A stretch of DNA of 64,000 nucleotides from a virus (IMGVR_UViG_3300014501_000016:2892-66891), one strand, 5' to 3'; shown: positions 1-64,000, numbered from the stretch's first letter. Notes: generated by a model not told the origin, from the letters alone. A program made the numbers and translations.

Positions 1-2
1 AG

Positions 3-167
3 CGAGCCGAAAGTTTACGCGACAAGCATGAAGCCCTGGCCCGGGAAGTGTCCGAAAGTCACGGCGAGCAGACGGTCTGGTTCTCGATTATCAGCGCCGC
101 CGTGGTCGGAGTCGGCACCATGGCCATTTCGAACATGATGAAACTCAGGAAAGATTCCCAATCGTGA
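3..167 (+). CDS. 3' part of a membrane protein (possible holin or lysis protein), truncated by window edge
   Basis: Open frame ...RAESLRDKHEALAREVSESHGEQTVWFSIISAAVVGVGTMAISNMMKLRKDSQS* with a C-terminal hydrophobic helix; stop overlaps the endolysin GTG (GTGA). Confidence 0.5.
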   Translation, partial: RAESLRDKHEALAREVSESHGEQTVWFSIISAAVVGVGTMAISNMMKLRKDSQS

Positions 168-592
168 CGTTTGACCCAGCCCTGATCGCATTGGCAAAAG
201 CGCGCGCGGCCAATGCCGGGATTGACCCAACGCTCTGTTGCGCGATCTGCGAACAGGAATCCGCGTGGAATCCCTGGGCAATCAGAGACGAGCCGGCTTT
301 TTATGCGCGCTATGTCGCCAAGCTGCATTTGGGCACAACTGAAGCTGCAGCGCGAGCGTTTTCCTGGGGCCTGATGCAGCTGATCGGCGAGACTGCCCGA
401 GAAGAAGGCTACACCGGGGACCTTCCTAAATTGTGCGATCCGCAAACCGGATTAGACTGGGGAACCGTCCACCTGAAGAGGCAGCTAGCTAGGGCGAACG
501 GCGATATTCACTTGGCCTTGCAGTTTTGGAATGGCGGCTCGAACCCGCTTTATGGCACGCAGGTTTTGGCCCGCATGGAGAAATACAGCTAA
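164..592 (+). CDS. Endolysin, soluble lytic transglycosylase (SLT) domain
   Basis: Catalytic motif ICEQESAWNP, GLMQL motif and LALQFWNGG motif typical of SLT lysozyme-like domains. Confidence 0.9.
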   Translation: MTFDPALIALAKARAANAGIDPTLCCAICEQESAWNPWAIRDEPAFYARYVAKLHLGTTEAAARAFSWGLMQLIGETAREEGYTGDLPKLCDPQTGLDWGTVHLKRQLARANGDIHLALQFWNGGSNPLYGTQVLARMEKYS

Positions 593-1101
593 TGGAAATT
601 CCCTTTTTACATCATCACCAGGCGCCGCTTTCACCCGCGTCGACATCAGCACCACTCGAGGTCAAACCTATGAGCACCACCGCTCCCGTTGCCGCATCCG
701 AAACCGTTGGCCAGAAGATCGAAGCCGACTTGAAGAAATTCGTCTCAATTCTGGAACTGGTCGGTCGAGATGCCGAGAAAGGCCTCGTGTACGCGCAGAA
801 ATATGCCGTTCCTGCCGCGTCGCTCGTGTCGCTCATTCTCCCGACAGTCGCACCTGAAGCAGCCGGCGCCGTGACTGCGCTGAACCTGATTCAGAGCGCT
901 GTTCTTGAGGTGAAGGCGAAATCAGCCGCGCTCCCGACTGGATTGACGCCGGAGCAAATGCTTGCCGACGAGGTTCAACTTGTCGAGCCCGCTGTCCTGC
1001 AGTTGCTGGCATCCGAGAAAATCACTGTTCCCGTCAGCGTGCCAAACATCATCCAGGCTGTGGTCGCGATCCTGAACACGCAGCCGGCAGTCGCTGGCTA
1101 A
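592..1101 (+). CDS. Hypothetical amphipathic protein in lysis cassette
   Basis: ATG overlaps endolysin stop (TAATG); alternative start at 670; Ala/Leu/Val-rich helices. Confidence 0.6.
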   Translation: MEIPFLHHHQAPLSPASTSAPLEVKPMSTTAPVAASETVGQKIEADLKKFVSILELVGRDAEKGLVYAQKYAVPAASLVSLILPTVAPEAAGAVTALNLIQSAVLEVKAKSAALPTGLTPEQMLADEVQLVEPAVLQLLASEKITVPVSVPNIIQAVVAILNTQPAVAG

Positions 1102-1141
1102 GCCCACTTCCTGTTTTGCGATCAAATTGAAGGGAGAACCG

Positions 1142-1288
1142 ATGATTATTTTGCTGATCGTGCTCCTGCTCGTTTTCGGCCTCGGCGGCTATCACATGGG
1201 CCCCGGAATCGGCTATTACGGCGGGGGCGGAATCTCGCTGATTATCCTGATCGTCATCGTGCTGTTGCTGTTGGGTGCGATCCGATAA
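1142..1288 (+). CDS. DUF3309-like small two-TM membrane protein (48 aa, not in ORF track)
   Basis: MIILLIVLLLVFGLGGYHMGPGIGYYGGGGISLIILIVIVLLLLGAIR; RBS AGGGAG upstream; hydrophobic, Gly/Tyr loop, hydrophobic layout as in DUF3309. Confidence 0.7.
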   Translation: MIILLIVLLLVFGLGGYHMGPGIGYYGGGGISLIILIVIVLLLLGAIR

Positions 1289-1593
1289 TGCCGTCACTGA
1301 TTTACGTCGCACCAGAAACCGCCCACTGGACACCGGTGAGCACGGAACAATATGCCGCGCTCGTCGAAGCCATGGGCGCGAATCCGGATGCATCGAACCT
1401 GAAGATTGACGATGCAAGCTCGGGCTCGGTCACGTTCCAGAAGATAGATTTCAAGTGGACTTACGCGGCTGAACTACTCCAGGTCATCATTGTCGCGGAC
1501 CATAACTGGAAAGCTGAGTTGGCCGGTAATGAAGCAGTTTTCGCCACGCTCGATAAAAAGCTCATTGCCGCCATTTTGAATTCGCAGGCGTAA
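1288..1593 (+). CDS. Hypothetical protein
   Basis: ATG overlaps previous stop; 101 aa ORF. Confidence 0.6.
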   Translation: MPSLIYVAPETAHWTPVSTEQYAALVEAMGANPDASNLKIDDASSGSVTFQKIDFKWTYAAELLQVIIVADHNWKAELAGNEAVFATLDKKLIAAILNSQA

Positions 1594-1715
1594 AGCGAGA
1601 ACTATTTAAACCTCAGCAAAATGCGGGGCGCGTTACTGTTCGCTCGTTGCTAGGTCTCCGCTTCGCAACTCGCTCAGCCTATCACGAGTCCGAACCGTCA
1701 AGGCAGGTTACCGAA

Positions 1716-1973
1716 ATGCACATTCCGCCACTTGGTCAAATCTGGGCAACGGCCACGACAACCGTAACCATCGCGTCATTCGTGTGCAATATTCTGCCAA
1801 AATCGACCGTGTTCGCAGGCTATCCGCGAGTCAAGAAGGCTTACGAAACCGGAATCAACTTCATCATTGCACTCGCCTTAAACGTCAGATCCTGCATGCC
1901 GAGCCTGAACATCCATTTGCCCGGGCTGGGATTCGATAAGCCGTCTGACCAGGGTGGAAACAAACCGGCGTGA
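1716..1973 (+). CDS. Putative holin-like membrane protein
   Basis: Two moderately hydrophobic segments (ATTTVTIASFVCNIL, GINFIIALALNV) and charged C-terminus, within lysis region. Confidence 0.45.
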   Translation: MHIPPLGQIWATATTTVTIASFVCNILPKSTVFAGYPRVKKAYETGINFIIALALNVRSCMPSLNIHLPGLGFDKPSDQGGNKPA

Positions 1974-2411
1974 AGAGCGGTCCTTACGATTGGCCAGGAC
2001 TTCAAGGTGAGCTTGCGCTGGCCATACTCAGGACGCTGCCGCTCGCAGAAATGAATACGGTACAGATTCAGCGAATCAAGGAGTTGCTGATTCAGGTGGA
2101 CGCACTGCAGGGATTCAATGCACCTGTCGACCATCCGCTCCACTAGGAGGGCAAAATGAGTGAAGAATTCAGGAAGCGATTTGCCTTGCTGTCTCATAAT
2201 GCGCACAAGTCATCAGATCCACGGTTCTTAGAGCTCTGCAACTTGGTCGAAGCGTGGATCGCCGACGAGATAATCAGCGCTGATATCAATACAGCGTCCG
2301 GCTCCATATTTTCCATGCCCATGGAATCGCTTCACTAAAAGTGGCATGGCGCGCCGGCAACCGCGGATTGAAGCTAATTCAACTCTCACTACGAGAGAAC
2401 CAAGGCAGACT

Positions 2412-2439
2412 GGCCGCTCACTCGGGCGGCCGATTTTTA
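2412..2439 (+). terminator. Probable intrinsic terminator
   Basis: GGCCGCTC-ACTC-GGGCGGCC hairpin followed by GATTTTT. Confidence 0.5.
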
Positions 2440-2451
2440 TGGGGACGAGCC

Positions 2452-2685
2452 ATGACAAAGGGATCGCTGATCGAATACCAGGCGCTCAAAATCGCCAAGC
2501 TTGAGCAGGAGAATGAACAATTGCGCATTGCCATCGCCGCGCAGCTATACGGGAATAGCGGTGCATGCGTGCTGAACTTGCGAACTGCTGCGGATAAGTA
2601 CCGTATTGAGGCGCGAGAGTGCTGGACACCGGTGGCACCTATTTGCATCAGCCGCGAAGAGCTGGACGGTCGGCGAACAGCCTAA
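2452..2685 (+). CDS. Hypothetical protein (coiled-coil)
   Basis: MTKGSLIEYQALKIAKLEQENEQLR..., GGGGA RBS upstream. Confidence 0.45.
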   Translation: MTKGSLIEYQALKIAKLEQENEQLRIAIAAQLYGNSGACVLNLRTAADKYRIEARECWTPVAPICISREELDGRRTA

Positions 2686-2947
2686 ACGAAAAAATGGGCC
2701 GCCGATAAGCAGGTTCGCCCATCAGCAGCCCGTCCCCAATGCTGCGTTGTCTCGTGAACCAAGGTTCGACCTGTAACCGTAACCAAGCAATCCAACCAAG
2801 GTGCCATGCCGTGGAGGAGAAAATGAAACTGCATCTTCGCAGATCAAGCGAGTGGTTCTTTGGCAAACACATCTTTCGCAACGAGGACCGTTCATTCCGG
2901 TGTGGCTGGTTCGCTTTAGGCCCAGTCGTTCTGCACATCAACACCTA

Positions 2948-3355
2948 ATGCCGACAGCGCCCAAGAGACCGTGCGCCCAAGGATGTGCGAGCCTGGTCGA
3001 CGCTGGATTCTGTTCGGCTTGCATCACCAAGCGAGCACCAACGCGGGAGACCGCATCCGCTAACGAACGCGGCTATGGCAGGCGGTGGCAGAAGGCATCG
3101 AAAGCTTTTCTCCGAGCTCATCCTTTCGCGGTCGATATCTTCAACCGACATGACGGTCGAATCTACCCTGCAGAGCTGGTTGACCACATTGTCCCGCACC
3201 ATGGCGATATGACGCTGTTCTGGGACGTGAACAACTGGCAGGGGTTGACCAGAGAAGATCACGGTCGCAAGTCTGCCCTCGAGGATGGTGCATTCGGTAA
3301 CGACCGCAAGCCTACCGGTACGGATACACCTTCAAGCTTCCCGCACCGAGGTTGA
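2948..3355 (+). CDS. HNH endonuclease, terminase-associated (HK97 gp74-like)
   Basis: MPTAPKRPC..GC N-terminal Zn motif, RGYGRRWQKAS, VDHIVPHHGD...FWDVNNWQGL...H..K, characteristic of cos-phage packaging HNH. Confidence 0.9.
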   Translation: MPTAPKRPCAQGCASLVDAGFCSACITKRAPTRETASANERGYGRRWQKASKAFLRAHPFAVDIFNRHDGRIYPAELVDHIVPHHGDMTLFWDVNNWQGLTREDHGRKSALEDGAFGNDRKPTGTDTPSSFPHRG

Positions 3356-3469
3356 CGCCTGGGCCTTCGGGGCAACACCGACGCAGTGCTAACAGGCTCA
3401 GCCATCGAGACGCAGCAGAACGAACGCCAGACAGACCCACGCGAGTCAAGCCAGCAAACACTTCCCCGA

Positions 3470-3577
3470 CACTTCCCGGGGGTAGGGGGGGGTGTTTTTC
3501 TTACGGGGATTGCCCCGTAGACACAGCGTCAGAGTCAGCGCTGGATTTCGCAGGTTTCTGAGATTTTTTGAGGTTTT
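3470..3577. other. Probable cos/packaging-initiation region
   Basis: Non-coding stretch after HNH with CCGGGGGTAGGGGGGG G-run and TACGGGG/CCCCGTA hairpin, a layout seen after HNH genes in HK97-like cos phages; exact cut site not determinable. Confidence 0.4.
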
Positions 3578-4156
3578 ATGGCGAGACGGAAAATTTCGAC
3601 AGTTGAGCCGGTGGATCTGGTCCCGTTTTCGGACATCATCCAGGACGATCACAATGCGAACCGGGGAACGAAACGCGGCGGCGAAGTGATCAGAAAGTCG
3701 CTCCAGGACTATGGCGCCGGCCGGTCCGTGTTGCTGGACAAGAATAACCGGCTGATTGCCGGCAACAAGACGCTTGGCCAGGCGGCGGGTGGCGGAATCA
3801 AGGGCGTGCGCATCATCGAGACCGATGGCACGGAACTGATCGCCGTAAAACGGATGGATTTGGACTTGTCGACGGACTCGAAAGCGAAGGGTCTGGCGGT
3901 CGCCGACAATCGGGCCAGTGAATTGTCGCTCGAATGGGACCGGGGCGTGCTGAAGTCCCTGGAGATTGACCTTTCGCCGTTCTGGGACGAGAAGGAATTG
4001 GCCGGGCTGCTCGAGGATAAGCCACTCAAGACCTTGCAGCAGGAGATGAACCTGTCCTACAAGGTGATTGTGCAGTGTGACAGCGAAGCGCATCAGGGCC
4101 AACTCATGCAGAAACTCGAAGCGGAGGGTCTAAAGTGCCTGCTTTTAATTTCATAG
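3578..4156 (+). CDS. ParB/Srx-like N-terminal domain protein
   Basis: HNAN...IRKSLQDYGAGRSVLLDKNNRLIAGN...LAVADNR...EWD motif pattern of phage ParB-like proteins. Confidence 0.8.
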   Translation: MARRKISTVEPVDLVPFSDIIQDDHNANRGTKRGGEVIRKSLQDYGAGRSVLLDKNNRLIAGNKTLGQAAGGGIKGVRIIETDGTELIAVKRMDLDLSTDSKAKGLAVADNRASELSLEWDRGVLKSLEIDLSPFWDEKELAGLLEDKPLKTLQQEMNLSYKVIVQCDSEAHQGQLMQKLEAEGLKCLLLIS

Positions 4157-5247
4157 TCGAGTCGGAGATTGAACAGACGATTCGCGTCCGTCAACTCTCG
4201 GCGATGTTCGATGTGCCGGCGGCCGAACGCGCGCGAATCGAGTTCAAGGGCGATTTGCCTATCGAGACTTTCGATTGGAATGTGGGGCTGATCGTGGGCC
4301 CGTCCGGGTGCGGCAAGTCCTCCATTCTATCGAGGATGTTCGCGGCTCCGCCTGTGCTGGACTGGGGATCCCGGAGCGTGATCGATGACTTCGACAAGGC
4401 TTATTCGATGCAGGACATTTCGGAGATCTGCCAGTCGGTTGGATTCAATACGATACCGGCCTGGATGCGTCCCTTCGCGGTTTTGTCCAATGGGGAACGG
4501 TTCCGGGTCGAGCTCGCGCGCCGGCTGATGACGTCGGAGCCGATCATCGTCATGGACGAGTTTACGTCCGTCGTCGATCGCCAGGTGGCACAGATCGGGG
4601 CCCACGCGGTCCAGAAGTACATCCGCAAGACCGGCAAACGGTTCGTTGCGGCGTCGTGCCACTATGACATCCTCGACTGGCTGCAACCCGACTGGGTTCT
4701 CGAGCCGGCGACCATGAACTTTGCACGGAGGTCACTTCAAGGACGCCCGCCCATTGACGTCGAAATACGGCGCGTCTCGTATGACTACTGGAAAATGTTC
4801 TCTCCATTTCACTATTTGACGGCTGAACTCAACCACGCGGCGGCATGTTTCTGTCTCTTTGTGAATGGGCGGCCGGCGAGTTTCTGCGGCGTGTTGCACC
4901 GTCCGCATGCGAAGGTAAAAAACCTGAAGGCGATCTCCCGTCTGGTCACGTTGCCGGACTGGCAGGGACTCGGGCTGGCACTCATCCTATCGACGAGACT
5001 GGCGGAGGCTTATCGTGCTCTGGGTTTTCGCTTCCGGATGTACCCGGCGCATCCGTCGCTCATTCGCTCATATGCACGGCGCGGCGACCTCTGGGGTTTG
5101 GTCAAGAAGGGCGGAACGTTCAGCCCTCGGGAGGGTCTGACGTCTTCCGCGGTGGGCGCGTTCGGCGGTCGACCCTGCGCAGTGTTTGAGTATATCGGTG
5201 CGCCGATGGAATTGCTGCCAGCCAAAGAGTTTTTGAAGGTGGCTTAG
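4135..5247 (+). CDS. ABC-type ATPase fused to GNAT (Mom-like) acetyltransferase; putative DNA-modification enzyme
   Basis: Walker A GPSGCGKS, signature LSNGE, Walker B IIVMDEF, H-loop SCH; C-terminal FHYL and RLVTLPDWQGLGLA acetyl-CoA-binding motif. Confidence 0.85.
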   Translation: MPAFNFIVESEIEQTIRVRQLSAMFDVPAAERARIEFKGDLPIETFDWNVGLIVGPSGCGKSSILSRMFAAPPVLDWGSRSVIDDFDKAYSMQDISEICQSVGFNTIPAWMRPFAVLSNGERFRVELARRLMTSEPIIVMDEFTSVVDRQVAQIGAHAVQKYIRKTGKRFVAASCHYDILDWLQPDWVLEPATMNFARRSLQGRPPIDVEIRRVSYDYWKMFSPFHYLTAELNHAAACFCLFVNGRPASFCGVLHRPHAKVKNLKAISRLVTLPDWQGLGLALILSTRLAEAYRALGFRFRMYPAHPSLIRSYARRGDLWGLVKKGGTFSPREGLTSSAVGAFGGRPCAVFEYIGAPMELLPAKEFLKVA

Positions 5248-5329
5248 GCATAGGCGCCCCGAAGCCAGGCCTTCGCTAGGGCCATCGGGACGAACCCGAC
5301 GCACTGCGGACGTCTGGAGCGGGAAAACG

Positions 5330-5731
5330 CTAGAGTGTGACGGTGTGCAGAGTTTGCTTTCCCATGTGTGGTTTCGGCTGATCGAGCGGGCGGGGGTTGG
5401 CCAGCACCCAGTGATAGTGTCCGGGCATTGCCCAACGCGATCGCGAGTTCGTGACGATCTCGATCAACTCGACGGTGCCGAGGATGGCGCCGATGACGAG
5501 CTTGTCGGGGTCGAGTCCAAGCGTGGCGCAGATGGCTGGGTCGAGACGTCTGCCAGCATGGATTGCGAGCCGGCCGCGGTGTTCAGTCGACCAGGTCCGG
5601 TTCTCGACGTCTTTGCCGAGTTGAAAGATTGCGGCCGCCCAATGCGCGTGAAGAGTCAAACAGGGCAATGTCATTGAACCAGACTCCGGGATGAGGCAGT
5701 CGGAAAGTTCTCCGTAGGTGAATAACATCAC
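5330..5731 (-). CDS. ASCH domain protein
   Basis: LTLHAHWAAAIFQLGKDVENRTWSTEHRGRLAIHAG...GAILGTVEL...HWVL.NP, ASCH consensus (GxKxxExR). Confidence 0.85.
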   Translation of the reverse strand: MMLFTYGELSDCLIPESGSMTLPCLTLHAHWAAAIFQLGKDVENRTWSTEHRGRLAIHAGRRLDPAICATLGLDPDKLVIGAILGTVELIEIVTNSRSRWAMPGHYHWVLANPRPLDQPKPHMGKQTLHTVTL

Positions 5732-6780
5732 GCCTTCATCCCGGCGACAAGCGACATCGCCTGTTCAAAACTCTCCCGTTTGACCAGGAGACAGGGCTGT
5801 TTTGGCGCGCGTGGCAGGTTGCTGGTTCTAACGTCTCGGATGAGAGTCTCGACCGAGTGCGAGATTAGCAAGCGGTCGATGCGTTTCAGGCGGTCGACGG
5901 CCTGGCCGGCATAGACTCGCTTCCACTGGGGCACGTAACGGCCGGCTGGGTTCGGTTCAGGAGCTGGTCTGCAGTGTTTCGGCGGCTCAGATTTTGGCTC
6001 TGGCTCGATAACCGGAACGGGACGCGGGGCGCCGGTGAGAATGTCTACTTGCATTCTCATCAGCGATTCGCGGATTCCTCCACCGCGAGCGAGCTGATGG
6101 AAGTATGTGCTGTCAACGTCGAAGTCGGGAGCCTCTTTGGTCCAGACGCGCATCAGGTATTCGCTCAGTGCATCCTCCGTGAGTGGCTCGAAGGGGATCA
6201 CCATGCAGCGGCTTAGAAAGCGTTTCTCAAGCGTTTTGGGCGGGACGATTCCCTGATCGCCGGTTCCGTTGGCGGTGAAAATCCAGATGATCGGGGGCGG
6301 CGACTGTCGCATGGACGCGCCTCCGAATCCGGTAACGAGTGAGGCGGTTGCGTCGAGTCGGGACAAAAACTGAATCTGGGCCTTTTCGCTCATCTGATCC
6401 GCTTCGTCGACCAGACAGACCCAGAACTTACCTTTGGGCGGGTGATAGGCGAATCGATCGCGCAGGCTGTCGAGGGTAGCGACGTCGCACTTCTGCGACT
6501 GGATGTGGACCAGGCTGGCTTCTAGATCATCGGCGAAACAGAGACCGGCAATCGTCTTTCCGATTCCTGGATTGCCGACAAAGAGCATGGCGCAGGCTCG
6601 CGGTGCCTTTACGAGTGCGTTGAGGATTCGGCGCGGCGCAGTGAGCCCGACCATGTCGTCGAGCTTGCGGGGCTGATATTTCTCCGCGAGGGTGAGCGGA
6701 AAGGCGATCACGGGCTGGTCGTCTTCCGCGAAGCCAAAGGGTGACTGCGGGTCTTGGGCGAAGATTGTTTGCGTGTTCAT
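5728..6780 (-). CDS. Clamp-loader-like AAA+ ATPase (RFC/DnaX family) with C-terminal extension
   Basis: LAEKYQPRKLDDMVG, Walker A GNPGIGKT, Walker B LVDEADQM, sensor-1 FTAN, SRC arginine finger; RBS GGAG before ATG 6780. Confidence 0.8.
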   Translation of the reverse strand: MNTQTIFAQDPQSPFGFAEDDQPVIAFPLTLAEKYQPRKLDDMVGLTAPRRILNALVKAPRACAMLFVGNPGIGKTIAGLCFADDLEASLVHIQSQKCDVATLDSLRDRFAYHPPKGKFWVCLVDEADQMSEKAQIQFLSRLDATASLVTGFGGASMRQSPPPIIWIFTANGTGDQGIVPPKTLEKRFLSRCMVIPFEPLTEDALSEYLMRVWTKEAPDFDVDSTYFHQLARGGGIRESLMRMQVDILTGAPRPVPVIEPEPKSEPPKHCRPAPEPNPAGRYVPQWKRVYAGQAVDRLKRIDRLLISHSVETLIRDVRTSNLPRAPKQPCLLVKRESFEQAMSLVAGMKA

Positions 6781-7352
6781 TTGATCTCCGCTTTCGGGAA
6801 ACACTCGACGCTGGCGTGATACCAGCGGGCCGAGGTTGAGTCTTGCGTGTGTCCAGTCGAGGAGGAACACCGGCGGTGATGCGCATCGCTGCGTTCGCCG
6901 CAGTTGCAATACCATGCGGTTAGTTTCTGGAGGCATCGTTCTGCGGCAGCCTCGGTATGATGTTTGTGGCCGCAGTGCGCGCTTATCTCGTACTCGCAGT
7001 TTCCGCCATCGCGATCTTGGGTCCACGAGTTGGGGTCTCGAACCACGACAGAAAAGGTGCGCCCATCCCACACCGGGCGGGGAGTCTTTACTGCGACTGC
7101 ATCTGGCCAGGCGCAAGCGGTAATGCCGGAGCCATGCAAAGCGTTTTCCGCCGCCCACGCCGCCGAAGAGTGTGTAAAGTAAGACGGCTTGAGACTCGCA
7201 TTGAGCTGAGCAATCTTGGCATGGATATAGGCATGTTGATCGGTGGGGATGTCAGAGGGTATGCGGGCTACGATGGTGGGCTGATACATTGTTTGGCTTG
7301 TCATGATGTCCTCCCGGACGTTTTCGAATTGAGGGCGAGTATACGTCATCAC
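6777..7352 (-). CDS. Hypothetical protein with Cys/His-rich C-terminal half
   Basis: HCGHKHHTEAAAERC, CNC, HHRRC; translationally coupled to the AAA+ gene. Confidence 0.65.
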   Translation of the reverse strand: MMTYTRPQFENVREDIMTSQTMYQPTIVARIPSDIPTDQHAYIHAKIAQLNASLKPSYFTHSSAAWAAENALHGSGITACAWPDAVAVKTPRPVWDGRTFSVVVRDPNSWTQDRDGGNCEYEISAHCGHKHHTEAAAERCLQKLTAWYCNCGERSDAHHRRCSSSTGHTQDSTSARWYHASVECFPKAEIK

Positions 7353-7448
7353 TCACTCCCCGGTGACGCTGTCGGCTAGATATGTCGATAAAATTATGAG
7401 CGCGGCGGAAATCGCCGGGCTGAAACAGATGGCAAGAAAGACGTTCAC
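7353..7448 (-). CDS. Small hydrophobic peptide (31 aa, not in ORF track)
   Basis: MNVFLAICFSPAISAALIILSTYLADSVTGE from GTG with GAGGT RBS; stop abuts next gene start. Confidence 0.4.
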   Translation of the reverse strand: MNVFLAICFSPAISAALIILSTYLADSVTGE

Positions 7449-7517
7449 GGGCGCACCTCGGGCGTTGGGTTGTGGGCGAGGGGTGAGCTCGCCCGTGTTC
7501 AAGTGGATCAAGGAATT

Positions 7518-8433
7518 TTAGGCGGCGGCGGCGGCGGTCTTGAGTTCCGCCATTTTCTCGGCGAGCGTCCACAGGGCGCGATTCAGTTTGACGTCCTGAT
7601 CGATGCCGTTGACGGTCCGCGTGGTGACGTTGCGACGTTGACGCCGGCCGCGCTCATCGGTCGTGATCGCGATGCCGTGAAGTCCGCCCTTGATGACGTT
7701 CTCCTGGACGACGTTCAAGGGTACGCCACAGATCGGATGCGGCGGTGTTATGGCCGTAGCCGCGGTCCTGGGCATCTTCGGCGCGGCGCGGGGAGAGTAG
7801 CTGGGCGGGAGTAATCGGGGTCGTGACTTCGCCTTCAGAGTTGGCGAAACGGAGTTCGTGGGCAGCAGCAGCGAAAATCTGTTGTTCGCCATTGGTCAAC
7901 TGAAGGCGCGACCAATCGCTCACGACGTCGAGGGCCTTCACGCTGCGATCGATGACGGCGAAAGATCCTTCGATCACCTGATGGACGATGTTGCCGGTGT
8001 GGTTGACTTTGAGGGTCTGGCCGCCGGGCTGGCTGACGAACATCCCGTTTAGGCACGTAAGACGATACATGGCTTCCATCAGCCAATAGGAAGATGAGCC
8101 GTCGTGGGAGTTCATGAGGGCAACTTCGGGAACAACGTCGCCAACTTGGCGGGCGATATCGGTCGAGACATGACGGAAACGGATCATGTGTTTTGTGAAA
8201 TCCTGCTTCCCCTCGACGCGGGTGCGGCTCTGCACTGCGGAGAAGGGCTGGAATCCTTCGCGCATCAGGGCATTGATGACGTCGCCGGTCGGGACGTAAG
8301 CGTAACGGCTGGAGCGGGATTCGTGAGGGGCAGGAGCGAAAGCAGAGGGCGCGAACTTGCGGACTGCTTCGAGGGTGATGGGCTGTTGGACTCGGTTGAT
8401 GGACGTCGGGCGGGGTGCGGTGAAAGTGTTCAT
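7518..8433 (-). pseudogene. DUF932 family protein, split by a one-base frameshift near 7715-7722
   Basis: N-part SRSSRYAYVPT...KHMIRFR...NSHDGSSSY...RLTCLNG ends DLWRTL; C-part LNVVQENVIKGG...TRTVNGIDQDVKLNRALW is in another frame. Confidence 0.8.
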
Positions 8434-8489
8434 TTTCGTCTCCTGATTGCGACTTGGTAGGTCGCGTTCGTTTCTGTCTAACAAGGTCA

Positions 8490-8517
8490 ACTCTATCGGA
8501 CCACCGCTAGGTGTCAA
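8490..8517 (-). promoter_or_regulatory. Sigma70-type promoter for the leftward DUF932 operon
   Basis: Minus strand TTGACA (8517-8512), 16 nt spacer, TAGAGT (8495-8490), upstream of AGGAGA RBS and ATG 8433. Confidence 0.65.
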
Positions 8518-8704
8518 GGAAAAAGCCGGTGCCTATCCTTAGTTAAATCAAGTACATAGGGAAAATCTCCAGGGAAGAGAAGGGAAAGCGAAGGGCCGGG
8601 GCTTACGTACCCCGATTGGGAGATTACCAGTCCCCACGCCCCGCTTACGTATCAGAAGAACGCACGGCGAAGGACATCAGTGTAGCAGTCACAGCCGAGG
8701 AAAA

Positions 8705-9238
8705 ATGGGCAAGCGCGGGCCAGCACCGAAACCAACAGAATTAAGAAAGCTCGAAGGCAATCCCTCGCGCCGTCCGATGCCGAAGAACGAGCCGCAATAT
8801 CCAGCCGGGCTGCCAGTAAAGCCGAAACGGATGAGTCCTGGCGCCGCGCGGATCTGGGAAAAGCTGATCGACGAAATGGCCGGCGCATACATCCTGCGCA
8901 GCGTCGACCAGCGGGCGTTATGGCATCTCTGCGAGGACGAGGCGCTCATTGAAGAGGCTTACGCGGGCATCTGGAAAATGATTCGCACGCTGAAGAAAAA
9001 AGCGAAGGCGGAAAACAAAGTGCTCCCGGGCGGTGCGGTGATGGCGTTGCTAAGCATGACGAGCGGGCGCATGGCCATGTCCTCGGTTCGGGATCTGAGC
9101 GTGCGGGCAGTCATTCAGCGGCGCGAGTTCGGGTTAACTCCTTCATCGCGATCCAGGGTTGAGACCCTCGACGCGCAATTCAGCGGCGGGACCACTGGCG
9201 GGCCCGTGGATCCGCTGGAGATGAAACTGTGTGGGTAG
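8705..9238 (+). CDS. terS: Terminase small subunit, P27 family
   Basis: MGKRGPAPKPTELRKLEGNPSRR N-terminus and EFGLTPSSRSR motif. Confidence 0.92.
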   Translation: MGKRGPAPKPTELRKLEGNPSRRPMPKNEPQYPAGLPVKPKRMSPGAARIWEKLIDEMAGAYILRSVDQRALWHLCEDEALIEEAYAGIWKMIRTLKKKAKAENKVLPGGAVMALLSMTSGRMAMSSVRDLSVRAVIQRREFGLTPSSRSRVETLDAQFSGGTTGGPVDPLEMKLCG

Positions 9239-10922
9239 CAACTACCGACCGGACACGTGCGCCTATTGTCAGACCGACACATGGTGCGAGACCAGATCGA
9301 ACGGTAAGCCTCAATGCCGCGGGTGCAAAGTCGAGGCGTTCTACGAGCGGGTGTTGTATCCGCCGCTGAATCTCCAGCTATTGGGTTGGGGCAGGACGGT
9401 CATCAGGAGCTTGTTTGGAACGGTAAAGCTGGATGATGGGAAAAGACGTTTCCGTCGCGCGTATGTTTCTACTCCAAAACAAAACGGCAAGTCCTTTATT
9501 GTCGGCGGCATGCCGCTATATCACATCCTCATGGAGGATGAACTAAACCCGGAAGCATACGGATCGGCGGCCGCGAAGGAGCAGGCCGGCATCGTGTTCA
9601 AGGCATCCGCGATGTTGGTGAATGCGAACCCGGAGTTGCGCGCCAGACTGAAAGTTTTGCCGAGCACAAAACGAATCATCCGGCGCGACGGCGGGGGAAC
9701 CTATCAAGTGCTTTCGGCAGACGGCAATGTTCAGGACGGCATTCGTCCGAGTCTAAACATCCGGGATGAAATGCACCGCTGGAAGACCGCGGCGGCCCAG
9801 ACGCTTTACGAGGTAACAACCAAGGGCCAGATCAGTAGAAGCGAGCCGCTGGATATTGCGATCACGACTGCCGGCGCGGAGTACGAGTCACCGCTTTGGT
9901 TCGCCGAGTACGAATTCGCAAAGCGGGTGTTGTCGGACCCGACCGCGTCGGATAACTTTTACGCGGCAATCTGGGAAGCGAACAATGCCAAGATTAAGGC
10001 GGACCCGGAATACTGGAAATCGCGCGAGGCGCGTGTCGAAGCGAACCCCAGTCATGAGGATCGGGGCGGATTTCTAGAAGATGCGGCGATCGTTGTCGAA
10101 CTTGAGAAGGCACTTGTTCAGCCAGCGAATAAATCGTCATATCTGCGCTATCACCTGAATGTCCCAATGACTTCGCAGACCGACCCAATCATCGAAACGG
10201 CGAAGTGGCTGGCATGTGATGGCGGGGTCGATCTCCGGACATGGCCAGTATTCGACGTCGAGTTGTTAATCCGAAAGTGGGGCCTGCTGGAGCGACGCTG
10301 TTATGTGGGCGTGGACGCATCCTGGACAACGGACATGACGGCGGTGGTCTTCGGGTTTCCGCCCGAGAAGGATGACGAACCGTGGAAGTTGCTGCCGTTC
10401 TTCTGGATCCCCCAGGAGAAGGTATCGGACTTCGCACGTATTTGCCGGGTTCCGATTCAAAGTTGGGTTGAGCGCGGATTCGTCGAACAGACGCCAGGCA
10501 ACGCTTACGACCTTCGCGTGGTGAGGGAGCGGATCCAGTGGGGTCGGCAAATGTTCGACATCCAGGAGTTGGCCTATGACCGCGCGAATTTTCGCAGCAC
10601 TGCGATGGAAATCAACGATGAGGACGGCATAACGGCGATTGAGGTTCCGCAGAATTTCATGCAGTTGAGCGCGCCGACCAAGTTTCTTCTGGCCGCGTAT
10701 CTAGATAAGAAGATCGCGCACGCCAATCACCCTGTCTATAACTGGCACGCCGCCTGTTTGCAAGTTCAATATGACCGCAAGGACGGGGTGCAGCCATCGA
10801 AACCGGAACGGCTCAAGTCCTCGAAGCGCATCGACGGAATCCAGGCCACGGTGACAATGCTCAATCGCGGGATGCTCGCGCCGGTGCGGCAATACACCAG
10901 CACGACGGTCGGGTGGATATGA
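9231..10922 (+). CDS. terL: Terminase large subunit
   Basis: Walker A PKQNGKS, Walker B NIRDEMH, ITTAG coupling motif, nuclease VGVDAS, KRIDGIQA. Confidence 0.95.
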   Translation: MGSNYRPDTCAYCQTDTWCETRSNGKPQCRGCKVEAFYERVLYPPLNLQLLGWGRTVIRSLFGTVKLDDGKRRFRRAYVSTPKQNGKSFIVGGMPLYHILMEDELNPEAYGSAAAKEQAGIVFKASAMLVNANPELRARLKVLPSTKRIIRRDGGGTYQVLSADGNVQDGIRPSLNIRDEMHRWKTAAAQTLYEVTTKGQISRSEPLDIAITTAGAEYESPLWFAEYEFAKRVLSDPTASDNFYAAIWEANNAKIKADPEYWKSREARVEANPSHEDRGGFLEDAAIVVELEKALVQPANKSSYLRYHLNVPMTSQTDPIIETAKWLACDGGVDLRTWPVFDVELLIRKWGLLERRCYVGVDASWTTDMTAVVFGFPPEKDDEPWKLLPFFWIPQEKVSDFARICRVPIQSWVERGFVEQTPGNAYDLRVVRERIQWGRQMFDIQELAYDRANFRSTAMEINDEDGITAIEVPQNFMQLSAPTKFLLAAYLDKKIAHANHPVYNWHAACLQVQYDRKDGVQPSKPERLKSSKRIDGIQATVTMLNRGMLAPVRQYTSTTVGWI

Positions 10923-10935
10923 GAACAGGTGGCCG

Positions 10936-12621
10936 ATGGGTCTGATCCAGAGCATAAAGGGGCTTCTTGGCTTCCGCGCAGACGAGGAATCTGGCGGCGG
11001 AGCTCCTGCACCATGGTCCGATTTCTGGTACGAAAAGCTCGGCATCGGTTCATCGAGCGGCATGGTGGTCACGGAGGACACTGCCAAGCGTCTGGCCACT
11101 GTCTTAGCCTGCGTTGGCGTCATCGGCCGCAACATCGGCATGATGCCGTGCAAGATCTACACTGAGGCGCCGGACGGGTCAAAGAAGCTGGTCACGCAAC
11201 ATCCACTTTACGATGTGTTGTACAGCCGGCCGAATAGCCAGCAGACGGCCTTTGAGTTCAAGCAGATGATGGAGGGCCACCTCGAGCTGAGGGGCAATGC
11301 ATATGCTGAGATCGTTCCCGGGAAGCGCGGGCCCGTCGATCAGTTGAAGCCGCTGCATCCGGATCGCGTGACGGTAAAGCAACTGAAGCCGTCCGGGAAC
11401 ATCGTTTACGACTACAACGACCCTCTGACGAACAACACGCGCAGGTTGATGCAAGAGGAAGTGTTCCACCTCCGCAACTATTCGGATGACGGGATCGTTG
11501 GGCAGTCAACCGTAGCCATGGGGGTCGATACTTTCGGCGTCGCACTCGCGCAGCAGGATTACATGGCGCGTTTTCTGCGGAATGACGCCAGGCCGGCGAT
11601 TGCGCTCGAGGGCGGTATCTGGAAGACCAAGGAAGACGAGAAGGCTTTTCGTGAGAGCTGGCAACGTGGCCAGACGGGCGCGAATCGGGGCAAGATGGCG
11701 CTTTTGCCATCAGGGATGACGGCGAAGATGATCGGCGTCAACCCGAACGATCAACAACTGCTTGATGCGCGGAAATTCAGCCGGATCGAGATTTGCTCCG
11801 TTTTTGGAGTGCCGCCACATCTGATCGGCGAAACAGAGAAGACGGCTTCTTATGCCAGCGTCGAGCAATTCAACATCATGTATGCGGTCCACTGCATCTC
11901 GCCCAGGTTGACACTTTGGGAACAGGCGATTCAGCGGGACCTGATCACGTCGCCGAAATTCTTTGCCAAGTTCGACATGGCCGCACTGTTACGCGGCGAC
12001 ACCGCTAGCCGGTATGCGGCATATGCCCAGGCGCTTGGTCTCGGATTCATGTGCCAGGACGAGGTGAGGGCATTCGAAGGCCTGAACCCGATTCCTGCGG
12101 GCGCCGGCAAGAAATTCTGGCGGCCGCTGAACTGGGCACCGCTCGACCAAGTCGCGGCACCGGTCAGCACGGCACCACCGCCCAATGCGGTGCCCGGAGA
12201 CGACCCGAATGACGGACCGGATGGCGGCGGCCAAGATGGGGACGATCCTGATGCCGGCGCACTTGAGGAACAGAGACTGATCGCGAGCACCCGCCTTGAA
12301 CAACTGAAGCTGATGGCGAACTCGGCCGCGGACCGATGCGTGCGTAAAGAAGTGGCCGGGTTGCGGAAGATGGTCGAGCGTGGGACCGCGAACGAATACG
12401 AGTTGACAGAGTTCTACGACGAGCATGCGAAATTCGTGGCAGCGGTCATGCACCTAGACATGACTGGCGCGGTGTCGGTGAGCCAGGAGTACTATGAGCG
12501 GTCGTCCGCCATCATGGCCGAACTGGCCGAAAACGGTACGCCGGGTGCGCTTGGCTTCATCGACAAGATCGAACTTTCCGAATCCATGCGTCTCGCGGCG
12601 TTAGCAGTGGGGGAAGCGTAA
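10936..12621 (+). CDS. Portal protein, HK97 family
   Basis: LELRGNAYA, LHPDRV, EVFHLR, EICSVFGVPPHLIG, DEVRAFEGLNP. Confidence 0.95.
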   Translation: MGLIQSIKGLLGFRADEESGGGAPAPWSDFWYEKLGIGSSSGMVVTEDTAKRLATVLACVGVIGRNIGMMPCKIYTEAPDGSKKLVTQHPLYDVLYSRPNSQQTAFEFKQMMEGHLELRGNAYAEIVPGKRGPVDQLKPLHPDRVTVKQLKPSGNIVYDYNDPLTNNTRRLMQEEVFHLRNYSDDGIVGQSTVAMGVDTFGVALAQQDYMARFLRNDARPAIALEGGIWKTKEDEKAFRESWQRGQTGANRGKMALLPSGMTAKMIGVNPNDQQLLDARKFSRIEICSVFGVPPHLIGETEKTASYASVEQFNIMYAVHCISPRLTLWEQAIQRDLITSPKFFAKFDMAALLRGDTASRYAAYAQALGLGFMCQDEVRAFEGLNPIPAGAGKKFWRPLNWAPLDQVAAPVSTAPPPNAVPGDDPNDGPDGGGQDGDDPDAGALEEQRLIASTRLEQLKLMANSAADRCVRKEVAGLRKMVERGTANEYELTEFYDEHAKFVAAVMHLDMTGAVSVSQEYYERSSAIMAELAENGTPGALGFIDKIELSESMRLAALAVGEA

Positions 12622-12625
12622 GCGG

Positions 12626-12874
12626 CTAAGCTAGCGACGGAGCGCGGCAACCGGGATCGCGGGTATTGCGCCATAAGGCGATATCTCTCGGCGTCCCTCC
12701 GCTCGGATAGTCCTCTAACAAGTGGCCGATGCGGTCGAGTTCGTGCCCGAGCGGCATATTCTTCCAGGTGCAAAACTCGGCTATGTCCTGACGGCGCGCA
12801 GGGTTCCCGCAAACTCGCTGATCTTCGATGTATCGATCGATATAGGCTTCAAGGATTTCAAACTGGTCCGGCAT
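12626..12874 (-). CDS. Hypothetical moron protein between portal and protease
   Basis: 82 aa antisense ORF with TATACT 6 nt upstream of ATG. Confidence 0.5.
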   Translation of the reverse strand: MPDQFEILEAYIDRYIEDQRVCGNPARRQDIAEFCTWKNMPLGHELDRIGHLLEDYPSGGTPRDIALWRNTRDPGCRAPSLA

Positions 12875-13132
12875 TCACAAAGTATATGCGACGGGAGTCT
12901 TGCCGTGGGGGCTGCGTGATGCGAGGGTCGTGGGTGCGCACAGGAATTGTCAATGCGCGAATCATCTTCGTACTCGGTAGGGGGTTGCCGTCCTCATCCC
13001 CACTGCTTGGGATCACGATGACGTATGGGTCACCGAGCGGTTGCTCGTTCGGTATCACTTCAAACTGAACCATCTCGTATTCGACGTCGCCCACGCGCAT
13101 GTCAGCAGTATAGGCCACAGCAGGAGAAAAGC

Positions 13133-14380
13133 ATGAAAGCTTATCCGCACATCCGGCGCGCACTGGCCGGAAAACTCTGGTACGTCCACGAGCAGAAAAT
13201 GCAGGAGATGCTCGCGTTCCTGGAGATTAAGCTTGCGGGTGGATCGAGCGTGCCCGAGGTAATCGAATCAATTCGCGCCGTCAACCAGGCGGCTGCAGCA
13301 AGATCGCAGCAAACTGCTGCGAAGCCCGGTGCAATCGCGGTCATTCCCATCTATGGGATGATCATGCATCGGCAAATGGCGGACATATCGGGCGGCTCGT
13401 CAGGGACATCGACAGCCGTCCTTTCCGCAGCCATTCGCCAGGCGGTCGAGGATCCCGGCGTGAGTTCGATCGTGCTCGACATCGATTCCCCGGGCGGTGA
13501 CGTTGATGGGGTCGACGAGTTAGCCACCGAAATCTACCAGGCGCGAAAGCAAAAGAAGATCACGGCCGTGTCGAATTGCCTGTGCGCGTCGGCGGCCTAC
13601 TACCTGGCGGCGCAGGCCTCCGAAATCGTCGTCAGTCCGTCTTCGCTCACCGGTTCGATCGGCGTCTACACCATGCACGAGGACGATTCGGCGATGCTCG
13701 AGGCTGCGGGCATCAAGCTGGAACTGATCAAGTTCGGCGAAAACAAGGCAGAGGGAAACAGTCTGGGCCCACTGACAGATTCCGCCCGGGAACACCTCCA
13801 GCTGATCGTTGACACCTACGGAATCGCATTCGAGAAAGCTGTCGCGCGCGGTCGTGGGATCAAACAGGACGAGGTACACAGCAAATTCGGCCAGGGTCGG
13901 GTATTCGACGCAAAGACTGCAGTCCGAATTGGCATGGCGGACAGGGTTGGGACATTGGCGGACGTTTTAGGCCAGTCCGGGACTGGGAAAAGTGCGGGAA
14001 ATTCGCGGGCAGTGGCACAGATGGAAGAGGTTGAGCCAGAAGTTGTCCAGGCGGATGGGAGCGCACCCGCGATTGGCGTCGGGGAGCTATTCGTGAAGGA
14101 AATTGCTCGCATCGGTGCCGCTGTTGAAACACTTCAGTCAGGCGTCCCCGCAGCAAAAACAGTCCGAGCCGATGACGGTTGCAGTTGCGATTGCGTCCCC
14201 TGCGACGGCGGCGATTGCGATGACTGCGACCACGACGATTGCGCATGTGAAGGCTGCATGTGCGAGACGGCCACGGGCAAGCGCAATGCCAAGATGAGCG
14301 CCGAGGAACTTGACAAGACGCGTGCCCGGGGATTTGAGCGGATGCGTCACGAATTGCGTTCGGCGGAGTATGCGTCGTGA
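13133..14380 (+). CDS. Prohead protease, S49/SppA (ClpP-like) family, with Cys/Asp-rich C-terminus
   Basis: LDIDSPGG, CASAAYYLA, TGSIGV motifs; AGGAG RBS. Confidence 0.92.
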   Translation: MKAYPHIRRALAGKLWYVHEQKMQEMLAFLEIKLAGGSSVPEVIESIRAVNQAAAARSQQTAAKPGAIAVIPIYGMIMHRQMADISGGSSGTSTAVLSAAIRQAVEDPGVSSIVLDIDSPGGDVDGVDELATEIYQARKQKKITAVSNCLCASAAYYLAAQASEIVVSPSSLTGSIGVYTMHEDDSAMLEAAGIKLELIKFGENKAEGNSLGPLTDSAREHLQLIVDTYGIAFEKAVARGRGIKQDEVHSKFGQGRVFDAKTAVRIGMADRVGTLADVLGQSGTGKSAGNSRAVAQMEEVEPEVVQADGSAPAIGVGELFVKEIARIGAAVETLQSGVPAAKTVRADDGCSCDCVPCDGGDCDDCDHDDCACEGCMCETATGKRNAKMSAEELDKTRARGFERMRHELRSAEYAS

Positions 14381-14670
14381 TCCAGCCGAAGCCCATTGCA
14401 AGTCTTGAACCGGGAAAGATCTATGCGTTGCGAGGCAGATTCAGGACGGCCGAAGATGAAAATGCATTCCTGGCTCACCTGAACGACCGCTGCCCGGAGT
14501 GCAAATTCCTGATCCTTCCGACTGGCATTGAGGTGGTGGGATCGGCACCGGAAGAATTGGCGTCTGCGGAAATCTTTACTCAGCCTAGAACGCCTCCGCC
14601 GCCTCCGCCCGCAACGCAGAGATGCGGCGAGGTGAGGTTCGCAAGGGCGGTTAAGTCAAAAGATCCGTAA
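14377..14670 (+). CDS. Hypothetical protein
   Basis: GTGA overlap with protease stop; Pro-rich segment. Confidence 0.45.
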   Translation: MIQPKPIASLEPGKIYALRGRFRTAEDENAFLAHLNDRCPECKFLILPTGIEVVGSAPEELASAEIFTQPRTPPPPPPATQRCGEVRFARAVKSKDP

Positions 14671-14818
14671 TTTTATTACCTCCGGCCGCTAATAAAATTG
14701 CCGGGCAAATCGCAAAATCTTCGAAGGCCAATGCCTTCGCAACCTGCAACCGGGTCCGGCCAATGCCGATGCACGGGAGCTTTCGCCTGCACCAAAACAT
14801 AAAACGGAGACGAATCCC

Positions 14819-16135
14819 ATGTTGAAAGCACTTCGCCAAAAGAAGGCGGACGCGCTGGCCAAGGCTAATGCCATTTTCAAGGCAGCCTCGACCGCGGGCC
14901 GCGATTTAACCGAAGCCGAACGGACCGAATACGACGCCATTATGGGCGAAAAAGGTACCGTCGCAGCCATGAACGGCGACATTAAACGCCTCGAACTGAT
15001 GCAGGAAGAGGAGCGCAACACTCCCGCCTCAAGCCTCATCGAAGTCGGCGACGACCGCGCAGAGAAGAAGCCTTGGCGCGGGCTCGGCGACCAATTGTGC
15101 ACCCTGGCGAAATCAATGAAGGCCGTGAGCACCGGCTATGCGCACTTGGCCGACGCGCGCATCAAGGCAGCCCTGGGATCATCTGAGAGCGTTCCCGATG
15201 ATGGCGGCTTTCTTGTTCAGCCGGAATACGATAAGACCCTGCTCCAGCGCGTTTGGGACACCGGCCAGGTCGCGAGTCTCGTCGATAAAATGAAGATGAA
15301 CTCTGACCGGCTCCTGATTCCGGCCGTTGACGAAACCAGTCGCCAAGACGGGAAAAGATGGGGCGGCATACTGGGCTACTGGCTGGCTGAAGCTGCGCAG
15401 TATGCGGCTACCAAGCCAAAGTTTGATGAGCGGCAATTGACCGCACACAAGCTGATCGCGCTCTGTTATATGACCGAGGAGCTTCTTGCGGACACGGCGT
15501 TGGTCGAAAGCTATGTCAACAAGGTCGTCCCTCAGGAATTGGCGTTCAAGCTCGACCTATCCATCATCAGCGGGACCGGTGCTGGACAGCCGCTCGGCAT
15601 CATGAATGCTCCGAGCACCATCATCCAGACCTATGCCTCGGGTGAAGGTACGGCGGGGACGCCGCCATCCTCGACCGACATTCTCAACATGTGGTCGCGT
15701 ATGCCTGCGGGCTATCGCGGTGATGCGGTCTGGCTCATTAATCAAACCATCGAACCCGGTTTGATTCCGCTGACCATTGGTGCCCCATCTCTGGCCCAAG
15801 TGCTGATCTATACGGCACCCGGCTTGGCTGGAAACACAAGCGGCCGCGGCATGATGTTCGGCCGACCGGTAATCCCGATTGAACAAACGTCGGCTGTCGG
15901 AGTTCAGGGAGACATCATTCTCTGGTCGCCAAGCGGCTATCTGATGGCGATGCGGCAGGATCTGCGTGCAGATTCCTCAATGCATGTGGCCTTCCTGACC
16001 GGCGAAATGGCCTTCCGCTTCATGATGAGGGCAGACGGGCAGCCGTGGTGGAAGACGCCGCTCCAGCCGTATTACCCGACTGGGGGCACTGCGCCACCGA
16101 CCATGTCTCCTCAGGTCATCCTGCAAACCCGGTAA
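14819..16135 (+). CDS. Major capsid protein, HK97 fold
   Basis: N-terminal coiled-coil delta domain, DDGGFLV, TEELLAD, GTGAGQPLGI, MFGRPVI, FRFMMRADG. Confidence 0.95.
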   Translation: MLKALRQKKADALAKANAIFKAASTAGRDLTEAERTEYDAIMGEKGTVAAMNGDIKRLELMQEEERNTPASSLIEVGDDRAEKKPWRGLGDQLCTLAKSMKAVSTGYAHLADARIKAALGSSESVPDDGGFLVQPEYDKTLLQRVWDTGQVASLVDKMKMNSDRLLIPAVDETSRQDGKRWGGILGYWLAEAAQYAATKPKFDERQLTAHKLIALCYMTEELLADTALVESYVNKVVPQELAFKLDLSIISGTGAGQPLGIMNAPSTIIQTYASGEGTAGTPPSSTDILNMWSRMPAGYRGDAVWLINQTIEPGLIPLTIGAPSLAQVLIYTAPGLAGNTSGRGMMFGRPVIPIEQTSAVGVQGDIILWSPSGYLMAMRQDLRADSSMHVAFLTGEMAFRFMMRADGQPWWKTPLQPYYPTGGTAPPTMSPQVILQTR

Positions 16136-16157
16136 TTGGGCACAAAACTTTAACGCG

Positions 16158-16192
16158 AAGGCGCTTGTGTAAAGCAAAGCGCCTTTTCCTTT
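16158..16192 (+). terminator. Intrinsic terminator after capsid gene
   Basis: AAGGCGCTT...AAGCGCCTT stem followed by T-rich run. Confidence 0.55.
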
Positions 16193-16214
16193 ACTCAACG
16201 AAAGGATTTACGCA

Positions 16215-16712
16215 ATGAGCGCAAAAGGCTTTTGGGCGACACAGGATGGTCATGTCGTCAATCTCATTCCTCCAGTCAGCGCGGGCGCCGCACTCACGGG
16301 CGTTCGCTTCAACATGGCCAATTGGGCACACGCATCTCTTCTCCTGCGCTTCGGGGCGGCGGGCGGACCCACCGGTGCCATCGTGCTCAACGTCTTCCTG
16401 GCAGAATCTGGCGGGTCCGGCGTCGCTATTCCGTTCAAATATGCCCTTCAGTCCGCCGCATCGGCACCGTTTGACGTATTCACCGAGTGGGTCCAAGCCA
16501 CCTCGGCGGGATACACGCCGGTCGAGGTAGCCGATGAAATTGTCGGGATTGAGATCGATTCCGATGACCTACTGGTTGCGGCAAACGGGACTTATGTTGA
16601 GATTGACGTCGCAGTCGGGAGTCTGGGCACTACGCCACAGCTTCTTGATGCGATTGGGATCCTGTCAGGCGGTCGATACACGGGCGATCTGTCGGCTTCC
16701 GGTCAGGTTTAA
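16215..16712 (+). CDS. Putative head decoration/cement protein
   Basis: Beta-rich 165 aa ORF directly after the capsid gene with AAGGA RBS. Confidence 0.6.
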   Translation: MSAKGFWATQDGHVVNLIPPVSAGAALTGVRFNMANWAHASLLLRFGAAGGPTGAIVLNVFLAESGGSGVAIPFKYALQSAASAPFDVFTEWVQATSAGYTPVEVADEIVGIEIDSDDLLVAANGTYVEIDVAVGSLGTTPQLLDAIGILSGGRYTGDLSASGQV

Positions 16713-16732
16713 TTTGCCTTGCTGGCCATAAC

Positions 16733-16768
16733 GAGGGGGGCGGAGCCATCCCGCTTCCCTCTCTTTTT
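16733..16768 (+). terminator. Intrinsic terminator
   Basis: GAGGGGGGCGG...CCGCTTCCCTC stem followed by TCTTTTT. Confidence 0.6.
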
Positions 16769-16933
16769 GGAGTCTCGCATGTTCGAGCCTGCCGATGTCG
16801 AGAGGGCTTTAACCGTGGCGCAGGCTCTCGCCAAGGAACTGTGCTCCGGGACGGACACGGAGCTGATGATCGAGGTCCATTCCGAAACCGAAAAAGAGGC
16901 GGCTTTTATATTGCGACTCAAGAGGGTTGAGCC

Positions 16934-17218
16934 ATGTATGTAGAAATTCTTGACGGTCAATACGCGGGCCAGATGCGCGAAATGGAACCCGGCGTCGCGC
17001 AAGACCTGATAAACCTCGGACGGGCGCGAAAGTTCGCTCAACCCACGTCCGCTGCACCTCCTTTGCCCGGCGGGTACTCCGGCGCCCAGGTGGCCAAAAC
17101 GCCTGTCGCTCCCGCCGTAGTTGCCGATGTTTTGCAGGCGCGATTAGAGAAAGTCGAACGCCAGATCCGCCAAGATCAAGAAAGGCAGCACGCCGACGGA
17201 AAGAAGAAGAACAGGTAG
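16934..17218 (+). CDS. Hypothetical head-region protein
   Basis: MYVEILDGQYAGQMREMEPGVAQDLINLGRA resembles small proteins found between capsid and connector genes. Confidence 0.55.
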   Translation: MYVEILDGQYAGQMREMEPGVAQDLINLGRARKFAQPTSAAPPLPGGYSGAQVAKTPVAPAVVADVLQARLEKVERQIRQDQERQHADGKKKNR

Positions 17219-18070
17219 ATGAGCATCGCACTCATCACACCGCCGGTAGCCGAGCCCGTCACCGTTGCCCAACTCATGCAGCAAATGGGCTTCGGTACGG
17301 TTGCGAATGCCACGCTTTCGGCGACATTGAACGCACAGCTGAACACGTCACTCGTCGCGGCACGGGCAAATGTCGAAAGCTTTCTGCGGCGCGTGCTCAT
17401 CACCCAGCACTGGTTATTGCGCCGGGATAGGTTCACGCATCGCATGATCGATTTGCCGAAACCGCCATTTCAGTCGGTTGACTTCTTCAAATACATCGAC
17501 ACCGGCGCGAACGTCCAGCAACTGTTTCTGGATACGACCTATGGCCTGAACTTTCCTGCTCAATATGGGTACCAGCTCGAACGCGGGAGCGACACTCAAC
17601 CGGCGCGATTGTTTCCGCCGTGGGCCAAGCCATGGCCACCCACGCTCATGGTGCCGTCGAACGTCATGGTCCAGTTCCGGTGCGGCTATGGTGGCCCGCA
17701 GCTCGTTACGATGACGGCCGCATCCGCCATCCTCGTGGGCCCGGTATTCAATCCGGATGACGCGCCGTTGATGACTGGAGACACAGGCACGCTGGTAAGT
17801 GTTCCCGGCGCCGGGGCCGATGGGTTGAACAGTCCGCCGCTGGTGGCCAATGTCGCATCGGTGGACGTGAATGGACAGGCGACACTTTCCGTAGCTGCAA
17901 CCACCGCGGTGGCTAATGTGCAGGCGTGGATTGGTAATCCGATACCGGGGGACATCATCAAAGCGATCCTGCTGCTGGCCCAGTTTTACTACGAACAGGC
18001 GAGCGTGGGCGGGGAGATTCCTCGCTACATCACGGACTCGATCTGGCCATACCGGAATCTGGTTAGCTGA
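17219..18070 (+). CDS. Head-tail connector (HK97 gp6/SPP1 gp15-like) with inserted domain
   Basis: PPVAEPVTV, AARANVESFLRRVLITQHW, VQFRCGYG, IPGDIIKAILLLAQFYYE. Confidence 0.85.
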   Translation: MSIALITPPVAEPVTVAQLMQQMGFGTVANATLSATLNAQLNTSLVAARANVESFLRRVLITQHWLLRRDRFTHRMIDLPKPPFQSVDFFKYIDTGANVQQLFLDTTYGLNFPAQYGYQLERGSDTQPARLFPPWAKPWPPTLMVPSNVMVQFRCGYGGPQLVTMTAASAILVGPVFNPDDAPLMTGDTGTLVSVPGAGADGLNSPPLVANVASVDVNGQATLSVAATTAVANVQAWIGNPIPGDIIKAILLLAQFYYEQASVGGEIPRYITDSIWPYRNLVS

Positions 18071-18480
18071 TGGCGTGGACATACCCGTGGCAGCGCGTAA
18101 AAGACCCACTGGTAATCCCCTCGGGTGCGCTCCGCAATGCTGTCCAGATTCAGTCACAGAGCGCGACCCAGGACACTTTCGGCGAACAGATAGCCACCTG
18201 GTCAACAGTACCGGGCGGGAACATGTTCGCGGCGATTGAAACGATGCGGACAGGAGAGCAATTCGAGTCCGGCTTCGTTTCGCAGGTCGTTCATCGCATC
18301 ACGATCCGTTGGCCCGGTCCGAGCGTTCCCATTCTCGCGAACATGCGTGTGGTCGTGGATCCGGTTCCAGGTGGGCAATCGAGCATGTATCTAATTCAAG
18401 CCGTGGAAAATGTTCAGCAACGGAACAGGGTAGTGCGCATGACATGCCTAGAGATAGATAACTCCACGGTAAGTTCATAA
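18070..18480 (+). CDS. Head closure/head-tail adaptor (SPP1 gp16-like)
   Basis: GALRNAVQIQ..DTFGE..W...HRITIRW...MRVV...Y.IQAV. Confidence 0.85.
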   Translation: MAWTYPWQRVKDPLVIPSGALRNAVQIQSQSATQDTFGEQIATWSTVPGGNMFAAIETMRTGEQFESGFVSQVVHRITIRWPGPSVPILANMRVVVDPVPGGQSSMYLIQAVENVQQRNRVVRMTCLEIDNSTVSS

Positions 18481-18524
18481 CTGATGTTCCACATGGAACA
18501 CTAAGCCAGTCATTGGTGGCCAAG

Positions 18525-18881
18525 ATGCTGAACAGCGCTTTCCTTCTGTTCGTAATCGTCATCACGACCTTGATATCCACGCTTCTTAACCGAAAGGACC
18601 ACAAACTCATCATGTCCCAGCTCGATGACCTCAACACCGCAGTTACCGCCATCTCGACCGACCTCAGCGGACTGTCAACCGATGTGACCACCGTGCTCGC
18701 CGATTTCGTGGCCGCAGAAGCCACCATCGCAGCCGGCGGTACCGTCGACCTCAGCGCACCGATTGCCAGCCTGACTGCCATCGCGGCCAGCATCACGGCA
18801 CTCGATACAAGCGTGAAGTCGGCGATTCCGGCAGCCTCACCGACAGCCTCGGCAATCCCGTCAACCAAGCCTGCCGCCTAG
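18525..18881 (+). CDS. Hypothetical protein, N-terminal TM anchor plus coiled coil
   Basis: AFLLFVIVITTLISTLL then heptad-like LDDLNTAVTAISTDLSGL. Confidence 0.55.
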   Translation: MLNSAFLLFVIVITTLISTLLNRKDHKLIMSQLDDLNTAVTAISTDLSGLSTDVTTVLADFVAAEATIAAGGTVDLSAPIASLTAIAASITALDTSVKSAIPAASPTASAIPSTKPAA

Positions 18882-18892
18882 GAGCCTGAGCC

Positions 18893-19102
18893 ATGAACAC
18901 CAGGGATACAGTCAAGGCGCTGAGGACCGTAGCCCTGGTGCTCGAACAGGAGCATGAGTTGATGGACGACTTTCATGCATACGCGCACGAGTTCGGCGGC
19001 TCTGTTGGCTGCAACGTGTTCGAATTAGCGCTCCGTCACGCGTTGTCGAAGCAGGGCCTGACGCTTGAGGAGTTTCGCCGCAAACGGGGAAGCACACCAT
19101 GA
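18893..19102 (+). CDS. Hypothetical protein
   Basis: AGGAG RBS; coupled to next ORF. Confidence 0.5.
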   Translation: MNTRDTVKALRTVALVLEQEHELMDDFHAYAHEFGGSVGCNVFELALRHALSKQGLTLEEFRRKRGSTP

Positions 19103-19356
19103 TCATTTCGATACTTCTCGCGGCGGCACTCACGCAAACACAGCAACAGAAGCACGACGCCATCGAACTCGCGCTGTTCACCCGCATGCAGGCTGACGAA
19201 AACAAGGTTGCGGAAATTTGGCGACCGAGCCCGAAGCTACTTTCGGATTATCGCGCGGCCAGGCGCTGTTACGTGCAATTTCACCTGTACAGGGTCGAGG
19301 GATGCACGGGAGAGTTTGACCGCGTCGACCAGGACCTGAACCGGGCGAAGGAGTAG
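19099..19356 (+). CDS. Hypothetical exported protein
   Basis: Short hydrophobic N-terminus MIISILLAAALT; one Cys pair. Confidence 0.5.
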   Translation: MIISILLAAALTQTQQQKHDAIELALFTRMQADENKVAEIWRPSPKLLSDYRAARRCYVQFHLYRVEGCTGEFDRVDQDLNRAKE

Positions 19357-19358
19357 CC

Positions 19359-19727
19359 ATGGATGCGAAAGAGGGAACCTACAGGGGAACGCTAAGCAAC
19401 GCGATCAAGCCGCAAAACTCGCAGGCAATAAAGAAGCTGATCGAAATCGGGATCCTTCCACCGGACTGCACACGCTTCGAACTCATCATCGATGCGAAAG
19501 ACGTGATCCGGGCAAAGTGCGAGTTTTTCGTAAGCGAAGAGATTCTGCGCGAGATGGCGGGCGTCTTTGAGCATCACCCTGAAGAGGCGCGGCAAATTGC
19601 CAAGACCGCGATTGTCACGGCGCGCACCGATTATTGTGTCGGCAAAGCGGAGACCAATAACATTCCGCGACTGATTTTCGATGACCTGTTCGATGAAAAC
19701 GATCCCAGGTTCGAACCGAAGCGATGA
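19359..19727 (+). CDS. Hypothetical protein
   Basis: AAGGAG RBS; stop overlaps tail terminator ATG. Confidence 0.55.
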   Translation: MDAKEGTYRGTLSNAIKPQNSQAIKKLIEIGILPPDCTRFELIIDAKDVIRAKCEFFVSEEILREMAGVFEHHPEEARQIAKTAIVTARTDYCVGKAETNNIPRLIFDDLFDENDPRFEPKR

Positions 19728-20116
19728 TTGAAGCCGGCCTTTACACGTTGCTGAGCACGGCCAGTCCAATCGTCGCCATATGCAGCACGCGAATATACCC
19801 GGATGTGCGCCCGACCAGTCCCGTCTACCCATTGATGGAATTCAAGGAAATCGGCGGCATCGCACGGCCGACATTCAACACTTCGGGCATGCAGCGAGAC
19901 CGATTCCAATTCGATTGCTTCGGCCAGCGGAAGAGTGATGCGGCTGCATTGCGGGATGCTCTGAGGCAGACACTGAACGGCTACCAGGGGTTGTTGAGTG
20001 ACGGCACCTTCCTGCAGAACGCGTGGTTGATCAACAAGGGTTCGTCTTACAGTGACGATCCGAGAATCTACTGCGCGACATACGAATTCTATTTGCTCTA
20101 CAACTTCACGAACTAA
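19724..20116 (+). CDS. Tail terminator/completion protein (DUF3168-like)
   Basis: MIEAGLYTLL...TRIYP...P...RFQFDCF...LRDALRQTL; position before tail tube. Confidence 0.85.
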   Translation: MIEAGLYTLLSTASPIVAICSTRIYPDVRPTSPVYPLMEFKEIGGIARPTFNTSGMQRDRFQFDCFGQRKSDAAALRDALRQTLNGYQGLLSDGTFLQNAWLINKGSSYSDDPRIYCATYEFYLLYNFTN

Positions 20117-20131
20117 TCCACAGGAGAAGAC

Positions 20132-20572
20132 ATGACCTACACCGGTTCACTCGCAATTGCGGGGCGCGGAAGTGTGCTTTCGGTCGGGGGAACGCCCACG
20201 GTCGTAGGCGAAGTAAAAACCAGCGGTATCAGCGGCAATAGTTGGGGGACTGCCGACGTCACGAACTTCCAGTCGGGCCCGGATCGCGAATTTATCGTCA
20301 CGGTACGCGATAACGGACAACTCAAGCTGGCCGGCAACCGTGTAAGCGCAGATGCTGGCCAAGTGATCGTTGAGGCGTCTTACCAGTCCGGCGCCATCAC
20401 AGCATTCACCCTGCAGCTTCCCAAGGCGGCATCCCAGACCACGAACGGCGATAAGTATGCGTTCAATGCGCTGGTTGAATCGCGGTCGTTTGATGTGGAC
20501 GTGACCAAGGAGATTTCTTGGAACGTCTCGCTGAAGATCTCAGGCGCAGTGACATTTACGGTCGGGACCTAG
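20132..20572 (+). CDS. Major tail tube protein
   Basis: VGEVK.SG.....DVTNF.S..REFI...RDNG...GQ...F.ALV...LKISG, lambda gpV-like tube pattern. Confidence 0.85.
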   Translation: MTYTGSLAIAGRGSVLSVGGTPTVVGEVKTSGISGNSWGTADVTNFQSGPDREFIVTVRDNGQLKLAGNRVSADAGQVIVEASYQSGAITAFTLQLPKAASQTTNGDKYAFNALVESRSFDVDVTKEISWNVSLKISGAVTFTVGT

Positions 20573-20575
20573 GCG

Positions 20576-20950
20576 ATGGCGCGCAAACCGACGCACGAAT
20601 CAGCGCCCGACCCGATGCTGCCGAAGACTCCGGTGGAGATCAATGGCAAGGTCTATAACTTGTGCTTCGACTATGAAGCCATCCGCACGGCAGAGAATGC
20701 CTATCACGCAGAGGGCCACACTGCGAACTTACTCCTGTCCTTCAGTGATTTCAGCTTTAACGGGGTCAGCATGGTGCTGCCATGCGTCCTGCGTCCATTT
20801 CACCCTGAAATTGGATGGGACGAGGCCCAGGCGATGATCAACCTTGGCAACGTCATTTTGATAGGCAACGCGATCAAGAACGCCTGGGTTGAAGCAATGC
20901 CTAAGAAGCCGGAGGGCGAGCCGAAAGACCCAAACCCCCCGCAACCCTGA
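20576..20950 (+). CDS. Tail assembly chaperone (gpG-like)
   Basis: VEINGKVYNLCFDYEAI; follows tail tube; slippery site near 3' end. Confidence 0.8.
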   Translation: MARKPTHESAPDPMLPKTPVEINGKVYNLCFDYEAIRTAENAYHAEGHTANLLLSFSDFSFNGVSMVLPCVLRPFHPEIGWDEAQAMINLGNVILIGNAIKNAWVEAMPKKPEGEPKDPNPPQP

Positions 20951-21294
20951 GCCGGGAGGACAATTGGCTCAGTCTTTGGTCTGTGGCATGCCACGATCTA
21001 GGCCTTACTTCAAGGGAGTTTTGGGCTCTCACGCCGCGAATGATGGATGCCCTGCTCAAGCGGCTGGAGCGGGCCCGGCGAGACGTGGAAATTATGCCCG
21101 CCCAGATCGCTGCCTGCGTGGTGAACTTCTCGATGGGGCACCCGAAGAAACCAGTATCGCCGAAAGACTTCATGCCAAGTGAGTGGGCCAGAAACCCACC
21201 GGTCGAGAAGAAGCCTAAGCGCAGGAAGCGGCAACTGATCGCAACCGAGATTAGAGCGACGATGGACGCGTGGTTGAGGAATCAAAATGGCTAG
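20929..21294 (+). CDS. Tail assembly chaperone -1 frameshift extension (gpGT-like)
   Basis: C CCA AAC heptamer at 20929-20935; -1 frame is open into WLSLWSVACHDLGLTSREFWALTPR. Confidence 0.8.
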   Translation, partial: PKPPATLSREDNWLSLWSVACHDLGLTSREFWALTPRMMDALLKRLERARRDVEIMPAQIAACVVNFSMGHPKKPVSPKDFMPSEWARNPPVEKKPKRRKRQLIATEIRATMDAWLRNQNG

Positions 21295-21454
21295 ATACGT
21301 CATCACGCTGTGGGACGATACCGAACTTAATTTCACGAACTGGGAGGCACGTGTCGAGCACGGCATGTTCATTATCGAAGACGCCCATGCCAGCTATGTC
21401 ATCCCCCTGAGCAGCATCAGGTTGATGCAGGAAATTGCGGCCGACAATGAGTGA
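21287..21454 (+). CDS. Small hypothetical protein (55 aa, not in ORF track)
   Basis: MARYVITLWDDTELNFTNWEARVEHGMFIIEDAHASYVIPLSSIRLMQEIAADNE; GAGGA RBS; overlaps both neighbours. Confidence 0.55.
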   Translation: MARYVITLWDDTELNFTNWEARVEHGMFIIEDAHASYVIPLSSIRLMQEIAADNE

Positions 21455-21914
21455 CGATATCGGCCTTACGTTTGAGGGGCTGCCTCAATTTGACGCCGCG
21501 ATGCAGGAGCTTGCCGGACCCGGTTTTGATCGTGCCTCGCGCAAAGCCTTGCGGGCTGGGGGCAGGATCATACAGGAGGCAATTACTGAAGCCGCTCCGG
21601 TGCGGACGCCTTTACCCAGCGGTGATGCGCTCCCGCCAGGTGCACTGAAAAGCGATATCGAACTCCATGTCGCCAAGGAGGGAGACGGCTCCTTCGCGGC
21701 CTATATAGAGCCTGGAAAATATACCATCCGGGTGGCGCGCTGGGTGGAGGAAGGTCACGCAGAAAAACGCGGCAAGAAAGTGACTGGCCGTGTAGAGGCG
21801 CACCCGTTCTTCCGGCGCGCATTCGAATCCTCTGTAGACCAAGCCGAGGCTACTGCGCTCGAAACCTTTAACGAAAAGATCGCAGAAGAAGCAGCAAAAG
21901 TGGGGTTGGGCTAA
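21447..21914 (+). CDS. HK97 gp10-like tail component
   Basis: EGLPQFDAAMQEL...RKALRAGG...AP...GALKSDI...WVEEGH...AHPFFRRAF. Confidence 0.85.
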   Translation: MSDDIGLTFEGLPQFDAAMQELAGPGFDRASRKALRAGGRIIQEAITEAAPVRTPLPSGDALPPGALKSDIELHVAKEGDGSFAAYIEPGKYTIRVARWVEEGHAEKRGKKVTGRVEAHPFFRRAFESSVDQAEATALETFNEKIAEEAAKVGLG

Positions 21915-24344
21915 ATGGCAGCAGGCAGCAGCGTAACCGCAAGGCTGGGGTGGGACGGAACCGCATTCAGTGCAGGGATAACAAAGTCTCGCGCGGAGAT
22001 GAAGGCCCTGGCCGGCGACAGCAAGGAGACTGGCCGCGAAATGCACGAGGCCATGACGCGCGGCCGTGAATCCGTAGCACTGCTATCGAACGAGATTGGA
22101 CTTCATCTCGACCGCGAGTTGCGCAACTTTCTCGCCGGGATGCCAGCCGTCACGAAGGCTCTCGCTGGCGCGTTTGACATCGCCGCGGTGATCGGAATCG
22201 GTTTCGCGCTCGCCGAATCAGCCAAGCGCGTGGCTGAGTTCATCAAGGAGGCAAAGGAGATGCCGCGGGTTATCGCCGAAGGTTTTGAATCCCTAAACCT
22301 GTCGGCACAGGCGGCGAACGATGAACTCGACGTCACAAATGACAAGATTGAAAGGCAGATTGCCAAGCTGGAGCACAAGCCAGAGACTAACGGTGCGAAG
22401 CTCGCTTTGGACGAAGCCAAGGTAGCGGCCGATCAATTCGCTAAATCCGTGGAAACGGCTGCCAACGCCATGGAAAGGCTGCTTAAAGAAAACCAGATCT
22501 CGATAGTGCAGGGATTTTTCACGGATACGGCCCCCACCAAAGAACTCGCTGGCACCATCAAGCCTTTTGAGGACGACAAGAAGCATTTGGCCACCCAGGC
22601 GGCAATCGCGAAGAGTCTCGGCGACGAAAAAGCATACGCCTTGAACATGAAAGATTTTCATGATAAAGAGGAGTCTGAACTAGAGAAAATGTTGGCCGTT
22701 TTTCATGATGCTCAAGCGAAGCAATTGGAAATGGTCGGCGTAAACAAGGTCAACCAGGAGCAGACCCCTATCATGACGACGGCGCAGAGCGTCATTGATT
22801 CAATCCAGCTTTCGCGTGCGCACGAGCAGTCGCTGAAGACGAACACTGTGGATAAGGGCAAGCTCGCCGACGCCGAAAAGGCCGCTCAGGTGAGGGAAGA
22901 GGCAAAGAGGCTCGCCGCGGCCATGAAAGCAGCCCAGGAGGCGATTGTCCAGCAGTGGCGCGAGAGTCTCGACCAAGACAAGGCCAATAGCGAAGTCAGT
23001 CTCGCGCAGGAAGCTGCATATTGGCAATTTCGAGCGGAAACGGCGAAGACTGGGTCGCTAAGCTACACGAAAGCCCTGGATGAGGCCAATAAGGTCATCG
23101 CTCACATCAATGCCCAGACCATGCAGGGGCGTAAGGAGTTGGGGAAAAAGAATGATGAGTTCGACAAGATAGCTGCGGAATCATACAAGCCAGACACCAT
23201 GGATCTCAGCCGGGGCGATACTGGCCGGGAGGAAAATCAAGCCCGCCAGGATGCCGAATACGTCCGGTCGCTCAACGAGCAGATTGCGGCCCAGCGCCAG
23301 GCCGCCACGGCAGTGGCAGAACAGTCGCTGGAGATGGCCCTCGCCGCCGGGCAGATGTCCAAGCTCGACGCCGCGCAAGTGTTGGCTACCATGCACACCC
23401 AGGACTTCGAGCAGGCCCAGGAGCGGCTGCGTGCTGCACTGGCGGCGGCCGCGTTGGTTCCGGGCGAAGCTGGCCGCACCCAGCTCGCAGGGCTCAACGC
23501 TCAGGCTGCACAGATGCAGGGGCAGCGCCAGATGCAGATCGCGTCGGACCAACAGGCGGTATCCAGCCAACAGCTTGGTCCCGCCATGCAACAGACGCTC
23601 GGCATTATCGCCAACGAGTGGAGCTCGATGACGAAGTCCATAATCGAGGTCACCACCCGGGCGATGGATTCCTTTAACGAGGACATCACCAAGATGGCTA
23701 CCGGCCAGGGAAAGAGGTCTGATTTTGGGCATACCTTGCTAGGGGCCGGACAGGGCCTGTTTCAAACCGCATTGAAGTCATTCGAAGGCAACGCTCTTAA
23801 GGCGTTCGGCCTGGGAGGCACCAAGAAGGCTGACGGATCGAAGGACAGCCCGTTTTACACCATAGATACCAGCAGCGGACCGGGCGCGGGCGGAGGCGGT
23901 CTTGCCGCGCAGGCCTCAAGCTTATTTCGCCCTTTTATCGGTGGCCAGCAACAAGGCCAGGGCGGCGGGGGTGGGATCGGAGGATTCTTCAAAACCCTGA
24001 TGGGCGCCAGCGGCATGCTCAAGCTGCCGGGTAACATCGGAACGGATTCCTTCGGGATGCCAGCCGGATTCCAGGGCGGGTTCAGCGGTGGTGGCGACAT
24101 TATGGGCGGCCACCCGGCGCTCGTGGGTGAGAACGGGCCAGAACTATTCACCCCGCGTTCTGCTGGGACCGTGAGCCCTAACGGCAGCTTTGGCGGCACA
24201 TCGCACACTTACATGATCGACGCCCGCGGCTCAAATGACCCGGCAGCGATACATGCTGCGGTCGCCAGGGCCCTACCTCATGCCGTGGCGGCCAGCATCC
24301 AGGCGAATCACGCGGCAAAGGCGCGGAGCCCGCACGGAAGGTAA
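21915..24344 (+). CDS. Tape measure protein
   Basis: 809 aa Ala/Glu/Lys-rich helical protein; C-terminal F..GG....LVGENGPELF.P...G.V motif. Confidence 0.9.
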   Translation: MAAGSSVTARLGWDGTAFSAGITKSRAEMKALAGDSKETGREMHEAMTRGRESVALLSNEIGLHLDRELRNFLAGMPAVTKALAGAFDIAAVIGIGFALAESAKRVAEFIKEAKEMPRVIAEGFESLNLSAQAANDELDVTNDKIERQIAKLEHKPETNGAKLALDEAKVAADQFAKSVETAANAMERLLKENQISIVQGFFTDTAPTKELAGTIKPFEDDKKHLATQAAIAKSLGDEKAYALNMKDFHDKEESELEKMLAVFHDAQAKQLEMVGVNKVNQEQTPIMTTAQSVIDSIQLSRAHEQSLKTNTVDKGKLADAEKAAQVREEAKRLAAAMKAAQEAIVQQWRESLDQDKANSEVSLAQEAAYWQFRAETAKTGSLSYTKALDEANKVIAHINAQTMQGRKELGKKNDEFDKIAAESYKPDTMDLSRGDTGREENQARQDAEYVRSLNEQIAAQRQAATAVAEQSLEMALAAGQMSKLDAAQVLATMHTQDFEQAQERLRAALAAAALVPGEAGRTQLAGLNAQAAQMQGQRQMQIASDQQAVSSQQLGPAMQQTLGIIANEWSSMTKSIIEVTTRAMDSFNEDITKMATGQGKRSDFGHTLLGAGQGLFQTALKSFEGNALKAFGLGGTKKADGSKDSPFYTIDTSSGPGAGGGGLAAQASSLFRPFIGGQQQGQGGGGGIGGFFKTLMGASGMLKLPGNIGTDSFGMPAGFQGGFSGGGDIMGGHPALVGENGPELFTPRSAGTVSPNGSFGGTSHTYMIDARGSNDPAAIHAAVARALPHAVAASIQANHAAKARSPHGR

Positions 24345-24401
24345 CAGGTTACCAAAGAAATCCAGGTAACCATGGGGAACCGAGCGTATGCTCTCGACAC
24401 C

Positions 24402-24848
24402 ATGAAGATCGCAGTAATTGCACTGTTTCTCCTTGTCTTTCCTCTTGCGTCGCTTGCCAAACGGACAGCGACGTCCTCTGAGCCTGTCACCGTTTTTGTG
24501 GATGCGAAAGACGATTTCAGCGGTTTTATAGTGGCGGCACTTCAAAAGAAGCAGACGCCCGCATCCGTGGTCACGGATCGCACCAAGGCAGAGTATGTTT
24601 TGCAGTCCACGGACGTGAGCACACATGTGGAATCGACCGGAGGCAAGATAGCGCGGTGCCTGTTTGCATCTTGCGCGGGGATTCAGGACACTTCGACGGT
24701 ATCTGTCGAGTTGATAAACGTCAAAACGACGGCTATCGACTGGTCATACACGGTCCACAAACAGCGGGGCGGCGGGTACAACCAGCAGTCGATGGCCGAG
24801 GCGATTGCGAAACATCTAAAGAATCACCTTGAAGGCAAGGGCAACTAA
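24402..24848 (+). CDS. Exported/periplasmic moron protein
   Basis: Signal peptide MKIAVIALFLLVFPLASLA; TATGCT just upstream. Confidence 0.65.
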   Translation: MKIAVIALFLLVFPLASLAKRTATSSEPVTVFVDAKDDFSGFIVAALQKKQTPASVVTDRTKAEYVLQSTDVSTHVESTGGKIARCLFASCAGIQDTSTVSVELINVKTTAIDWSYTVHKQRGGGYNQQSMAEAIAKHLKNHLEGKGN

Positions 24849-24852
24849 GTCT

Positions 24853-25290
24853 ATGCCGCTGCTCTCCAGGACTAAATGGGCTTTGGCTAGCATTGCGCTT
24901 TTGGGTACTCTCGGGGTGGCTGCCGCTAACCTCGTCGTCAACCTTCGGGCCGAGCGAATCCTCGCTGCGAACGCGCGGCAAGCTGCGCAGGACAAGACCG
25001 CAGCCGAGCAGGCCGCGGCGAAACAGTTTATCCAGCAACAGGAAGCCGACAATGAACGCATGGCGGCGGCAACGGTGGCACTTGACGCCCAGAACAAAGA
25101 GACGGAGCGCGAGACCAAGCAACTGGAGCGCGATAACAGGCAGGCCGAGCAGCAGACCAAGCAGATCCAGCTAGAAACCTGGGGGCCGGACGGACCGCCG
25201 AAAGGTGTAAACACTAAAGCATGTAAAGCGTGGACCGCGCGGGCGGCTGCTGGTCATATTTCAGATCCTCCGCCGCCAGACTGCACTTAG
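24853..25290 (+). CDS. Membrane-anchored coiled-coil protein
   Basis: WALASIALLGTLGVAAANLVV TM, Gln/Ala-rich coiled coil, C-terminal Cys pair. Confidence 0.6.
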   Translation: MPLLSRTKWALASIALLGTLGVAAANLVVNLRAERILAANARQAAQDKTAAEQAAAKQFIQQQEADNERMAAATVALDAQNKETERETKQLERDNRQAEQQTKQIQLETWGPDGPPKGVNTKACKAWTARAAAGHISDPPPPDCT

Positions 25291-25314
25291 ACAATCGCGA
25301 ATCTCGCACCACAC

Positions 25315-25342
25315 AGGGTCACCTTTCGCGGGTGGCCTTTTT
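25315..25342 (+). terminator. Intrinsic terminator
   Basis: GGTCACC-TTTCGCG-GGTGGCC followed by TTTTT. Confidence 0.65.
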
Positions 25343-25377
25343 CATTGGAGGGAACAGGATGGCAGACGTGAAGGAAG

Positions 25378-25629
25378 CTACTGAAGTTTTGTGCCAGGAG
25401 GAGTCTGAAGACCCAGGTCGCCCGCTCTCTTCAGCTTCTCTGCAAGTTCTAGAGCAATGTGAGGTTTTAGTAACAATTGAACCCGCTGAGGCGGCGCGTT
25501 GGTTGCGAGTGAAAGTACGTCCGGAAGATATTCTATGGACAGAAGGACGTCGGTTCCGGCCAGAAGAGATAGCTCGTATCCGGTCAGTGGCTGAGTGATG
25601 ACGTTGCCATTCTTGTCTCTCAGGTCCAT
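25378..25629 (-). CDS. BssS-like small protein
   Basis: VITQPLTGYELS...VLLSIEY...VQLLLKPHIALELAEKL resembles the BssS/YceP pattern as recalled; GGAGG RBS; extended -10 TGcTACGAT upstream. Confidence 0.55.
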   Translation of the reverse strand: MDLRDKNGNVITQPLTGYELSLLAGTDVLLSIEYLPDVLSLATNAPPQRVQLLLKPHIALELAEKLKRAGDLGLQTPPGTKLQ

Positions 25630-25699
25630 GCGGTCCCTCCGGGGCAGCAATCGTAGCAGGTAGCGCCGAAGCCGATAACCGCTAAATAGTAACCATCGC

Positions 25700-25724
25700 A
25701 ACCGTCCAGAACCGGGCGGTTTTT
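25700..25724 (+). terminator. Intrinsic terminator
   Basis: ACCGTCC-AGAACC-GGGCGGT followed by TTTT. Confidence 0.55.
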
Positions 25725-25743
25725 CATTGCGCGAAAGGAATTC

Positions 25744-25890
25744 ATGCACCTAAGTCACGTCGGCGTCCCATTCATCCTGCATGTGCTCGCGTTGATCTGT
25801 TTCGTGATCGCGACCTTTAACCTTCCCAAGGTGAAAATAAATCTGATCGCGGCCGGGCTAGCATTTTGGGTGCTGACGTTCCTCATCTGA
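25744..25890 (+). CDS. Small two-TM membrane protein (48 aa, not in ORF track)
   Basis: MHLSHVGVPFILHVLALICFVIATFNLPKVKINLIAAGLAFWVLTFLI; AAAGGA RBS. Confidence 0.65.
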   Translation: MHLSHVGVPFILHVLALICFVIATFNLPKVKINLIAAGLAFWVLTFLI

Positions 25891-25900
25891 GCTCATGGTT

Positions 25901-26101
25901 TCACCAGCGTATGGGAACTTCGGTGATTTCGAACTCGAGCGCTGGCTCGGAATCTAGATCGCGAGCGGCTTTTCGCTCTATTTCTTGCGCACCATATTCG
26001 CTTTTGGCGGCACCGACAACGACGGTCTTGTCTGGCATGTGTGCAGTGACGACGAATACCGTCTCGTCGCCCAGTCCGATGAATGGTCTATCTAAAGCCA
26101 T
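25901..26101 (-). CDS. Hypothetical moron protein
   Basis: 66 aa; TATACT and GGAG immediately upstream on minus strand. Confidence 0.55.
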   Translation of the reverse strand: MALDRPFIGLGDETVFVVTAHMPDKTVVVGAAKSEYGAQEIERKAARDLDSEPALEFEITEVPIRW

Positions 26102-26140
26102 GGCTCGACTCCAAGTATAAGTCGATTTCTACTCATCTCG

Positions 26141-26170
26141 AAGGACAGTCATCGCGACTGTCCTTTTCTG
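26141..26170 (+). terminator. Intrinsic terminator
   Basis: AAGGACAGTC-ATCGC-GACTGTCCTT followed by TTCT. Confidence 0.65.
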
Positions 26171-26187
26171 TTTGTCCGGGAGCGTGA

Positions 26188-26814
26188 ATGTCCATTATCG
26201 GCAGCGTAAATGGATTTCCACTCCTATCGGTGCCGTTGACACCCGGGCAGAGGCAGGTGGACTGGTCGATGTGCAATATTGTCGGCGCGGTCCCGAACAG
26301 CTTTACGGGTAGGCAGCAAATCTATAGCTGGCAAGCTGCCTACTGGGAGGCGGTGGTCACCATGCCGCCGATGCCCAGGACTACCGCTGAATCATGGATC
26401 GCATTCATGGCCCAGGCTCAGGGGATGAACGCGGTTTTTTACTTCGGCGATGGCTTGGGCGCGCAGCCACAAGGGTCGGCGCAGGGGCCCGGCGTAACGT
26501 CTGGATCTTTCCAGGCGCCTTTCCAGCTTGCGACCAAGGGCTGGACCCCTGGACAGTTCGCGCTTCTGTCTCCGGGCGACTGGATACAGATTGGCTGGCG
26601 TTTGTACAAAGTCCTCGACCAGATATCTAGCGATGGCGCGGGCAATGCATCCTTCGCAATCTGGCCGCAGATTCGGGAGATTCCACCAAACGGAACTGCG
26701 ATTGTGACAACAAACGCGCAGGGCCTGTTCTGCATGAAGTCGAACGTTTTGAAGTATTCCGTCAGCTATCTGCGTACGTACGGTCTAAGTTTTGAGATTC
26801 GCGAAGCCATATAG
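26188..26814 (+). CDS. Distal tail protein (Dit-like)
   Basis: SFTGRQQ...WEAVVTMPP...WIAF....G...LSPGDWIQIG..LYKV...IWPQIR; position after TMP. Confidence 0.75.
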   Translation: MSIIGSVNGFPLLSVPLTPGQRQVDWSMCNIVGAVPNSFTGRQQIYSWQAAYWEAVVTMPPMPRTTAESWIAFMAQAQGMNAVFYFGDGLGAQPQGSAQGPGVTSGSFQAPFQLATKGWTPGQFALLSPGDWIQIGWRLYKVLDQISSDGAGNASFAIWPQIREIPPNGTAIVTTNAQGLFCMKSNVLKYSVSYLRTYGLSFEIREAI

Positions 26815-26913
26815 GCTGTTCGTTTTCGGGCCCATGGGACGCGAGTGGTACGAGATCCAGCCCGGCCCGGTGGAAATTGAAATCTTGCGCAAGTGGTACA
26901 GGGATGAAGGCCT

Positions 26914-27372
26914 ATGCACAGCGGTGGTCAAGCGGTGAGCCATTTTGCGCGCAAGGTATTGGGCCCGAAGCCGCAGAACGGATTTTCGACCGGCGGCATA
27001 GTTGAGAATTCAGCTCCTTACATTGTCGGGGAGGATCCCTGCGGCTGCCACCTGGGGGGGGCGCGGCACTACCAGATCGATTCACGCGGAAGCAGCGACC
27101 CGAAAGCAGTGGAAGCTGCCGTCAAGAGGGCGATCCAGGCGAGCCACGCAAGCGCCGATCGAGTCCCGGAACCGGCACGCACCATCACACTTCCCCGTCT
27201 CTGGGTCTGGGTGCCATCCCGTTCAGCGGAAGACATCAAGGCCGGTCGCGCAGGATGGCTACCGGCTGCAATCGCGGGTACGGATTGGGATGCGCAACAG
27301 TGGCGGACACAGTACAAGGCTCGTCACATGTGCACCCTCTGGATAAAAGCGGGCCTCGGGAATGCCACGTAA
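26914..27372 (+). CDS. Hypothetical protein paralogous to the tape measure C-terminus
   Basis: GFSTGG...YIVGEDP...HYQIDSRGSSDPKAVEAAVKRAIQASHA aligns with TMP GFSGGG...LVGENGP...TYMIDARGSNDPAAIHAAVARA...IQANHA. Confidence 0.6.
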   Translation: MHSGGQAVSHFARKVLGPKPQNGFSTGGIVENSAPYIVGEDPCGCHLGGARHYQIDSRGSSDPKAVEAAVKRAIQASHASADRVPEPARTITLPRLWVWVPSRSAEDIKAGRAGWLPAAIAGTDWDAQQWRTQYKARHMCTLWIKAGLGNAT

Positions 27373-27949
27373 CGTCACCTCGAACTATCTGTTGGCGCTC
27401 CAGGAGGGCTACTTATACCCGTGCATCCTTCTCGAGATCTATTTCGCATCCGGCCCGATACGAATCTGCACCGCGTATCAAAGCCTGATCATGGACGGCC
27501 TGCTTTTCACGGCCGCGGGCTCGCTTCTGCAAGTGTCAACGATTGAGGACGGGTCAAGCGTTCAGGCAAGAGGTGTCAGCGTAACGCTTTCGGGTATCGA
27601 TCCGAACTTGATTCAGTCAACGATGAGCGAGTTTCAGGTGGGGCTATCCGCGACCATCTACTTGGGTCTGTTCGCCGGTGAAGGGCTGGACCTGGTCAAC
27701 AATCCGGTCGTCGCCTGGCAAGGGAGAACGGATCAGCCGACCATCACCGTGGACGAGAAGAGGGCCAGCATTCAAATGAATCTGGAATCGGTGCTTCTCG
27801 ACATGAACGTGCCGGTTCCGTATCGGTATACGAATCAGGATCAACAGTTGTTCTCGCCGGGGGACCTTGGATTTTCCTGGGTCAATTCCATCCAGTCAAT
27901 CCTCATCTACTGGGGCACGAACACGAACTCGAATCCAGGTAATCCATGA
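27362..27949 (+). CDS. Tail hub/minor tail protein (gpL/DUF2163-like)
   Basis: LLEIYF.SG...G.LLQVSTIED....A.GV.VTLSG...RYT..DQQ..PGDLGF; position between Dit and NlpC/P60. Confidence 0.75.
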   Translation: MPRNVTSNYLLALQEGYLYPCILLEIYFASGPIRICTAYQSLIMDGLLFTAAGSLLQVSTIEDGSSVQARGVSVTLSGIDPNLIQSTMSEFQVGLSATIYLGLFAGEGLDLVNNPVVAWQGRTDQPTITVDEKRASIQMNLESVLLDMNVPVPYRYTNQDQQLFSPGDLGFSWVNSIQSILIYWGTNTNSNPGNP

Positions 27950-30003
27950 AGCGAATTCTCACTTTTATCGTGCTGCTGGCCTGTGCCATGGTCGCGAGCG
28001 CGCAGGTTCAGCAATCCGAAGTATGGCGGCCAATCACGGGCTATTCAGGCAACGGCCATGTGATCGCGACGGTTAACGGGCCCCTGACGCTGGGCGATTG
28101 CGATCAAAATGACGCGTATGGGAACATGGTAGATTCTGGCTTCCCTTGTACGGGTGGCGTAGATACTCGTCCCTCTGTTATTCAGTCTACGGTGAAAACC
28201 TCTGGCGGGGGCGTGCCATTGGCTGGTAGCGGTACAGCGCAGGTCTTCACTGTCACCGGTGCCGGAACGATCACCTACATCCACTTGACATTCGGCCCAG
28301 TCACCGGCGGAGACGCCGCTAACGTCATCCAGAACAGCACCCTCAATATCAACTGCGATGGCAACCCGCAGCTCGTCTCTCTAGGTGGATTTTTTCTGTC
28401 TCAGGATTCGCCGGCCGCCTTCGATACGGAGTACATCGGCATCCCGTCAACAGTCGCGGGATTCGCAACGAATGAAACATTCAACCGCCGCACCCAGATA
28501 AACTTTTACAGCGGCTGCACTATGACTGTTGTAAATGCCAGCTCAACCGGCGCTTCCCAGGTTTTTGCCGACGTTGCGTATAGATCAGGGACTCCGTCAT
28601 CTGGACCAACGAATTATTGGAACGCTTTCACCGCGCCATTTCAGCAGCTACCGGCAAACACCAGCGCATATAACTTCCCTCAGGTGTACATCCTTCCGCC
28701 GACCACGTTTTCAGGCGGCGGGGAATTTGAGTACATCGAAGAGTACTTCAATTCCGCGTCAAGCTACGGGTACATGGAGTCGACACCGATCGTGCTGGCG
28801 GATAGCGGTATTGCGGCGCAATCTGGCGGTCACGAAGACTTCTATGGTTCTGGTTACTACTGCAATGCGGTCAATGGGACTCCGCAAAGTTTCACGACGA
28901 GCAAGTATGGCTGCCTACTCTCGGCTGGCCTGCAAAATAAGGCGTCTGCGGATGACTTTGTGGGTTACCGATTTTTCACGAGTAACCCGGCTGACAACAT
29001 ATTTTTCAACAGCACGCTCTCCGTTTCCTCTGCGAACGGCGGCAGTAACTGTTGCTCCGCAGGAACCGTCGGCTGGGGCGGCATGGTCTCCTATTTCTCT
29101 AGAGTCCCTACTGTCGCTCAAATCAATTTCTCTCCCGCAGCCGGGACCTACACGGGAACACAGAGCGTAGCGCTTAGTGGAGGTCCGACCGGCGACTACG
29201 TTTGCTATGCGACCGGAAGCACTGTCCCAGTCTCCAATGGTTCAGGTGGGTGCTCGACCGGAACTCTCTATTCGAGCGCCGCCAGTGTGGCCACCTCGGA
29301 GACCTTGAACGCGGTAGGGGCAAAGTCTGGGTATAACAGCAGCCCGATGTCTTCTGCGGCTTATATCATCAACGCGGCATATAGTTCGCCCACCTATCGG
29401 ACGACATGCAACAACACTCCCGGGGCCGGGACTACGACTACGGTTAACTGTACCCTCACGCCGACCGCAGGAGACCTCGTGTTCGCCGTGTGCCGCGGGG
29501 GGAATGCATCGCAGACCAGCTACACAGTGACCAGTTCGCCGTCTGGAACATATGCCGCGATGACAATCGCCAATGGTGCCGGTGGCAGCAGTCAGGCGAG
29601 CTACGGGTTTGGCGCAACGGGTGGATCTACCACGTTTACCTGTACGACCGGCGCTGGTGGAACTAATTACCAGGGAATTCAGGTCTTGGACTATGCGCCG
29701 GGCTCAGTCACGTCGCTTGCGGCTGGATCATCGAATGTACTCGCCTCAACATCAACCTTCACCTCGGCCGCCATCAGCACGACCGGAGCGGCGTTCTTTA
29801 TCGCATGCGGGGATGCCCAGTACGGACCGCCAACGCTCTCCGTTGGAAACATCAATGGCAACACGGCGACAGCAAGAACGCTCGCATCCCCATCATCCGG
29901 ATGCGAAGATTTGTCAGTAGCTTCCTCTGCTACAAGCGCGACGGGAACAATAGGGGCCAGCAGCGCCGGTACTTGGGATGGCGTGATTGCCGCGTTCCAC
30001 TAA
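27946..30003 (+). CDS. Signal-peptide protein: DUF2961 (GH172)-like domain plus chitobiase/CHB_HEX_C-like Ig domain
   Basis: MKRILTFIVLLACAMVASA|Q; GAGTITYIHLT and GGHEDFYGSGYY; FSPAAGTYTGTQSVAL...TLNAVG. Confidence 0.7.
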   Translation: MKRILTFIVLLACAMVASAQVQQSEVWRPITGYSGNGHVIATVNGPLTLGDCDQNDAYGNMVDSGFPCTGGVDTRPSVIQSTVKTSGGGVPLAGSGTAQVFTVTGAGTITYIHLTFGPVTGGDAANVIQNSTLNINCDGNPQLVSLGGFFLSQDSPAAFDTEYIGIPSTVAGFATNETFNRRTQINFYSGCTMTVVNASSTGASQVFADVAYRSGTPSSGPTNYWNAFTAPFQQLPANTSAYNFPQVYILPPTTFSGGGEFEYIEEYFNSASSYGYMESTPIVLADSGIAAQSGGHEDFYGSGYYCNAVNGTPQSFTTSKYGCLLSAGLQNKASADDFVGYRFFTSNPADNIFFNSTLSVSSANGGSNCCSAGTVGWGGMVSYFSRVPTVAQINFSPAAGTYTGTQSVALSGGPTGDYVCYATGSTVPVSNGSGGCSTGTLYSSAASVATSETLNAVGAKSGYNSSPMSSAAYIINAAYSSPTYRTTCNNTPGAGTTTTVNCTLTPTAGDLVFAVCRGGNASQTSYTVTSSPSGTYAAMTIANGAGGSSQASYGFGATGGSTTFTCTTGAGGTNYQGIQVLDYAPGSVTSLAAGSSNVLASTSTFTSAAISTTGAAFFIACGDAQYGPPTLSVGNINGNTATARTLASPSSGCEDLSVASSATSATGTIGASSAGTWDGVIAAFH

Positions 30004-30019
30004 CCAAAAAAGGAAACCC

Positions 30020-32962
30020 ATGAAGAAAACAGCGCTCTTCTTAGCGTGTTGCGTCGTCGCGCTCATTTCTCCGTGGGCCGGTGCGCAGAATACCCAGATC
30101 ACGGCCAGTCACATTGCGTATTTTGGCGCTGGTGGCACCCTCATCACGGGAACGATGTGTCTCACGCCCACGAATCAGGCCGGGCAGCCGATCAATATCG
30201 TGACCTCGGTCGGCCAGCAGATTTCGCCCCAGGTTCCGCTCTGCTTCCCGATCACGTCCGGCGTCCTGTCTTCTTTGGCTATTGTTCCCGATACCTCGTT
30301 GACGCAGCCAGTGAACGCCTGTTACAACGCGGTCATCAATAATTATTACGGAACCCAAGTCGCGGTCTTTCCCTGCATCCAGCCGAGCGGTTCGACGTGG
30401 AGTTTCGACGCATTCGTGCCCAGCTCGATGCCGTCCATTCCCGCGCTTCAGCTTCCACAGTTCAGGCACAATGGCATACTCAACACCAGCCAAAATGGCC
30501 TCAACATCGTCGGCTCCGGAGTGACTGAATCGCCGGCGGGAACCATAAATATTCCGAGCGGTGTCCTGCCAGCCGCTTCCGGGTATGGACTTGTGCCCGT
30601 GTATACAGGCCCTGGAACAGCTACCAGCCCGCAGCAGGCAGTTCTCTCCTTTGGCAGCTCCTTCGATCAGTATTCCCAGCAGCAAGTAAACAACGCCAAT
30701 TACACAACTTTCCGGGTAAACGACCTAAACAATGTTTTCTATGCAGATGGATTTACTGCGGCAGGACAATACACGGGTATTGGCGTAGCTCAAGTGGCAT
30801 ATGGAGGGAGCACAGAATACCCTCTCTGCCAGGCTGTCAGCTATTCAGGGTCGAACTACGTCGCAGTAGGGCATAGCAATATCGGCATCACGCCGGGAAC
30901 CAACTTGGCGATCTGGTCGGTCCCGGTGCCCAATTCCGGTCCGACTACGGGCCCAGACTGCGCATTTTATACTGCCTACGCTTATAGCTATTCGCGCAGT
31001 GTTCAAACGTCGCTAGTGTTTGGTGGCCAGTTCTACAACACGCAGGGAATGATTGAGCCAACGGGACTTTACTCGGTCAATCTTATTGGTCAAGGGATAT
31101 TCGGGTCTTTCTTGACTTATACCGGTACAGCCGCTACGCCAGTAATCTATAGGCCTGACGGCGGAAACAACTATACCTACCTGCAGATCAAGAACTTCAT
31201 CATCGATGGCGGAGGGGTAGCGTCGTCGATCATGGACCTTGGGCAGCTCAATCAATCGGTCGCCGAGGAGATACAAGGGCAAAATATCGCCCCGAGCGCG
31301 CTAGGATCTGGTGGCCATTTCTTTGAGTTCGGCCTATCCCCCGGCGACTCGTTTCAAATGATGGCCAAGCACATAACGACGAGCGTCCCTGGAAATCGGG
31401 GAAACTCGGCTCAGATAATTGCAAACCTGACAGGCAGCACGCTTAGTTCTTTCACGGTGACGAATGGCGGCTCTGCCTACCCACCTCCAAGCTCGACCGC
31501 TGTCTACACAGTGCAGGTGCGTGGATATCAGGGGGGAACGGCGGTCCACCCCTGCACCGTAATGCCCACATGGACCGGTGTCCCTGTCACTATCGCGGCG
31601 GGTGTGCTTACAGCCATTGCCGCCCCGACATCTGGAGGTACAGGGTGCGTCGGGCCCCTTTATGTGCAGGTCTACGAGTCGTTTCCGGTGGACTATAGCG
31701 TGATTTGGAATTCGTCCGATTCAACCATGATAGATTCCACTTTTTACGCTGGTAACTTGGCCGCTGTCGAGGTACTTGCCGGGGATAACGTATTTGTTCA
31801 TCTTCACCCGTCCATCGTCCCAAATGGTGTTATCGTGAATGGCGGTTCGGCGATATTCGATGCAACAGAGTTGGATGGAATTTTCGACAAAGGATTCCAG
31901 TTGTTCGAGCCATACCCAACGCAAGCCACTTCAATTAACGGCACACATGGATACGACGCTGGATACAGATTGGCTGGATCTGTAACCTACTACCTTGGAA
32001 GCTCGGGCACTAATGCGACCTTTGGCCCATCTGCCAGCTTGTGCGATGCTTCTGCGACCATCCCCCCGCTTGGGTGGCAGGAGTTTGTAACTCAATCAGG
32101 ACCGATTCAGACACAGGCAGACTACCTAACTAAAGCCCCAGCGGACTTTAGTGTCACCGGAAACGATACAACCTGCGGTGAGGTGATAGGGGATTATCAG
32201 CCGACCGCTACTTTCGGGAAGATTATTTCTCCGTCTATTGTCTTGAGTGGCATAACTCCAGGAACCACTCCGGTATGTCCAAACGGAACGGGAGGGGCGC
32301 TTACTACGGCAGGATGTACATCTGCTGGCGCGGGTCTCGGAGCCAATTCATTCACGGGCAGCCAAACAATCGCCAGCGGATCTGATTTGATTTTAAATGG
32401 CGGGGTAAACCTTCATCTTTACTCGGACACGAGCGCAACTTATGCCGGATGGGACTTCTTTGACGGGACGAATCAATTTTTCAAGGTTCTCGATACCACT
32501 AGCGGTGGTGCCACCGGTGCAACCATGGCCTCCGGTGGGTGCATGCAGTGGACCAGTTCCTCATCTGGGCTATCGCTTTCAGACTCGTTCATCTGCCGAC
32601 CGAACGCCCATAATTTTACGTTCGGCTCAGTGCCCGGCGACTCCATTGGAGTCGTTATGGCGGGGATGTATGTCGTCGGCGGCTATACTTTCACTGCCAC
32701 TGGATGCAGCAACTCGACTCTGGTTGGCGGAGCTACGGCGGGCTCGTTTCACTCCGGGACCACAGGTACATGCACGGTCACAATCACCATGGCGAATTCA
32801 GATACAGCACCTAACGGGTTCTCTTGCAACAGGCCGAATGATCTGACGACTAACAGCGACTCAGCTAGCTGGAGCCAAACAGCAACCACGAGCACCACAG
32901 CGACACTGTCGGGAACCACAGTATCAGGAGACGTGATTAATTTCGCATGTACGCCATACTAG
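30020..32962 (+). CDS. Signal-peptide tailspike/fibre-like protein with probable beta-helix
   Basis: [22 protein letters not shown]|Q; VNLIGQGIFGSFLTYTG and QIKNFIIDG pectin-lyase-like rungs; Ser/Thr/Gly-rich with many Cys. Confidence 0.7.
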   Translation: MKKTALFLACCVVALISPWAGAQNTQITASHIAYFGAGGTLITGTMCLTPTNQAGQPINIVTSVGQQISPQVPLCFPITSGVLSSLAIVPDTSLTQPVNACYNAVINNYYGTQVAVFPCIQPSGSTWSFDAFVPSSMPSIPALQLPQFRHNGILNTSQNGLNIVGSGVTESPAGTINIPSGVLPAASGYGLVPVYTGPGTATSPQQAVLSFGSSFDQYSQQQVNNANYTTFRVNDLNNVFYADGFTAAGQYTGIGVAQVAYGGSTEYPLCQAVSYSGSNYVAVGHSNIGITPGTNLAIWSVPVPNSGPTTGPDCAFYTAYAYSYSRSVQTSLVFGGQFYNTQGMIEPTGLYSVNLIGQGIFGSFLTYTGTAATPVIYRPDGGNNYTYLQIKNFIIDGGGVASSIMDLGQLNQSVAEEIQGQNIAPSALGSGGHFFEFGLSPGDSFQMMAKHITTSVPGNRGNSAQIIANLTGSTLSSFTVTNGGSAYPPPSSTAVYTVQVRGYQGGTAVHPCTVMPTWTGVPVTIAAGVLTAIAAPTSGGTGCVGPLYVQVYESFPVDYSVIWNSSDSTMIDSTFYAGNLAAVEVLAGDNVFVHLHPSIVPNGVIVNGGSAIFDATELDGIFDKGFQLFEPYPTQATSINGTHGYDAGYRLAGSVTYYLGSSGTNATFGPSASLCDASATIPPLGWQEFVTQSGPIQTQADYLTKAPADFSVTGNDTTCGEVIGDYQPTATFGKIISPSIVLSGITPGTTPVCPNGTGGALTTAGCTSAGAGLGANSFTGSQTIASGSDLILNGGVNLHLYSDTSATYAGWDFFDGTNQFFKVLDTTSGGATGATMASGGCMQWTSSSSGLSLSDSFICRPNAHNFTFGSVPGDSIGVVMAGMYVVGGYTFTATGCSNSTLVGGATAGSFHSGTTGTCTVTITMANSDTAPNGFSCNRPNDLTTNSDSASWSQTATTSTTATLSGTTVSGDVINFACTPY

Positions 32963-32972
32963 AGGAGTCAAG

Positions 32973-33290
32973 ATGAAGCTTCTGCCATTATTGGTTTTAT
33001 TCGCCGCCGCAGCGCAGGCCCAGGTTGCTGGCCACGCGCCAGTTCGCCACCCCGATCAAGAGTTAAGGCAGGGTCATGCAATTCTGGCCCCTCGATTCAA
33101 TAAGGATGAGGCGGCATTCAAAGCCCTCCCCGCTCCATCACCTGACGCAATCAAGGCCGAACGCGAGATGCAGCAATGCTTTGCCGTCGCCCGCGGCACT
33201 GAGGGGATGTATGGCATTCCCGATGGCCAAGGCATGAAGCCCAATTGCGACCGCCAGTTCAACGCGCTCGAAGCGATTATCGGCAAATGA
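32973..33290 (+). CDS. Small exported protein
   Basis: MKLLPLLVLFAAAAQA|Q; one Cys pair; GAGGAG RBS. Confidence 0.7.
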   Translation: MKLLPLLVLFAAAAQAQVAGHAPVRHPDQELRQGHAILAPRFNKDEAAFKALPAPSPDAIKAEREMQQCFAVARGTEGMYGIPDGQGMKPNCDRQFNALEAIIGK

Positions 33291-33317
33291 TGACGGCGGC
33301 TCCAAAAAGGAAAACCC

Positions 33318-34652
33318 ATGCTTAAGAAAACAGCGCTTCGACTCGCGCTCTGCCTTGTCGCGCTCATTTCTCCGTGGGCGGCCCTGGCGCAGAGCATCTT
33401 CAACTGTTCCACCTTCAATGGCGGTTCTTCTGGAGCGTGTTCTGTAGCGCCCTACTATGACAACACGAATGGTTTCGCGACAACCCAGCAGATTTGGATC
33501 AGATCCACCTGTCAATCAAGCGCGAGCCCGTCTTGCCTCTCTGGCACAGCGGCCAACTTCGTGCCCACGGCCGCCACGCACAACGGCTATGGGATGGCTT
33601 ACTCTGTCGGCAAAGTAAACGTTCAAGCATTCACTGAAACCTTCACCTTTGTGCCCAACGGATGGAACTTTGCGCTCGTCATGCAGGATGACAATACCCA
33701 CTCTGGCTTCGAAGGTGCCGCGTTTTCCTCCGGAGCATCATGCGAGGCTGGGTTTTATCAGGATGACGGGGTAGATCCGACCCCGAACAACCTTTTCGCG
33801 CTGGACTTCGATTCTTCCGGCTACATCGGCGGCTCGTTCAGCTACAGCACGGTGCAGATTTACCAGCAGCATCAGTCGCCCTGCCAGCCGAACGATGGAG
33901 GCACGCACTGGTATTCGACCACAAAAACCAGCACCTCTCCCGTTCCGCTGACCTCTCCAGCCAGCACGCAATACTCGACCACCGGAGACACTTACTCGGC
34001 CACGGTTACTTATGACGGGTCCACCCTGACGCTCGCAATGTACGACATGACCGCCTCAGGATCGTGCCCAGGAGCAAGCTGCTTCACCAACACCTGGTCG
34101 AACGTAAGCATCCCGTCAGTGGTGGGAGCGAGCACAGCTTGGCTCGGCTTCACTTCGGCCGTAGGAAGCGGCAGTCCGCAAGAACCTTCTCAGTACCCGC
34201 TGCTTGTGAAAACGTGGAGCTATACGGTCAATACGCCCACGGCCAATCCAAGCACCACTGCCTGGAACACAGGGTCCACCTACAACACCGGCACCGTCTC
34301 CGCGGCGAGCCCGGTTTACTCTGTGGCGCCGGGGACCTATTCAGGGACACAAAGCGTGTCGATCACCAGTTCCACCGGCAGCGCAAACATCTGCTATGTA
34401 GTGTCTTCCACCACGCCCACGCTCTACCCTCAGGTGGACAACAACGGAGGCTGCGCGGCGGGAACTGCTTACACCGGGCCAGTCTCCATCCCGTCCACTT
34501 CCACGCTCTACGCTATGGCCGGAACGCCTTGGGGTACTGGACCGCCAAGCACGCTGGTAGCAGGGACCTACACCATCAGTCCGAGCAACCAGGTGAATGG
34601 CACCATGGCCGGCGGCATGATGAGTTTCGTTTCTGAGGACAGGACCAAATGA
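33318..34652 (+). CDS. Signal-peptide protein: legume(L)-lectin-like domain plus CHB_HEX_C-like domain
   Basis: [24 protein letters not shown]|Q; [12 protein letters not shown]...FALVMQ...FALDFD...[12 protein letters not shown]...AWLGFTSA. Confidence 0.75.
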
Positions 34653-36490
34653 AGAAATTAGCGTTCGCACTCGCGCTGTTCTTGGCTTCGCTCATTTCTC
34701 CGTGGGCGTCACAAGCACAGACCACGACCATTACCGCGAGCCTGATACAGCACGACGTGTCAGGCGATCTGCTCACGACCGGCTTCTTTCAGCTGATCCC
34801 GGTCAACCAGTTGGGCAATGTCGCGGCGTTCACGGCTTGCGGCGGTGGCCAGGTGCTGCCGATCGTTTACTTCTGGCCGATTGTCAACGGCGTGATTACC
34901 GGTGGCGCGACCGTTCCTGATAGCTCTTGCGCAACGCCCAGCGGAGTTGGCTATCTCGTCTCGATCACGGCGACGAATCACCAGGTGCTCTACAGCTACG
35001 GCCAGCCGATTCATCCGACCGGAAGCACTTGGTCGTTCGATACCTGGTCCCCCACCTCGGTCTATACTCCCGCGCCAGCCAACGCAGTCGGCAGCGGAGG
35101 ATCGGCTCCGGTCGGGGCCTGCACCGCGCCGTCGATCTATTACACCGGTTCGTCGATCTACTATTGCCAGGGCGGCGTGTGGGTGCTCTTCTCCTCGGGC
35201 GGCAGCAGCACGATCAGCTGGCAAGGGGCATGGGCTAGCGGCACGACATACAGCACGGGTATGGGAGTCAGCCGCACGGTCAGCGGTGTTGCCAGCAGCT
35301 ACGTTTCGATCAATTCGAGCACCGGTGCGGCTCCTGAGAGCAACCCTGGACACTGGCAGCTTCTTGCGTCCGGGGCTGTGGGCACGGCAGGCGCAACCGG
35401 GGCGACCGGTCCAGCAGGCGCAACGGGGGCAGCCGGAGCCACGGGTGCGACCGGAACGACAGGCGCGACGGGAGGGGCAGGTGCTGCGGGCGCGACCGGC
35501 GCCACGGGGCCAGCAGGCTCAACCGGTGCGGCAGGTGCCACGGGTGCTGCGGGAGTTGGTCTCCCCACGGCGACCGCAGCGGGCCAACAACCATATTCTG
35601 CAGGGGCCGGTACCACCTATGCCGCGGACGGCAACCTGTCGCGCACGCCGGCAGGCATTCAGCGCCAGGCAATTGCCGGCAGCACAATCACTTCCTCGAG
35701 CACTATTGCTCCGACGAGCCCCGTTTCCTATGTCAGCGGGAGCGCGAGCGTCAATGTGATGACACCGCCGACCGGCTGCACGACAACCGGCGTCGATTGC
35801 AAGCTTGAACTTGTCGCGGCCGCATTCTCGAGCTGGACCACTGCGACCGGCGGCGGCGCTGGGGGATTCGCTTCCGTAAGCACCCCGCTTCCAGGGCAGG
35901 CACTTCTCTTCAGCTATGACCCTGCCGTCGGACTATGGTACCCGTCTGGGGGCGGCATACCGCAGCCGCCCGGAAGCGGCGTGCCCACGTGGGATGCCGT
36001 ATCCGGTCGCTGGGCGGGCTTCTATCCCGTCAACGGCACGGGCAATCTGGTTGCTGGCAGCGTGCTCGCAGGTTATTGCCCGCTCACCGGTTGCGCCTAT
36101 ACCGGAGGCATATCGGTCGGCGGCGCCGGTACCGGCATTGCTGGCCTAGGGACCACCGCCATCACAGCGGGCGCGAGCAGCTTTATCGGCACCGGCGGCA
36201 CGGCAGCACCCGCGACAAGCGCCATCTGCGATTCTTTTAGCGGCACGATCACGCTGACAACCGGAACGGGCACACCCACCACGGGCATGGTCCTCACGCT
36301 CACGCTGCCCAGCGGTCGGGCTTCCCCGCCCAACGTTCTCTCGAGTTTCGTTGATTCAAACGGAAATCGGGCAGCAGTCACTATGACGGTGACAGACTCG
36401 GCGGGAATAATCACGCTTGTCTATACTTCGAAGACGGCCCTGACCGCATCGACCGTTTACACCGTAACTTATATGGCCATGGGGATATAA
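34649..36490 (+). CDS. Signal-peptide tail-fibre-like protein with collagen-like stalk
   Basis: [23 protein letters not shown]|Q; [11 protein letters not shown] module; Gly-X-Y repeat run; C-terminal beta domain. Confidence 0.75.
35372..35560 (+). repeat. Collagen-like Gly-X-Y (GAT/GAA/GPA) coding repeat
   Basis: [63 protein letters not shown]. Confidence 0.9.
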
Positions 36491-39232
36491 ATGCGCGCAA
36501 CTCTCCAGGGCATTCTTCGCGGCTTGGCATTCTTGCTGTTCGTGTGCCCGATGGCGCGCGCGACTACCTTTAACGTCAATGGCTCCCAGACTCAATCGAC
36601 TATCCAGGGGGTCATCAGTGCGGCTTCCCCGGGGGATACTATATCGTTCGCGTCCGGAACTTATACCCTAAGTTCGTCCCTTACCCTTAAGTGCGGCATT
36701 ACCTACACCGGGCCAGTGACCACCCCTGCTACCGCAAAAATTACTACGAGCACAGCAAACATATCGCTGCTTCAGATGTATGGAGGGTGTTCATCGGGAA
36801 CGACAACGATTGAGTACCTGCAGCTTGATGGGGCAGGAGCGATATTTTTTGATACAAGCGGTTATACCAACGTCAATTTTCTGCACAATCAAACTACCTC
36901 TGTCCCCTACAATCCTAGCGCTTATGGCGCCACCTCATCGCTGTTCCTTAGTGGAAACATAACTAATATCGACGCAAACTTCACGATCGAGTACAACACT
37001 TTTGGTGACGCCAACTCATGCACAGCAGCGCTCAGTGTGGATGACGGTACTTGCGCGGGAGTCATCACCGGCAATGTCGGACATCTCCGCAACTTCACCA
37101 TGAAGTACAACACCTTCTACCATCTTGGCGAGGGTGTCCATATGGAGCAAGTGGACTATGTTCCGGGTGCTCAACCCATTGGCGACTGTAACAATTGCGA
37201 CATCGAATTTAACTTTTTCAACCAAATAGTCAGGATTTGGATGGAGATACAAATCGGCGTTGAAGATGGCGGCAACCCGATGATCACAAGCAATAACGTG
37301 TTCATGAACCCCTACCAGGGAGGTGTTCCCTGGAGTGGGATGGCGCTATCTGCGCCATGCTGTCAATCTTCTGGCCCCACTACCCATCCGACTAATACGA
37401 TTCCATCGAACTTAATCCAAAACAATCTGTTTATAAACTCGCTGAGCACGTCTTTTGCTACACCTAACGGCATAGAAATGTCCGGGTCGGGAACGCAGGC
37501 CACCAATAATTTGATTCAAGGATTTTTTTGTACCGGAGTGGTGTGGTCGACCAATAGTCACAGTTGGGCCATCTCCAACAATACGATCACGGGACAAATG
37601 ATGGCTTCTGGGTCTGCCTGCTACAGTTTTGGAGGCAGCCAGTTCACGACCAGCGAGTGCACTGGCTGCACCGCGCCGATTATGGCGGGAAACGTAACCG
37701 GGTCAACGTCATCAGCTATTACCAGCGTCGCTCCCACCTCCATCTCTCCAGCGGCTGGAAGCTACGCCTTCCCGCTTGCGGTGACGCTCACCGATCCCGG
37801 CTATACTTCGGGCGCCATACCATTAGGCAATACTGGCATCTGGTACACCACAGACGGATCTACGCCAGTTCCGGGATCGGGGACAGCTAAATATCTCGCA
37901 AGTGGCGGCAGTTTCATCTTGCCCTCTGCGGCAACGGTCAAGGCGGTAGGCATGTGGGGGAGTGCCAATCAGCCTACGAGTTATCCCGGCGGATACGGGT
38001 TCGTTCCAAGCTCGGTGGTGAGCGCTGCCTATTCGGCCTCCGGAGGAGTCTTGACCCTTACCGGCATTACGCTCGGCGCCCCATCGACGGCGCTGATTGC
38101 TGGCGGCGCGGCCGAGCAGGGCACCCTCATCTGCCATTATTCCGATAGCTCGAGCGATGATTGCACGAACACCGATGCGCATGGATTCGGGCCGGGCACA
38201 TTCGCCAGCTCGTTGGCGTCCGTCGCCACAATATCTTCCACGGCATTGATAACTCCGCTGGTCGCCGGCACAACCAACTTGACCGCAACGCTGGGCGTCC
38301 TCACTTCTACCTTGCCCATATCGGTAAGTAGTGGTGCATCTCCATTTTTGGGAAACAACCAGGAAAATTTCGCCGGGTTCACCTCTGCCAACTTTTTCAA
38401 CAGCGTTTATGCCATCAGTCCGCCCTATGCGACCACGGTCGGCAATTGTCATTTCTTCCTGCCGACAGGCACCATCACTTTGGGCGCTCACTACGATTGC
38501 CTGATCATCACAGCGCCGACTGCCACGACGGAAGCATCGGCGCTCACCTGTCACGCAACCTATACGACCACCAGCACCAGCGCGCCGAACGCGTTTGTTA
38601 GCTTGCCGATCACGGGTTGCGGGACGATTGCGGCCTCTACTCCCTATTGGGTAGCCACCAACACCAACGATTCGAGCGGGCCTAATTTTGGATTTTGGAA
38701 TTGTGGCGGAAGCTGCGGGGCGACCGCTCCGACCACCTATGGCACAGGCACCTATTCGAGTTATTGGGTGGCCATCAATTACGGCACATATACCGGATTG
38801 CCCAGCTCGCTCTCCGCGAACACCTACCAGGTCTCGCAATATGTCGACCTGATGCCCACCGCGCCGACGCTGGTCAGTGGATATCAGGACAATACGCTGT
38901 CGATCAACAAGATCGTTCTAGGCTCCGGCTATCAGCAGCATGCCTATTGCGTCTACAGCGACGGCGTTATCTACCCCTGCGATACCACCGACGCACGCGG
39001 GAACGCGGTGACGGCCTGGACGGAGGACAGCGGCGGCGTGATCCTCGCGATCGGTGCCGTGGGCAGCGGGAGCCCTGGCCTTATCACCGCGACAGGATAT
39101 GGCCAGACGAATACTCATTGCACGCTGACGGGTTCCGTTTCCTGTGCTGAATACACCTGGACCGTGACAAACCAACCGGCGACGAGCTCGGTAATACAGG
39201 GCGCGAACCTTCACGGCAGCAACGTTAACTAA
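36491..39232 (+). CDS. Signal-peptide protein: parallel beta-helix plus CHB_HEX_C and Big_2-like Ig domains
   Basis: MRATLQGILRGLAFLLFVCPMARA|T; TIQGVISAASPGDTISFASGTY; repeated IEYNTF/ITSNNVF rungs; IWYTTDGSTP; ASVATISSTALITPLVAGTTNLTAT. Confidence 0.75.
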   Translation: MRATLQGILRGLAFLLFVCPMARATTFNVNGSQTQSTIQGVISAASPGDTISFASGTYTLSSSLTLKCGITYTGPVTTPATAKITTSTANISLLQMYGGCSSGTTTIEYLQLDGAGAIFFDTSGYTNVNFLHNQTTSVPYNPSAYGATSSLFLSGNITNIDANFTIEYNTFGDANSCTAALSVDDGTCAGVITGNVGHLRNFTMKYNTFYHLGEGVHMEQVDYVPGAQPIGDCNNCDIEFNFFNQIVRIWMEIQIGVEDGGNPMITSNNVFMNPYQGGVPWSGMALSAPCCQSSGPTTHPTNTIPSNLIQNNLFINSLSTSFATPNGIEMSGSGTQATNNLIQGFFCTGVVWSTNSHSWAISNNTITGQMMASGSACYSFGGSQFTTSECTGCTAPIMAGNVTGSTSSAITSVAPTSISPAAGSYAFPLAVTLTDPGYTSGAIPLGNTGIWYTTDGSTPVPGSGTAKYLASGGSFILPSAATVKAVGMWGSANQPTSYPGGYGFVPSSVVSAAYSASGGVLTLTGITLGAPSTALIAGGAAEQGTLICHYSDSSSDDCTNTDAHGFGPGTFASSLASVATISSTALITPLVAGTTNLTATLGVLTSTLPISVSSGASPFLGNNQENFAGFTSANFFNSVYAISPPYATTVGNCHFFLPTGTITLGAHYDCLIITAPTATTEASALTCHATYTTTSTSAPNAFVSLPITGCGTIAASTPYWVATNTNDSSGPNFGFWNCGGSCGATAPTTYGTGTYSSYWVAINYGTYTGLPSSLSANTYQVSQYVDLMPTAPTLVSGYQDNTLSINKIVLGSGYQQHAYCVYSDGVIYPCDTTDARGNAVTAWTEDSGGVILAIGAVGSGSPGLITATGYGQTNTHCTLTGSVSCAEYTWTVTNQPATSSVIQGANLHGSNVN

Positions 39233-39250
39233 AAGAGAACGAGGCCGGAA

Positions 39251-39595
39251 ATGGTGCGCGTAAAAACGGGGCAAGATGGAAAGGCAATAGGCACCTGGAA
39301 GCCTGGCGATCCGCCCCCGGTAAGCCAGGACGACAGTCTGCCTCAGATGCCGAATTGGATCATCGGCATCCTGCTCGATTCACCTGACGAGATCGTTCAC
39401 GCCGCGGCCTTGCGCTATCAGGTGGCTGAGCCGCATCGTCACATATCGCGCGAGGACCCGCTCTTCTCCGGCACATGGCTGGTGCTCGAAAAGGACTACA
39501 CCGGGCGAGGGTGCGTGTATCTGTTTCACCCGCCCGAGGCCGAGATTAAAGCGAAAGCGTGGGCCAAACTAAAGAACGAATTACTGGATTTGTGA
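39251..39595 (+). CDS. Hypothetical protein (paralog A)
   Basis: EDPLFSGTW...YTGRGCVYLFH motif. Confidence 0.6.
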   Translation: MVRVKTGQDGKAIGTWKPGDPPPVSQDDSLPQMPNWIIGILLDSPDEIVHAAALRYQVAEPHRHISREDPLFSGTWLVLEKDYTGRGCVYLFHPPEAEIKAKAWAKLKNELLDL

Positions 39596-39601
39596 TGCGC
39601 C

Positions 39602-39877
39602 ATGACCAAGCGCAATCCGCAACGCAAAGGCGATGCGCGGGGACTGTGGAAGCTGGTGCAGCCGGAACCGCCCACGGAGATTCCGGGCCCCGTTATGTTC
39701 AATCTACCTCGCATGCGTTATCGCGCCCTCGAAGACCCATTCTTCCTCGGCACATATAAGGCCGAACCAGTTAGCTATACGGGGAGAGGCATCGTCTACC
39801 TGTTTCACGGCAGGGGCGCGCGACAGAAAGCTCAGGCGAAGGCGGCGGAGATCAATCAGAGGGACGGGTTCGTGTGA
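39602..39877 (+). CDS. Hypothetical protein (paralog B)
   Basis: EDPFFLGTY...YTGRGIVYLFH motif. Confidence 0.6.
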   Translation: MTKRNPQRKGDARGLWKLVQPEPPTEIPGPVMFNLPRMRYRALEDPFFLGTYKAEPVSYTGRGIVYLFHGRGARQKAQAKAAEINQRDGFV

Positions 39878-40205
39878 GATGAAGCCCCGCGAAAACTTGC
39901 CGCCAGGAATACGGGGCCTATCCTGCGCGGGTCAATCTGAGCCGGTGTCTGAATAGCATTGCATATTGGGAGGATTAATAAGCTCAGTAGAGTGGCTCCG
40001 CGAATAACCCGCTGGGCAAGGCTGAACAAAGCTGTCGTCTCTTGTGTACGTGGTCTGACATGCGCTATAGGCTGCGCAATCTGGCACGAACGAGACTTTA
40101 ATCGGCACCCGAGAGAACACAAAGTACTCCTTGGAAGGCTCGATTGTTTTGTCAATTGGATCACCTCCCTTCCGGAAAATCGATCTTACGGCAAAAGGAT
40201 AACTC

Positions 40206-40646
40206 ATGAGGCGACATCCGGATTGGGCAACGCGCCTCGATGTATACATTGCAGCGAACGCATCCATGCCGTTCAGCTATGAGCGCGCGAACGGATTGGA
40301 TTGCTGCACGTTCGCGTTCGGGGCTATCCATGCCATGACCGGCATCGCGATAGGCGCCCAGTTTGTGGGCATCTACAGCACGAAACGTGAATCACTCATC
40401 GCAATGCGGAGTTACTGCGGGAGCCCATCGCTTCGCATGGCGATCGCGAAGTTGATGACTGAAAACAAGTTTGGGCGCCGTCCTCCGCTTTTTGCGCAAC
40501 GTGGCGATGCGGTTCTCGTGCCGAACGGTCCGGCAGGAGAATTCTTTGGCGTGGTTGACCTCAATGGACGAGACGTATTAGGTATCGGCGACCGTGGCAT
40601 ACGCCGCGTCCCAATAAGCATTGAATGCCGTGCCTGGCGCATTTAG
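40206..40646 (+). CDS. Tail-associated NlpC/P60-like protein (DUF6950/gpK-like)
   Basis: DWATRL.....PFSY...DCCTFA..AI.AMTG...AQRGDAVL...AWRI. Confidence 0.8.
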   Translation: MRRHPDWATRLDVYIAANASMPFSYERANGLDCCTFAFGAIHAMTGIAIGAQFVGIYSTKRESLIAMRSYCGSPSLRMAIAKLMTENKFGRRPPLFAQRGDAVLVPNGPAGEFFGVVDLNGRDVLGIGDRGIRRVPISIECRAWRI

Positions 40647-40781
40647 CAGCGGGCCGGATTCGATACCGGCTTATCTGGCGAAGGAGAAAACCCGGTGATG
40701 TTGTCTAGCTCGTCGGCTGGGTCGCCACTCCCTGCCGCAATCCGTCCGGATCTGCGTGTCACTTACTTCTCGGATTTGCGC

Positions 40782-41324
40782 GGAGACCCCGCGACCGCAC
40801 CACGCCGCCACTGCAAAAGCGATTATCGCATGGAGGATTTCATGAACACAGAACAGCGTCTCAGCCGTGACGAATGGGGTAGGCACCAATGTTTCCTGGC
40901 TGAGTGGCATGACCCGGTCGGCGCCAGCAGCGTTTGCCTGTTCTCGAACCTGGACGCGGCTATCTTCTTTGTGGTATCCGGCATCGGGCCGTACGTCGAT
41001 TGGGACCGCTTCCCTGATCCGATGAAGACTTATCCCTATGAGGATCGGGACGGCACCCGCGACTTCACTCCCGCGTTCCGCATCGAGCAGACTATCCAGC
41101 GCAGTCCGCAAGGTTCCGAATGGCAAAACGACAAGAAGATCAGAGGCGCGGTCACGAAGATGACCATTGCGGATGACTGGACCGTGGGCAATGGGATCGC
41201 GGAATCGAGCAAGCGGTATTTCGCTGCTGCTACGGGACGGGACGAGGTTCATTTGCGTGGCGAAGGGGATCGGCTCTGCGCGGAAGCCGGTCGTGTCCAC
41301 CATGCGACCGCAGGCACCATCTAA
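40782..41324 (+). CDS. Hypothetical protein
   Basis: GGAGG RBS before ATG 40782. Confidence 0.55.
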   Translation, partial: GDPATAPRRHCKSDYRMEDFMNTEQRLSRDEWGRHQCFLAEWHDPVGASSVCLFSNLDAAIFFVVSGIGPYVDWDRFPDPMKTYPYEDRDGTRDFTPAFRIEQTIQRSPQGSEWQNDKKIRGAVTKMTIADDWTVGNGIAESSKRYFAAATGRDEVHLRGEGDRLCAEAGRVHHATAGTI

Positions 41325-41494
41325 TGCTCGAATGGATCAGTGATCGCATCACGCTTTGGCTGATGTGCAAGCGAATAGACTTCCGCGTTGAACATGCGCA
41401 GGTTCCATTCACGCCGCTCGACGTGCAGCGTCTCGCAGCCCTTAGGAAAAAGTTCCCTAACTGCGCGAAGCTCTGGTTTGCGGGGCGCGAGTAA

Positions 41495-44400
41495 ATGTCG
41501 AAGGTCATAGAGCAGGTTGGAATCGGTGCAGGCTTAATCGCGCTCAGTGTCTTTGTTCCCGGCGGATTCCTGGCTGCGGGCGGGCTGCTGTCTGCGGTCG
41601 GCGGCATGGCAAGTATTCTTGCAAGCGCCGGCGCAGGCATGGTGTTGAGCGGAGTCGGCACACTGCTTGGCCAAAGGGCCAGCGGCATCAGCACGACCAG
41701 CCGGAATCCGATCATGCCATGGCAGTGCTGCTATGGCAGAAAAAAGGTCGGCGGCACCATCGTCTACCTCGAGGAAACGGCCACCCACAACCGGATTATC
41801 ACATTCGTCATCGTGGTCGCCTGCCATCCAATCGACGGGATAGAAGAGGTCTGGTTTAACAATCGCAAGCTCCCATTGCAGCCCTACACCCAGTTTGGCG
41901 ACGCGTCGAATCCAAATGGATTCCTTCAAAGCTGGGTCCCCCCACAGGGCAACTGGGTAATCGAGACCATCTCTCGCATAAACGATGTCGTCTCGGTCAC
42001 GTTCGCGCAAAACCCAAATTCCCAGTATCTGCAGTTTAATGGCGAAACCTTACACATCCACGGGACCATTGACGCGGCTGGAGGCAGCACGTTCGAGGGG
42101 TACTATCCCGTGGTGCAGACCGGGCCCGCGGCCTTCACCTACACCGCTGGCGGCCCACCGGGCGCGGGCGTGCCCGGCACCGGCCAGATTACGACCACCT
42201 GGCCCGCATATCCCACCGCCAATGTGGTCGTGGGCTATTACACCGGAAATCAGACCGCTGCGAGCGGCATAGTCATGGGCAACACGGCAGGGTACTGGAC
42301 CTCGCAGTGCCTACTCACCGGCCGCGCTTACGTGGTCCTCAAACTCAACTATGACGCGAACGTTTACACCGGGCTGCCCGAATTCTCATTTGTGATCCGC
42401 GGCAAGAATGATATCTATGATCCGCGGACCGGCCAGAAGAGTTACACGAATAACGCCGCGCTCTGCATAGCCGACTTTCTCGCGCACCCGCTTTGGGGAT
42501 ACAACGATTATTACGAATCCGGACCACAGCCTCAGCCAGGCGAGGTCAAGCGGTTCATGATCCCCGATGCCGAGCTGATCTCCGCGGCTAACATCTGCGA
42601 CGAGCAAGTGCAACTGTTCTCAGGGGCTTCAGAGAACCGCTACAGTTGCGACGGAGCATGGGACGTCTCCGTATTGCGCGCGGAAGTGCTTCAGAACCTG
42701 CTCACGAGTTGCGGTGGTCGCCTGGTCGAAATCGGCGGACAACACTTCATCTATCCGGCCGCGTGGATCTCCCCATCGGGCGCGATCACGATTGGCAATG
42801 GCACGACGGGACCGCTGATGATGATGAACTCGTTTGGGCTGGTCGCCGAATATTTCAATAATCCGGTCGCTGCCTACATTCCCGATTGCGCCGGGTCGAC
42901 CGAATCCCAGTTCGTTTATGCGTTGGGCCTGCTCAATGCCTATCAGGCGGTCGGGAACTCGAATGCGAAGGCGCTCGCCCAACTGATCCTCTCCGCGGTC
43001 GTGCCTTTTCTGTTCCGGGGCATGCAACCGCCGGCGCAGGTCACGGCCACGAATATCTGGTCGCCAAACTCCTATTTCGATGTCAAACAGCCATTCCTTG
43101 ACTATGCCGGCAACACTATCAGCGTCACTCAGGACTTTGCGAGCACGATCGAGGGCGGCTGGCGGACGCTGGTCGGCGCCGAGATCCAGACCAGTTGCGA
43201 TGCCTACAACTGGGCGATGCGCTTGTTCGCGGCCGCGGCGCTGATCTTTGACGGGGCGACGGACGTTCCTTCAATCGATCTAGGCTACGGCCTCAGTCCT
43301 TACGGGCAGAGTTATGGCGACCCGGAAACGCCTGGCACCACGATCAACAGCGGCTGGCTCGTCATGTTGACCGCGATTCGACAGATGGCGCGCATCGCCT
43401 ACAATGTTCCGTCCTCCGGAGCCTATCAGGGCGGCATGATCCCGTTCGTCGTCTCGTTCCTGGGGACGCCGGCGCCAGCGCTCAATACCTGGCTGGGCCC
43501 GGCTTACGTCGGTTATCAGTCGCCGTGGGCAGTCAACCAGGTGAACCCTTTCGGGGTCGCAAATGCGATCGAGTTCATCGCCGAATCACAGGCCACGCTC
43601 GCAGTTCAGGGCACGATTGCCGACACCGTGACCTTCACGGTCACCGGGGCGAACCCGAAGACGTTAGCTGTCCCGATTGCGATCAAGCCGGACGGCACGT
43701 CTTCGGCTCAATTCAGCTATGCCGGGCTGAACGTCGGAACCGACACCATCGTGGGCACGCTCCCGTCCCATTCCCTGACCTCGAATGCCGGCCAGGTCGC
43801 CTGGAGTGCCTACGCGGCCCCTATAGCCGTTTTTGGCGTCCAGGTCGCGGTGATGAGTGCGGATGGGTCAGGACTCTTCAACGGCCTCAGCGCGGTACTG
43901 TCCACCACGCCTGTGCAGGGGTTAATGTTCAACTCCCATCCGCAGTCAATCTTTCCGGGAGACCCCCACCAGTCCGGCAACCAGGCCAACCCATTCGTCT
44001 CGAACGCGGTATCGACCACGGGCACCTATGCGGGCGACACCCCGATTCCGAATACCGGCGGCAGATTCAACGCGGTGATCACCGGCTTTATGACGATTGA
44101 GACGGCCGGCCCGCAGACCTTCACGGTCTACGTTAACAGCGCCTTCGTGATCGGCTTCAATGGCGGCGTTACCTATGTGGCCGGATTCAGAAACCTTGGC
44201 GCGCTCTCTGGCGGCACGCCCACCTTGGGATTCCCGGCGCTCGCGGGGTTCAATAATGCGGGCGACTTCCCTGGCGCGAATTGGGCGGTGGTTAGCTTCA
44301 CCCTGAACTTCCCGAACCCTGGCATATACCAGTTCGAAATCCCCTACGCCTCGGGGCTATTCTCTGAGCGGCAATTTGCCATGCTGAGCGGCACCGGCAC

Positions 44401-45841
44401 CGTCATTCCGAATGTGGGCATCATTACCGGCGGCGGATCCACTACGGCCACGGGCACGGCACCGAGCGGCCAGTTGCAGTTGACGCCCTACAGCGGCGGT
44501 TATGCGATCGGGCAGACCGCGAGCTTTATTCTCCAGCTCACCGGCATCACCTACACCGCGCCGATCGAGGGACCGTTCATCCCGTCCTACCAATATCAGG
44601 TTCCCGTTGGCGCGCAAACGTGGGGGCCCGTCGGCGTCTTCGGCTATTTTGGCCCGGATCCTAACTTTAGCGCCGGCTATTACCAGTACCGTCCCCTGGC
44701 CGAACTCTGCGACTTGATTGCGGGCGCGATCGGGACGGAGCCATGGTATGCGTCGTCCTATGCCCAGGCGGTGAACGTCAAGAACTCGTTCCTGTCATGG
44801 CTGAATACTATCTGGGCCACGTCGGCGACCGGGCCGCCGAATTTCTTCCCGCAGACCGGCCCGCAGACCACCGCGGTCGACATGCATTGCGCGGCGCTGA
44901 TCCTCTATTCGGTTCTGACCCTCGACCTGGGATTGCGTCCGACCGGTGCTGGCGGCGCGGCTGCGATGGATGCTACCGGTTACGCGCTCATGAACAAGGT
45001 TTACGACCTTCTCTTCAATACCTATTTGCCGACCGGTCCCATGGCCGGGACATTCTGCCTTGACCCGACCGGTGCGCAAGACTGGTCCCCGATCTGGTCG
45101 GGTGAACTGTTGCGTGCGCTTTCTCTTCTGGTGACTTGGGCGACCGCCAATGGACAATCGGTGCAGCACGATTATGCCGTGATTTGGATTGATGGCCTGA
45201 TCGATTTCGGGCTCAACAATGTGGTCCCGGTGGACCGGGACCTGGGCTACACGGTGAACGATATAACTCCGCCAGTTGTTTGGCGTGCCACGCGGCAGAG
45301 GATGGGCTTGTTCAATGGGATCAAAGGGACGTACATCTCCGAAGCGAACCAGTGGCAACAGAGCGACATTCCGCCGTACGCTCAAGACACCCTGCACGGC
45401 TACACCAACGGCACCGCCGCCCATGATAACGACGCAAACTGGGACGCGGACGGCGAGCGTCTATGGAAGGACATACAGCTCCCATTCACCACCTCAGTGT
45501 CCATGGCTCAGCGACTAGAAAAAATAGAACTGCTGCGCGTCCGGCAACAGGGGACCGGAAACGTTAGCGGCATGATGTGGACCTACGAGTCGGCGCCGCT
45601 GGATACGCAATACTTCTCGTTCGCGCCGTTTGGCTGGCTGAATAAGATATTGGAGATCGCGAATTGCCGACTGGTGCCGGGCACTAGCCAGAACGAGCAG
45701 GGGATCGAGGTGCCGACGTTCACGATTCAACTTGACATACAGGAGGCCGCCGCCAGTGTCTATGAATGGGACGTCGATGAGGAGCTTACGAATTCTGGAT
45801 ATTCTCAGGTTCCTGGCTTGCAGAACGTCGCGCCTGATTAG
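41495..45841 (+). CDS. Tail tip/host-specificity protein J-like, with large internal insertion
   Basis: N-terminal hydrophobic stretch, YGRKKVGG, GRAYVVLKL, IRGKN.IYDPR..NNAALCIADFL, AANICDE; C-terminal FNGIKGTY...DGERLWKDIQLPFTTS...AQRL. Confidence 0.9.
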   Translation: MSKVIEQVGIGAGLIALSVFVPGGFLAAGGLLSAVGGMASILASAGAGMVLSGVGTLLGQRASGISTTSRNPIMPWQCCYGRKKVGGTIVYLEETATHNRIITFVIVVACHPIDGIEEVWFNNRKLPLQPYTQFGDASNPNGFLQSWVPPQGNWVIETISRINDVVSVTFAQNPNSQYLQFNGETLHIHGTIDAAGGSTFEGYYPVVQTGPAAFTYTAGGPPGAGVPGTGQITTTWPAYPTANVVVGYYTGNQTAASGIVMGNTAGYWTSQCLLTGRAYVVLKLNYDANVYTGLPEFSFVIRGKNDIYDPRTGQKSYTNNAALCIADFLAHPLWGYNDYYESGPQPQPGEVKRFMIPDAELISAANICDEQVQLFSGASENRYSCDGAWDVSVLRAEVLQNLLTSCGGRLVEIGGQHFIYPAAWISPSGAITIGNGTTGPLMMMNSFGLVAEYFNNPVAAYIPDCAGSTESQFVYALGLLNAYQAVGNSNAKALAQLILSAVVPFLFRGMQPPAQVTATNIWSPNSYFDVKQPFLDYAGNTISVTQDFASTIEGGWRTLVGAEIQTSCDAYNWAMRLFAAAALIFDGATDVPSIDLGYGLSPYGQSYGDPETPGTTINSGWLVMLTAIRQMARIAYNVPSSGAYQGGMIPFVVSFLGTPAPALNTWLGPAYVGYQSPWAVNQVNPFGVANAIEFIAESQATLAVQGTIADTVTFTVTGANPKTLAVPIAIKPDGTSSAQFSYAGLNVGTDTIVGTLPSHSLTSNAGQVAWSAYAAPIAVFGVQVAVMSADGSGLFNGLSAVLSTTPVQGLMFNSHPQSIFPGDPHQSGNQANPFVSNAVSTTGTYAGDTPIPNTGGRFNAVITGFMTIETAGPQTFTVYVNSAFVIGFNGGVTYVAGFRNLGALSGGTPTLGFPALAGFNNAGDFPGANWAVVSFTLNFPNPGIYQFEIPYASGLFSERQFAMLSGTGTVIPNVGIITGGGSTTATGTAPSGQLQLTPYSGGYAIGQTASFILQLTGITYTAPIEGPFIPSYQYQVPVGAQTWGPVGVFGYFGPDPNFSAGYYQYRPLAELCDLIAGAIGTEPWYASSYAQAVNVKNSFLSWLNTIWATSATGPPNFFPQTGPQTTAVDMHCAALILYSVLTLDLGLRPTGAGGAAAMDATGYALMNKVYDLLFNTYLPTGPMAGTFCLDPTGAQDWSPIWSGELLRALSLLVTWATANGQSVQHDYAVIWIDGLIDFGLNNVVPVDRDLGYTVNDITPPVVWRATRQRMGLFNGIKGTYISEANQWQQSDIPPYAQDTLHGYTNGTAAHDNDANWDADGERLWKDIQLPFTTSVSMAQRLEKIELLRVRQQGTGNVSGMMWTYESAPLDTQYFSFAPFGWLNKILEIANCRLVPGTSQNEQGIEVPTFTIQLDIQEAAASVYEWDVDEELTNSGYSQVPGLQNVAPD

Positions 45842-46158
45842 GGGTGCGCCGGTGGTCCCCATTGGCGATCTGATTTGTTCACGCCATCGAGGGACGGCCG
45901 CAAATCTATTTCATGCTCGCTGATGGCGTAGTTAGTCGAGTCTTCGCCCGCGCTAGCCGCATGCGCGTTTATATAGTCCTTCGCGGCGGATTCAGTTGAA
46001 AAGACAGCGATCACCTCTGATTCCTCGTAGTCATACCACCATGTGACGACAAAGGCTTTTTCCTCTGGATACTTTTCGCATGCCCAGATTGCGAACTTGA
46101 ATGCGAAGCACCCAAGAATGAATCCGAGAATTACACCCGCGAAAAACACGATCGTCAT
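45838..46158 (-). CDS. Membrane-anchored moron protein
   Basis: N-terminal TM (IVFFAGVILGFILGCFAF); VIAVFSTESAAKDYI; TATCCT 7 nt upstream of ATG. Confidence 0.55.
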   Translation of the reverse strand: MTIVFFAGVILGFILGCFAFKFAIWACEKYPEEKAFVVTWWYDYEESEVIAVFSTESAAKDYINAHAASAGEDSTNYAISEHEIDLRPSLDGVNKSDRQWGPPAHP

Positions 46159-46176
46159 AGCCGAAAGGATACACCC

Positions 46177-47079
46177 ATGAGCACCGGAGCACCGCTAAAC
46201 CTGACCCTGGTACCGGACGGCACCGTTGGCTGGGGCAATGCCGAACGCGCGGACTTTACCGCGCTTAATACCGCGATTGCAGCACTCCAAGCAGGTGGCT
46301 CGACGGGTCCGGCTGGGGCTGCAGGAGCTGCGGGCGCAGTCGGTATCATCTGGGCGGGCCCGTGGGGGGCTGGCACGCCTTATGTGGCCACGGACGCGGT
46401 CTCGTTCAATGGCTCGAGCTATCTCGCGGTGGCACCCAGTACCGGAGTGCAGCCGGACACGCATCCGTCCACTTGGGCAATCCTGGCACTGGCCGGGGCA
46501 ACGGGACCGACCGGGCTACAGGGTCCGGTTGGTCCACCTGGCAGTGGCGGCGGAAGCACGGTCACTTTCCCGGTGACGGTCGCGGAAGGTGGAACGGGAG
46601 CCGTCACCGCACCCTTGGCACGGACTGCGCTTGGAGCGGCTGCGAGCGGGGTCAACAGCGATATCACATCGCTGTTGGGCATTCCCGGCGTGGTTTTCTC
46701 AGCCGACTTCTTATCGTTCACTCTGGGCTCCGTAACCTTCAGCATGAGCCATGCCGGATTCAGCGTGGTCGGCGGGATCACGTGCGGAAATTTGCTCACA
46801 TCTGGGATCATAGGGACGGGTGTTATCAACTCGGCTGTCCCTAATTCTGAGATCCTCATCGGCAGTTATGGCGGTGATGCTGGCTGGCTGCATGCGAACA
46901 ATGGCCTGGTGATCTCCGGTTCGCCACCGGTTGTTCTGTCGGGACAATTGGGCATCAGCGGTAACACATCCAGCACCTGCTCGGCGGGGGGCGGCCAGAC
47001 TGTCCCGGCGACGATATTGACCTGTATTCCGGTCAACGTCGGCGGCGTGGCTGGCAAAATTTTAGTCTTCGCCCCCTAG
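46177..47079 (+). CDS. Short tail fibre protein (no signal peptide)
   Basis: Gly-X-Y stretches, WAGPWGAGTPY module, GGTGAVTA..ARTALGAAASGVNSDITSL fibre motif. Confidence 0.75.
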   Translation: MSTGAPLNLTLVPDGTVGWGNAERADFTALNTAIAALQAGGSTGPAGAAGAAGAVGIIWAGPWGAGTPYVATDAVSFNGSSYLAVAPSTGVQPDTHPSTWAILALAGATGPTGLQGPVGPPGSGGGSTVTFPVTVAEGGTGAVTAPLARTALGAAASGVNSDITSLLGIPGVVFSADFLSFTLGSVTFSMSHAGFSVVGGITCGNLLTSGIIGTGVINSAVPNSEILIGSYGGDAGWLHANNGLVISGSPPVVLSGQLGISGNTSSTCSAGGGQTVPATILTCIPVNVGGVAGKILVFAP

Positions 47080-47092
47080 CGGCAGTTACGGA

Positions 47093-47326
47093 TTAGGCCT
47101 GGGCAAACTCCTTATCTTGCGCTTTGCTCGTGGCATCCTTGCGCGCGGATTCGTAACCTTCATCGCCCAGTTTCATCTGCGTGTCCGACTTCGGCTTGTC
47201 TGCGAGATCCGGCTGGGTCGTGTCAAATCGCACATACACATTCTTTTTGTTGTATGGGTACAGCCAGTCCCACACTTTGCGATTGCCCGGGATGTAAGCG
47301 ACGAACGCGAGTGCCAACTCGGGCAA
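47093..47326 (-). CDS. Hypothetical protein (last gene of leftward early block)
   Basis: Converges on tail fibre gene. Confidence 0.45.
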   Translation of the reverse strand: MPELALAFVAYIPGNRKVWDWLYPYNKKNVYVRFDTTQPDLADKPKSDTQMKLGDEGYESARKDATSKAQDKEFAQA

Positions 47327-47338
47327 TTCCTCGTCCTC

Positions 47339-47686
47339 TTAGTCGGTCTCCTCGCGCTCCAGTTTGAAATCCTTCAACGAAACAGAGAAGAGTGTTTGCG
47401 CCGCATGCTGGATGTCCTCGGTTGTGTGGAGGTAAAGAGACATCTCACTCAACTGCACGGCGAACTTTATCGCCGATTCCTGGCTCTCTTCTTTGGCCAT
47501 GTGCTCATAGCCTTCCGCCAGCCATGCGGGAATTCCCGTAAGCTTGCCATCGTTGAGCGGCATCGAAAAAGGGACCTTGATTCTGTTAATGTCGCGGCGG
47601 TCGGTTAGCAGAGAAATGGTTTCGACGCGCAACTGCTTACGCACGCCTGGGAAGAAAGTATTCTCGAGAAAATTGCCTTCGGTCAC
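47339..47686 (-). CDS. Hypothetical protein
   Basis: AAAGGA RBS; 115 aa. Confidence 0.55.
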   Translation of the reverse strand: MTEGNFLENTFFPGVRKQLRVETISLLTDRRDINRIKVPFSMPLNDGKLTGIPAWLAEGYEHMAKEESQESAIKFAVQLSEMSLYLHTTEDIQHAAQTLFSVSLKDFKLEREETD

Positions 47687-47727
47687 AGGATTCCTTTCGG
47701 GGTTAAAGATTCGTGGGCGTGCTAGGA

Positions 47728-48177
47728 CTACCAGGTAATATCGTCGTCTGTTGCCGCGACTGCAGCGACCGGTTCGTCCTCCTCTTCATCCTCCCCGGGC
47801 AGTTGCTCGCCGCCGAGCGGCAACTGTTTGCATCCCGCGAGCGACACGATCTTGATAACCTCGTCCTGCTTCTCTTCCAGCAACGCGATGGCAGTCTCGC
47901 GATCACACGGGTTCAACGCATACACCGACGACACGCCGACCAAACGTGTCCGTCCCGGTTGCGCACCCAGGCGGATAGTCGTTCCGGCCGGCGCGAGTGT
48001 ATCGCCTATCCACCTGTCTCGCTTCAGTGTCTGCTCGCGCTCAGATAAATCGGGCACGTCGATTTTGAACATGCATGCGGTGCCGTAATATTGCGTGGTG
48101 ACGAAGCCGACTTCCTTCTGGTGGCCCATCAGTTCAACTACCGCCCAGCTTTCCAAGTGATTCTGTGCCGCTTCCAT
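47728..48177 (-). CDS. Conserved phage hypothetical protein
   Basis: WAVVELMGH...G.V......MFKIDVP...TRLVG.SSVYALNPC..ETA; AGGAGGAG RBS. Confidence 0.65.
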   Translation of the reverse strand: MEAAQNHLESWAVVELMGHQKEVGFVTTQYYGTACMFKIDVPDLSEREQTLKRDRWIGDTLAPAGTTIRLGAQPGRTRLVGVSSVYALNPCDRETAIALLEEKQDEVIKIVSLAGCKQLPLGGEQLPGEDEEEDEPVAAVAATDDDITW

Positions 48178-48206
48178 TCCACTCCTCCTTAAAAACTGTT
48201 CCCGGT

Positions 48207-48827
48207 TTACCTTGCTCCGCCCAGCCCAAACCATTCAATCTTCTGGTAAGTAAGGGCATAGACCACAGCCAACCCAGCCGGAGAAAAGTCCACACCATTC
48301 GTGTACTCAGGGTAGGAGCCATCAGGATTGATCGGATAAGTCAGCAGGTTGGGGATTAAGCCGGCCAGATTGTCTTCGTACAGCGCCACGTTCACATAGT
48401 AATTATCGTAAGCTGTTGACTCAGGCAGGAAGAATACCAACGAAGTGACGCCGGCCTTTTCTAGCTGATCGCACATGTCGGCTATATTTGCCACGGTGGG
48501 CTCGGCTTGCTCGCTCTGTGGATCTTCGATGAGATCATATGCGCCGGTCAGAATGGGCACAATGTTGGGGCGCTGGGCAATCACCGCGGGGACCTCAGCC
48601 AGCAACTGGGTCGATGTCTGGCCCTGAGCGCAGGTGGTGCATGACCACATCGGATTGCTGACATAATCCACCAGGCCGATTATTTGATCGTCTCCAAGGA
48701 AGGCGACTGTGGGCGTGGTGGTTGTGGCTCGCTCCGGGTGCGAGATGTTGGGGTGGACGCCGGACTGCTGATAGTTGGAGCATCCGGTGAGGCAGCATGT
48801 AAGTAAGCACATCAAAAACTTTCGCAT
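48207..48827 (-). CDS. Lipoprotein with SGNH/GDSL fold, catalytic residues substituted
   Basis: Lipobox LTGC; VAFLGDD (GDS), GQTSTQLL, ILTGAYD (GxND), NGVDFSPAG (DxxH). Confidence 0.7.
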   Translation of the reverse strand: MRKFLMCLLTCCLTGCSNYQQSGVHPNISHPERATTTTPTVAFLGDDQIIGLVDYVSNPMWSCTTCAQGQTSTQLLAEVPAVIAQRPNIVPILTGAYDLIEDPQSEQAEPTVANIADMCDQLEKAGVTSLVFFLPESTAYDNYYVNVALYEDNLAGLIPNLLTYPINPDGSYPEYTNGVDFSPAGLAVVYALTYQKIEWFGLGGAR

Positions 48828-48857
48828 GTCATTTTCCTGTCAGATAACGGGGCCCCA

Positions 48858-49373
48858 TTAGAACGGCTCGTCGCTCGTCACAAGCGAAGGTTGCTGTGCT
48901 TTGATCTTCTTGTTCTTGTGTGACTGTTGCGCGACTCTCATTCCGCTGAGCCCATATCGCAAGCGCTTCAATAGATCCGCTGCGTCCGACTCAGATAACT
49001 CCAGCAACATTGCGCGAAACAGCCGGTAGCCCTTCCCAGTCATGGCGCCCTTCAATTCATTGCAATCGGAGCAACAGAAAACCAGATTGCTTATCTCGTT
49101 GTCGCCTCCCTTTTTCAGTGGAATGTCGTGGTCGAGAGTCATCGAAATCACGTCCAGTGGCGCCGAACAATACGGGCAAAGGAACGCGTTGCAGCCAATC
49201 TCCGTCAGTAGCCAGCTCGCGAACACGTCCGACGAATACGACGGTAATTGTGCTCCTGGCCACATGATGCGCCCCCTTCTTGGTCCCGATTGCCAATAAG
49301 TCGGCTGACTGCGGCGTTTCATGTCTGAGTACAGTTTCTGGGCGCGCTCGCGAACTTGTTTCGGTTCGATCAT
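48858..49373 (-). CDS. HNH endonuclease
   Basis: CPYC...TLDHDIPLKKGGDNEISNLVFCCSDCNELKG. Confidence 0.85.
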   Translation of the reverse strand: MIEPKQVRERAQKLYSDMKRRSQPTYWQSGPRRGRIMWPGAQLPSYSSDVFASWLLTEIGCNAFLCPYCSAPLDVISMTLDHDIPLKKGGDNEISNLVFCCSDCNELKGAMTGKGYRLFRAMLLELSESDAADLLKRLRYGLSGMRVAQQSHKNKKIKAQQPSLVTSDEPF

Positions 49374-49566
49374 GCCTAGACTTGCACCCCGCGCTCCCGC
49401 AGTTGCTGTTTCGCTATGGCATTGATGGCCACGATCCATGCGTCGCCTTCACGATTTCTTGGAAGGATCTTCATGACCAGATCCACCAGTTGCCACGCGA
49501 TAATCATCCGGATCTCGTCGCCGATTTCCTTCAGACTCTGCTTCAGCGGCTTATTCTCTGGCGTGC

Positions 49567-50154
49567 TCATGCGGTCACCAGTGCTTTCTGCGACGCAATT
49601 GCCTCATCGCGAGCTACGTTCAAGCGGCTCATAGCCTGATGCAATCCGCCAGTGTCCGGATGCGCGGTCCTGATTCGCGTGCGATACTGCGCTTCGATGA
49701 TCTCTCGCGACGCATCCGGACGGCATTCGAGCACGTCCCACCAGTTTTCGCCAGCCGCGAGCGCCTTGAATCCCGCGAATTGTTGCTCGACCGAACCCAC
49801 TCCCCACCGCTGCATTCCGCGCATGGCTTCCAGGTGTTTGGCGACCGCCCAGAAGTTATGTTCGACGCGGTCCCATCGATCACAAGGGAGGCAGTATGGT
49901 TTTGCGTTGAGTTGGAAGTAAACAGCGGCCGCCGGATCGGCCATGCGACCCGGATCAGAATATGGGTTGCCGTCCGCCTTCAGTGGAATGTTGCTGGAGA
50001 TAACCGGTAATTTGGCGCCCAGAAGATTGAGTTGTCTCCGGATCTCTTTGACGCATTCGGCCACCGTGTGCTCACTAAACTGCGGCTGGCCTCTCCGGGT
50101 TACGCGGGGGACTCCACTTGGCCACGACAATGGAAATGCTTGCGAACTGCTCAT
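49567..50154 (-). CDS. Phage protein with C-terminal J (DnaJ) domain
   Basis: FPLSWP.G..R, VISSNIPL..DG, CDRW, WWDVLE...YR.....HPDTGG...MSRLN.ARDEA. Confidence 0.85.
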   Translation of the reverse strand: MSSSQAFPLSWPSGVPRVTRRGQPQFSEHTVAECVKEIRRQLNLLGAKLPVISSNIPLKADGNPYSDPGRMADPAAAVYFQLNAKPYCLPCDRWDRVEHNFWAVAKHLEAMRGMQRWGVGSVEQQFAGFKALAAGENWWDVLECRPDASREIIEAQYRTRIRTAHPDTGGLHQAMSRLNVARDEAIASQKALVTA

Positions 50155-50941
50155 TTACCCGCCTTCGCGTACTTGGCCGATCGCTGCATCAGCTCGTCGA
50201 CCAACCACTTTTGCGCAATCGTGAGCGCGTCATACTTCGCCTTGAATAACGCCTTCGATCGCGCATCACGTAGAACCTGGGTCATGGTCTGGCGATCGCT
50301 CATTCCAATCCCCACCCACAAGTGCATTTTTGCGAATTAGAGCCAAACGAACCTTTGCAAAACATGGCTTGTTGCCCCTTCGCGCGCGTAGCGCAATTGG
50401 GGCAGGCTTTGCGCTCCCGTTCCAAGCAAAACGGCCCGTCACAATACCAACAAATTGAACAGTGGTAGCAGTCGCTTCCAATTGGGCACCAATGGCGATG
50501 ACGAACCGGGGCCAAAGATATCCACCATTGAATTAATCCGAGCAGTCGTCTTTTCATTTGCGGCTCATTTACTCGCACACCTCAAGCGCTTTGTATGCGC
50601 GAACCATCCGCACCACGTCCCCGCTCGCGATTGCTGTCTCACCCTCGGCGATATCTCGCTGGATCATCCACTTGCCGAACGCGCCCGCTGGACCAATGGC
50701 ATCGTAATGCGTGATCAATTCCCGGCACCGGTTGCACTGCGCCTGTATTCCCTCGATGATGTTGGTCACGCCTTCGCCTCCATCACCAATTGCAGGAGCT
50801 CGGCAGGTGTAGTCTCTGTGTCCGTGAGCACATCGACCGAAACCTCGATGGCGTTCGGCATCCGCATGTAATCGGCCAAGAACGACTGGAGGGCCATTTG
50901 CTGAGAACGTGTTAGAGGAACCAGCACGGTGCTCTGATCGA

Positions 50942-51430
50942 TCACGCTTTCACCTCTAAAGCCCGTTTCGCCAACTCGCGCCTGATCCTGCACTGACACT
51001 TTTCCATGAACCGACGCATGCCCGGTTGCTGCACCATGACCATGCCGACTATGGGCGACTCTTTGCATTCGTCACAGCCCAGCTTCGGTAATTGCGCCTG
51101 AACCTTTGCCTGTTCCTTCTTCGCCATGGCCTCACACTCTTCCGCTACTTGGTCGGGCTGGGGGAAAAATTTCTGGCCCGGACGAATGCGCAGATCCGCC
51201 AACACGTCCCTCACTTGGCGCAGCCCGTATTTGATCGCCAACCTCTCGAAGTCGTGCATCATCCCCTTGATCGACTCCGACAAATCCTGGTGTGGATACC
51301 TCGGCACCATCTGTCGCAAAAGGGTCGCCAGGATCGCCCCATCCTTTTCGTTTAGCTTCCTCGTCAAGGACTGCGTAGGCGTCGTTAACGCGTTTTCGTG
51401 CCGGAGAGCTATTGTTTCCAGTTTTTCCAT
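50942..51430 (-). CDS. Putative helicase loader / replication protein P-like
   Basis: Follows initiator; KFFPQPDQVAEEC motif and C-terminal CxxC...CxC; GGAG RBS. Confidence 0.5.
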   Translation of the reverse strand: MEKLETIALRHENALTTPTQSLTRKLNEKDGAILATLLRQMVPRYPHQDLSESIKGMMHDFERLAIKYGLRQVRDVLADLRIRPGQKFFPQPDQVAEECEAMAKKEQAKVQAQLPKLGCDECKESPIVGMVMVQQPGMRRFMEKCQCRIRRELAKRALEVKA

Positions 51431-52202
51431 TGCCATCTCCGTTTCTTGCCCATTCGGAATCGTCGTCGAAATACCGTTCTGCGTTGAACCACGTGGCCGG
51501 GTGCGGCCGATAGTCCGGTCCAGCGGGTTTATCGCCGGCTTCCGAAACCGCGTACTCGGTCGCCCGCTTCCAAAGCCATCTGCGCGCAATGGTCGGACTC
51601 ATGGCCGGTTTCGATAGGCTTCCATTCGCCAGGCGGTTCACCGCGGAACGTATCGCCCTCATTGCAGCACCGCGACCAACCTTGCGCGGGTAAGCGGCAT
51701 AGATTTTTTCTTCCTGCTCGGCGACCGGAATCTCTCGCGTAGTTGTTTCTTTATTTAGATCTTCTTTAGGGATAGAGTTCTTTTCATATTCAGTTTCAGT
51801 ACAAGGCGTTTCATTTACTGTTACATCTTCGTTTGTTTCGGCTCCGCCGCCCTGGCGGGCGCGAAATCTCTTTACTCTCTCGCGAGTAGCAACTCTTTCG
51901 CAATGTTCGGAATACATGCGTCTATTAACTAGGGCGCCAGACTCAGATCGTGACGCAACGCCCTTCGTTACCAGCGCCGTTACGGCCTTTTTAGCCTCTT
52001 TTGGATCACCGCCTACAGCCCTCGCAATTTCGTCATCTGTCCACGCAACCCCGTTTGTTTCAAGCGCTCCCTTAAATTCAGCCTCGTACATCAGGCACAA
52101 AATACGAATCCACACGCCGACCTCACTGTGCGTGCATCGACGCACATCTGGGTCACGAGCGAAGTCGCCCCAGTAGAAGAGGGATGCGGGCACCTTACCC
52201 AC
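51132..52202 (-). CDS. Phage replication initiator (DUF1376/YdaU-like N-terminus)
   Basis: PASLFYWGDF..D...GVWIRILCLM; RERVKRFR; IYAAYPRKVG; PHPATWFNAERY.D. Confidence 0.75.
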   Translation of the reverse strand: MGKVPASLFYWGDFARDPDVRRCTHSEVGVWIRILCLMYEAEFKGALETNGVAWTDDEIARAVGGDPKEAKKAVTALVTKGVASRSESGALVNRRMYSEHCERVATRERVKRFRARQGGGAETNEDVTVNETPCTETEYEKNSIPKEDLNKETTTREIPVAEQEEKIYAAYPRKVGRGAAMRAIRSAVNRLANGSLSKPAMSPTIARRWLWKRATEYAVSEAGDKPAGPDYRPHPATWFNAERYFDDDSEWARNGDGNGKTGNNSSPARKRVNDAYAVLDEEAKRKGWGDPGDPFATDGAEVSTPGFVGVDQGDDARLREVGDQIRAAPSEGRVGGSAHSSGPEIFPPARPSSGRV

Positions 52203-52629
52203 GCTTCACCAGCCCGACTACCCGAGCTTCCTCGCCAGGTACAGATAAAACTCGCTCGAGGATGCGAACCCACTTTTCAAGGCCGCCGACAAATAAGTGC
52301 AGGCATAGTTCACAAAGAGCACTCCGGCAGTTCCAGTGCGGCTGTCCGCAGTATTCGCAACGGGACTCCTTTGGCGCCCGGATCGCGGATCGCCCAAAGG
52401 TCTCAATCTCGTGGCAGCGGGCGCACAGGGACTCTAAATCTTCCAGCGCCTCGCTTCCCAGATTCGCATAGGTCTTATGGTGGATATGAAGATCTTGGCC
52501 GTAAGCAATTTCAACCAACCAACGAGGCATCGAGCATCGAACACATTCATCATGTACCGCCAAAACCTCCTGCCGTTTCTCTTGCCAGTGATCGCTCGCC
52601 AGATATTCCGCATACTCTGTTTTGGTCAC
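52195..52629 (-). CDS. HNH endonuclease-like protein
   Basis: EYLASDHWQEKR...CVRC...LHIHHKTY..LG.E..EDL..LCARCH. Confidence 0.8.
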   Translation of the reverse strand: MTKTEYAEYLASDHWQEKRQEVLAVHDECVRCSMPRWLVEIAYGQDLHIHHKTYANLGSEALEDLESLCARCHEIETFGRSAIRAPKESRCEYCGQPHWNCRSALCELCLHLFVGGLEKWVRILERVLSVPGEEARVVGLVKRG

Positions 52630-54869
52630 TCCGACACCTCTTCCATATCGGAATCAGTCGCAAACAATCCCGACGACGCGCTCAGGGCATTTCCTAGATT
52701 ACGGCAAGCCTGCTGGTAGAAACTGGGCTTTAGCTCGCTCCCGAGGAACCGTCGTCCCATTTCCAACGCAACGAAACCTTCTGAGCCAATGCCAGCGAAC
52801 GGGCTCCACACCACGTCCCCGGGATTCGACCATAACTTGACGGCCCGACGGATCACCTCCAGTTGCAGCGGGCAGATATGGCGCTCGTCGTTGTGCTCTC
52901 TCGCCGACCGGTATTGAAGCGTGTCCGATGGGTTGATGTCCATCCAAACCGGCGACGCGTATTGCTGCCACAACTGAACAGGGAAGTCTTCCGAGGTGTG
53001 CTCCACCCGCTCGGGGTTGTCGCCTGGCTTGCGCATGGTAACCAGATAGTCAGGCACTCCCTGGCGGCTCATACATGAGTCTTTTTTGATCTGTTTATGG
53101 AGAAGGCCAAGCGCTTTTGTCCGCTGCATGGCAGTGACCGGATCTTTCCATATGCAGACCTCGGAGTGATAAATAAATCCCGCGGCCTCAAAGGCGCGGA
53201 TAATTTCGCCGCGAAAGTCGCGTATGCCGATAACCCCATCGCGCACCTTCGACGTGGGCAGATTCATGCAGTGGATCGATACTAATCGGCCGGGCATTAT
53301 GGCGCGGTATGACTCTGCTATCAGGAACTTGTAATGCTCCCAGAATTCGCCAGCGTCCCGGGAATTGCCAAAGTCCCGCTCCGAGTTGGAGTACGTGTAG
53401 AGCGATTGGAATGGCGGGGAATAAACCGAGTAGTGGATGGAATCGCTCGGCAGTTCGCGCGCCAGGTCCACGCAATCGGCAAGATGCATGGTCCAATTAG
53501 CAGAGTCGCGAACCTCGCGAGCATAGTTTGACTCGCTGCGCACGGTTCCTTTAAGGTTCATCCTGGTAAGTTCCTGCATGTTTTGAAGCATCTCTTCCGC
53601 CATCTCCTCGGCCTCCCTCTCTTTGCGTTTCAGGTTTTCAAGTACGTTGCCTTCAGTGGAAGCCGCGATGATGTGCGCGTGGACCGGCCGGTTCTGGCCA
53701 AACCTCCAACAGCGCCTGATGGCCTGATAGAACTGCTCCCATGAGTCATTCACGCCAACGAATGCCTGATGTGAACAGACTTGGTAATTCATGCCGAACC
53801 CAGCGATAGAGCACTTAGTCACAAACTTAGGGATTCTGCCGGCCGCGAACTCGAGCGATTTCCACGTCTTGTCTTCGGGATCATCCGATCCTGTAAGTTC
53901 CACGGCGCCCTTGATTGCAGCGGTCAAAGACTGGCTCTCGGTATTCAAGTTAGTCCAGATAATCCAGTTCTCGTCTGGCTCCGCGGCCACGATCTCAGCG
54001 CACTTCTTTACGCGAGCGGCGACCGTGGACCGGCGCGCGGACAATCGCTCAGAGAGGGTTTGCGCCGGCATAGCAAACAGCATTCCATCGCTGGGCTTTT
54101 CTACGTCAACGATGTGTTCGTGGTAGATCAGCGGCGGGAGCACGAAAGGCCCATCGTCATAGCCGATGTCGGACGGCTTGCGAATGTTGACAGCCCAAGA
54201 GCATACCCATTTCCAAAACTCTTTGCGCGCGTGACCTTTGAGTCTCCACTTTTGCGTCTCGCCGCCATCATGGACAAAGAACATGGACAGCATTTCCGTT
54301 GCGCTCATCACTCCCAGGAACTCGGCGTGGTTGCCTAATTCCATATGGTCGTTTGGTGCAGGCGTCGCAGTCGCAGCGAGCCGATACGGTGTATCCGCAA
54401 AAACCTCGATCAACCGGGCCCTAGTTTTGCCATCAAAAGACTTCAAAATGCTGGATTCGTCGAGAGCCACGCCTGCGTAGTCCGATGGATCGAACCCGTC
54501 CAGGCGTTCGTAGTTTGTAATCACGACAGAACTGGTCGGCTTGCCGGACTTTTGATAAGCTGCGTCAATGCCAAACTTTGTAGCTTCGCCGATAAGTTGA
54601 TGGGCGACGGCCAGCGGGGCGAGAATTAACACCGGGCTCCCGGTCTGTTGCTCCACGATGCGCGCCCAGTCTAACTCAATGAGAGACTTTCCCATGCCCG
54701 TGCCCAGGAACGCCGCAGACCTTCCCAGGCGGAGCGCCCACATCGTTACGTCGCGTTGGTGTGGGAACATGGCAGAGTTGAGCTCGGGCACCTCGATCAT
54801 GCCAGCGATCCGTGGTGTGAACCTTTTATCGGCAAGAAACTGTTCGTAGCTCACGCAATCACCCGCCAT
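52626..54869 (-). CDS. SNF2-like helicase fused to N4/N6 DNA methyltransferase
   Basis: GTGMGKS, LDESS, ATATP, QAIRRCWRFGQ; MTase SPPF, HICPLQL, SPFAGIGSEG. Confidence 0.88.
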   Translation of the reverse strand: MAGDCVSYEQFLADKRFTPRIAGMIEVPELNSAMFPHQRDVTMWALRLGRSAAFLGTGMGKSLIELDWARIVEQQTGSPVLILAPLAVAHQLIGEATKFGIDAAYQKSGKPTSSVVITNYERLDGFDPSDYAGVALDESSILKSFDGKTRARLIEVFADTPYRLAATATPAPNDHMELGNHAEFLGVMSATEMLSMFFVHDGGETQKWRLKGHARKEFWKWVCSWAVNIRKPSDIGYDDGPFVLPPLIYHEHIVDVEKPSDGMLFAMPAQTLSERLSARRSTVAARVKKCAEIVAAEPDENWIIWTNLNTESQSLTAAIKGAVELTGSDDPEDKTWKSLEFAAGRIPKFVTKCSIAGFGMNYQVCSHQAFVGVNDSWEQFYQAIRRCWRFGQNRPVHAHIIAASTEGNVLENLKRKEREAEEMAEEMLQNMQELTRMNLKGTVRSESNYAREVRDSANWTMHLADCVDLARELPSDSIHYSVYSPPFQSLYTYSNSERDFGNSRDAGEFWEHYKFLIAESYRAIMPGRLVSIHCMNLPTSKVRDGVIGIRDFRGEIIRAFEAAGFIYHSEVCIWKDPVTAMQRTKALGLLHKQIKKDSCMSRQGVPDYLVTMRKPGDNPERVEHTSEDFPVQLWQQYASPVWMDINPSDTLQYRSAREHNDERHICPLQLEVIRRAVKLWSNPGDVVWSPFAGIGSEGFVALEMGRRFLGSELKPSFYQQACRNLGNALSASSGLFATDSDMEEVSE

Positions 54870-55032
54870 TCTTTATCGAGTTCGCAACAGTAACAATTAA
54901 TCGCCCGGTTCAAACACGCGATGAAAGCCCGGGCCTCTTCGACTGACATTCGCTGGGCCCCATAAATCCTGATCGGGCTCCGGTCACCCATCACGACCCG
55001 GATGCCGTTCTCTTCAAAGACGATGACCGGCC

Positions 55033-55284
55033 TCATGACTTCACCCTGATTTCGAGCGCGTGCGGATAACGTGCGCTGTGCTTCTTTTCTGCGGCCGGCG
55101 TGAATTCGACTCTGGTCCCGACCGCGATCTCGCATTTGTGAGCCTGCCCACACCCGCAATCGCCCATGAAGTGGCTCGCGTGTGCGTAAAAGGTCCGGCC
55201 GTCAGACGCGATCAGGCCCAGACCTTCGCGCACCTTCCAAAACGTGACGATGCCCGTGAGCCGAGTTGAGGTGGCCGTGGTCAT
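55033..55284 (-). CDS. Cold-shock domain protein
   Basis: GIVTFWKVREGLGLI (RNP1-like), FYAHASH (RNP2-like), GTRVEF. Confidence 0.7.
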   Translation of the reverse strand: MTTATSTRLTGIVTFWKVREGLGLIASDGRTFYAHASHFMGDCGCGQAHKCEIAVGTRVEFTPAAEKKHSARYPHALEIRVKS

Positions 55285-55769
55285 GGGGTTTCCTTGAGCT
55301 TAGGGGTGATGTTGGCTACGGCTGCACGAATGTCAGCCCTGCGATGCTTCTCGCACTTGTCATAAAAGAATCCCGGAGTGGTTGCATCGGAGTAAGAATG
55401 CTTGGCGACCGCGTCGCAATCCGCGCAGTTGGCTTCTGGTGCGGGACAGGTGGCCTCAACCATTTCACGCAACTGGTCCACGGCGGCCTGGAGCTCGTCC
55501 GCCAAATCTTCATAGCGAGATGCTATGACGATTAATCCTGCATGCTTTTCCCTCTCCCGGCATAGCTGGGCCTCTAGGTCGGATATCTCCTCGCAGAACG
55601 TTACGACTTCCTGCCATACAGATCTGACGCCTTTAAATTTATCTTGCGGATCGTCCTCGATGGGAGGCAGCATAGATACCTGAACTTTTGCGAGCTTGTA
55701 TCTCATGCGCCATCTCTCAGGCATATGCCGGGCATCATCCACTGCGGTTGTTTTGGCTGGGTCAGTCAT
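55281..55769 (-). CDS. Hypothetical protein
   Basis: Coiled coil plus CxxC...CxxH; coupled ORF. Confidence 0.55.
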   Translation of the reverse strand: MTDPAKTTAVDDARHMPERWRMRYKLAKVQVSMLPPIEDDPQDKFKGVRSVWQEVVTFCEEISDLEAQLCREREKHAGLIVIASRYEDLADELQAAVDQLREMVEATCPAPEANCADCDAVAKHSYSDATTPGFFYDKCEKHRRADIRAAVANITPKLKETP

Positions 55770-56029
55770 GGATTCGCAACTCCTTGGGAATGTAATAGTG
55801 CAGCACGCCCTTCTTCGTGGGCCTCGTTTATGTGCTCGTAGAATTCGATCAGCTTGTTTGCACGCCGGTGTGCTTCTTCGCCGCCGGGCTGAGATGCTCG
55901 AATCATCAACGCGATGTCGCCAGATAGCGGGGCATACTTGATAAATAGTCGCAGCGCTTTCTCCAGCTCCCTAATCTTGCTCTGGGCAGCTACCAGCTCG
56001 TTGATGTGAGTTGTGTCTATGGGTTTCAT
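55766..56029 (-). CDS. Hypothetical protein
   Basis: Coupled to neighbours by ATGA-type overlaps. Confidence 0.5.
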   Translation of the reverse strand: MKPIDTTHINELVAAQSKIRELEKALRLFIKYAPLSGDIALMIRASQPGGEEAHRRANKLIEFYEHINEAHEEGRAALLHSQGVANP

Positions 56030-56748
56030 GGCTCAATACCACATGCAAACATCGATGGCGGACTGACCACAGCGAGAACATGTCGCTGATTCACCGCGAT
56101 CAAACTTAATAACCGGTCCGTCCCACGCGTGACTGTCTTCTTTCCCGTCCACGCATTGCGGTCCACACACGTGTCGAGTAACGGTAACGCGCTTGATCTC
56201 CTCGGTACCCATAAAATGCTCTCCTTCCTCGTCTTCCATCGGCTCATTCCACATTACAATTCCTCCTGGCGCAGGACAGAGCCGCTCTTCTCTCTGGCTG
56301 TAGTTTCTGGCGCGGTAAATTCGTTTCCCTTGTGCCAATTGCACTTACCACCAGGATTTCGTACCGGTCGTCTGCAAATCTGATCGCCGTTAGAATCAAG
56401 CTTGCTCCCGTTCTTACACGGCGTACCGCAAAAGAAGTCGTAGCTCATGGCAGCAACTCCTTCGGTACTCGGGACAGCAGAGAATTTATTCGCGCTGCCT
56501 TTTTCATCTGAGCCACAGACAGCGACATCCGTAGGGCAGCATTTCCTTCAGTTCTCGGGCAAGATCTCTAATGGTGGCTTCGCGATCTCTTACTAGGAAT
56601 TCGGCTGACAGCACGCGCTTGGCCAACTCGGAGATCTCTTCATATGTCGGCCCCTGCGCCAAAACCATTCCGTGAGCAAGCATTCTTACCGCATGGGCTA
56701 ATTGCTGTAGCCTTACTTCGGATATTTCAGGCACAACCCTATCTGCGC

Positions 56749-57381
56749 TCAAAACGTCCCCTCTTTCGCGTTCTCCTGGTCGATCAACGTGGACAGGTGC
56801 GCGAGATAGTCCGTGCCCTGGTACTCGCCCTGGTGCTTGCTGCCCTGTTCGCGTGACCATCCGAGATGGGACCATGCTTCGAGGACTGGCGATTCAGGTT
56901 CGGGCTGATTCGTCTCGGTCGATTGGGTTTTCGTATCGTGAATTTGCGGGTTCGTCTCGGGAATCGCGCCGTTCGTCTTGACCGCGTGAAGCTTCATGGA
57001 TACCCGTTTGAGGCCAGCCTTGACCATGACCTCTTTGTCCGCTTTGAGGTCCGGTGAACCCCACACGCGGATGCAGTCTACGGTTTCGCCGCCAAGTTGA
57101 CATTGCGTGGGATAGATCGTGATCCGCTTGCCGACCCACTCACGGAGCGATGCTGTCACGGGAAAGATTTCGCTGATTAAACAAGCGTTTGTTTTGTTCA
57201 GCACGAGCAACTTCTTTTTGCCCACAAAGGTAAGAATGATTCCCGACTTCTTTCCTTTGCTCGTTACGAGCGTGTCTTTGTTTATCGCGCCAATCGTGAG
57301 CGTGACCGTTTTCTTGTTCAGGTCCTCGGCGGAAAGATACTTATCCGGGAACTCTTCTTTTAGGCTGCCTATAGTTTCCAT
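56749..57381 (-). CDS. Putative ssDNA-binding/annealing protein of recombination module
   Basis: FPDKYLSAEDL..TLTI...VLNKTNA...WVGKRITIY...DCIRV, family commonly found next to RecE-like nucleases. Confidence 0.55.
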   Translation of the reverse strand: METIGSLKEEFPDKYLSAEDLNKKTVTLTIGAINKDTLVTSKGKKSGIILTFVGKKKLLVLNKTNACLISEIFPVTASLREWVGKRITIYPTQCQLGGETVDCIRVWGSPDLKADKEVMVKAGLKRVSMKLHAVKTNGAIPETNPQIHDTKTQSTETNQPEPESPVLEAWSHLGWSREQGSKHQGEYQGTDYLAHLSTLIDQENAKEGTF

Positions 57382-57390
57382 CGCCAGCTC

Positions 57391-58590
57391 CTAGTAAGTG
57401 ATCGAAACGTTCGGAACTTCGCCCGCATCGATCAGGCCGATCACAACCACAGCGCTTGCTGCGTCGATCCCGTGAGCCACGAGCACGTTCACCGCGGCGC
57501 TTCCGATATCGGCTCGGTGCGCCTTATCGGCCTCCCGTTTCTTTCTCTCGCGTGCGATCGCATCCCGCTTCTCGTCCTCGGCTTTGCGAATGTCTTCCTG
57601 GCGCTTCCGTTCAGCGACAACGGCGGCATGACGGTCGAGCTCGGCCAGTCTCTCGGCTGCTATCCGGTCCGTCTCAACTTTCGCCGCCGCTGCTTTGCGG
57701 TCGATTTCGGCAATGCGCTCACGTTCCTCTGCGGCCAACTTATCGCGCTGAGCCTTCGCCCTGGCATCGTCAATTGACTTCTGAAGCCGCGCCTCGGACT
57801 CTTTCCGTTCACGTTCAAGTCGCGATTTTTCCTCGGCTGCGATACGGTTCAGTTCATCTTCCCGTTGCTTGGCTGCGAGCGAGTTCGCTTCCTCGCGGCG
57901 TTTGGCTTCGGCCTCAGCCTTCAGTCGCGCATCTTCCGCAATCTTGGTCTCGCGCTCGACCCGGGCCTTCTCTTCGGCTTCGGCGCGGAGACGGTTTTGC
58001 TGTTCGCGCTCAGCGTCGGCCCTCAGGATGCGGCCTTCCTGTTCTTTCAGGTTCCACGCGGCCTTATCGTGTGCGGCCAATGCGCGCTTGGTGAATTCCT
58101 GGAAGTTGTGATCCCACAGCCCATCCAGCCTTTTGGATGTGCGGCAAACCACATCAATGGAGACGAATGACGATGCGGCGATCTCGGACATCGCCAGGAT
58201 TCTATCCTCGTGCCCCTTGACGCGAGCGGTTTCGGCATTCCTCCACTCGGTGAGCGGTGCCATTACCTCATTTTTGAGCGCCTCGAGTTCATCCCAGACG
58301 AGGCGACCCTCGGCATCGACCGCGGACAGGCGCCTCTTCTCGTCCGCAACCAGGGACTTGCGCTGGTCGTCGATGAACGTCTTGGTCCTGGCCACCTTAT
58401 AGGCGAGTGAACCGATCGCTTTCCGGCCCGCTTCCGAGCCGATGTCCGTCTCGATTGCGCGAACCTCGGCCTTGATGCGCTCGAGGATTGGATTGAGGGC
58501 ACCCGGGGAGAATAGCTGCACCGCGGTCATGTGCTCGACCGTAACTAAGGCTGTAGCTGGCTCTGCGACTTCTACTGAATCATCTCGCAC
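57391..58590 (-). CDS. Phage coiled-coil protein (DUF1351-like)
   Basis: GRKAIGSLAYKVARTKT.ID.....L......VDAE...PLTEW; long EAK-rich coil; C-terminal HR..I...VPNVSITY. Confidence 0.7.
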   Translation of the reverse strand: MRDDSVEVAEPATALVTVEHMTAVQLFSPGALNPILERIKAEVRAIETDIGSEAGRKAIGSLAYKVARTKTFIDDQRKSLVADEKRRLSAVDAEGRLVWDELEALKNEVMAPLTEWRNAETARVKGHEDRILAMSEIAASSFVSIDVVCRTSKRLDGLWDHNFQEFTKRALAAHDKAAWNLKEQEGRILRADAEREQQNRLRAEAEEKARVERETKIAEDARLKAEAEAKRREEANSLAAKQREDELNRIAAEEKSRLERERKESEARLQKSIDDARAKAQRDKLAAEERERIAEIDRKAAAAKVETDRIAAERLAELDRHAAVVAERKRQEDIRKAEDEKRDAIARERKKREADKAHRADIGSAAVNVLVAHGIDAASAVVVIGLIDAGEVPNVSITY

Positions 58591-58796
58591 GTGTTACCTC
58601 TCGATCGGTTTCTCGATGATGCAAACTTCGAAGGATAGATGGGCGACTCCGGCGCGGTCGAAGCTGTCGCTGATCGACTCACCGTTAACGCGTGAGTCCG
58701 GAGCCGTTCCAGTCATTAGCTGAGCCATCTATCCCCCGTCCCGGGAAGCTTCGGCAACAAGGGCCTAATTACACCTTTGCCCGGGATTTACCAATG

Positions 58797-59636
58797 TCAT
58801 CTCTCAATAGGTTCCAAACCACTGAATTCAAAGTCACCGCCCGGAAACGCCCACGACGGCAACTGCAGCTTCTGTTCACCTTCGACCGCAGCCGGCCACT
58901 TGTTCGTGCGCTCGCATTCGGCCAAGGTCTCGATCCATTTCGAAACCAGTTGCTGTCCCTGGCGCAGGACATCGTTCGTGGTCAAATAGACGGCGGTCTC
59001 ATGCGGTGGCTTGCTCTCGACGGCGATTGTTACCATTCGCGGAAGTTGGTGATTGAGTTGAAAGAATCCGTTTTGATAGATGGCGTCTTGGCAGTGATAT
59101 GCCATCTTCGCGTACTGGCTCGCGAATCTGAAGTCGCGGCAATCGATTGTGCTCTTCAGGCTGATCAGTACCGGCTCCTCATCGATTCCGATCTCAATGA
59201 AGTTGTCGATGCGAGCCTTTAAATCCCGCCTGAACGATGGATCGCGCCAGACCATCGTGAGTTCTTTCTTGCCATGGCTAAGATACTTATGTGCGTCCGG
59301 ATTCGCATGCACGGCTTCGACCATGCCGCGAATATGTGCCTCTTCCTTGACGTTGAGCAGAATCTTGCCTTCATTCTGTTCGCACCAATCTGTGTACTTG
59401 TGACCGGCGCGAATGCCGGGCCCGCTCCAGGTCGCGAACTTATACATATCCGGTTCCAGAATCGCAGTGTGCGCATGGTTGCCTAAGATCATCGGTGCAG
59501 TGGCCGGAGTCGGGTTATCAACGTTGTACCGGTAGGCAAGCGGTGATCTCTCGATATATTTGAGCGAGCTGAAGTTCACCGCCTCGATGGCGCAATATTC
59601 GTCGAATGGCAGTCCCTCGTAAAATCCAGGTTTCAT
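58797..59636 (-). CDS. RecE/exonuclease VIII-like PD-(D/E)XK nuclease (DUF3799)
   Basis: PGFYEGL...Y..I.AVN.SSLK, LGNHAH..ILEP, KARID, SLKST, YHCQ.A.Y, IAVESKPP. Confidence 0.85.
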   Translation of the reverse strand: MKPGFYEGLPFDEYCAIEAVNFSSLKYIERSPLAYRYNVDNPTPATAPMILGNHAHTAILEPDMYKFATWSGPGIRAGHKYTDWCEQNEGKILLNVKEEAHIRGMVEAVHANPDAHKYLSHGKKELTMVWRDPSFRRDLKARIDNFIEIGIDEEPVLISLKSTIDCRDFRFASQYAKMAYHCQDAIYQNGFFQLNHQLPRMVTIAVESKPPHETAVYLTTNDVLRQGQQLVSKWIETLAECERTNKWPAAVEGEQKLQLPSWAFPGGDFEFSGLEPIER

Positions 59637-60179
59637 AGGCTGGCCAACGTGAACCCGATCGCAAAACAGACGAGAGTAAACCCGATGCTGCCCAGGATCG
59701 CGCGAAAGAACCGGACCGCATCCTCGCGTTCCTTGGCGCGTGCGAACATGTAAGCGGCTTGGGATTGATCCTGGCGCATGGTTTCGAAATGGGTCTCGTA
59801 GTCATATGGAATGACGATTCGAGAGCGAAGGAATTCTGGATTCTCGTAGGGACTATTAACTCGCATCACTGCACCGTCTCTTTCTGGTCTAACTCAAATT
59901 CAGTCGGAGGCCCATATTTGTCGTTAAGGTCAAGGATCATGCGAAGTAGACGGTCATGGCAGCAATCCAAGCAGGGGCAAACGATGTGACCGGGCTCGAT
60001 CGATGACAGCATGTCGAGTTGGGCCCACCTGCGCTGTTCCTTTAGGTAACGATGGCGCGCACGCGCCCACTTCGCGCGCCTGGTTTCGCAGTTGAAGTCG
60101 ATACCTGAACTTCCACCGGGCCTGCAATCGCCGAAAGGTGGACACGGGCTCCATGCAAGGGAGATGTCTTCGTCGCTGA

Positions 60180-60548
60180 TCATGATGACAACCCCCTCCA
60201 TTCGATCCAGCGGCGCTGGAGTTCGGCCTTTGCTTCTGGGGTCTTGAGGCGGTTTAGGCACGCGGACGTCAGCCTTTCCGACACACCGTAAAGCGAATCC
60301 CAAAGCACACCGCCGTGGTACCGCCCATTGCAATAGAAGGCGTTCGCTATCTCAGCGCAGATGAGGCACGTCTTTGTTTGCCAGTGGCTATTGTCATTGA
60401 ATCCGCTGGCTAATTCGTAGAGTGTGCCCTTGGGAATCGTGCATTCACATTCGCTGCACTCCCACTGCTTGCCAGCATGAACGATCACGCACCTGTAGCC
60501 AGTGCACGCATCGCCCGAGAAAGATAGGCAAACTCCGCAATCGCTCAT
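60180..60548 (-). CDS. Cys-rich hypothetical phage protein
   Basis: AGKQWECSECECTIPKG..Y...KTCLIC. Confidence 0.6.
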   Translation of the reverse strand: MSDCGVCLSFSGDACTGYRCVIVHAGKQWECSECECTIPKGTLYELASGFNDNSHWQTKTCLICAEIANAFYCNGRYHGGVLWDSLYGVSERLTSACLNRLKTPEAKAELQRRWIEWRGLSS

Positions 60549-60709
60549 GACCGCACCTCGATCCCGTACAGCGACAAGTGCCGGTACAGCGTCGACCGCG
60601 AGATACCGAGCATGGACGCGGCCTTGTTCTTGTTGCCGCCACAGAGACCCATCACGAACACGATGTGAAGGCGGACGATGGTTGCGAGCGTGGTGTCCTG
60701 GTCGGTCAT
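60545..60709 (-). CDS. Fis-type HTH protein (54 aa, not in ORF track)
   Basis: MTDQDTTLATIVRLHIVFVMGLCGGNKNKAASMLGISRSTLYRHLSLYGIEVRS. Confidence 0.8.
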   Translation of the reverse strand: MTDQDTTLATIVRLHIVFVMGLCGGNKNKAASMLGISRSTLYRHLSLYGIEVRS

Positions 60710-60954
60710 GCGGCACCTTCTGTCGGCGTCGCCACGAACGTGCGCTCATCCAACCCAGGATCAGGACGGGCAGAGTCCCAGACGAAACCCATCTCGGCAC
60801 CGAGCTTCTTCCATGCCCTGTTCGCGATTTCCTGCGGGTCGTCGAACATGGGAACTCCACCGCTGGCGTACATTACTCGCTGATCGCGCGCCACTTTCAT
60901 GGCTTCCATCAGCGTTGCGAACTGCTCATCGTTCATTCGGAATTCGCGCTTCAT
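60706..60954 (-). CDS. Hypothetical phage protein
   Basis: PQEIANRAWKKLGAEMGFVWDS.RP; coupled ORF. Confidence 0.6.
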   Translation of the reverse strand: MKREFRMNDEQFATLMEAMKVARDQRVMYASGGVPMFDDPQEIANRAWKKLGAEMGFVWDSARPDPGLDERTFVATPTEGAA

Positions 60955-61010
60955 GCCGCACCCTCCGATTCACTGCCCATCTCGTCGCGTTCGTACTCGT
61001 CGGAAGCCTG

Positions 61011-61256
61011 CTATATGCGCCACGGTTTAGGGTCGATTAACAGTTCCGCGCACTTGCGCCTAATCGTGTTCCGGTGCATGCCCAGTTCAGCAGCGGCGTG
61101 ACACTGATTTCCCCGGTGATGTTCAAGGGTCCAGACGATGAACGCCCGCTCGAACTCATACATGGCGAGTTCATAGTTGACGTCGCTGGCCTTCAGGGAC
61201 CGGACGGCGTTGTCGAGCGCGAGGCTGGCGGAAATTGGCAGGTTGTAACGGCTCAT
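61011..61256 (-). CDS. Fis-type HTH protein
   Basis: FERAFIVWTLEHHRGNQCHAAAELGMHRNTIRRK. Confidence 0.85.
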   Translation of the reverse strand: MSRYNLPISASLALDNAVRSLKASDVNYELAMYEFERAFIVWTLEHHRGNQCHAAAELGMHRNTIRRKCAELLIDPKPWRI

Positions 61257-62118
61257 CGCGGCACCTCGCTGGCGCGCACGAATGCTTTAATGCCCAGAGC
61301 CGCGTCGCATGAATCAGCCACGAGTTGGGCTAGGTCGGGTGAACTGTTCCCAGATTGATAGCTGCGAAGTGCATGGGAAGCGACCCTAAGTAACTTCTCG
61401 CCCTGAGCAATGCATGAGCGGCAAAGCAGGAACGGTTCCCAGTCTTCCTCCGGGCGCTCGGGACCGTAAGCGATCTTGGAGTCGCACCGTTTGCAGCGGT
61501 AGTAATCGCGAAGGGCCATCACAGGCACCTCACAAGCGCCAGAGCCTTTTCCATGTCCTGCCACCGGCGAAAGAGCGGATCGACGATGTGTTCCCACTTG
61601 TGGCCAGGAAGATCATGCTTGGTTGCGGCCCAGACCAGGAATGCATGGTCGCATTCCTGTTCGAGACGGGACTCGACGCGGGCAAGGTAGAGTTCGCGCA
61701 CGATGATGGACGTGTTCGTGGTCGGCTTAGGGGCGAGCGTTAGGGTGCGGATCACGGACGCCTCCCTAAAATGCGTGCTGCTTCGGCCCCGTTGTCTTGT
61801 TGGAGATATTCGCCGTCCGCTAACCCGAGCGCGGTTCGGACTTCCTTAATGCGCTGTGGGGTAGTTGGCAGGCCGCCGATGTATTTCAGCTTGCAAATCG
61901 AGCAGCATGCTTCGCCCGTCACGGATGCGAACAGGTCGCCACGTAGGTTGGTGCCGCAAATCGGACAGCGGCTCATTGGGCCGACCAAAAACAGCCGAGA
62001 AGGCCGATCAGAACCGGAACGAGGTAGGCTCCGGCGATGACGACGACGAGCTGAAAGTTATAGAGCTCGGAGACTTCTTCGAGTTCCAGAGTTGTTGCGG
62101 GTTCGGTAATTGTGGTTG

Positions 62119-62871
62119 TTACTGTAGCGCGCATGAGGGGTGCCTCCGTTTAAGCTCGTGCCATCCACCGTGGCCATGCGGAAGAACGCATAAGAGAATA
62201 TCGCCGGCAGTAGACTTGCCACCGCCGCTGACACAGTGCGTGGGCTTCCAGCCGAGAGGGAAACTTAGTTCTAGTCCTTCCCTCGCAGAGTCCAGCCAGC
62301 CCCTGCCATCTTCCATCCGGTGCATCCCGGGATGAGATGGAGGTAGGACGCAATAGAGCGGGCCGTCGAGGCCTTGAGCGAAGGAAGCGCAATAGCTAAC
62401 CGCAGCCTGAATGGCGCTCTCCGCCACCTGGAGCCCGGATTTAATATCGGAAAAGTCCTGCACCATCTCGTTCAGGGCCTTCTGTATCGCAGGCCCGTAG
62501 CCGGCCGATTTCTCTGTCTCGCCGATTGAATCCGCAGGGATCGAGAAAACGGGTTTCCACAGATTGCCGCCGGAATTGGAATAGTGCTGGCCCTTGTGCC
62601 CGGATAGCCTATTGCAAGCGAACTTTTCTTCTGAATCCGGACCCTTCTGGCAAACTATGCCGCATTCACTGCGCGATACCTTGAAGGAATCAAACAGGTC
62701 TTCGATAAGTTCCGAGCAGTCCAGGCAATAACTGCGCGGACTGTCCGTTGGAACGAAAATCTCGCCATGCCATCCCGTGAGTTGGAGCGAGACCGTGCCC
62801 CACTTAGGCGGGAGGTTATTTGATTTCGCTTCCAGCCCGCATCGATCGCAGACGTAATGAATTGACTTCAT
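62119..62871 (-). CDS. Hypothetical protein with Zn-ribbon and three C-x5-H-x-G-x-H repeats
   Basis: CDRC...CLDC; CNRLSGHKGQH, CVLPPSHPGMH, CVLPHGHGGWH. Confidence 0.6.
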   Translation of the reverse strand: MKSIHYVCDRCGLEAKSNNLPPKWGTVSLQLTGWHGEIFVPTDSPRSYCLDCSELIEDLFDSFKVSRSECGIVCQKGPDSEEKFACNRLSGHKGQHYSNSGGNLWKPVFSIPADSIGETEKSAGYGPAIQKALNEMVQDFSDIKSGLQVAESAIQAAVSYCASFAQGLDGPLYCVLPPSHPGMHRMEDGRGWLDSAREGLELSFPLGWKPTHCVSGGGKSTAGDILLCVLPHGHGGWHELKRRHPSCALQ

Positions 62872-63998
62872 ACGCGTTCCTCCTCGTATTGGCGAGGATG
62901 TTGCGGACGTTCGATAAACCGGGTCCAGTGGCCATCCCTGTTTATTTCTTTGGGGCTGAAAGCGACTTCTATCGCGTTGCGGAAGCTGCCAAATAGCCGA
63001 TAGTATGGCCATGCGCTGAATGCAAAAAATCCGCGGTTCATGTCGGTCGTGCGAGGGAGGCGTCGATTGTTGTAATAAAAGACGCGCAACTGCTGAATAA
63101 GAAATTCCTCAGATGGAAGCCTCACTTGGCCCCCGCTCGCGTTAGGGAGAAGCCCAGCCAATTTCATCGCTTGGGTAACAGAGCCAAAGTGATATATAAG
63201 ATCGCTTTGCGCGACACCGGCAGCCGCTAGCTCGGTGACGGTGGGCGTCCGGCCCAGGTCTTTAGCGAGTGCGGAAACCTTCTGGAGAGTTTGCTCCCTG
63301 CACGTTCCTGCCGCGTTTCGATTCTCTGCTTTCCCCGGAAGAGTTGTTCCCCTTGTAGTTCCCCGTCTAGCGTTGAGCTTGGCCATGCGTTCGGCGGCCT
63401 GCTCGGGATCCAGCATCCCTTCGCGCCTACGCGATGCGCTGCTAAGGCGAACCCGAAGCGAGTCTGGAACGAGCGCAGTTTTTTTCTTCAGACCATGCTT
63501 GGCCTTATATTCCGTTGCCGAAATAAAGTGGAGCTTTATGTGATTAGCGAGGTTGTGGCGATAGTCGCCGCATTCGTGACATCTCATGCTCTCCGAGGAA
63601 GCATCGTACTCGATGGCACCCCTGATACTCTCGCCAGACTTCTCGAACGGAGCCTTAGCTTCATAGAGATAGACGTTGCCGTTTATCACCACGCGGCGAT
63701 CGGAGGCATCAACTGGAAAGGATGCCGTGTACGCCGATTCCCATGAGCCAAAACACCTGCGAATAGCGACCCGATTCGGCGTCCCGTTCTGGCGGGAGCG
63801 CAGGCATTCGCCCCAGTTGGGAAATCGGCCTGTCCTTTCCTTGAACGCCCTCAGCGCATCGACGATTTGCGGGCGGCGTTTTTCGGCAGACAGAGAAGCA
63901 GCTTCTGGCTTACGGCAAGTAGTTTTGGGATGGGTATTGCTGGAGGGAGAATCGCAAACTGTTGAACTGTCGAGGGTTTTTACGTTCGAGCTGTTAGG
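62868..63998 (-). CDS. MucR/Ros-like Zn finger plus homing-endonuclease-associated repeats; 5' end outside window
   Basis: Frame stays open to window edge; CHECG...LANHIKLH....EYKAKHGL; repeats LRAFKERTGRFP...FGSW, LAKDLGRTPT...HFGSV, RRLPRT...LFGSF. Confidence 0.7.
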   Translation of the reverse strand, partial: PNSSNVKTLDSSTVCDSPSSNTHPKTTCRKPEAASLSAEKRRPQIVDALRAFKERTGRFPNWGECLRSRQNGTPNRVAIRRCFGSWESAYTASFPVDASDRRVVINGNVYLYEAKAPFEKSGESIRGAIEYDASSESMRCHECGDYRHNLANHIKLHFISATEYKAKHGLKKKTALVPDSLRVRLSSASRRREGMLDPEQAAERMAKLNARRGTTRGTTLPGKAENRNAAGTCREQTLQKVSALAKDLGRTPTVTELAAAGVAQSDLIYHFGSVTQAMKLAGLLPNASGGQVRLPSEEFLIQQLRVFYYNNRRLPRTTDMNRGFFAFSAWPYYRLFGSFRNAIEVAFSPKEINRDGHWTRFIERPQHPRQYEEERV

Positions 63999-64000
63999 AA

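What the first reader, a model, noticed from the sequence alone, without database searches (positions are those of the whole stretch)
27946..39232. Six Sec-exported proteins, five of them fibre/adhesin-like, built into the tail operon: possible periplasmic or post-lysis virion maturation system
Seen: between the hub gene and the NlpC/P60-gpJ genes are six co-oriented genes, each starting with a classical signal peptide ending in an AxA-type site (ASA|Q, AGA|Q, AQA|Q, ALA|Q, SQA|Q, ARA|T). The first overlaps the hub stop (ATGA), 34649 overlaps 34652, and 36491 abuts its neighbour; no internal terminators were seen. The five large proteins are Ser/Thr/Gly-rich with many closely spaced Cys and carry beta-helix, L-lectin, DUF2961-like, CHB_HEX_C, Ig and collagen modules. 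Established: tailed-phage virions assemble in the cytoplasm and receptor-binding proteins normally lack signal peptides; disulfides form in the periplasm. Inference: these are late-expressed receptor-binding or decoration proteins that are exported and oxidatively folded, then dock on the particle at or after lysis. Alternatively they are released glycan-degrading accessories or lysogenic-conversion adhesins.
Basis: partly seen in the sequence, partly recalled or inferred. Interest (0 to 1): 0.92.

Follow-up and report, generated by a model that had tools for sequence, protein, structure and literature searches.

The report
Exported tail-fibre-like proteins in an acidobacterial phage
A soil phage of Acidobacteria carries, inside its tail genes, six proteins that look like host-recognition fibres and sugar-binding enzymes but bear export signals, a combination that is widespread in phages of this phylum and that does not fit the textbook picture of tail assembly inside the cell.

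Summary
Six co-oriented, tightly packed ORFs (27946-39232) lie between the gpL-like tail-tip gene and the DUF6950/J genes of a 67-kb IMG/VR phage record. All six begin with Sec-type signal peptides.

The export signals look real. Two of the six (p2, p5) share an N-terminal domain that defines a family of 1,444 representative clusters. Of 161 members examined, 102 have a signal peptide and 50 do not. Mature cysteine counts are even in 92/102 of the former and 26/50 of the latter, which is a disulfide signature.

In related acidobacterial prophages this domain sits inside the tail-tip module. Its model resembles virion-docking N-domains of phage fibres, including the Ur-lambda side-fibre collar (Z 8.0, a modest score). 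The bodies of p1, p2, p4 and p6 recur, shuffled, in other signal-peptide proteins of viral contigs. The cultured podophage Tunturi_2 has a similar run of such genes.

Best reading (about 0.4): these are exported, oxidatively folded side fibres or depolymerases, and those with the collar domain join the tail at lysis. Main rival (about 0.3): they are free exported glycan-active proteins. No virion proteomics exists. Four literature searches found no prior description.

The parts
26188..26814 (+). distal tail protein (Dit)
   Evidence: phrog_1302 E 2.5e-25. Homologous to Dit of L004, L014 and L015.
Its stop overlaps the p1 start (ATGA).
   Evidence: phrog_2048 E 4.2e-37. tblastn to 131 phage records, some annotated 'minor tail protein L'. 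Junction sequence.
27946..30003 (+). p1: signal peptide + DUF2961 (GH172-type, recalled) jelly-roll + CHB_HEX_C-like domain + Ser/Thr-rich C-terminus. 16 Cys in the mature protein.
   Evidence: P0016 fuses a p1-like body to the N-domain. The CHB_HEX_C part is 54% identical over 74 aa to the C-terminus of Tunturi_2 gp17.
30020..32962 (+). p2: signal peptide + collar-like N-domain (nt 30086-30460) + large body with beta-helix/tail-fibre-like neighbours. 18 Cys in the mature protein.
   Evidence: The body is 38% identical to signal-peptide ORFs in viral loci L020 and L021.
32973..33290 (+). p3: small signal-peptide protein. Mature part about 88 aa with 2 Cys. No relatives found.
33318..34652 (+). 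p4: signal peptide + legume-lectin-like domain (inferred from homologues) + CHB_HEX_C_1. 10 Cys in the mature protein. Its signal peptide is 80% identical to that of p2.
   Evidence: In L021 the p4 body is fused to a p6 body.
34649..36490 (+). p5: signal peptide + collar-like N-domain (nt 34718-35092) + tail-fibre motif + collagen repeats + C-terminal knob. 9 Cys in the mature protein.
   Evidence: phrog_5073 tail fiber E 2e-17 and Pfam Collagen. N-domain model pLDDT 91.9. Homologues P0001-P0016.
36491..39232 (+). p6: signal peptide + right-handed beta-helix (aa ~1-500, a lead only) + Fn3_assoc/Big-like modules. 24 Cys in the mature protein.
39251..39877 (+). Two small ORFs without signal peptides (39251-39595, 39602-39877) that share a 31-aa segment. 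Function unknown.
40206..40646 (+). DUF6950 protein in the gpK position
   Evidence: PF22262 E 4.3e-27. Adjacent to the gpL-like gene in CRP-823 and JenP1.
41495..45841 (+). central tail fibre J (no cleavable signal peptide)
   Evidence: phrog_5616, phrog_2871 and phrog_31.
46177..47079 (+). Conventional tail fibre without a signal peptide. It shares the phrog_5073 motif with p5.

Best explanation
The block is the accessory host-recognition module of a siphovirus of Acidobacteriaceae, and its proteins are made for export.

Proposed mechanism.
1. All six genes are transcribed with the tail-tip genes.
2. The proteins cross the inner membrane by Sec, lose their signal peptides, and fold in the periplasm with disulfide bonds.
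3. p2 and p5 are side fibres. After cleavage, their first residues start a transthyretin-like 'collar' domain of the kind that fastens lambda side fibres to the outside of the tube/Dit junction.
4. Because that site is on the surface of a finished tail, these fibres can be added late. That would happen when holin/endolysin action mixes virions with periplasmic contents, at or just after lysis.
5. p1 (DUF2961), p4 (lectin-like) and p6 (beta-helix) are glycan-binding or glycan-cutting modules of the same mosaic pool. They either ride on p2/p5 or act free.
6. p3 may be a periplasmic helper.

Status of each step.
- Shown: the genes, the signals, their tail-module position, the family-wide disulfide signature, the module shuffling, and the rarity in host genomes.
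- Inferred: export in vivo, cleavage, and docking on virions.

Sub-confidences. Genuinely exported and phage-intrinsic RBP-like proteins: about 0.85. Virion docking of p2/p5: about 0.4.
For: 1. Signal peptides. The six score 4.4-5.8 on my heuristic; only 3 of the 66 other ORFs reach 4.4. Control phages give 1/18 and 1/19, none of them fibres.

2. Size of the family. A profile of the signal-peptide-free N-domain finds 1,444 representative clusters at E<=1e-3, and 1,129 at <=1e-10.

3. Two classes. Of 161 members examined, 102 have a signal peptide, 50 start directly at the domain, and 9 are other.

4. Disulfide signature.
- Cys in the N-domain is even in 97/102 signal-peptide members, against 24/50 signal-peptide-less members.
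- Cys in the whole mature protein is even in 92/102 against 26/50.
- In the bodies alone it is even in 81/93 against 22/38.
- Median Cys is 1.97% against 0.92% (Mann-Whitney p 3e-17).
- Cys columns occur as pairs of equal frequency: 24&51, 52&62, 40&69, 76&95.
- The same parity holds in 14 of 16 signal-peptide proteins of the window, Tunturi_2, L020 and L021.

5. Host machinery. Three acidobacterial genomes that carry such prophages encode DsbA-like and VKOR proteins (3 of 3 for each).

6. Cleavage site. The predicted site falls exactly where signal-peptide-less homologues begin (MPTGYT... / MTTVSAT...).

7. Genomic context.
- In known relatives, Dit-L-DUF6950-J are contiguous.
- In 5 of 5 acidobacterial loci with both flanks recognisable (L004, L012, L013, L014, L015), the N-domain ORFs lie between TMP and J. 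In L013 a signal-peptide form follows TMP directly, the place a signal-peptide-less form holds in L004.
- All 7 genome loci found are Acidobacteriota.

8. Fold of the N-domain (model pLDDT 91.9).
- Best PDB rows are N-terminal virion-attached fibre domains: A-1(L) neck fibre Z 8.5, Bxb1 tail tip Z 8.2, Ur-lambda tail tip chain Ta residues 1-88 Z 8.0 with rmsd 2.5 over 85 residues.
- Foldseek gives A-1(L) tail fibre at E 3.5e-3.
- BFVD top rows are minor tail or tail fibre proteins, 4 of them at E<=1e-3.
- In Ur-lambda, gpStf residues 1-94 form a 12-copy collar around the gpV/gpM junction (passages of PMC12617516).

9. Fibre features. p5 matches the phrog_5073 tail fibre family and has collagen repeats. 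It shares that motif with the signal-peptide-less fibre 46177-47079.

10. Mosaicism. The p2, p4 and p6 bodies recur in other signal-peptide ORFs of viral loci L020 and L021, joined to other N-adaptors or to each other. A p1-like body is fused to the N-domain in the metagenome protein P0016.

11. Phage-borne rather than core host genes. N-domain matches occur in 3 of 151 sampled class genomes. That tally includes the centre G001 and the unpublished G174. The p6 helix matches 0 of 81 and 0 of 151 genomes; the positive control worked.

12. Operon structure. There are no terminators or promoters above chance in the block, two ATGA overlaps, and SD-like motifs before p2-p5.

13. Cultured phage. Tunturi_2 has signal peptides on gp12, gp13 ('tail fiber'), gp14 ('pectin lyase'), gp16 and gp17 ('virion structural protein').
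Against: - No tool here can show export, cleavage or presence in virions. No virion proteomics was found.
- Tailed-phage virions assemble in the cytoplasm, so docking needs an unproven extracytoplasmic step.
- The fold match (Z about 8) is at the level the tool calls typical for a best hit. A generic transthyretin-like domain scores Z 7.8.
- The signal-peptide and signal-peptide-less classes are largely clade-structured. There are 11 state changes on the tree and only 3 independent pairs on supported branches, so the phylogenetically controlled test has no power.
- Only 2 of 38 signal-peptide-less bodies resemble a signal-peptide body, which weakens the case for functional equivalence.
- p1, p4 and p6 start directly with enzyme-like or lectin-like domains, with no adaptor.
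- The p6 and p4 families include lipoprotein forms and members on Mb-size contigs.
- The phage already has J and a conventional fibre without signal peptides.
- Bacterial WceF shows that an exported tailspike-like trimer can keep a P22-like N-domain without any virion (passages of PMC7949094).
Confidence: 0.4

Rival explanations
1. Free exported accessory proteins. The six are late-expressed, Sec-exported glycan-binding or glycan-cutting proteins that never join the virion. They act from the periplasm or after release on the infected cell's own EPS, LPS or capsule. This would strip receptors, stop progeny from sticking to debris, exclude superinfection, or loosen the matrix for escape. On this reading the shared N-domain is only a trimer cap inherited from fibre ancestors.
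For: - p1, p4 and p6 begin directly with DUF2961, lectin-like and beta-helix domains and lack an adaptor.
- 77 of 119 p6 homologues score as secreted. About 8 more have the signal behind a mis-called start, and 6 are lipoproteins.
- WceF is a precedent: an exported tailspike-like depolymerase that keeps a phage-type N-domain.
- The phage has its own signal-peptide-less J and fibre.
- Signal-peptide and signal-peptide-less bodies are mostly different (2 of 38 shared).
Against: - It does not explain why the same N-domain occurs without a signal peptide at the same tail-module position.
- It does not explain why that domain resembles virion-docking domains.
- The block takes about 17% of the genome here, and the five Tunturi_2 proteins together take a comparable share there. 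That is a heavy cost for an accessory function.
- A Sec signal alone reaches only the periplasm of a diderm.
Confidence: 0.3
2. Moron or lysogenic-conversion cargo. The block is host-benefit cargo (adhesins, CAZymes) inserted in the tail operon and expressed from the prophage, like lambda lom/bor or prophage CAZymes.
For: - The block interrupts an otherwise contiguous L-DUF6950-J unit.
- 5% of prophage CAZymes carry signal peptides (passage of PMC13507307).
- The p4 and p6 families have members on long contigs.
Against: - There is no promoter or terminator signal above chance in the block, and it is translationally coupled to L.
- GC of the block (0.54-0.57, with 0.635 in the collagen part) is like the rest of the phage.
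- Related acidobacterial prophages carry such genes in the same module.
- A similar run exists in Tunturi_2, for which no integrase is reported.
- N-domain and p6 matches are rare in sampled host genomes.
- RNA-library contigs identical to the window lie in tail genes as well as in the block. This is weak evidence, because DNA can be present in such libraries.
Confidence: 0.12
3. The N-terminal hydrophobic stretches are not working export signals (wrong starts, or membrane tethers), and the proteins are ordinary cytoplasmic fibres.
For: - The IMG gene call for p6 starts 95 aa downstream and so lacks the signal (P0163).
- Internal ATGs exist near the cleavage sites of p1 (codon 15) and p6 (codon 21).
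Against: - The residues upstream of those internal starts are conserved in homologues: the listed relatives cover 61-100% of the query region, most of them 90% or more.
- Signal-like N-termini persist although their sequences diverge.
- The even-Cys signature is specific to signal-peptide members.
- No SD-like motif precedes the internal ATGs.
Confidence: 0.05

Closest known systems
Side tail fibre Stf of Ur-lambda (N-terminal collar domain, gpStfN)
   Same: An N-terminal ~90-residue beta-sandwich followed by a trimeric shaft and a variable distal part. The fold match is Z 8.0, rmsd 2.5 over 85 residues. The lambda domain docks on the outside of the tube/Dit junction of a lambda-type tail tip (passages of PMC12617516). 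The window has the same Dit-L-(K-position)-J tail tip.
   Different: Stf has no signal peptide and is encoded after J. Here the genes lie between L and the K-position gene, carry Sec signals and are Cys-rich. There is no sequence similarity, and the fold score is modest.
Multi-tailspike or branched-fibre phages (CBA120, G7C, DT57C type; recalled, apart from the DT57C title seen in the listing)
   Same: Several receptor-binding proteins in a row, shared N-terminal adaptors and mosaic C-terminal bodies.
   Different: Those proteins are cytoplasmic. None is reported with a signal peptide.
Pantoea stewartii WceF
   Same: An exported (there by Tat) trimeric beta-helix protein with a tailspike-like fold and a phage-type N-terminal domain that acts on EPS (passages of PMC7949094).
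   Different: WceF is a chromosomal gene of an EPS cluster, not in a phage tail operon. It is a single gene and uses Tat, not Sec.
Filamentous-phage pIII/pVIII (recalled)
   Same: Virion proteins, including the receptor-binding one, made with signal peptides and disulfide-bonded in the periplasm before joining the particle.
   Different: Those virions are assembled at the membrane and extruded. This is a tailed phage with terminase, portal and capsid.
Phage morons and exported phage proteins (lambda Bor/Lom, T5 Llp, HK97 gp15: recalled; Sec and SAR endolysins: passages of PMC6116005)
   Same: Phage genes with export signals, some of them placed within or beside tail genes.
   Different: Those are small single proteins for exclusion, serum resistance or lysis. 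They are not 11 kb of fibre-like or depolymerase-like mosaic proteins with a shared adaptor domain.
Tunturiibacter phage Tunturi_2 gp12-gp17
   Same: A cultured acidobacterial phage with five consecutive or near-consecutive signal-peptide proteins in the structural region. Four of the five have even Cys counts. The gp17 C-terminus shares the CHB_HEX_C-like module with p1.
   Different: It is a podovirus. It has no N-domain of the p2/p5 type. The signal peptides are not mentioned in the paper's main text.

Membership tests
Sec-type (signal peptidase I) exported proteins | N-terminal positive n-region, hydrophobic h-region, small residues at -3/-1 | tested here: met
   Read directly in all six. 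Heuristic scores 4.4-5.8, with controls. SignalP itself was not available.
Sec-type (signal peptidase I) exported proteins | Export and cleavage in vivo | not testable with these tools
   Indirect support only: even Cys counts in 92/102 signal-peptide members against 26/50 signal-peptide-less members, and DsbA-like/VKOR genes in 3 of 3 host-type genomes.
Lambda-Stf-type collar (fibre N-terminal docking) domain | Lies at the very N-terminus of the mature fibre protein | tested here: met
   The domain starts at the predicted cleavage site in p2 and p5, and at residue 2-5 in signal-peptide-less homologues.
Lambda-Stf-type collar (fibre N-terminal docking) domain | Same fold as gpStfN | tested here: inconclusive
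   Z 8.0, rmsd 2.5, 85 of 94 residues. The tool notes that Z 7-8 is a typical best score, and a transthyretin-like domain scores Z 7.8.
Lambda-Stf-type collar (fibre N-terminal docking) domain | Binds the tube/Dit junction of the tail | not testable with these tools
   No experimental or structural data. See Tried and rejected.
Phage tail fibre (phrog_5073 / collagen-shaft type) | Family profile match and trimeric shaft repeats | tested here: met
   For p5: phrog_5073 E 2.1e-17, Pfam Collagen above cut-off. Not met for p1-p4 and p6, which have 0 PHROG families.
Moron / lysogenic-conversion cassette | Own promoter and terminator, separate from the late operon | tested here: not met
   Sites are at chance level and there is no strong hairpin inside 27946-39232. 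Overlapping or abutting starts. The scan covers sigma-70-type promoters only.
Moron / lysogenic-conversion cassette | Restricted to temperate phages and expressed in the lysogen | tested here: inconclusive
   A similar signal-peptide run occurs in Tunturi_2, which has no reported integrase. Expression state is not testable; RNA-library contigs are not decisive.
DUF2961 (PF11175; GH172-type, recalled) | Pfam profile match above the gathering score | tested here: met
   For p1 residues 144-368: 37 bits against a cut-off of 27. Catalytic residues were not examined.
Right-handed beta-helix tailspike/depolymerase | Beta-helix fold, trimer, glycanase site | tested here: inconclusive
   No Pfam Beta_helix hit for p6 or p2. 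Atlas structural neighbours NosD/Beta_helix give TM by row 0.63-0.85 over p6 residues ~7-500, all under the tool's bar. p2 feature scores are 0.84, leads only.
Legume-type lectin domain (PF00139) | Pfam profile match | tested here: inconclusive
   p4 itself has no hit even at E<=5. Many homologues of p4 residues 22-320 carry PF00139 in the precomputed annotation.

The most novel reading that the evidence does not exclude
Tailed phages of Acidobacteriota assemble their virions in two compartments. Heads and tails are built in the cytoplasm. A large, fast-evolving set of side fibres and depolymerases is exported by Sec and hardened by periplasmic disulfide bonds. It snaps onto the finished tails through a collar domain only when lysis merges the compartments. 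This would be an extracytoplasmic maturation step not described for Caudoviricetes.
Probability: 0.35. Interest if true: 0.9.

Novelty: new variant of a known kind. Interest (0 to 1): 0.78.

Why it matters
Receptor-binding proteins of tailed phages are treated as cytoplasmic. Absence of a signal peptide has even been used as an argument for phage origin (passage of PMC6199706).

This case shows a family of at least 1,444 clusters in which about two thirds of the 161 members examined are built for export, with a clear disulfide signature. The genes sit in tail operons of phages of one of the most abundant soil phyla.

If the proteins dock on virions, that adds a new assembly step, and it suggests how soil phages toughen their host-recognition gear. 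If the proteins act free, it reveals a large phage-encoded secretome that remodels host envelope glycans or EPS in peat and permafrost soils.

There are practical consequences too:
- Gene callers can hide the signal. The p6 call on record starts 95 aa late.
- Filters for AMGs or CAZymes may misclassify these genes.

Cultured Tunturi phages and their hosts make the question directly testable.

Tried and rejected
Searches that returned nothing useful.
- Single-protein scans of viral contigs with the gpL-like protein, p6 and p1 found no relatives.
- phmmer of p1, p2, p4 and p6 against PDB sequences found nothing at E<=1.
- tblastn of p6 and p2 against GenBank phages found nothing. p1 hit only the CHB_HEX_C module of Tunturi_1 and Tunturi_2.
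- PHROGs gave 0 families for p1-p4 and p6.
- The N-domain HMM found nothing in the Tunturi_2 locus.
- p3 has no similarity to other small signal-peptide ORFs.
- No lysis genes were recognised among 20 further ORFs.

Complex prediction. Tube + Dit + N-domain as partner gave 'no answer' (score 0.00, mark 0.32, collected). This is neither for nor against binding.

Phylogenetic contrasts. The test of signal peptide against Cys parity was underpowered, with 3 supported pairs.

Cys pairing in the small set. A clean pairing difference between signal-peptide and signal-peptide-less members in the first 19-sequence set was suggestive only. It was replaced by the 152-member count.

Read laying.
- RNA-library contigs of X13 and X15 are short and cover 17 and 13 of 30 bins. 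Uncovered bins mean nothing.
- No contig bridges the L/p1 junction by 31 or more letters.
- Transcription is not shown.
- No contig joins across the whole six-gene block.
- Small-share runs X7-X15 were not otherwise used.

Rejected idea. I considered that the block is a recent foreign insertion. GC is similar to the rest of the phage, there is no punctuation, and homologous arrangements exist in relatives.

Literature. Four searches found no description of signal-peptide-bearing tail fibres in tailed phages. This covers only the library searched. Supplements, such as Table S3 of PMC11924767, were closed and may hold annotations that bear on this.

Full report
WHAT THE WINDOW IS. The window is bases 2892-66891 of a linear 66,891-base IMG/VR virus record, which CheckV rates 91% complete. 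It encodes:
- large terminase (9231-10922), portal (10936-12621) and major head protein (14819-16135);
- a tape-measure-size protein (21915-24344);
- a distal tail protein (26188-26814) and a gpL-like tail-tip protein (27362-27949);
- a DUF6950 protein (40206-40646) and a J-type central fibre (41495-45841);
- a conventional tail fibre (46177-47079).

In the nearest annotated phages (Roseobacter phage CRP-823, coliphage JenP1), the genes TMP, Dit, L-like, DUF6950 and J are contiguous and overlapping. The 11.3 kb under study therefore interrupts a normally tight tail-tip unit.

THE OBSERVATION. Six co-oriented ORFs fill 27946-39232.
- SignalP was not available, so I used a crude score. It singles out these six, two small ORFs behind the tape-measure gene and one antisense ORF (9 of 72 ORFs at 4.4 or more).
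- In two non-acidobacterial relatives only 1 of 18 and 1 of 19 structural CDS reach 4.0, and no fibre gene does.
- The L stop overlaps the p1 start, p4 overlaps p5, and p6 abuts p5.
- Terminator-like and promoter-like sites are at chance level, and the strong hairpins lie upstream of Dit.
- The five large proteins are 35-43% Ser+Thr+Gly. The six have 1.5-2.7% Cys, against 19-26% and 0-1.1% for the capsid and tail proteins.
- Pfam confirms DUF2961 (p1), CHB_HEX_C_1 (p4, and nearly p1) and collagen (p5). The Ig-like call for p6 is below cut-off.
- The beta-helix of p6 is a lead from structural neighbours.
- The lectin call for p4 rests on homologues that carry PF00139.

ARE THE SIGNALS REAL? p2 and p5 share, right after the signal, a domain of about 115 residues (40% identity).
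- Sixteen metagenome homologues all keep a signal-like N-terminus of divergent sequence, the conserved domain, and unrelated C-terminal parts. One of them fuses the domain to a p1-like body.
- A profile built from the signal-free domain of 19 sequences finds 1,444 representative clusters at E<=1e-3 among 1.84 billion.
- Among the 161 members I examined, 102 carry a signal peptide (93 by score, 9 by eye). 50 start directly at the domain, 3 have a short non-signal extension, 5 have long extensions and 1 is ambiguous.
- Cys counts separate the two classes. In the N-domain, signal-peptide members have 2 Cys (38), 4 (58) or 6 (1), and only 5 have an odd number. Signal-peptide-less members have 0 (3), 1 (24), 2 (19), 3 (2) or 4 (2).
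- Over the whole mature protein, counts are even in 92/102 against 26/50. In the bodies alone they are even in 81/93 against 22/38.
- Cys-rich alignment columns come in pairs of equal frequency in signal-peptide members and are nearly empty in the others.
- The same parity holds for 14 of 16 signal-peptide proteins of the window, Tunturi_2, L020 and L021.
- Three acidobacterial genomes with such prophages encode DsbA-like and VKOR proteins.

I read this as strong indirect evidence that the signal-bearing forms fold in an oxidising compartment, which means they are exported.

Caveat. The two classes are largely separate clades: 11 state changes on the tree, and 3 independent pairs on supported branches. 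The between-class contrast is therefore not phylogenetically controlled. The within-class parity does not depend on that contrast.

WHERE THE FAMILY LIVES.
- Scans found 8 viral and 7 genome loci. All 7 genome loci are titled Acidobacteriaceae or Acidobacteriota, including Edaphobacter sp. HDX4.
- Eight of the 15 have BLAST-level homologues of this phage's tail genes. In the 5 with both flanks recognisable, the N-domain ORFs lie between TMP and J:
  - TMP, then N-domain protein (no signal), then a small ORF, then Dit, (L), DUF6950 and J in L004. L014 and L015 are the same downstream, but no TMP homologue was recognised upstream of the N-domain ORF.
  - Two to four N-domain or signal-peptide ORFs, then L, DUF6950 and J in L012 and L013. 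L013 also has TMP directly before them.
- In the other loci the N-domain ORF follows a 1,000-1,300-aa ORF of another tail type.
- Signal-peptide-less forms start MPTGYT... or MTTVSAT... with no upstream coding potential for a signal. The predicted cleavage site of the signal forms falls at the same point.
- The domain is rare in host genomes: 3 of 151 sampled genomes of the class, counting the centre genome and the unpublished G174.
- The p6 helix was found in 0 of 81 and 0 of 151 genomes, with a working positive control, but in 4 viral loci.
- In those viral loci the bodies of p2, p4 and p6 reappear in other signal-peptide proteins. They are fused to each other (p4+p6 in L021) or to a second kind of shared N-adaptor with a CPGC motif (two ORFs of L020).

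This mosaic pattern, with a shared N-terminal adaptor and swapped bodies, is how receptor-binding proteins of phages are built.

WHAT THE N-DOMAIN LOOKS LIKE. The AlphaFold model is confident (pLDDT 91.9).
- The three best solved matches are all N-terminal, virion-attached parts of phage fibres: cyanophage A-1(L) neck fibre (Z 8.5), mycobacteriophage Bxb1 tail tip (Z 8.2) and Ur-lambda tail tip chain Ta residues 1-88 (Z 8.0). A generic transthyretin-like domain follows at Z 7.8.
- Foldseek agrees: A-1(L) tail fibre at E 3.5e-3, and BFVD top rows that are minor tail or tail fibre proteins.
- In Ur-lambda, residues 1-94 of the side fibre form a 12-copy collar around the junction of the last tube ring and the Dit ring (gpM), and flexible linkers lead to the trimeric shaft (passages of PMC12617516).
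- I take chain Ta to be that domain from its length and residue range. This is an inference.
- The scores are modest, so the resemblance is a lead with a clear mechanistic reading, not proof.

A CULTURED PARALLEL. The CHB_HEX_C-like module of p1 matches the C-terminus of gp17 of Tunturiibacter phages Tunturi_1 and Tunturi_2.
- In Tunturi_2, gp12, gp13 ('tail fiber protein'), gp14 ('pectin lyase'), gp16 and gp17 ('virion structural protein') all begin with signal peptides. Four of the five have even Cys counts.
- The paper describes Tunturi 1-3 as podovirus-like and reports integrase or recombinase genes only for Tunturi 3-5 (abstract and section 19 of PMC11924767).
- Its main text does not contain 'signal peptide' or 'mass spectrometry'.

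So the phenomenon is not tied to temperate phages or to one adaptor domain.

HOW IT MOST LIKELY WORKS. The genes are co-transcribed with the tail-tip genes. This is inferred from packing and the lack of punctuation. Proteins are exported by Sec, cleaved, and folded with disulfides. This is inferred from the signals and the Cys signature.

For p2 and p5, the collar-like domain, the signal-peptide-less homologues at equivalent positions and the fibre motifs of p5 point to side fibres that bind the outside of a finished tail. Such a site allows late addition, so docking when lysis merges periplasm and cytoplasm is the simplest route.

A plausible benefit is disulfide-stabilised host-recognition proteins for an acidic, protease-rich soil. 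This is speculation.

p1, p4 and p6 have no adaptor. They may ride on p2/p5 or act free. I put about 0.85 on 'exported, phage-intrinsic, RBP-like' and about 0.4 on virion docking.

RIVALS.
- Free exported glycan-active proteins that remodel the infected cell's envelope or matrix: about 0.3. WceF shows that an exported tailspike-like trimer can keep a phage-type N-domain.
- Lysogenic-conversion cargo: about 0.12. Operon structure, synteny in relatives and the Tunturi case argue against it.
- Non-functional signals: about 0.05.

OTHER DATA.
- DNA contigs of two further peat metagenomes cover all 30 bins of 22000-41999, so the phage with this block recurs in other samples. Run X1 may be the source sample and is left out.
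- Two peat metatranscriptome libraries hold short contigs identical to parts of p1, p4, p5 and p6, and also to parts of the tape-measure gene and the ORF at 24372-24848. X15 also has depth in the bin 40676-41342, upstream of J. This fits co-expression but does not show transcription, because DNA may be present in such libraries.

NOVELTY. Four full-text searches found no report of signal-peptide-bearing tail fibres in tailed phages. One paper uses the absence of signal peptides as a mark of phage origin. Known exported phage proteins are endolysins, and small exclusion or conversion proteins and filamentous-phage coat proteins (recalled). I class this as a new variant of a known kind: receptor-binding modules of tailed phages made for export. 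If docking is confirmed, it would be a new assembly route.

Noticed in passing
window 24372-26180: Two small ORFs with signal-peptide or TM-like N-termini (24372-24848, 24829-25290) lie between the tape-measure gene and Dit. They are followed by three strong terminator-like hairpins on the + strand (25315, 25700, 26140). This looks like a separate moron-type insertion. RNA-library contigs identical to 24407-24859 are among the deepest laid.
   Followed up: partly
window 26914-27372: The 152-aa ORF just upstream of the gpL-like gene resembles the C-terminal end of the tape-measure protein (42% over 52 aa, TMP residues 755-806). It may be a duplicated or relic TMP end.
   Followed up: no
window 39251-39877: Two small ORFs without signal peptides, directly after p6, share a 31-aa segment at 55% identity. 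They could be fibre-assembly helpers. No family was found.
   Followed up: no
window 39871-40203: A DNA contig of run X3 joins 39870 to 40204, so it lacks the 333-nt spacer between the second small ORF and DUF6950. This is an indel polymorphism between strains.
   Followed up: no
window 36491-36775: The gene call on record for p6 (P0163, 818 aa) starts 95 codons downstream and loses the signal peptide. Homologues cover the upstream part, so automated calls can hide these signals.
   Followed up: partly
window 48207-48827 (-): A 206-aa ORF has a lipoprotein-type N-terminus (MRKFLMCLLTCCLTG|C) on the opposite strand downstream of the fibre genes. It may be a spanin or exclusion lipoprotein. No family hit was found.
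   Followed up: no
L013 7325-11875: A 1,516-aa ORF in an Acidobacteriota genome contig carries the N-domain internally (from residue ~893), after Ig-like repeats. It is either a fusion or two genes read as one.
   Followed up: no
L020 5197-8802 and 12253-16374: A second kind of shared N-terminal adaptor occurs here: signal peptide, then Q(V/I)AGTGKTGP...VDCPGCS. It heads two large proteins of one viral contig, one of them with a p2-like body.
   Followed up: partly
L019 (Tunturi_2, PP885685.1) 1652-14594: gp12, gp13, gp14, gp16 and gp17 of a cultured acidobacterial podophage all start with signal peptides. This is not mentioned in the paper's main text.
   Followed up: partly
window 4135-5247: A 370-aa ORF combines weak ABC-ATPase/SMC_N-like and GNAT acetyltransferase matches, an unusual pairing for a phage early region.
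   Followed up: no
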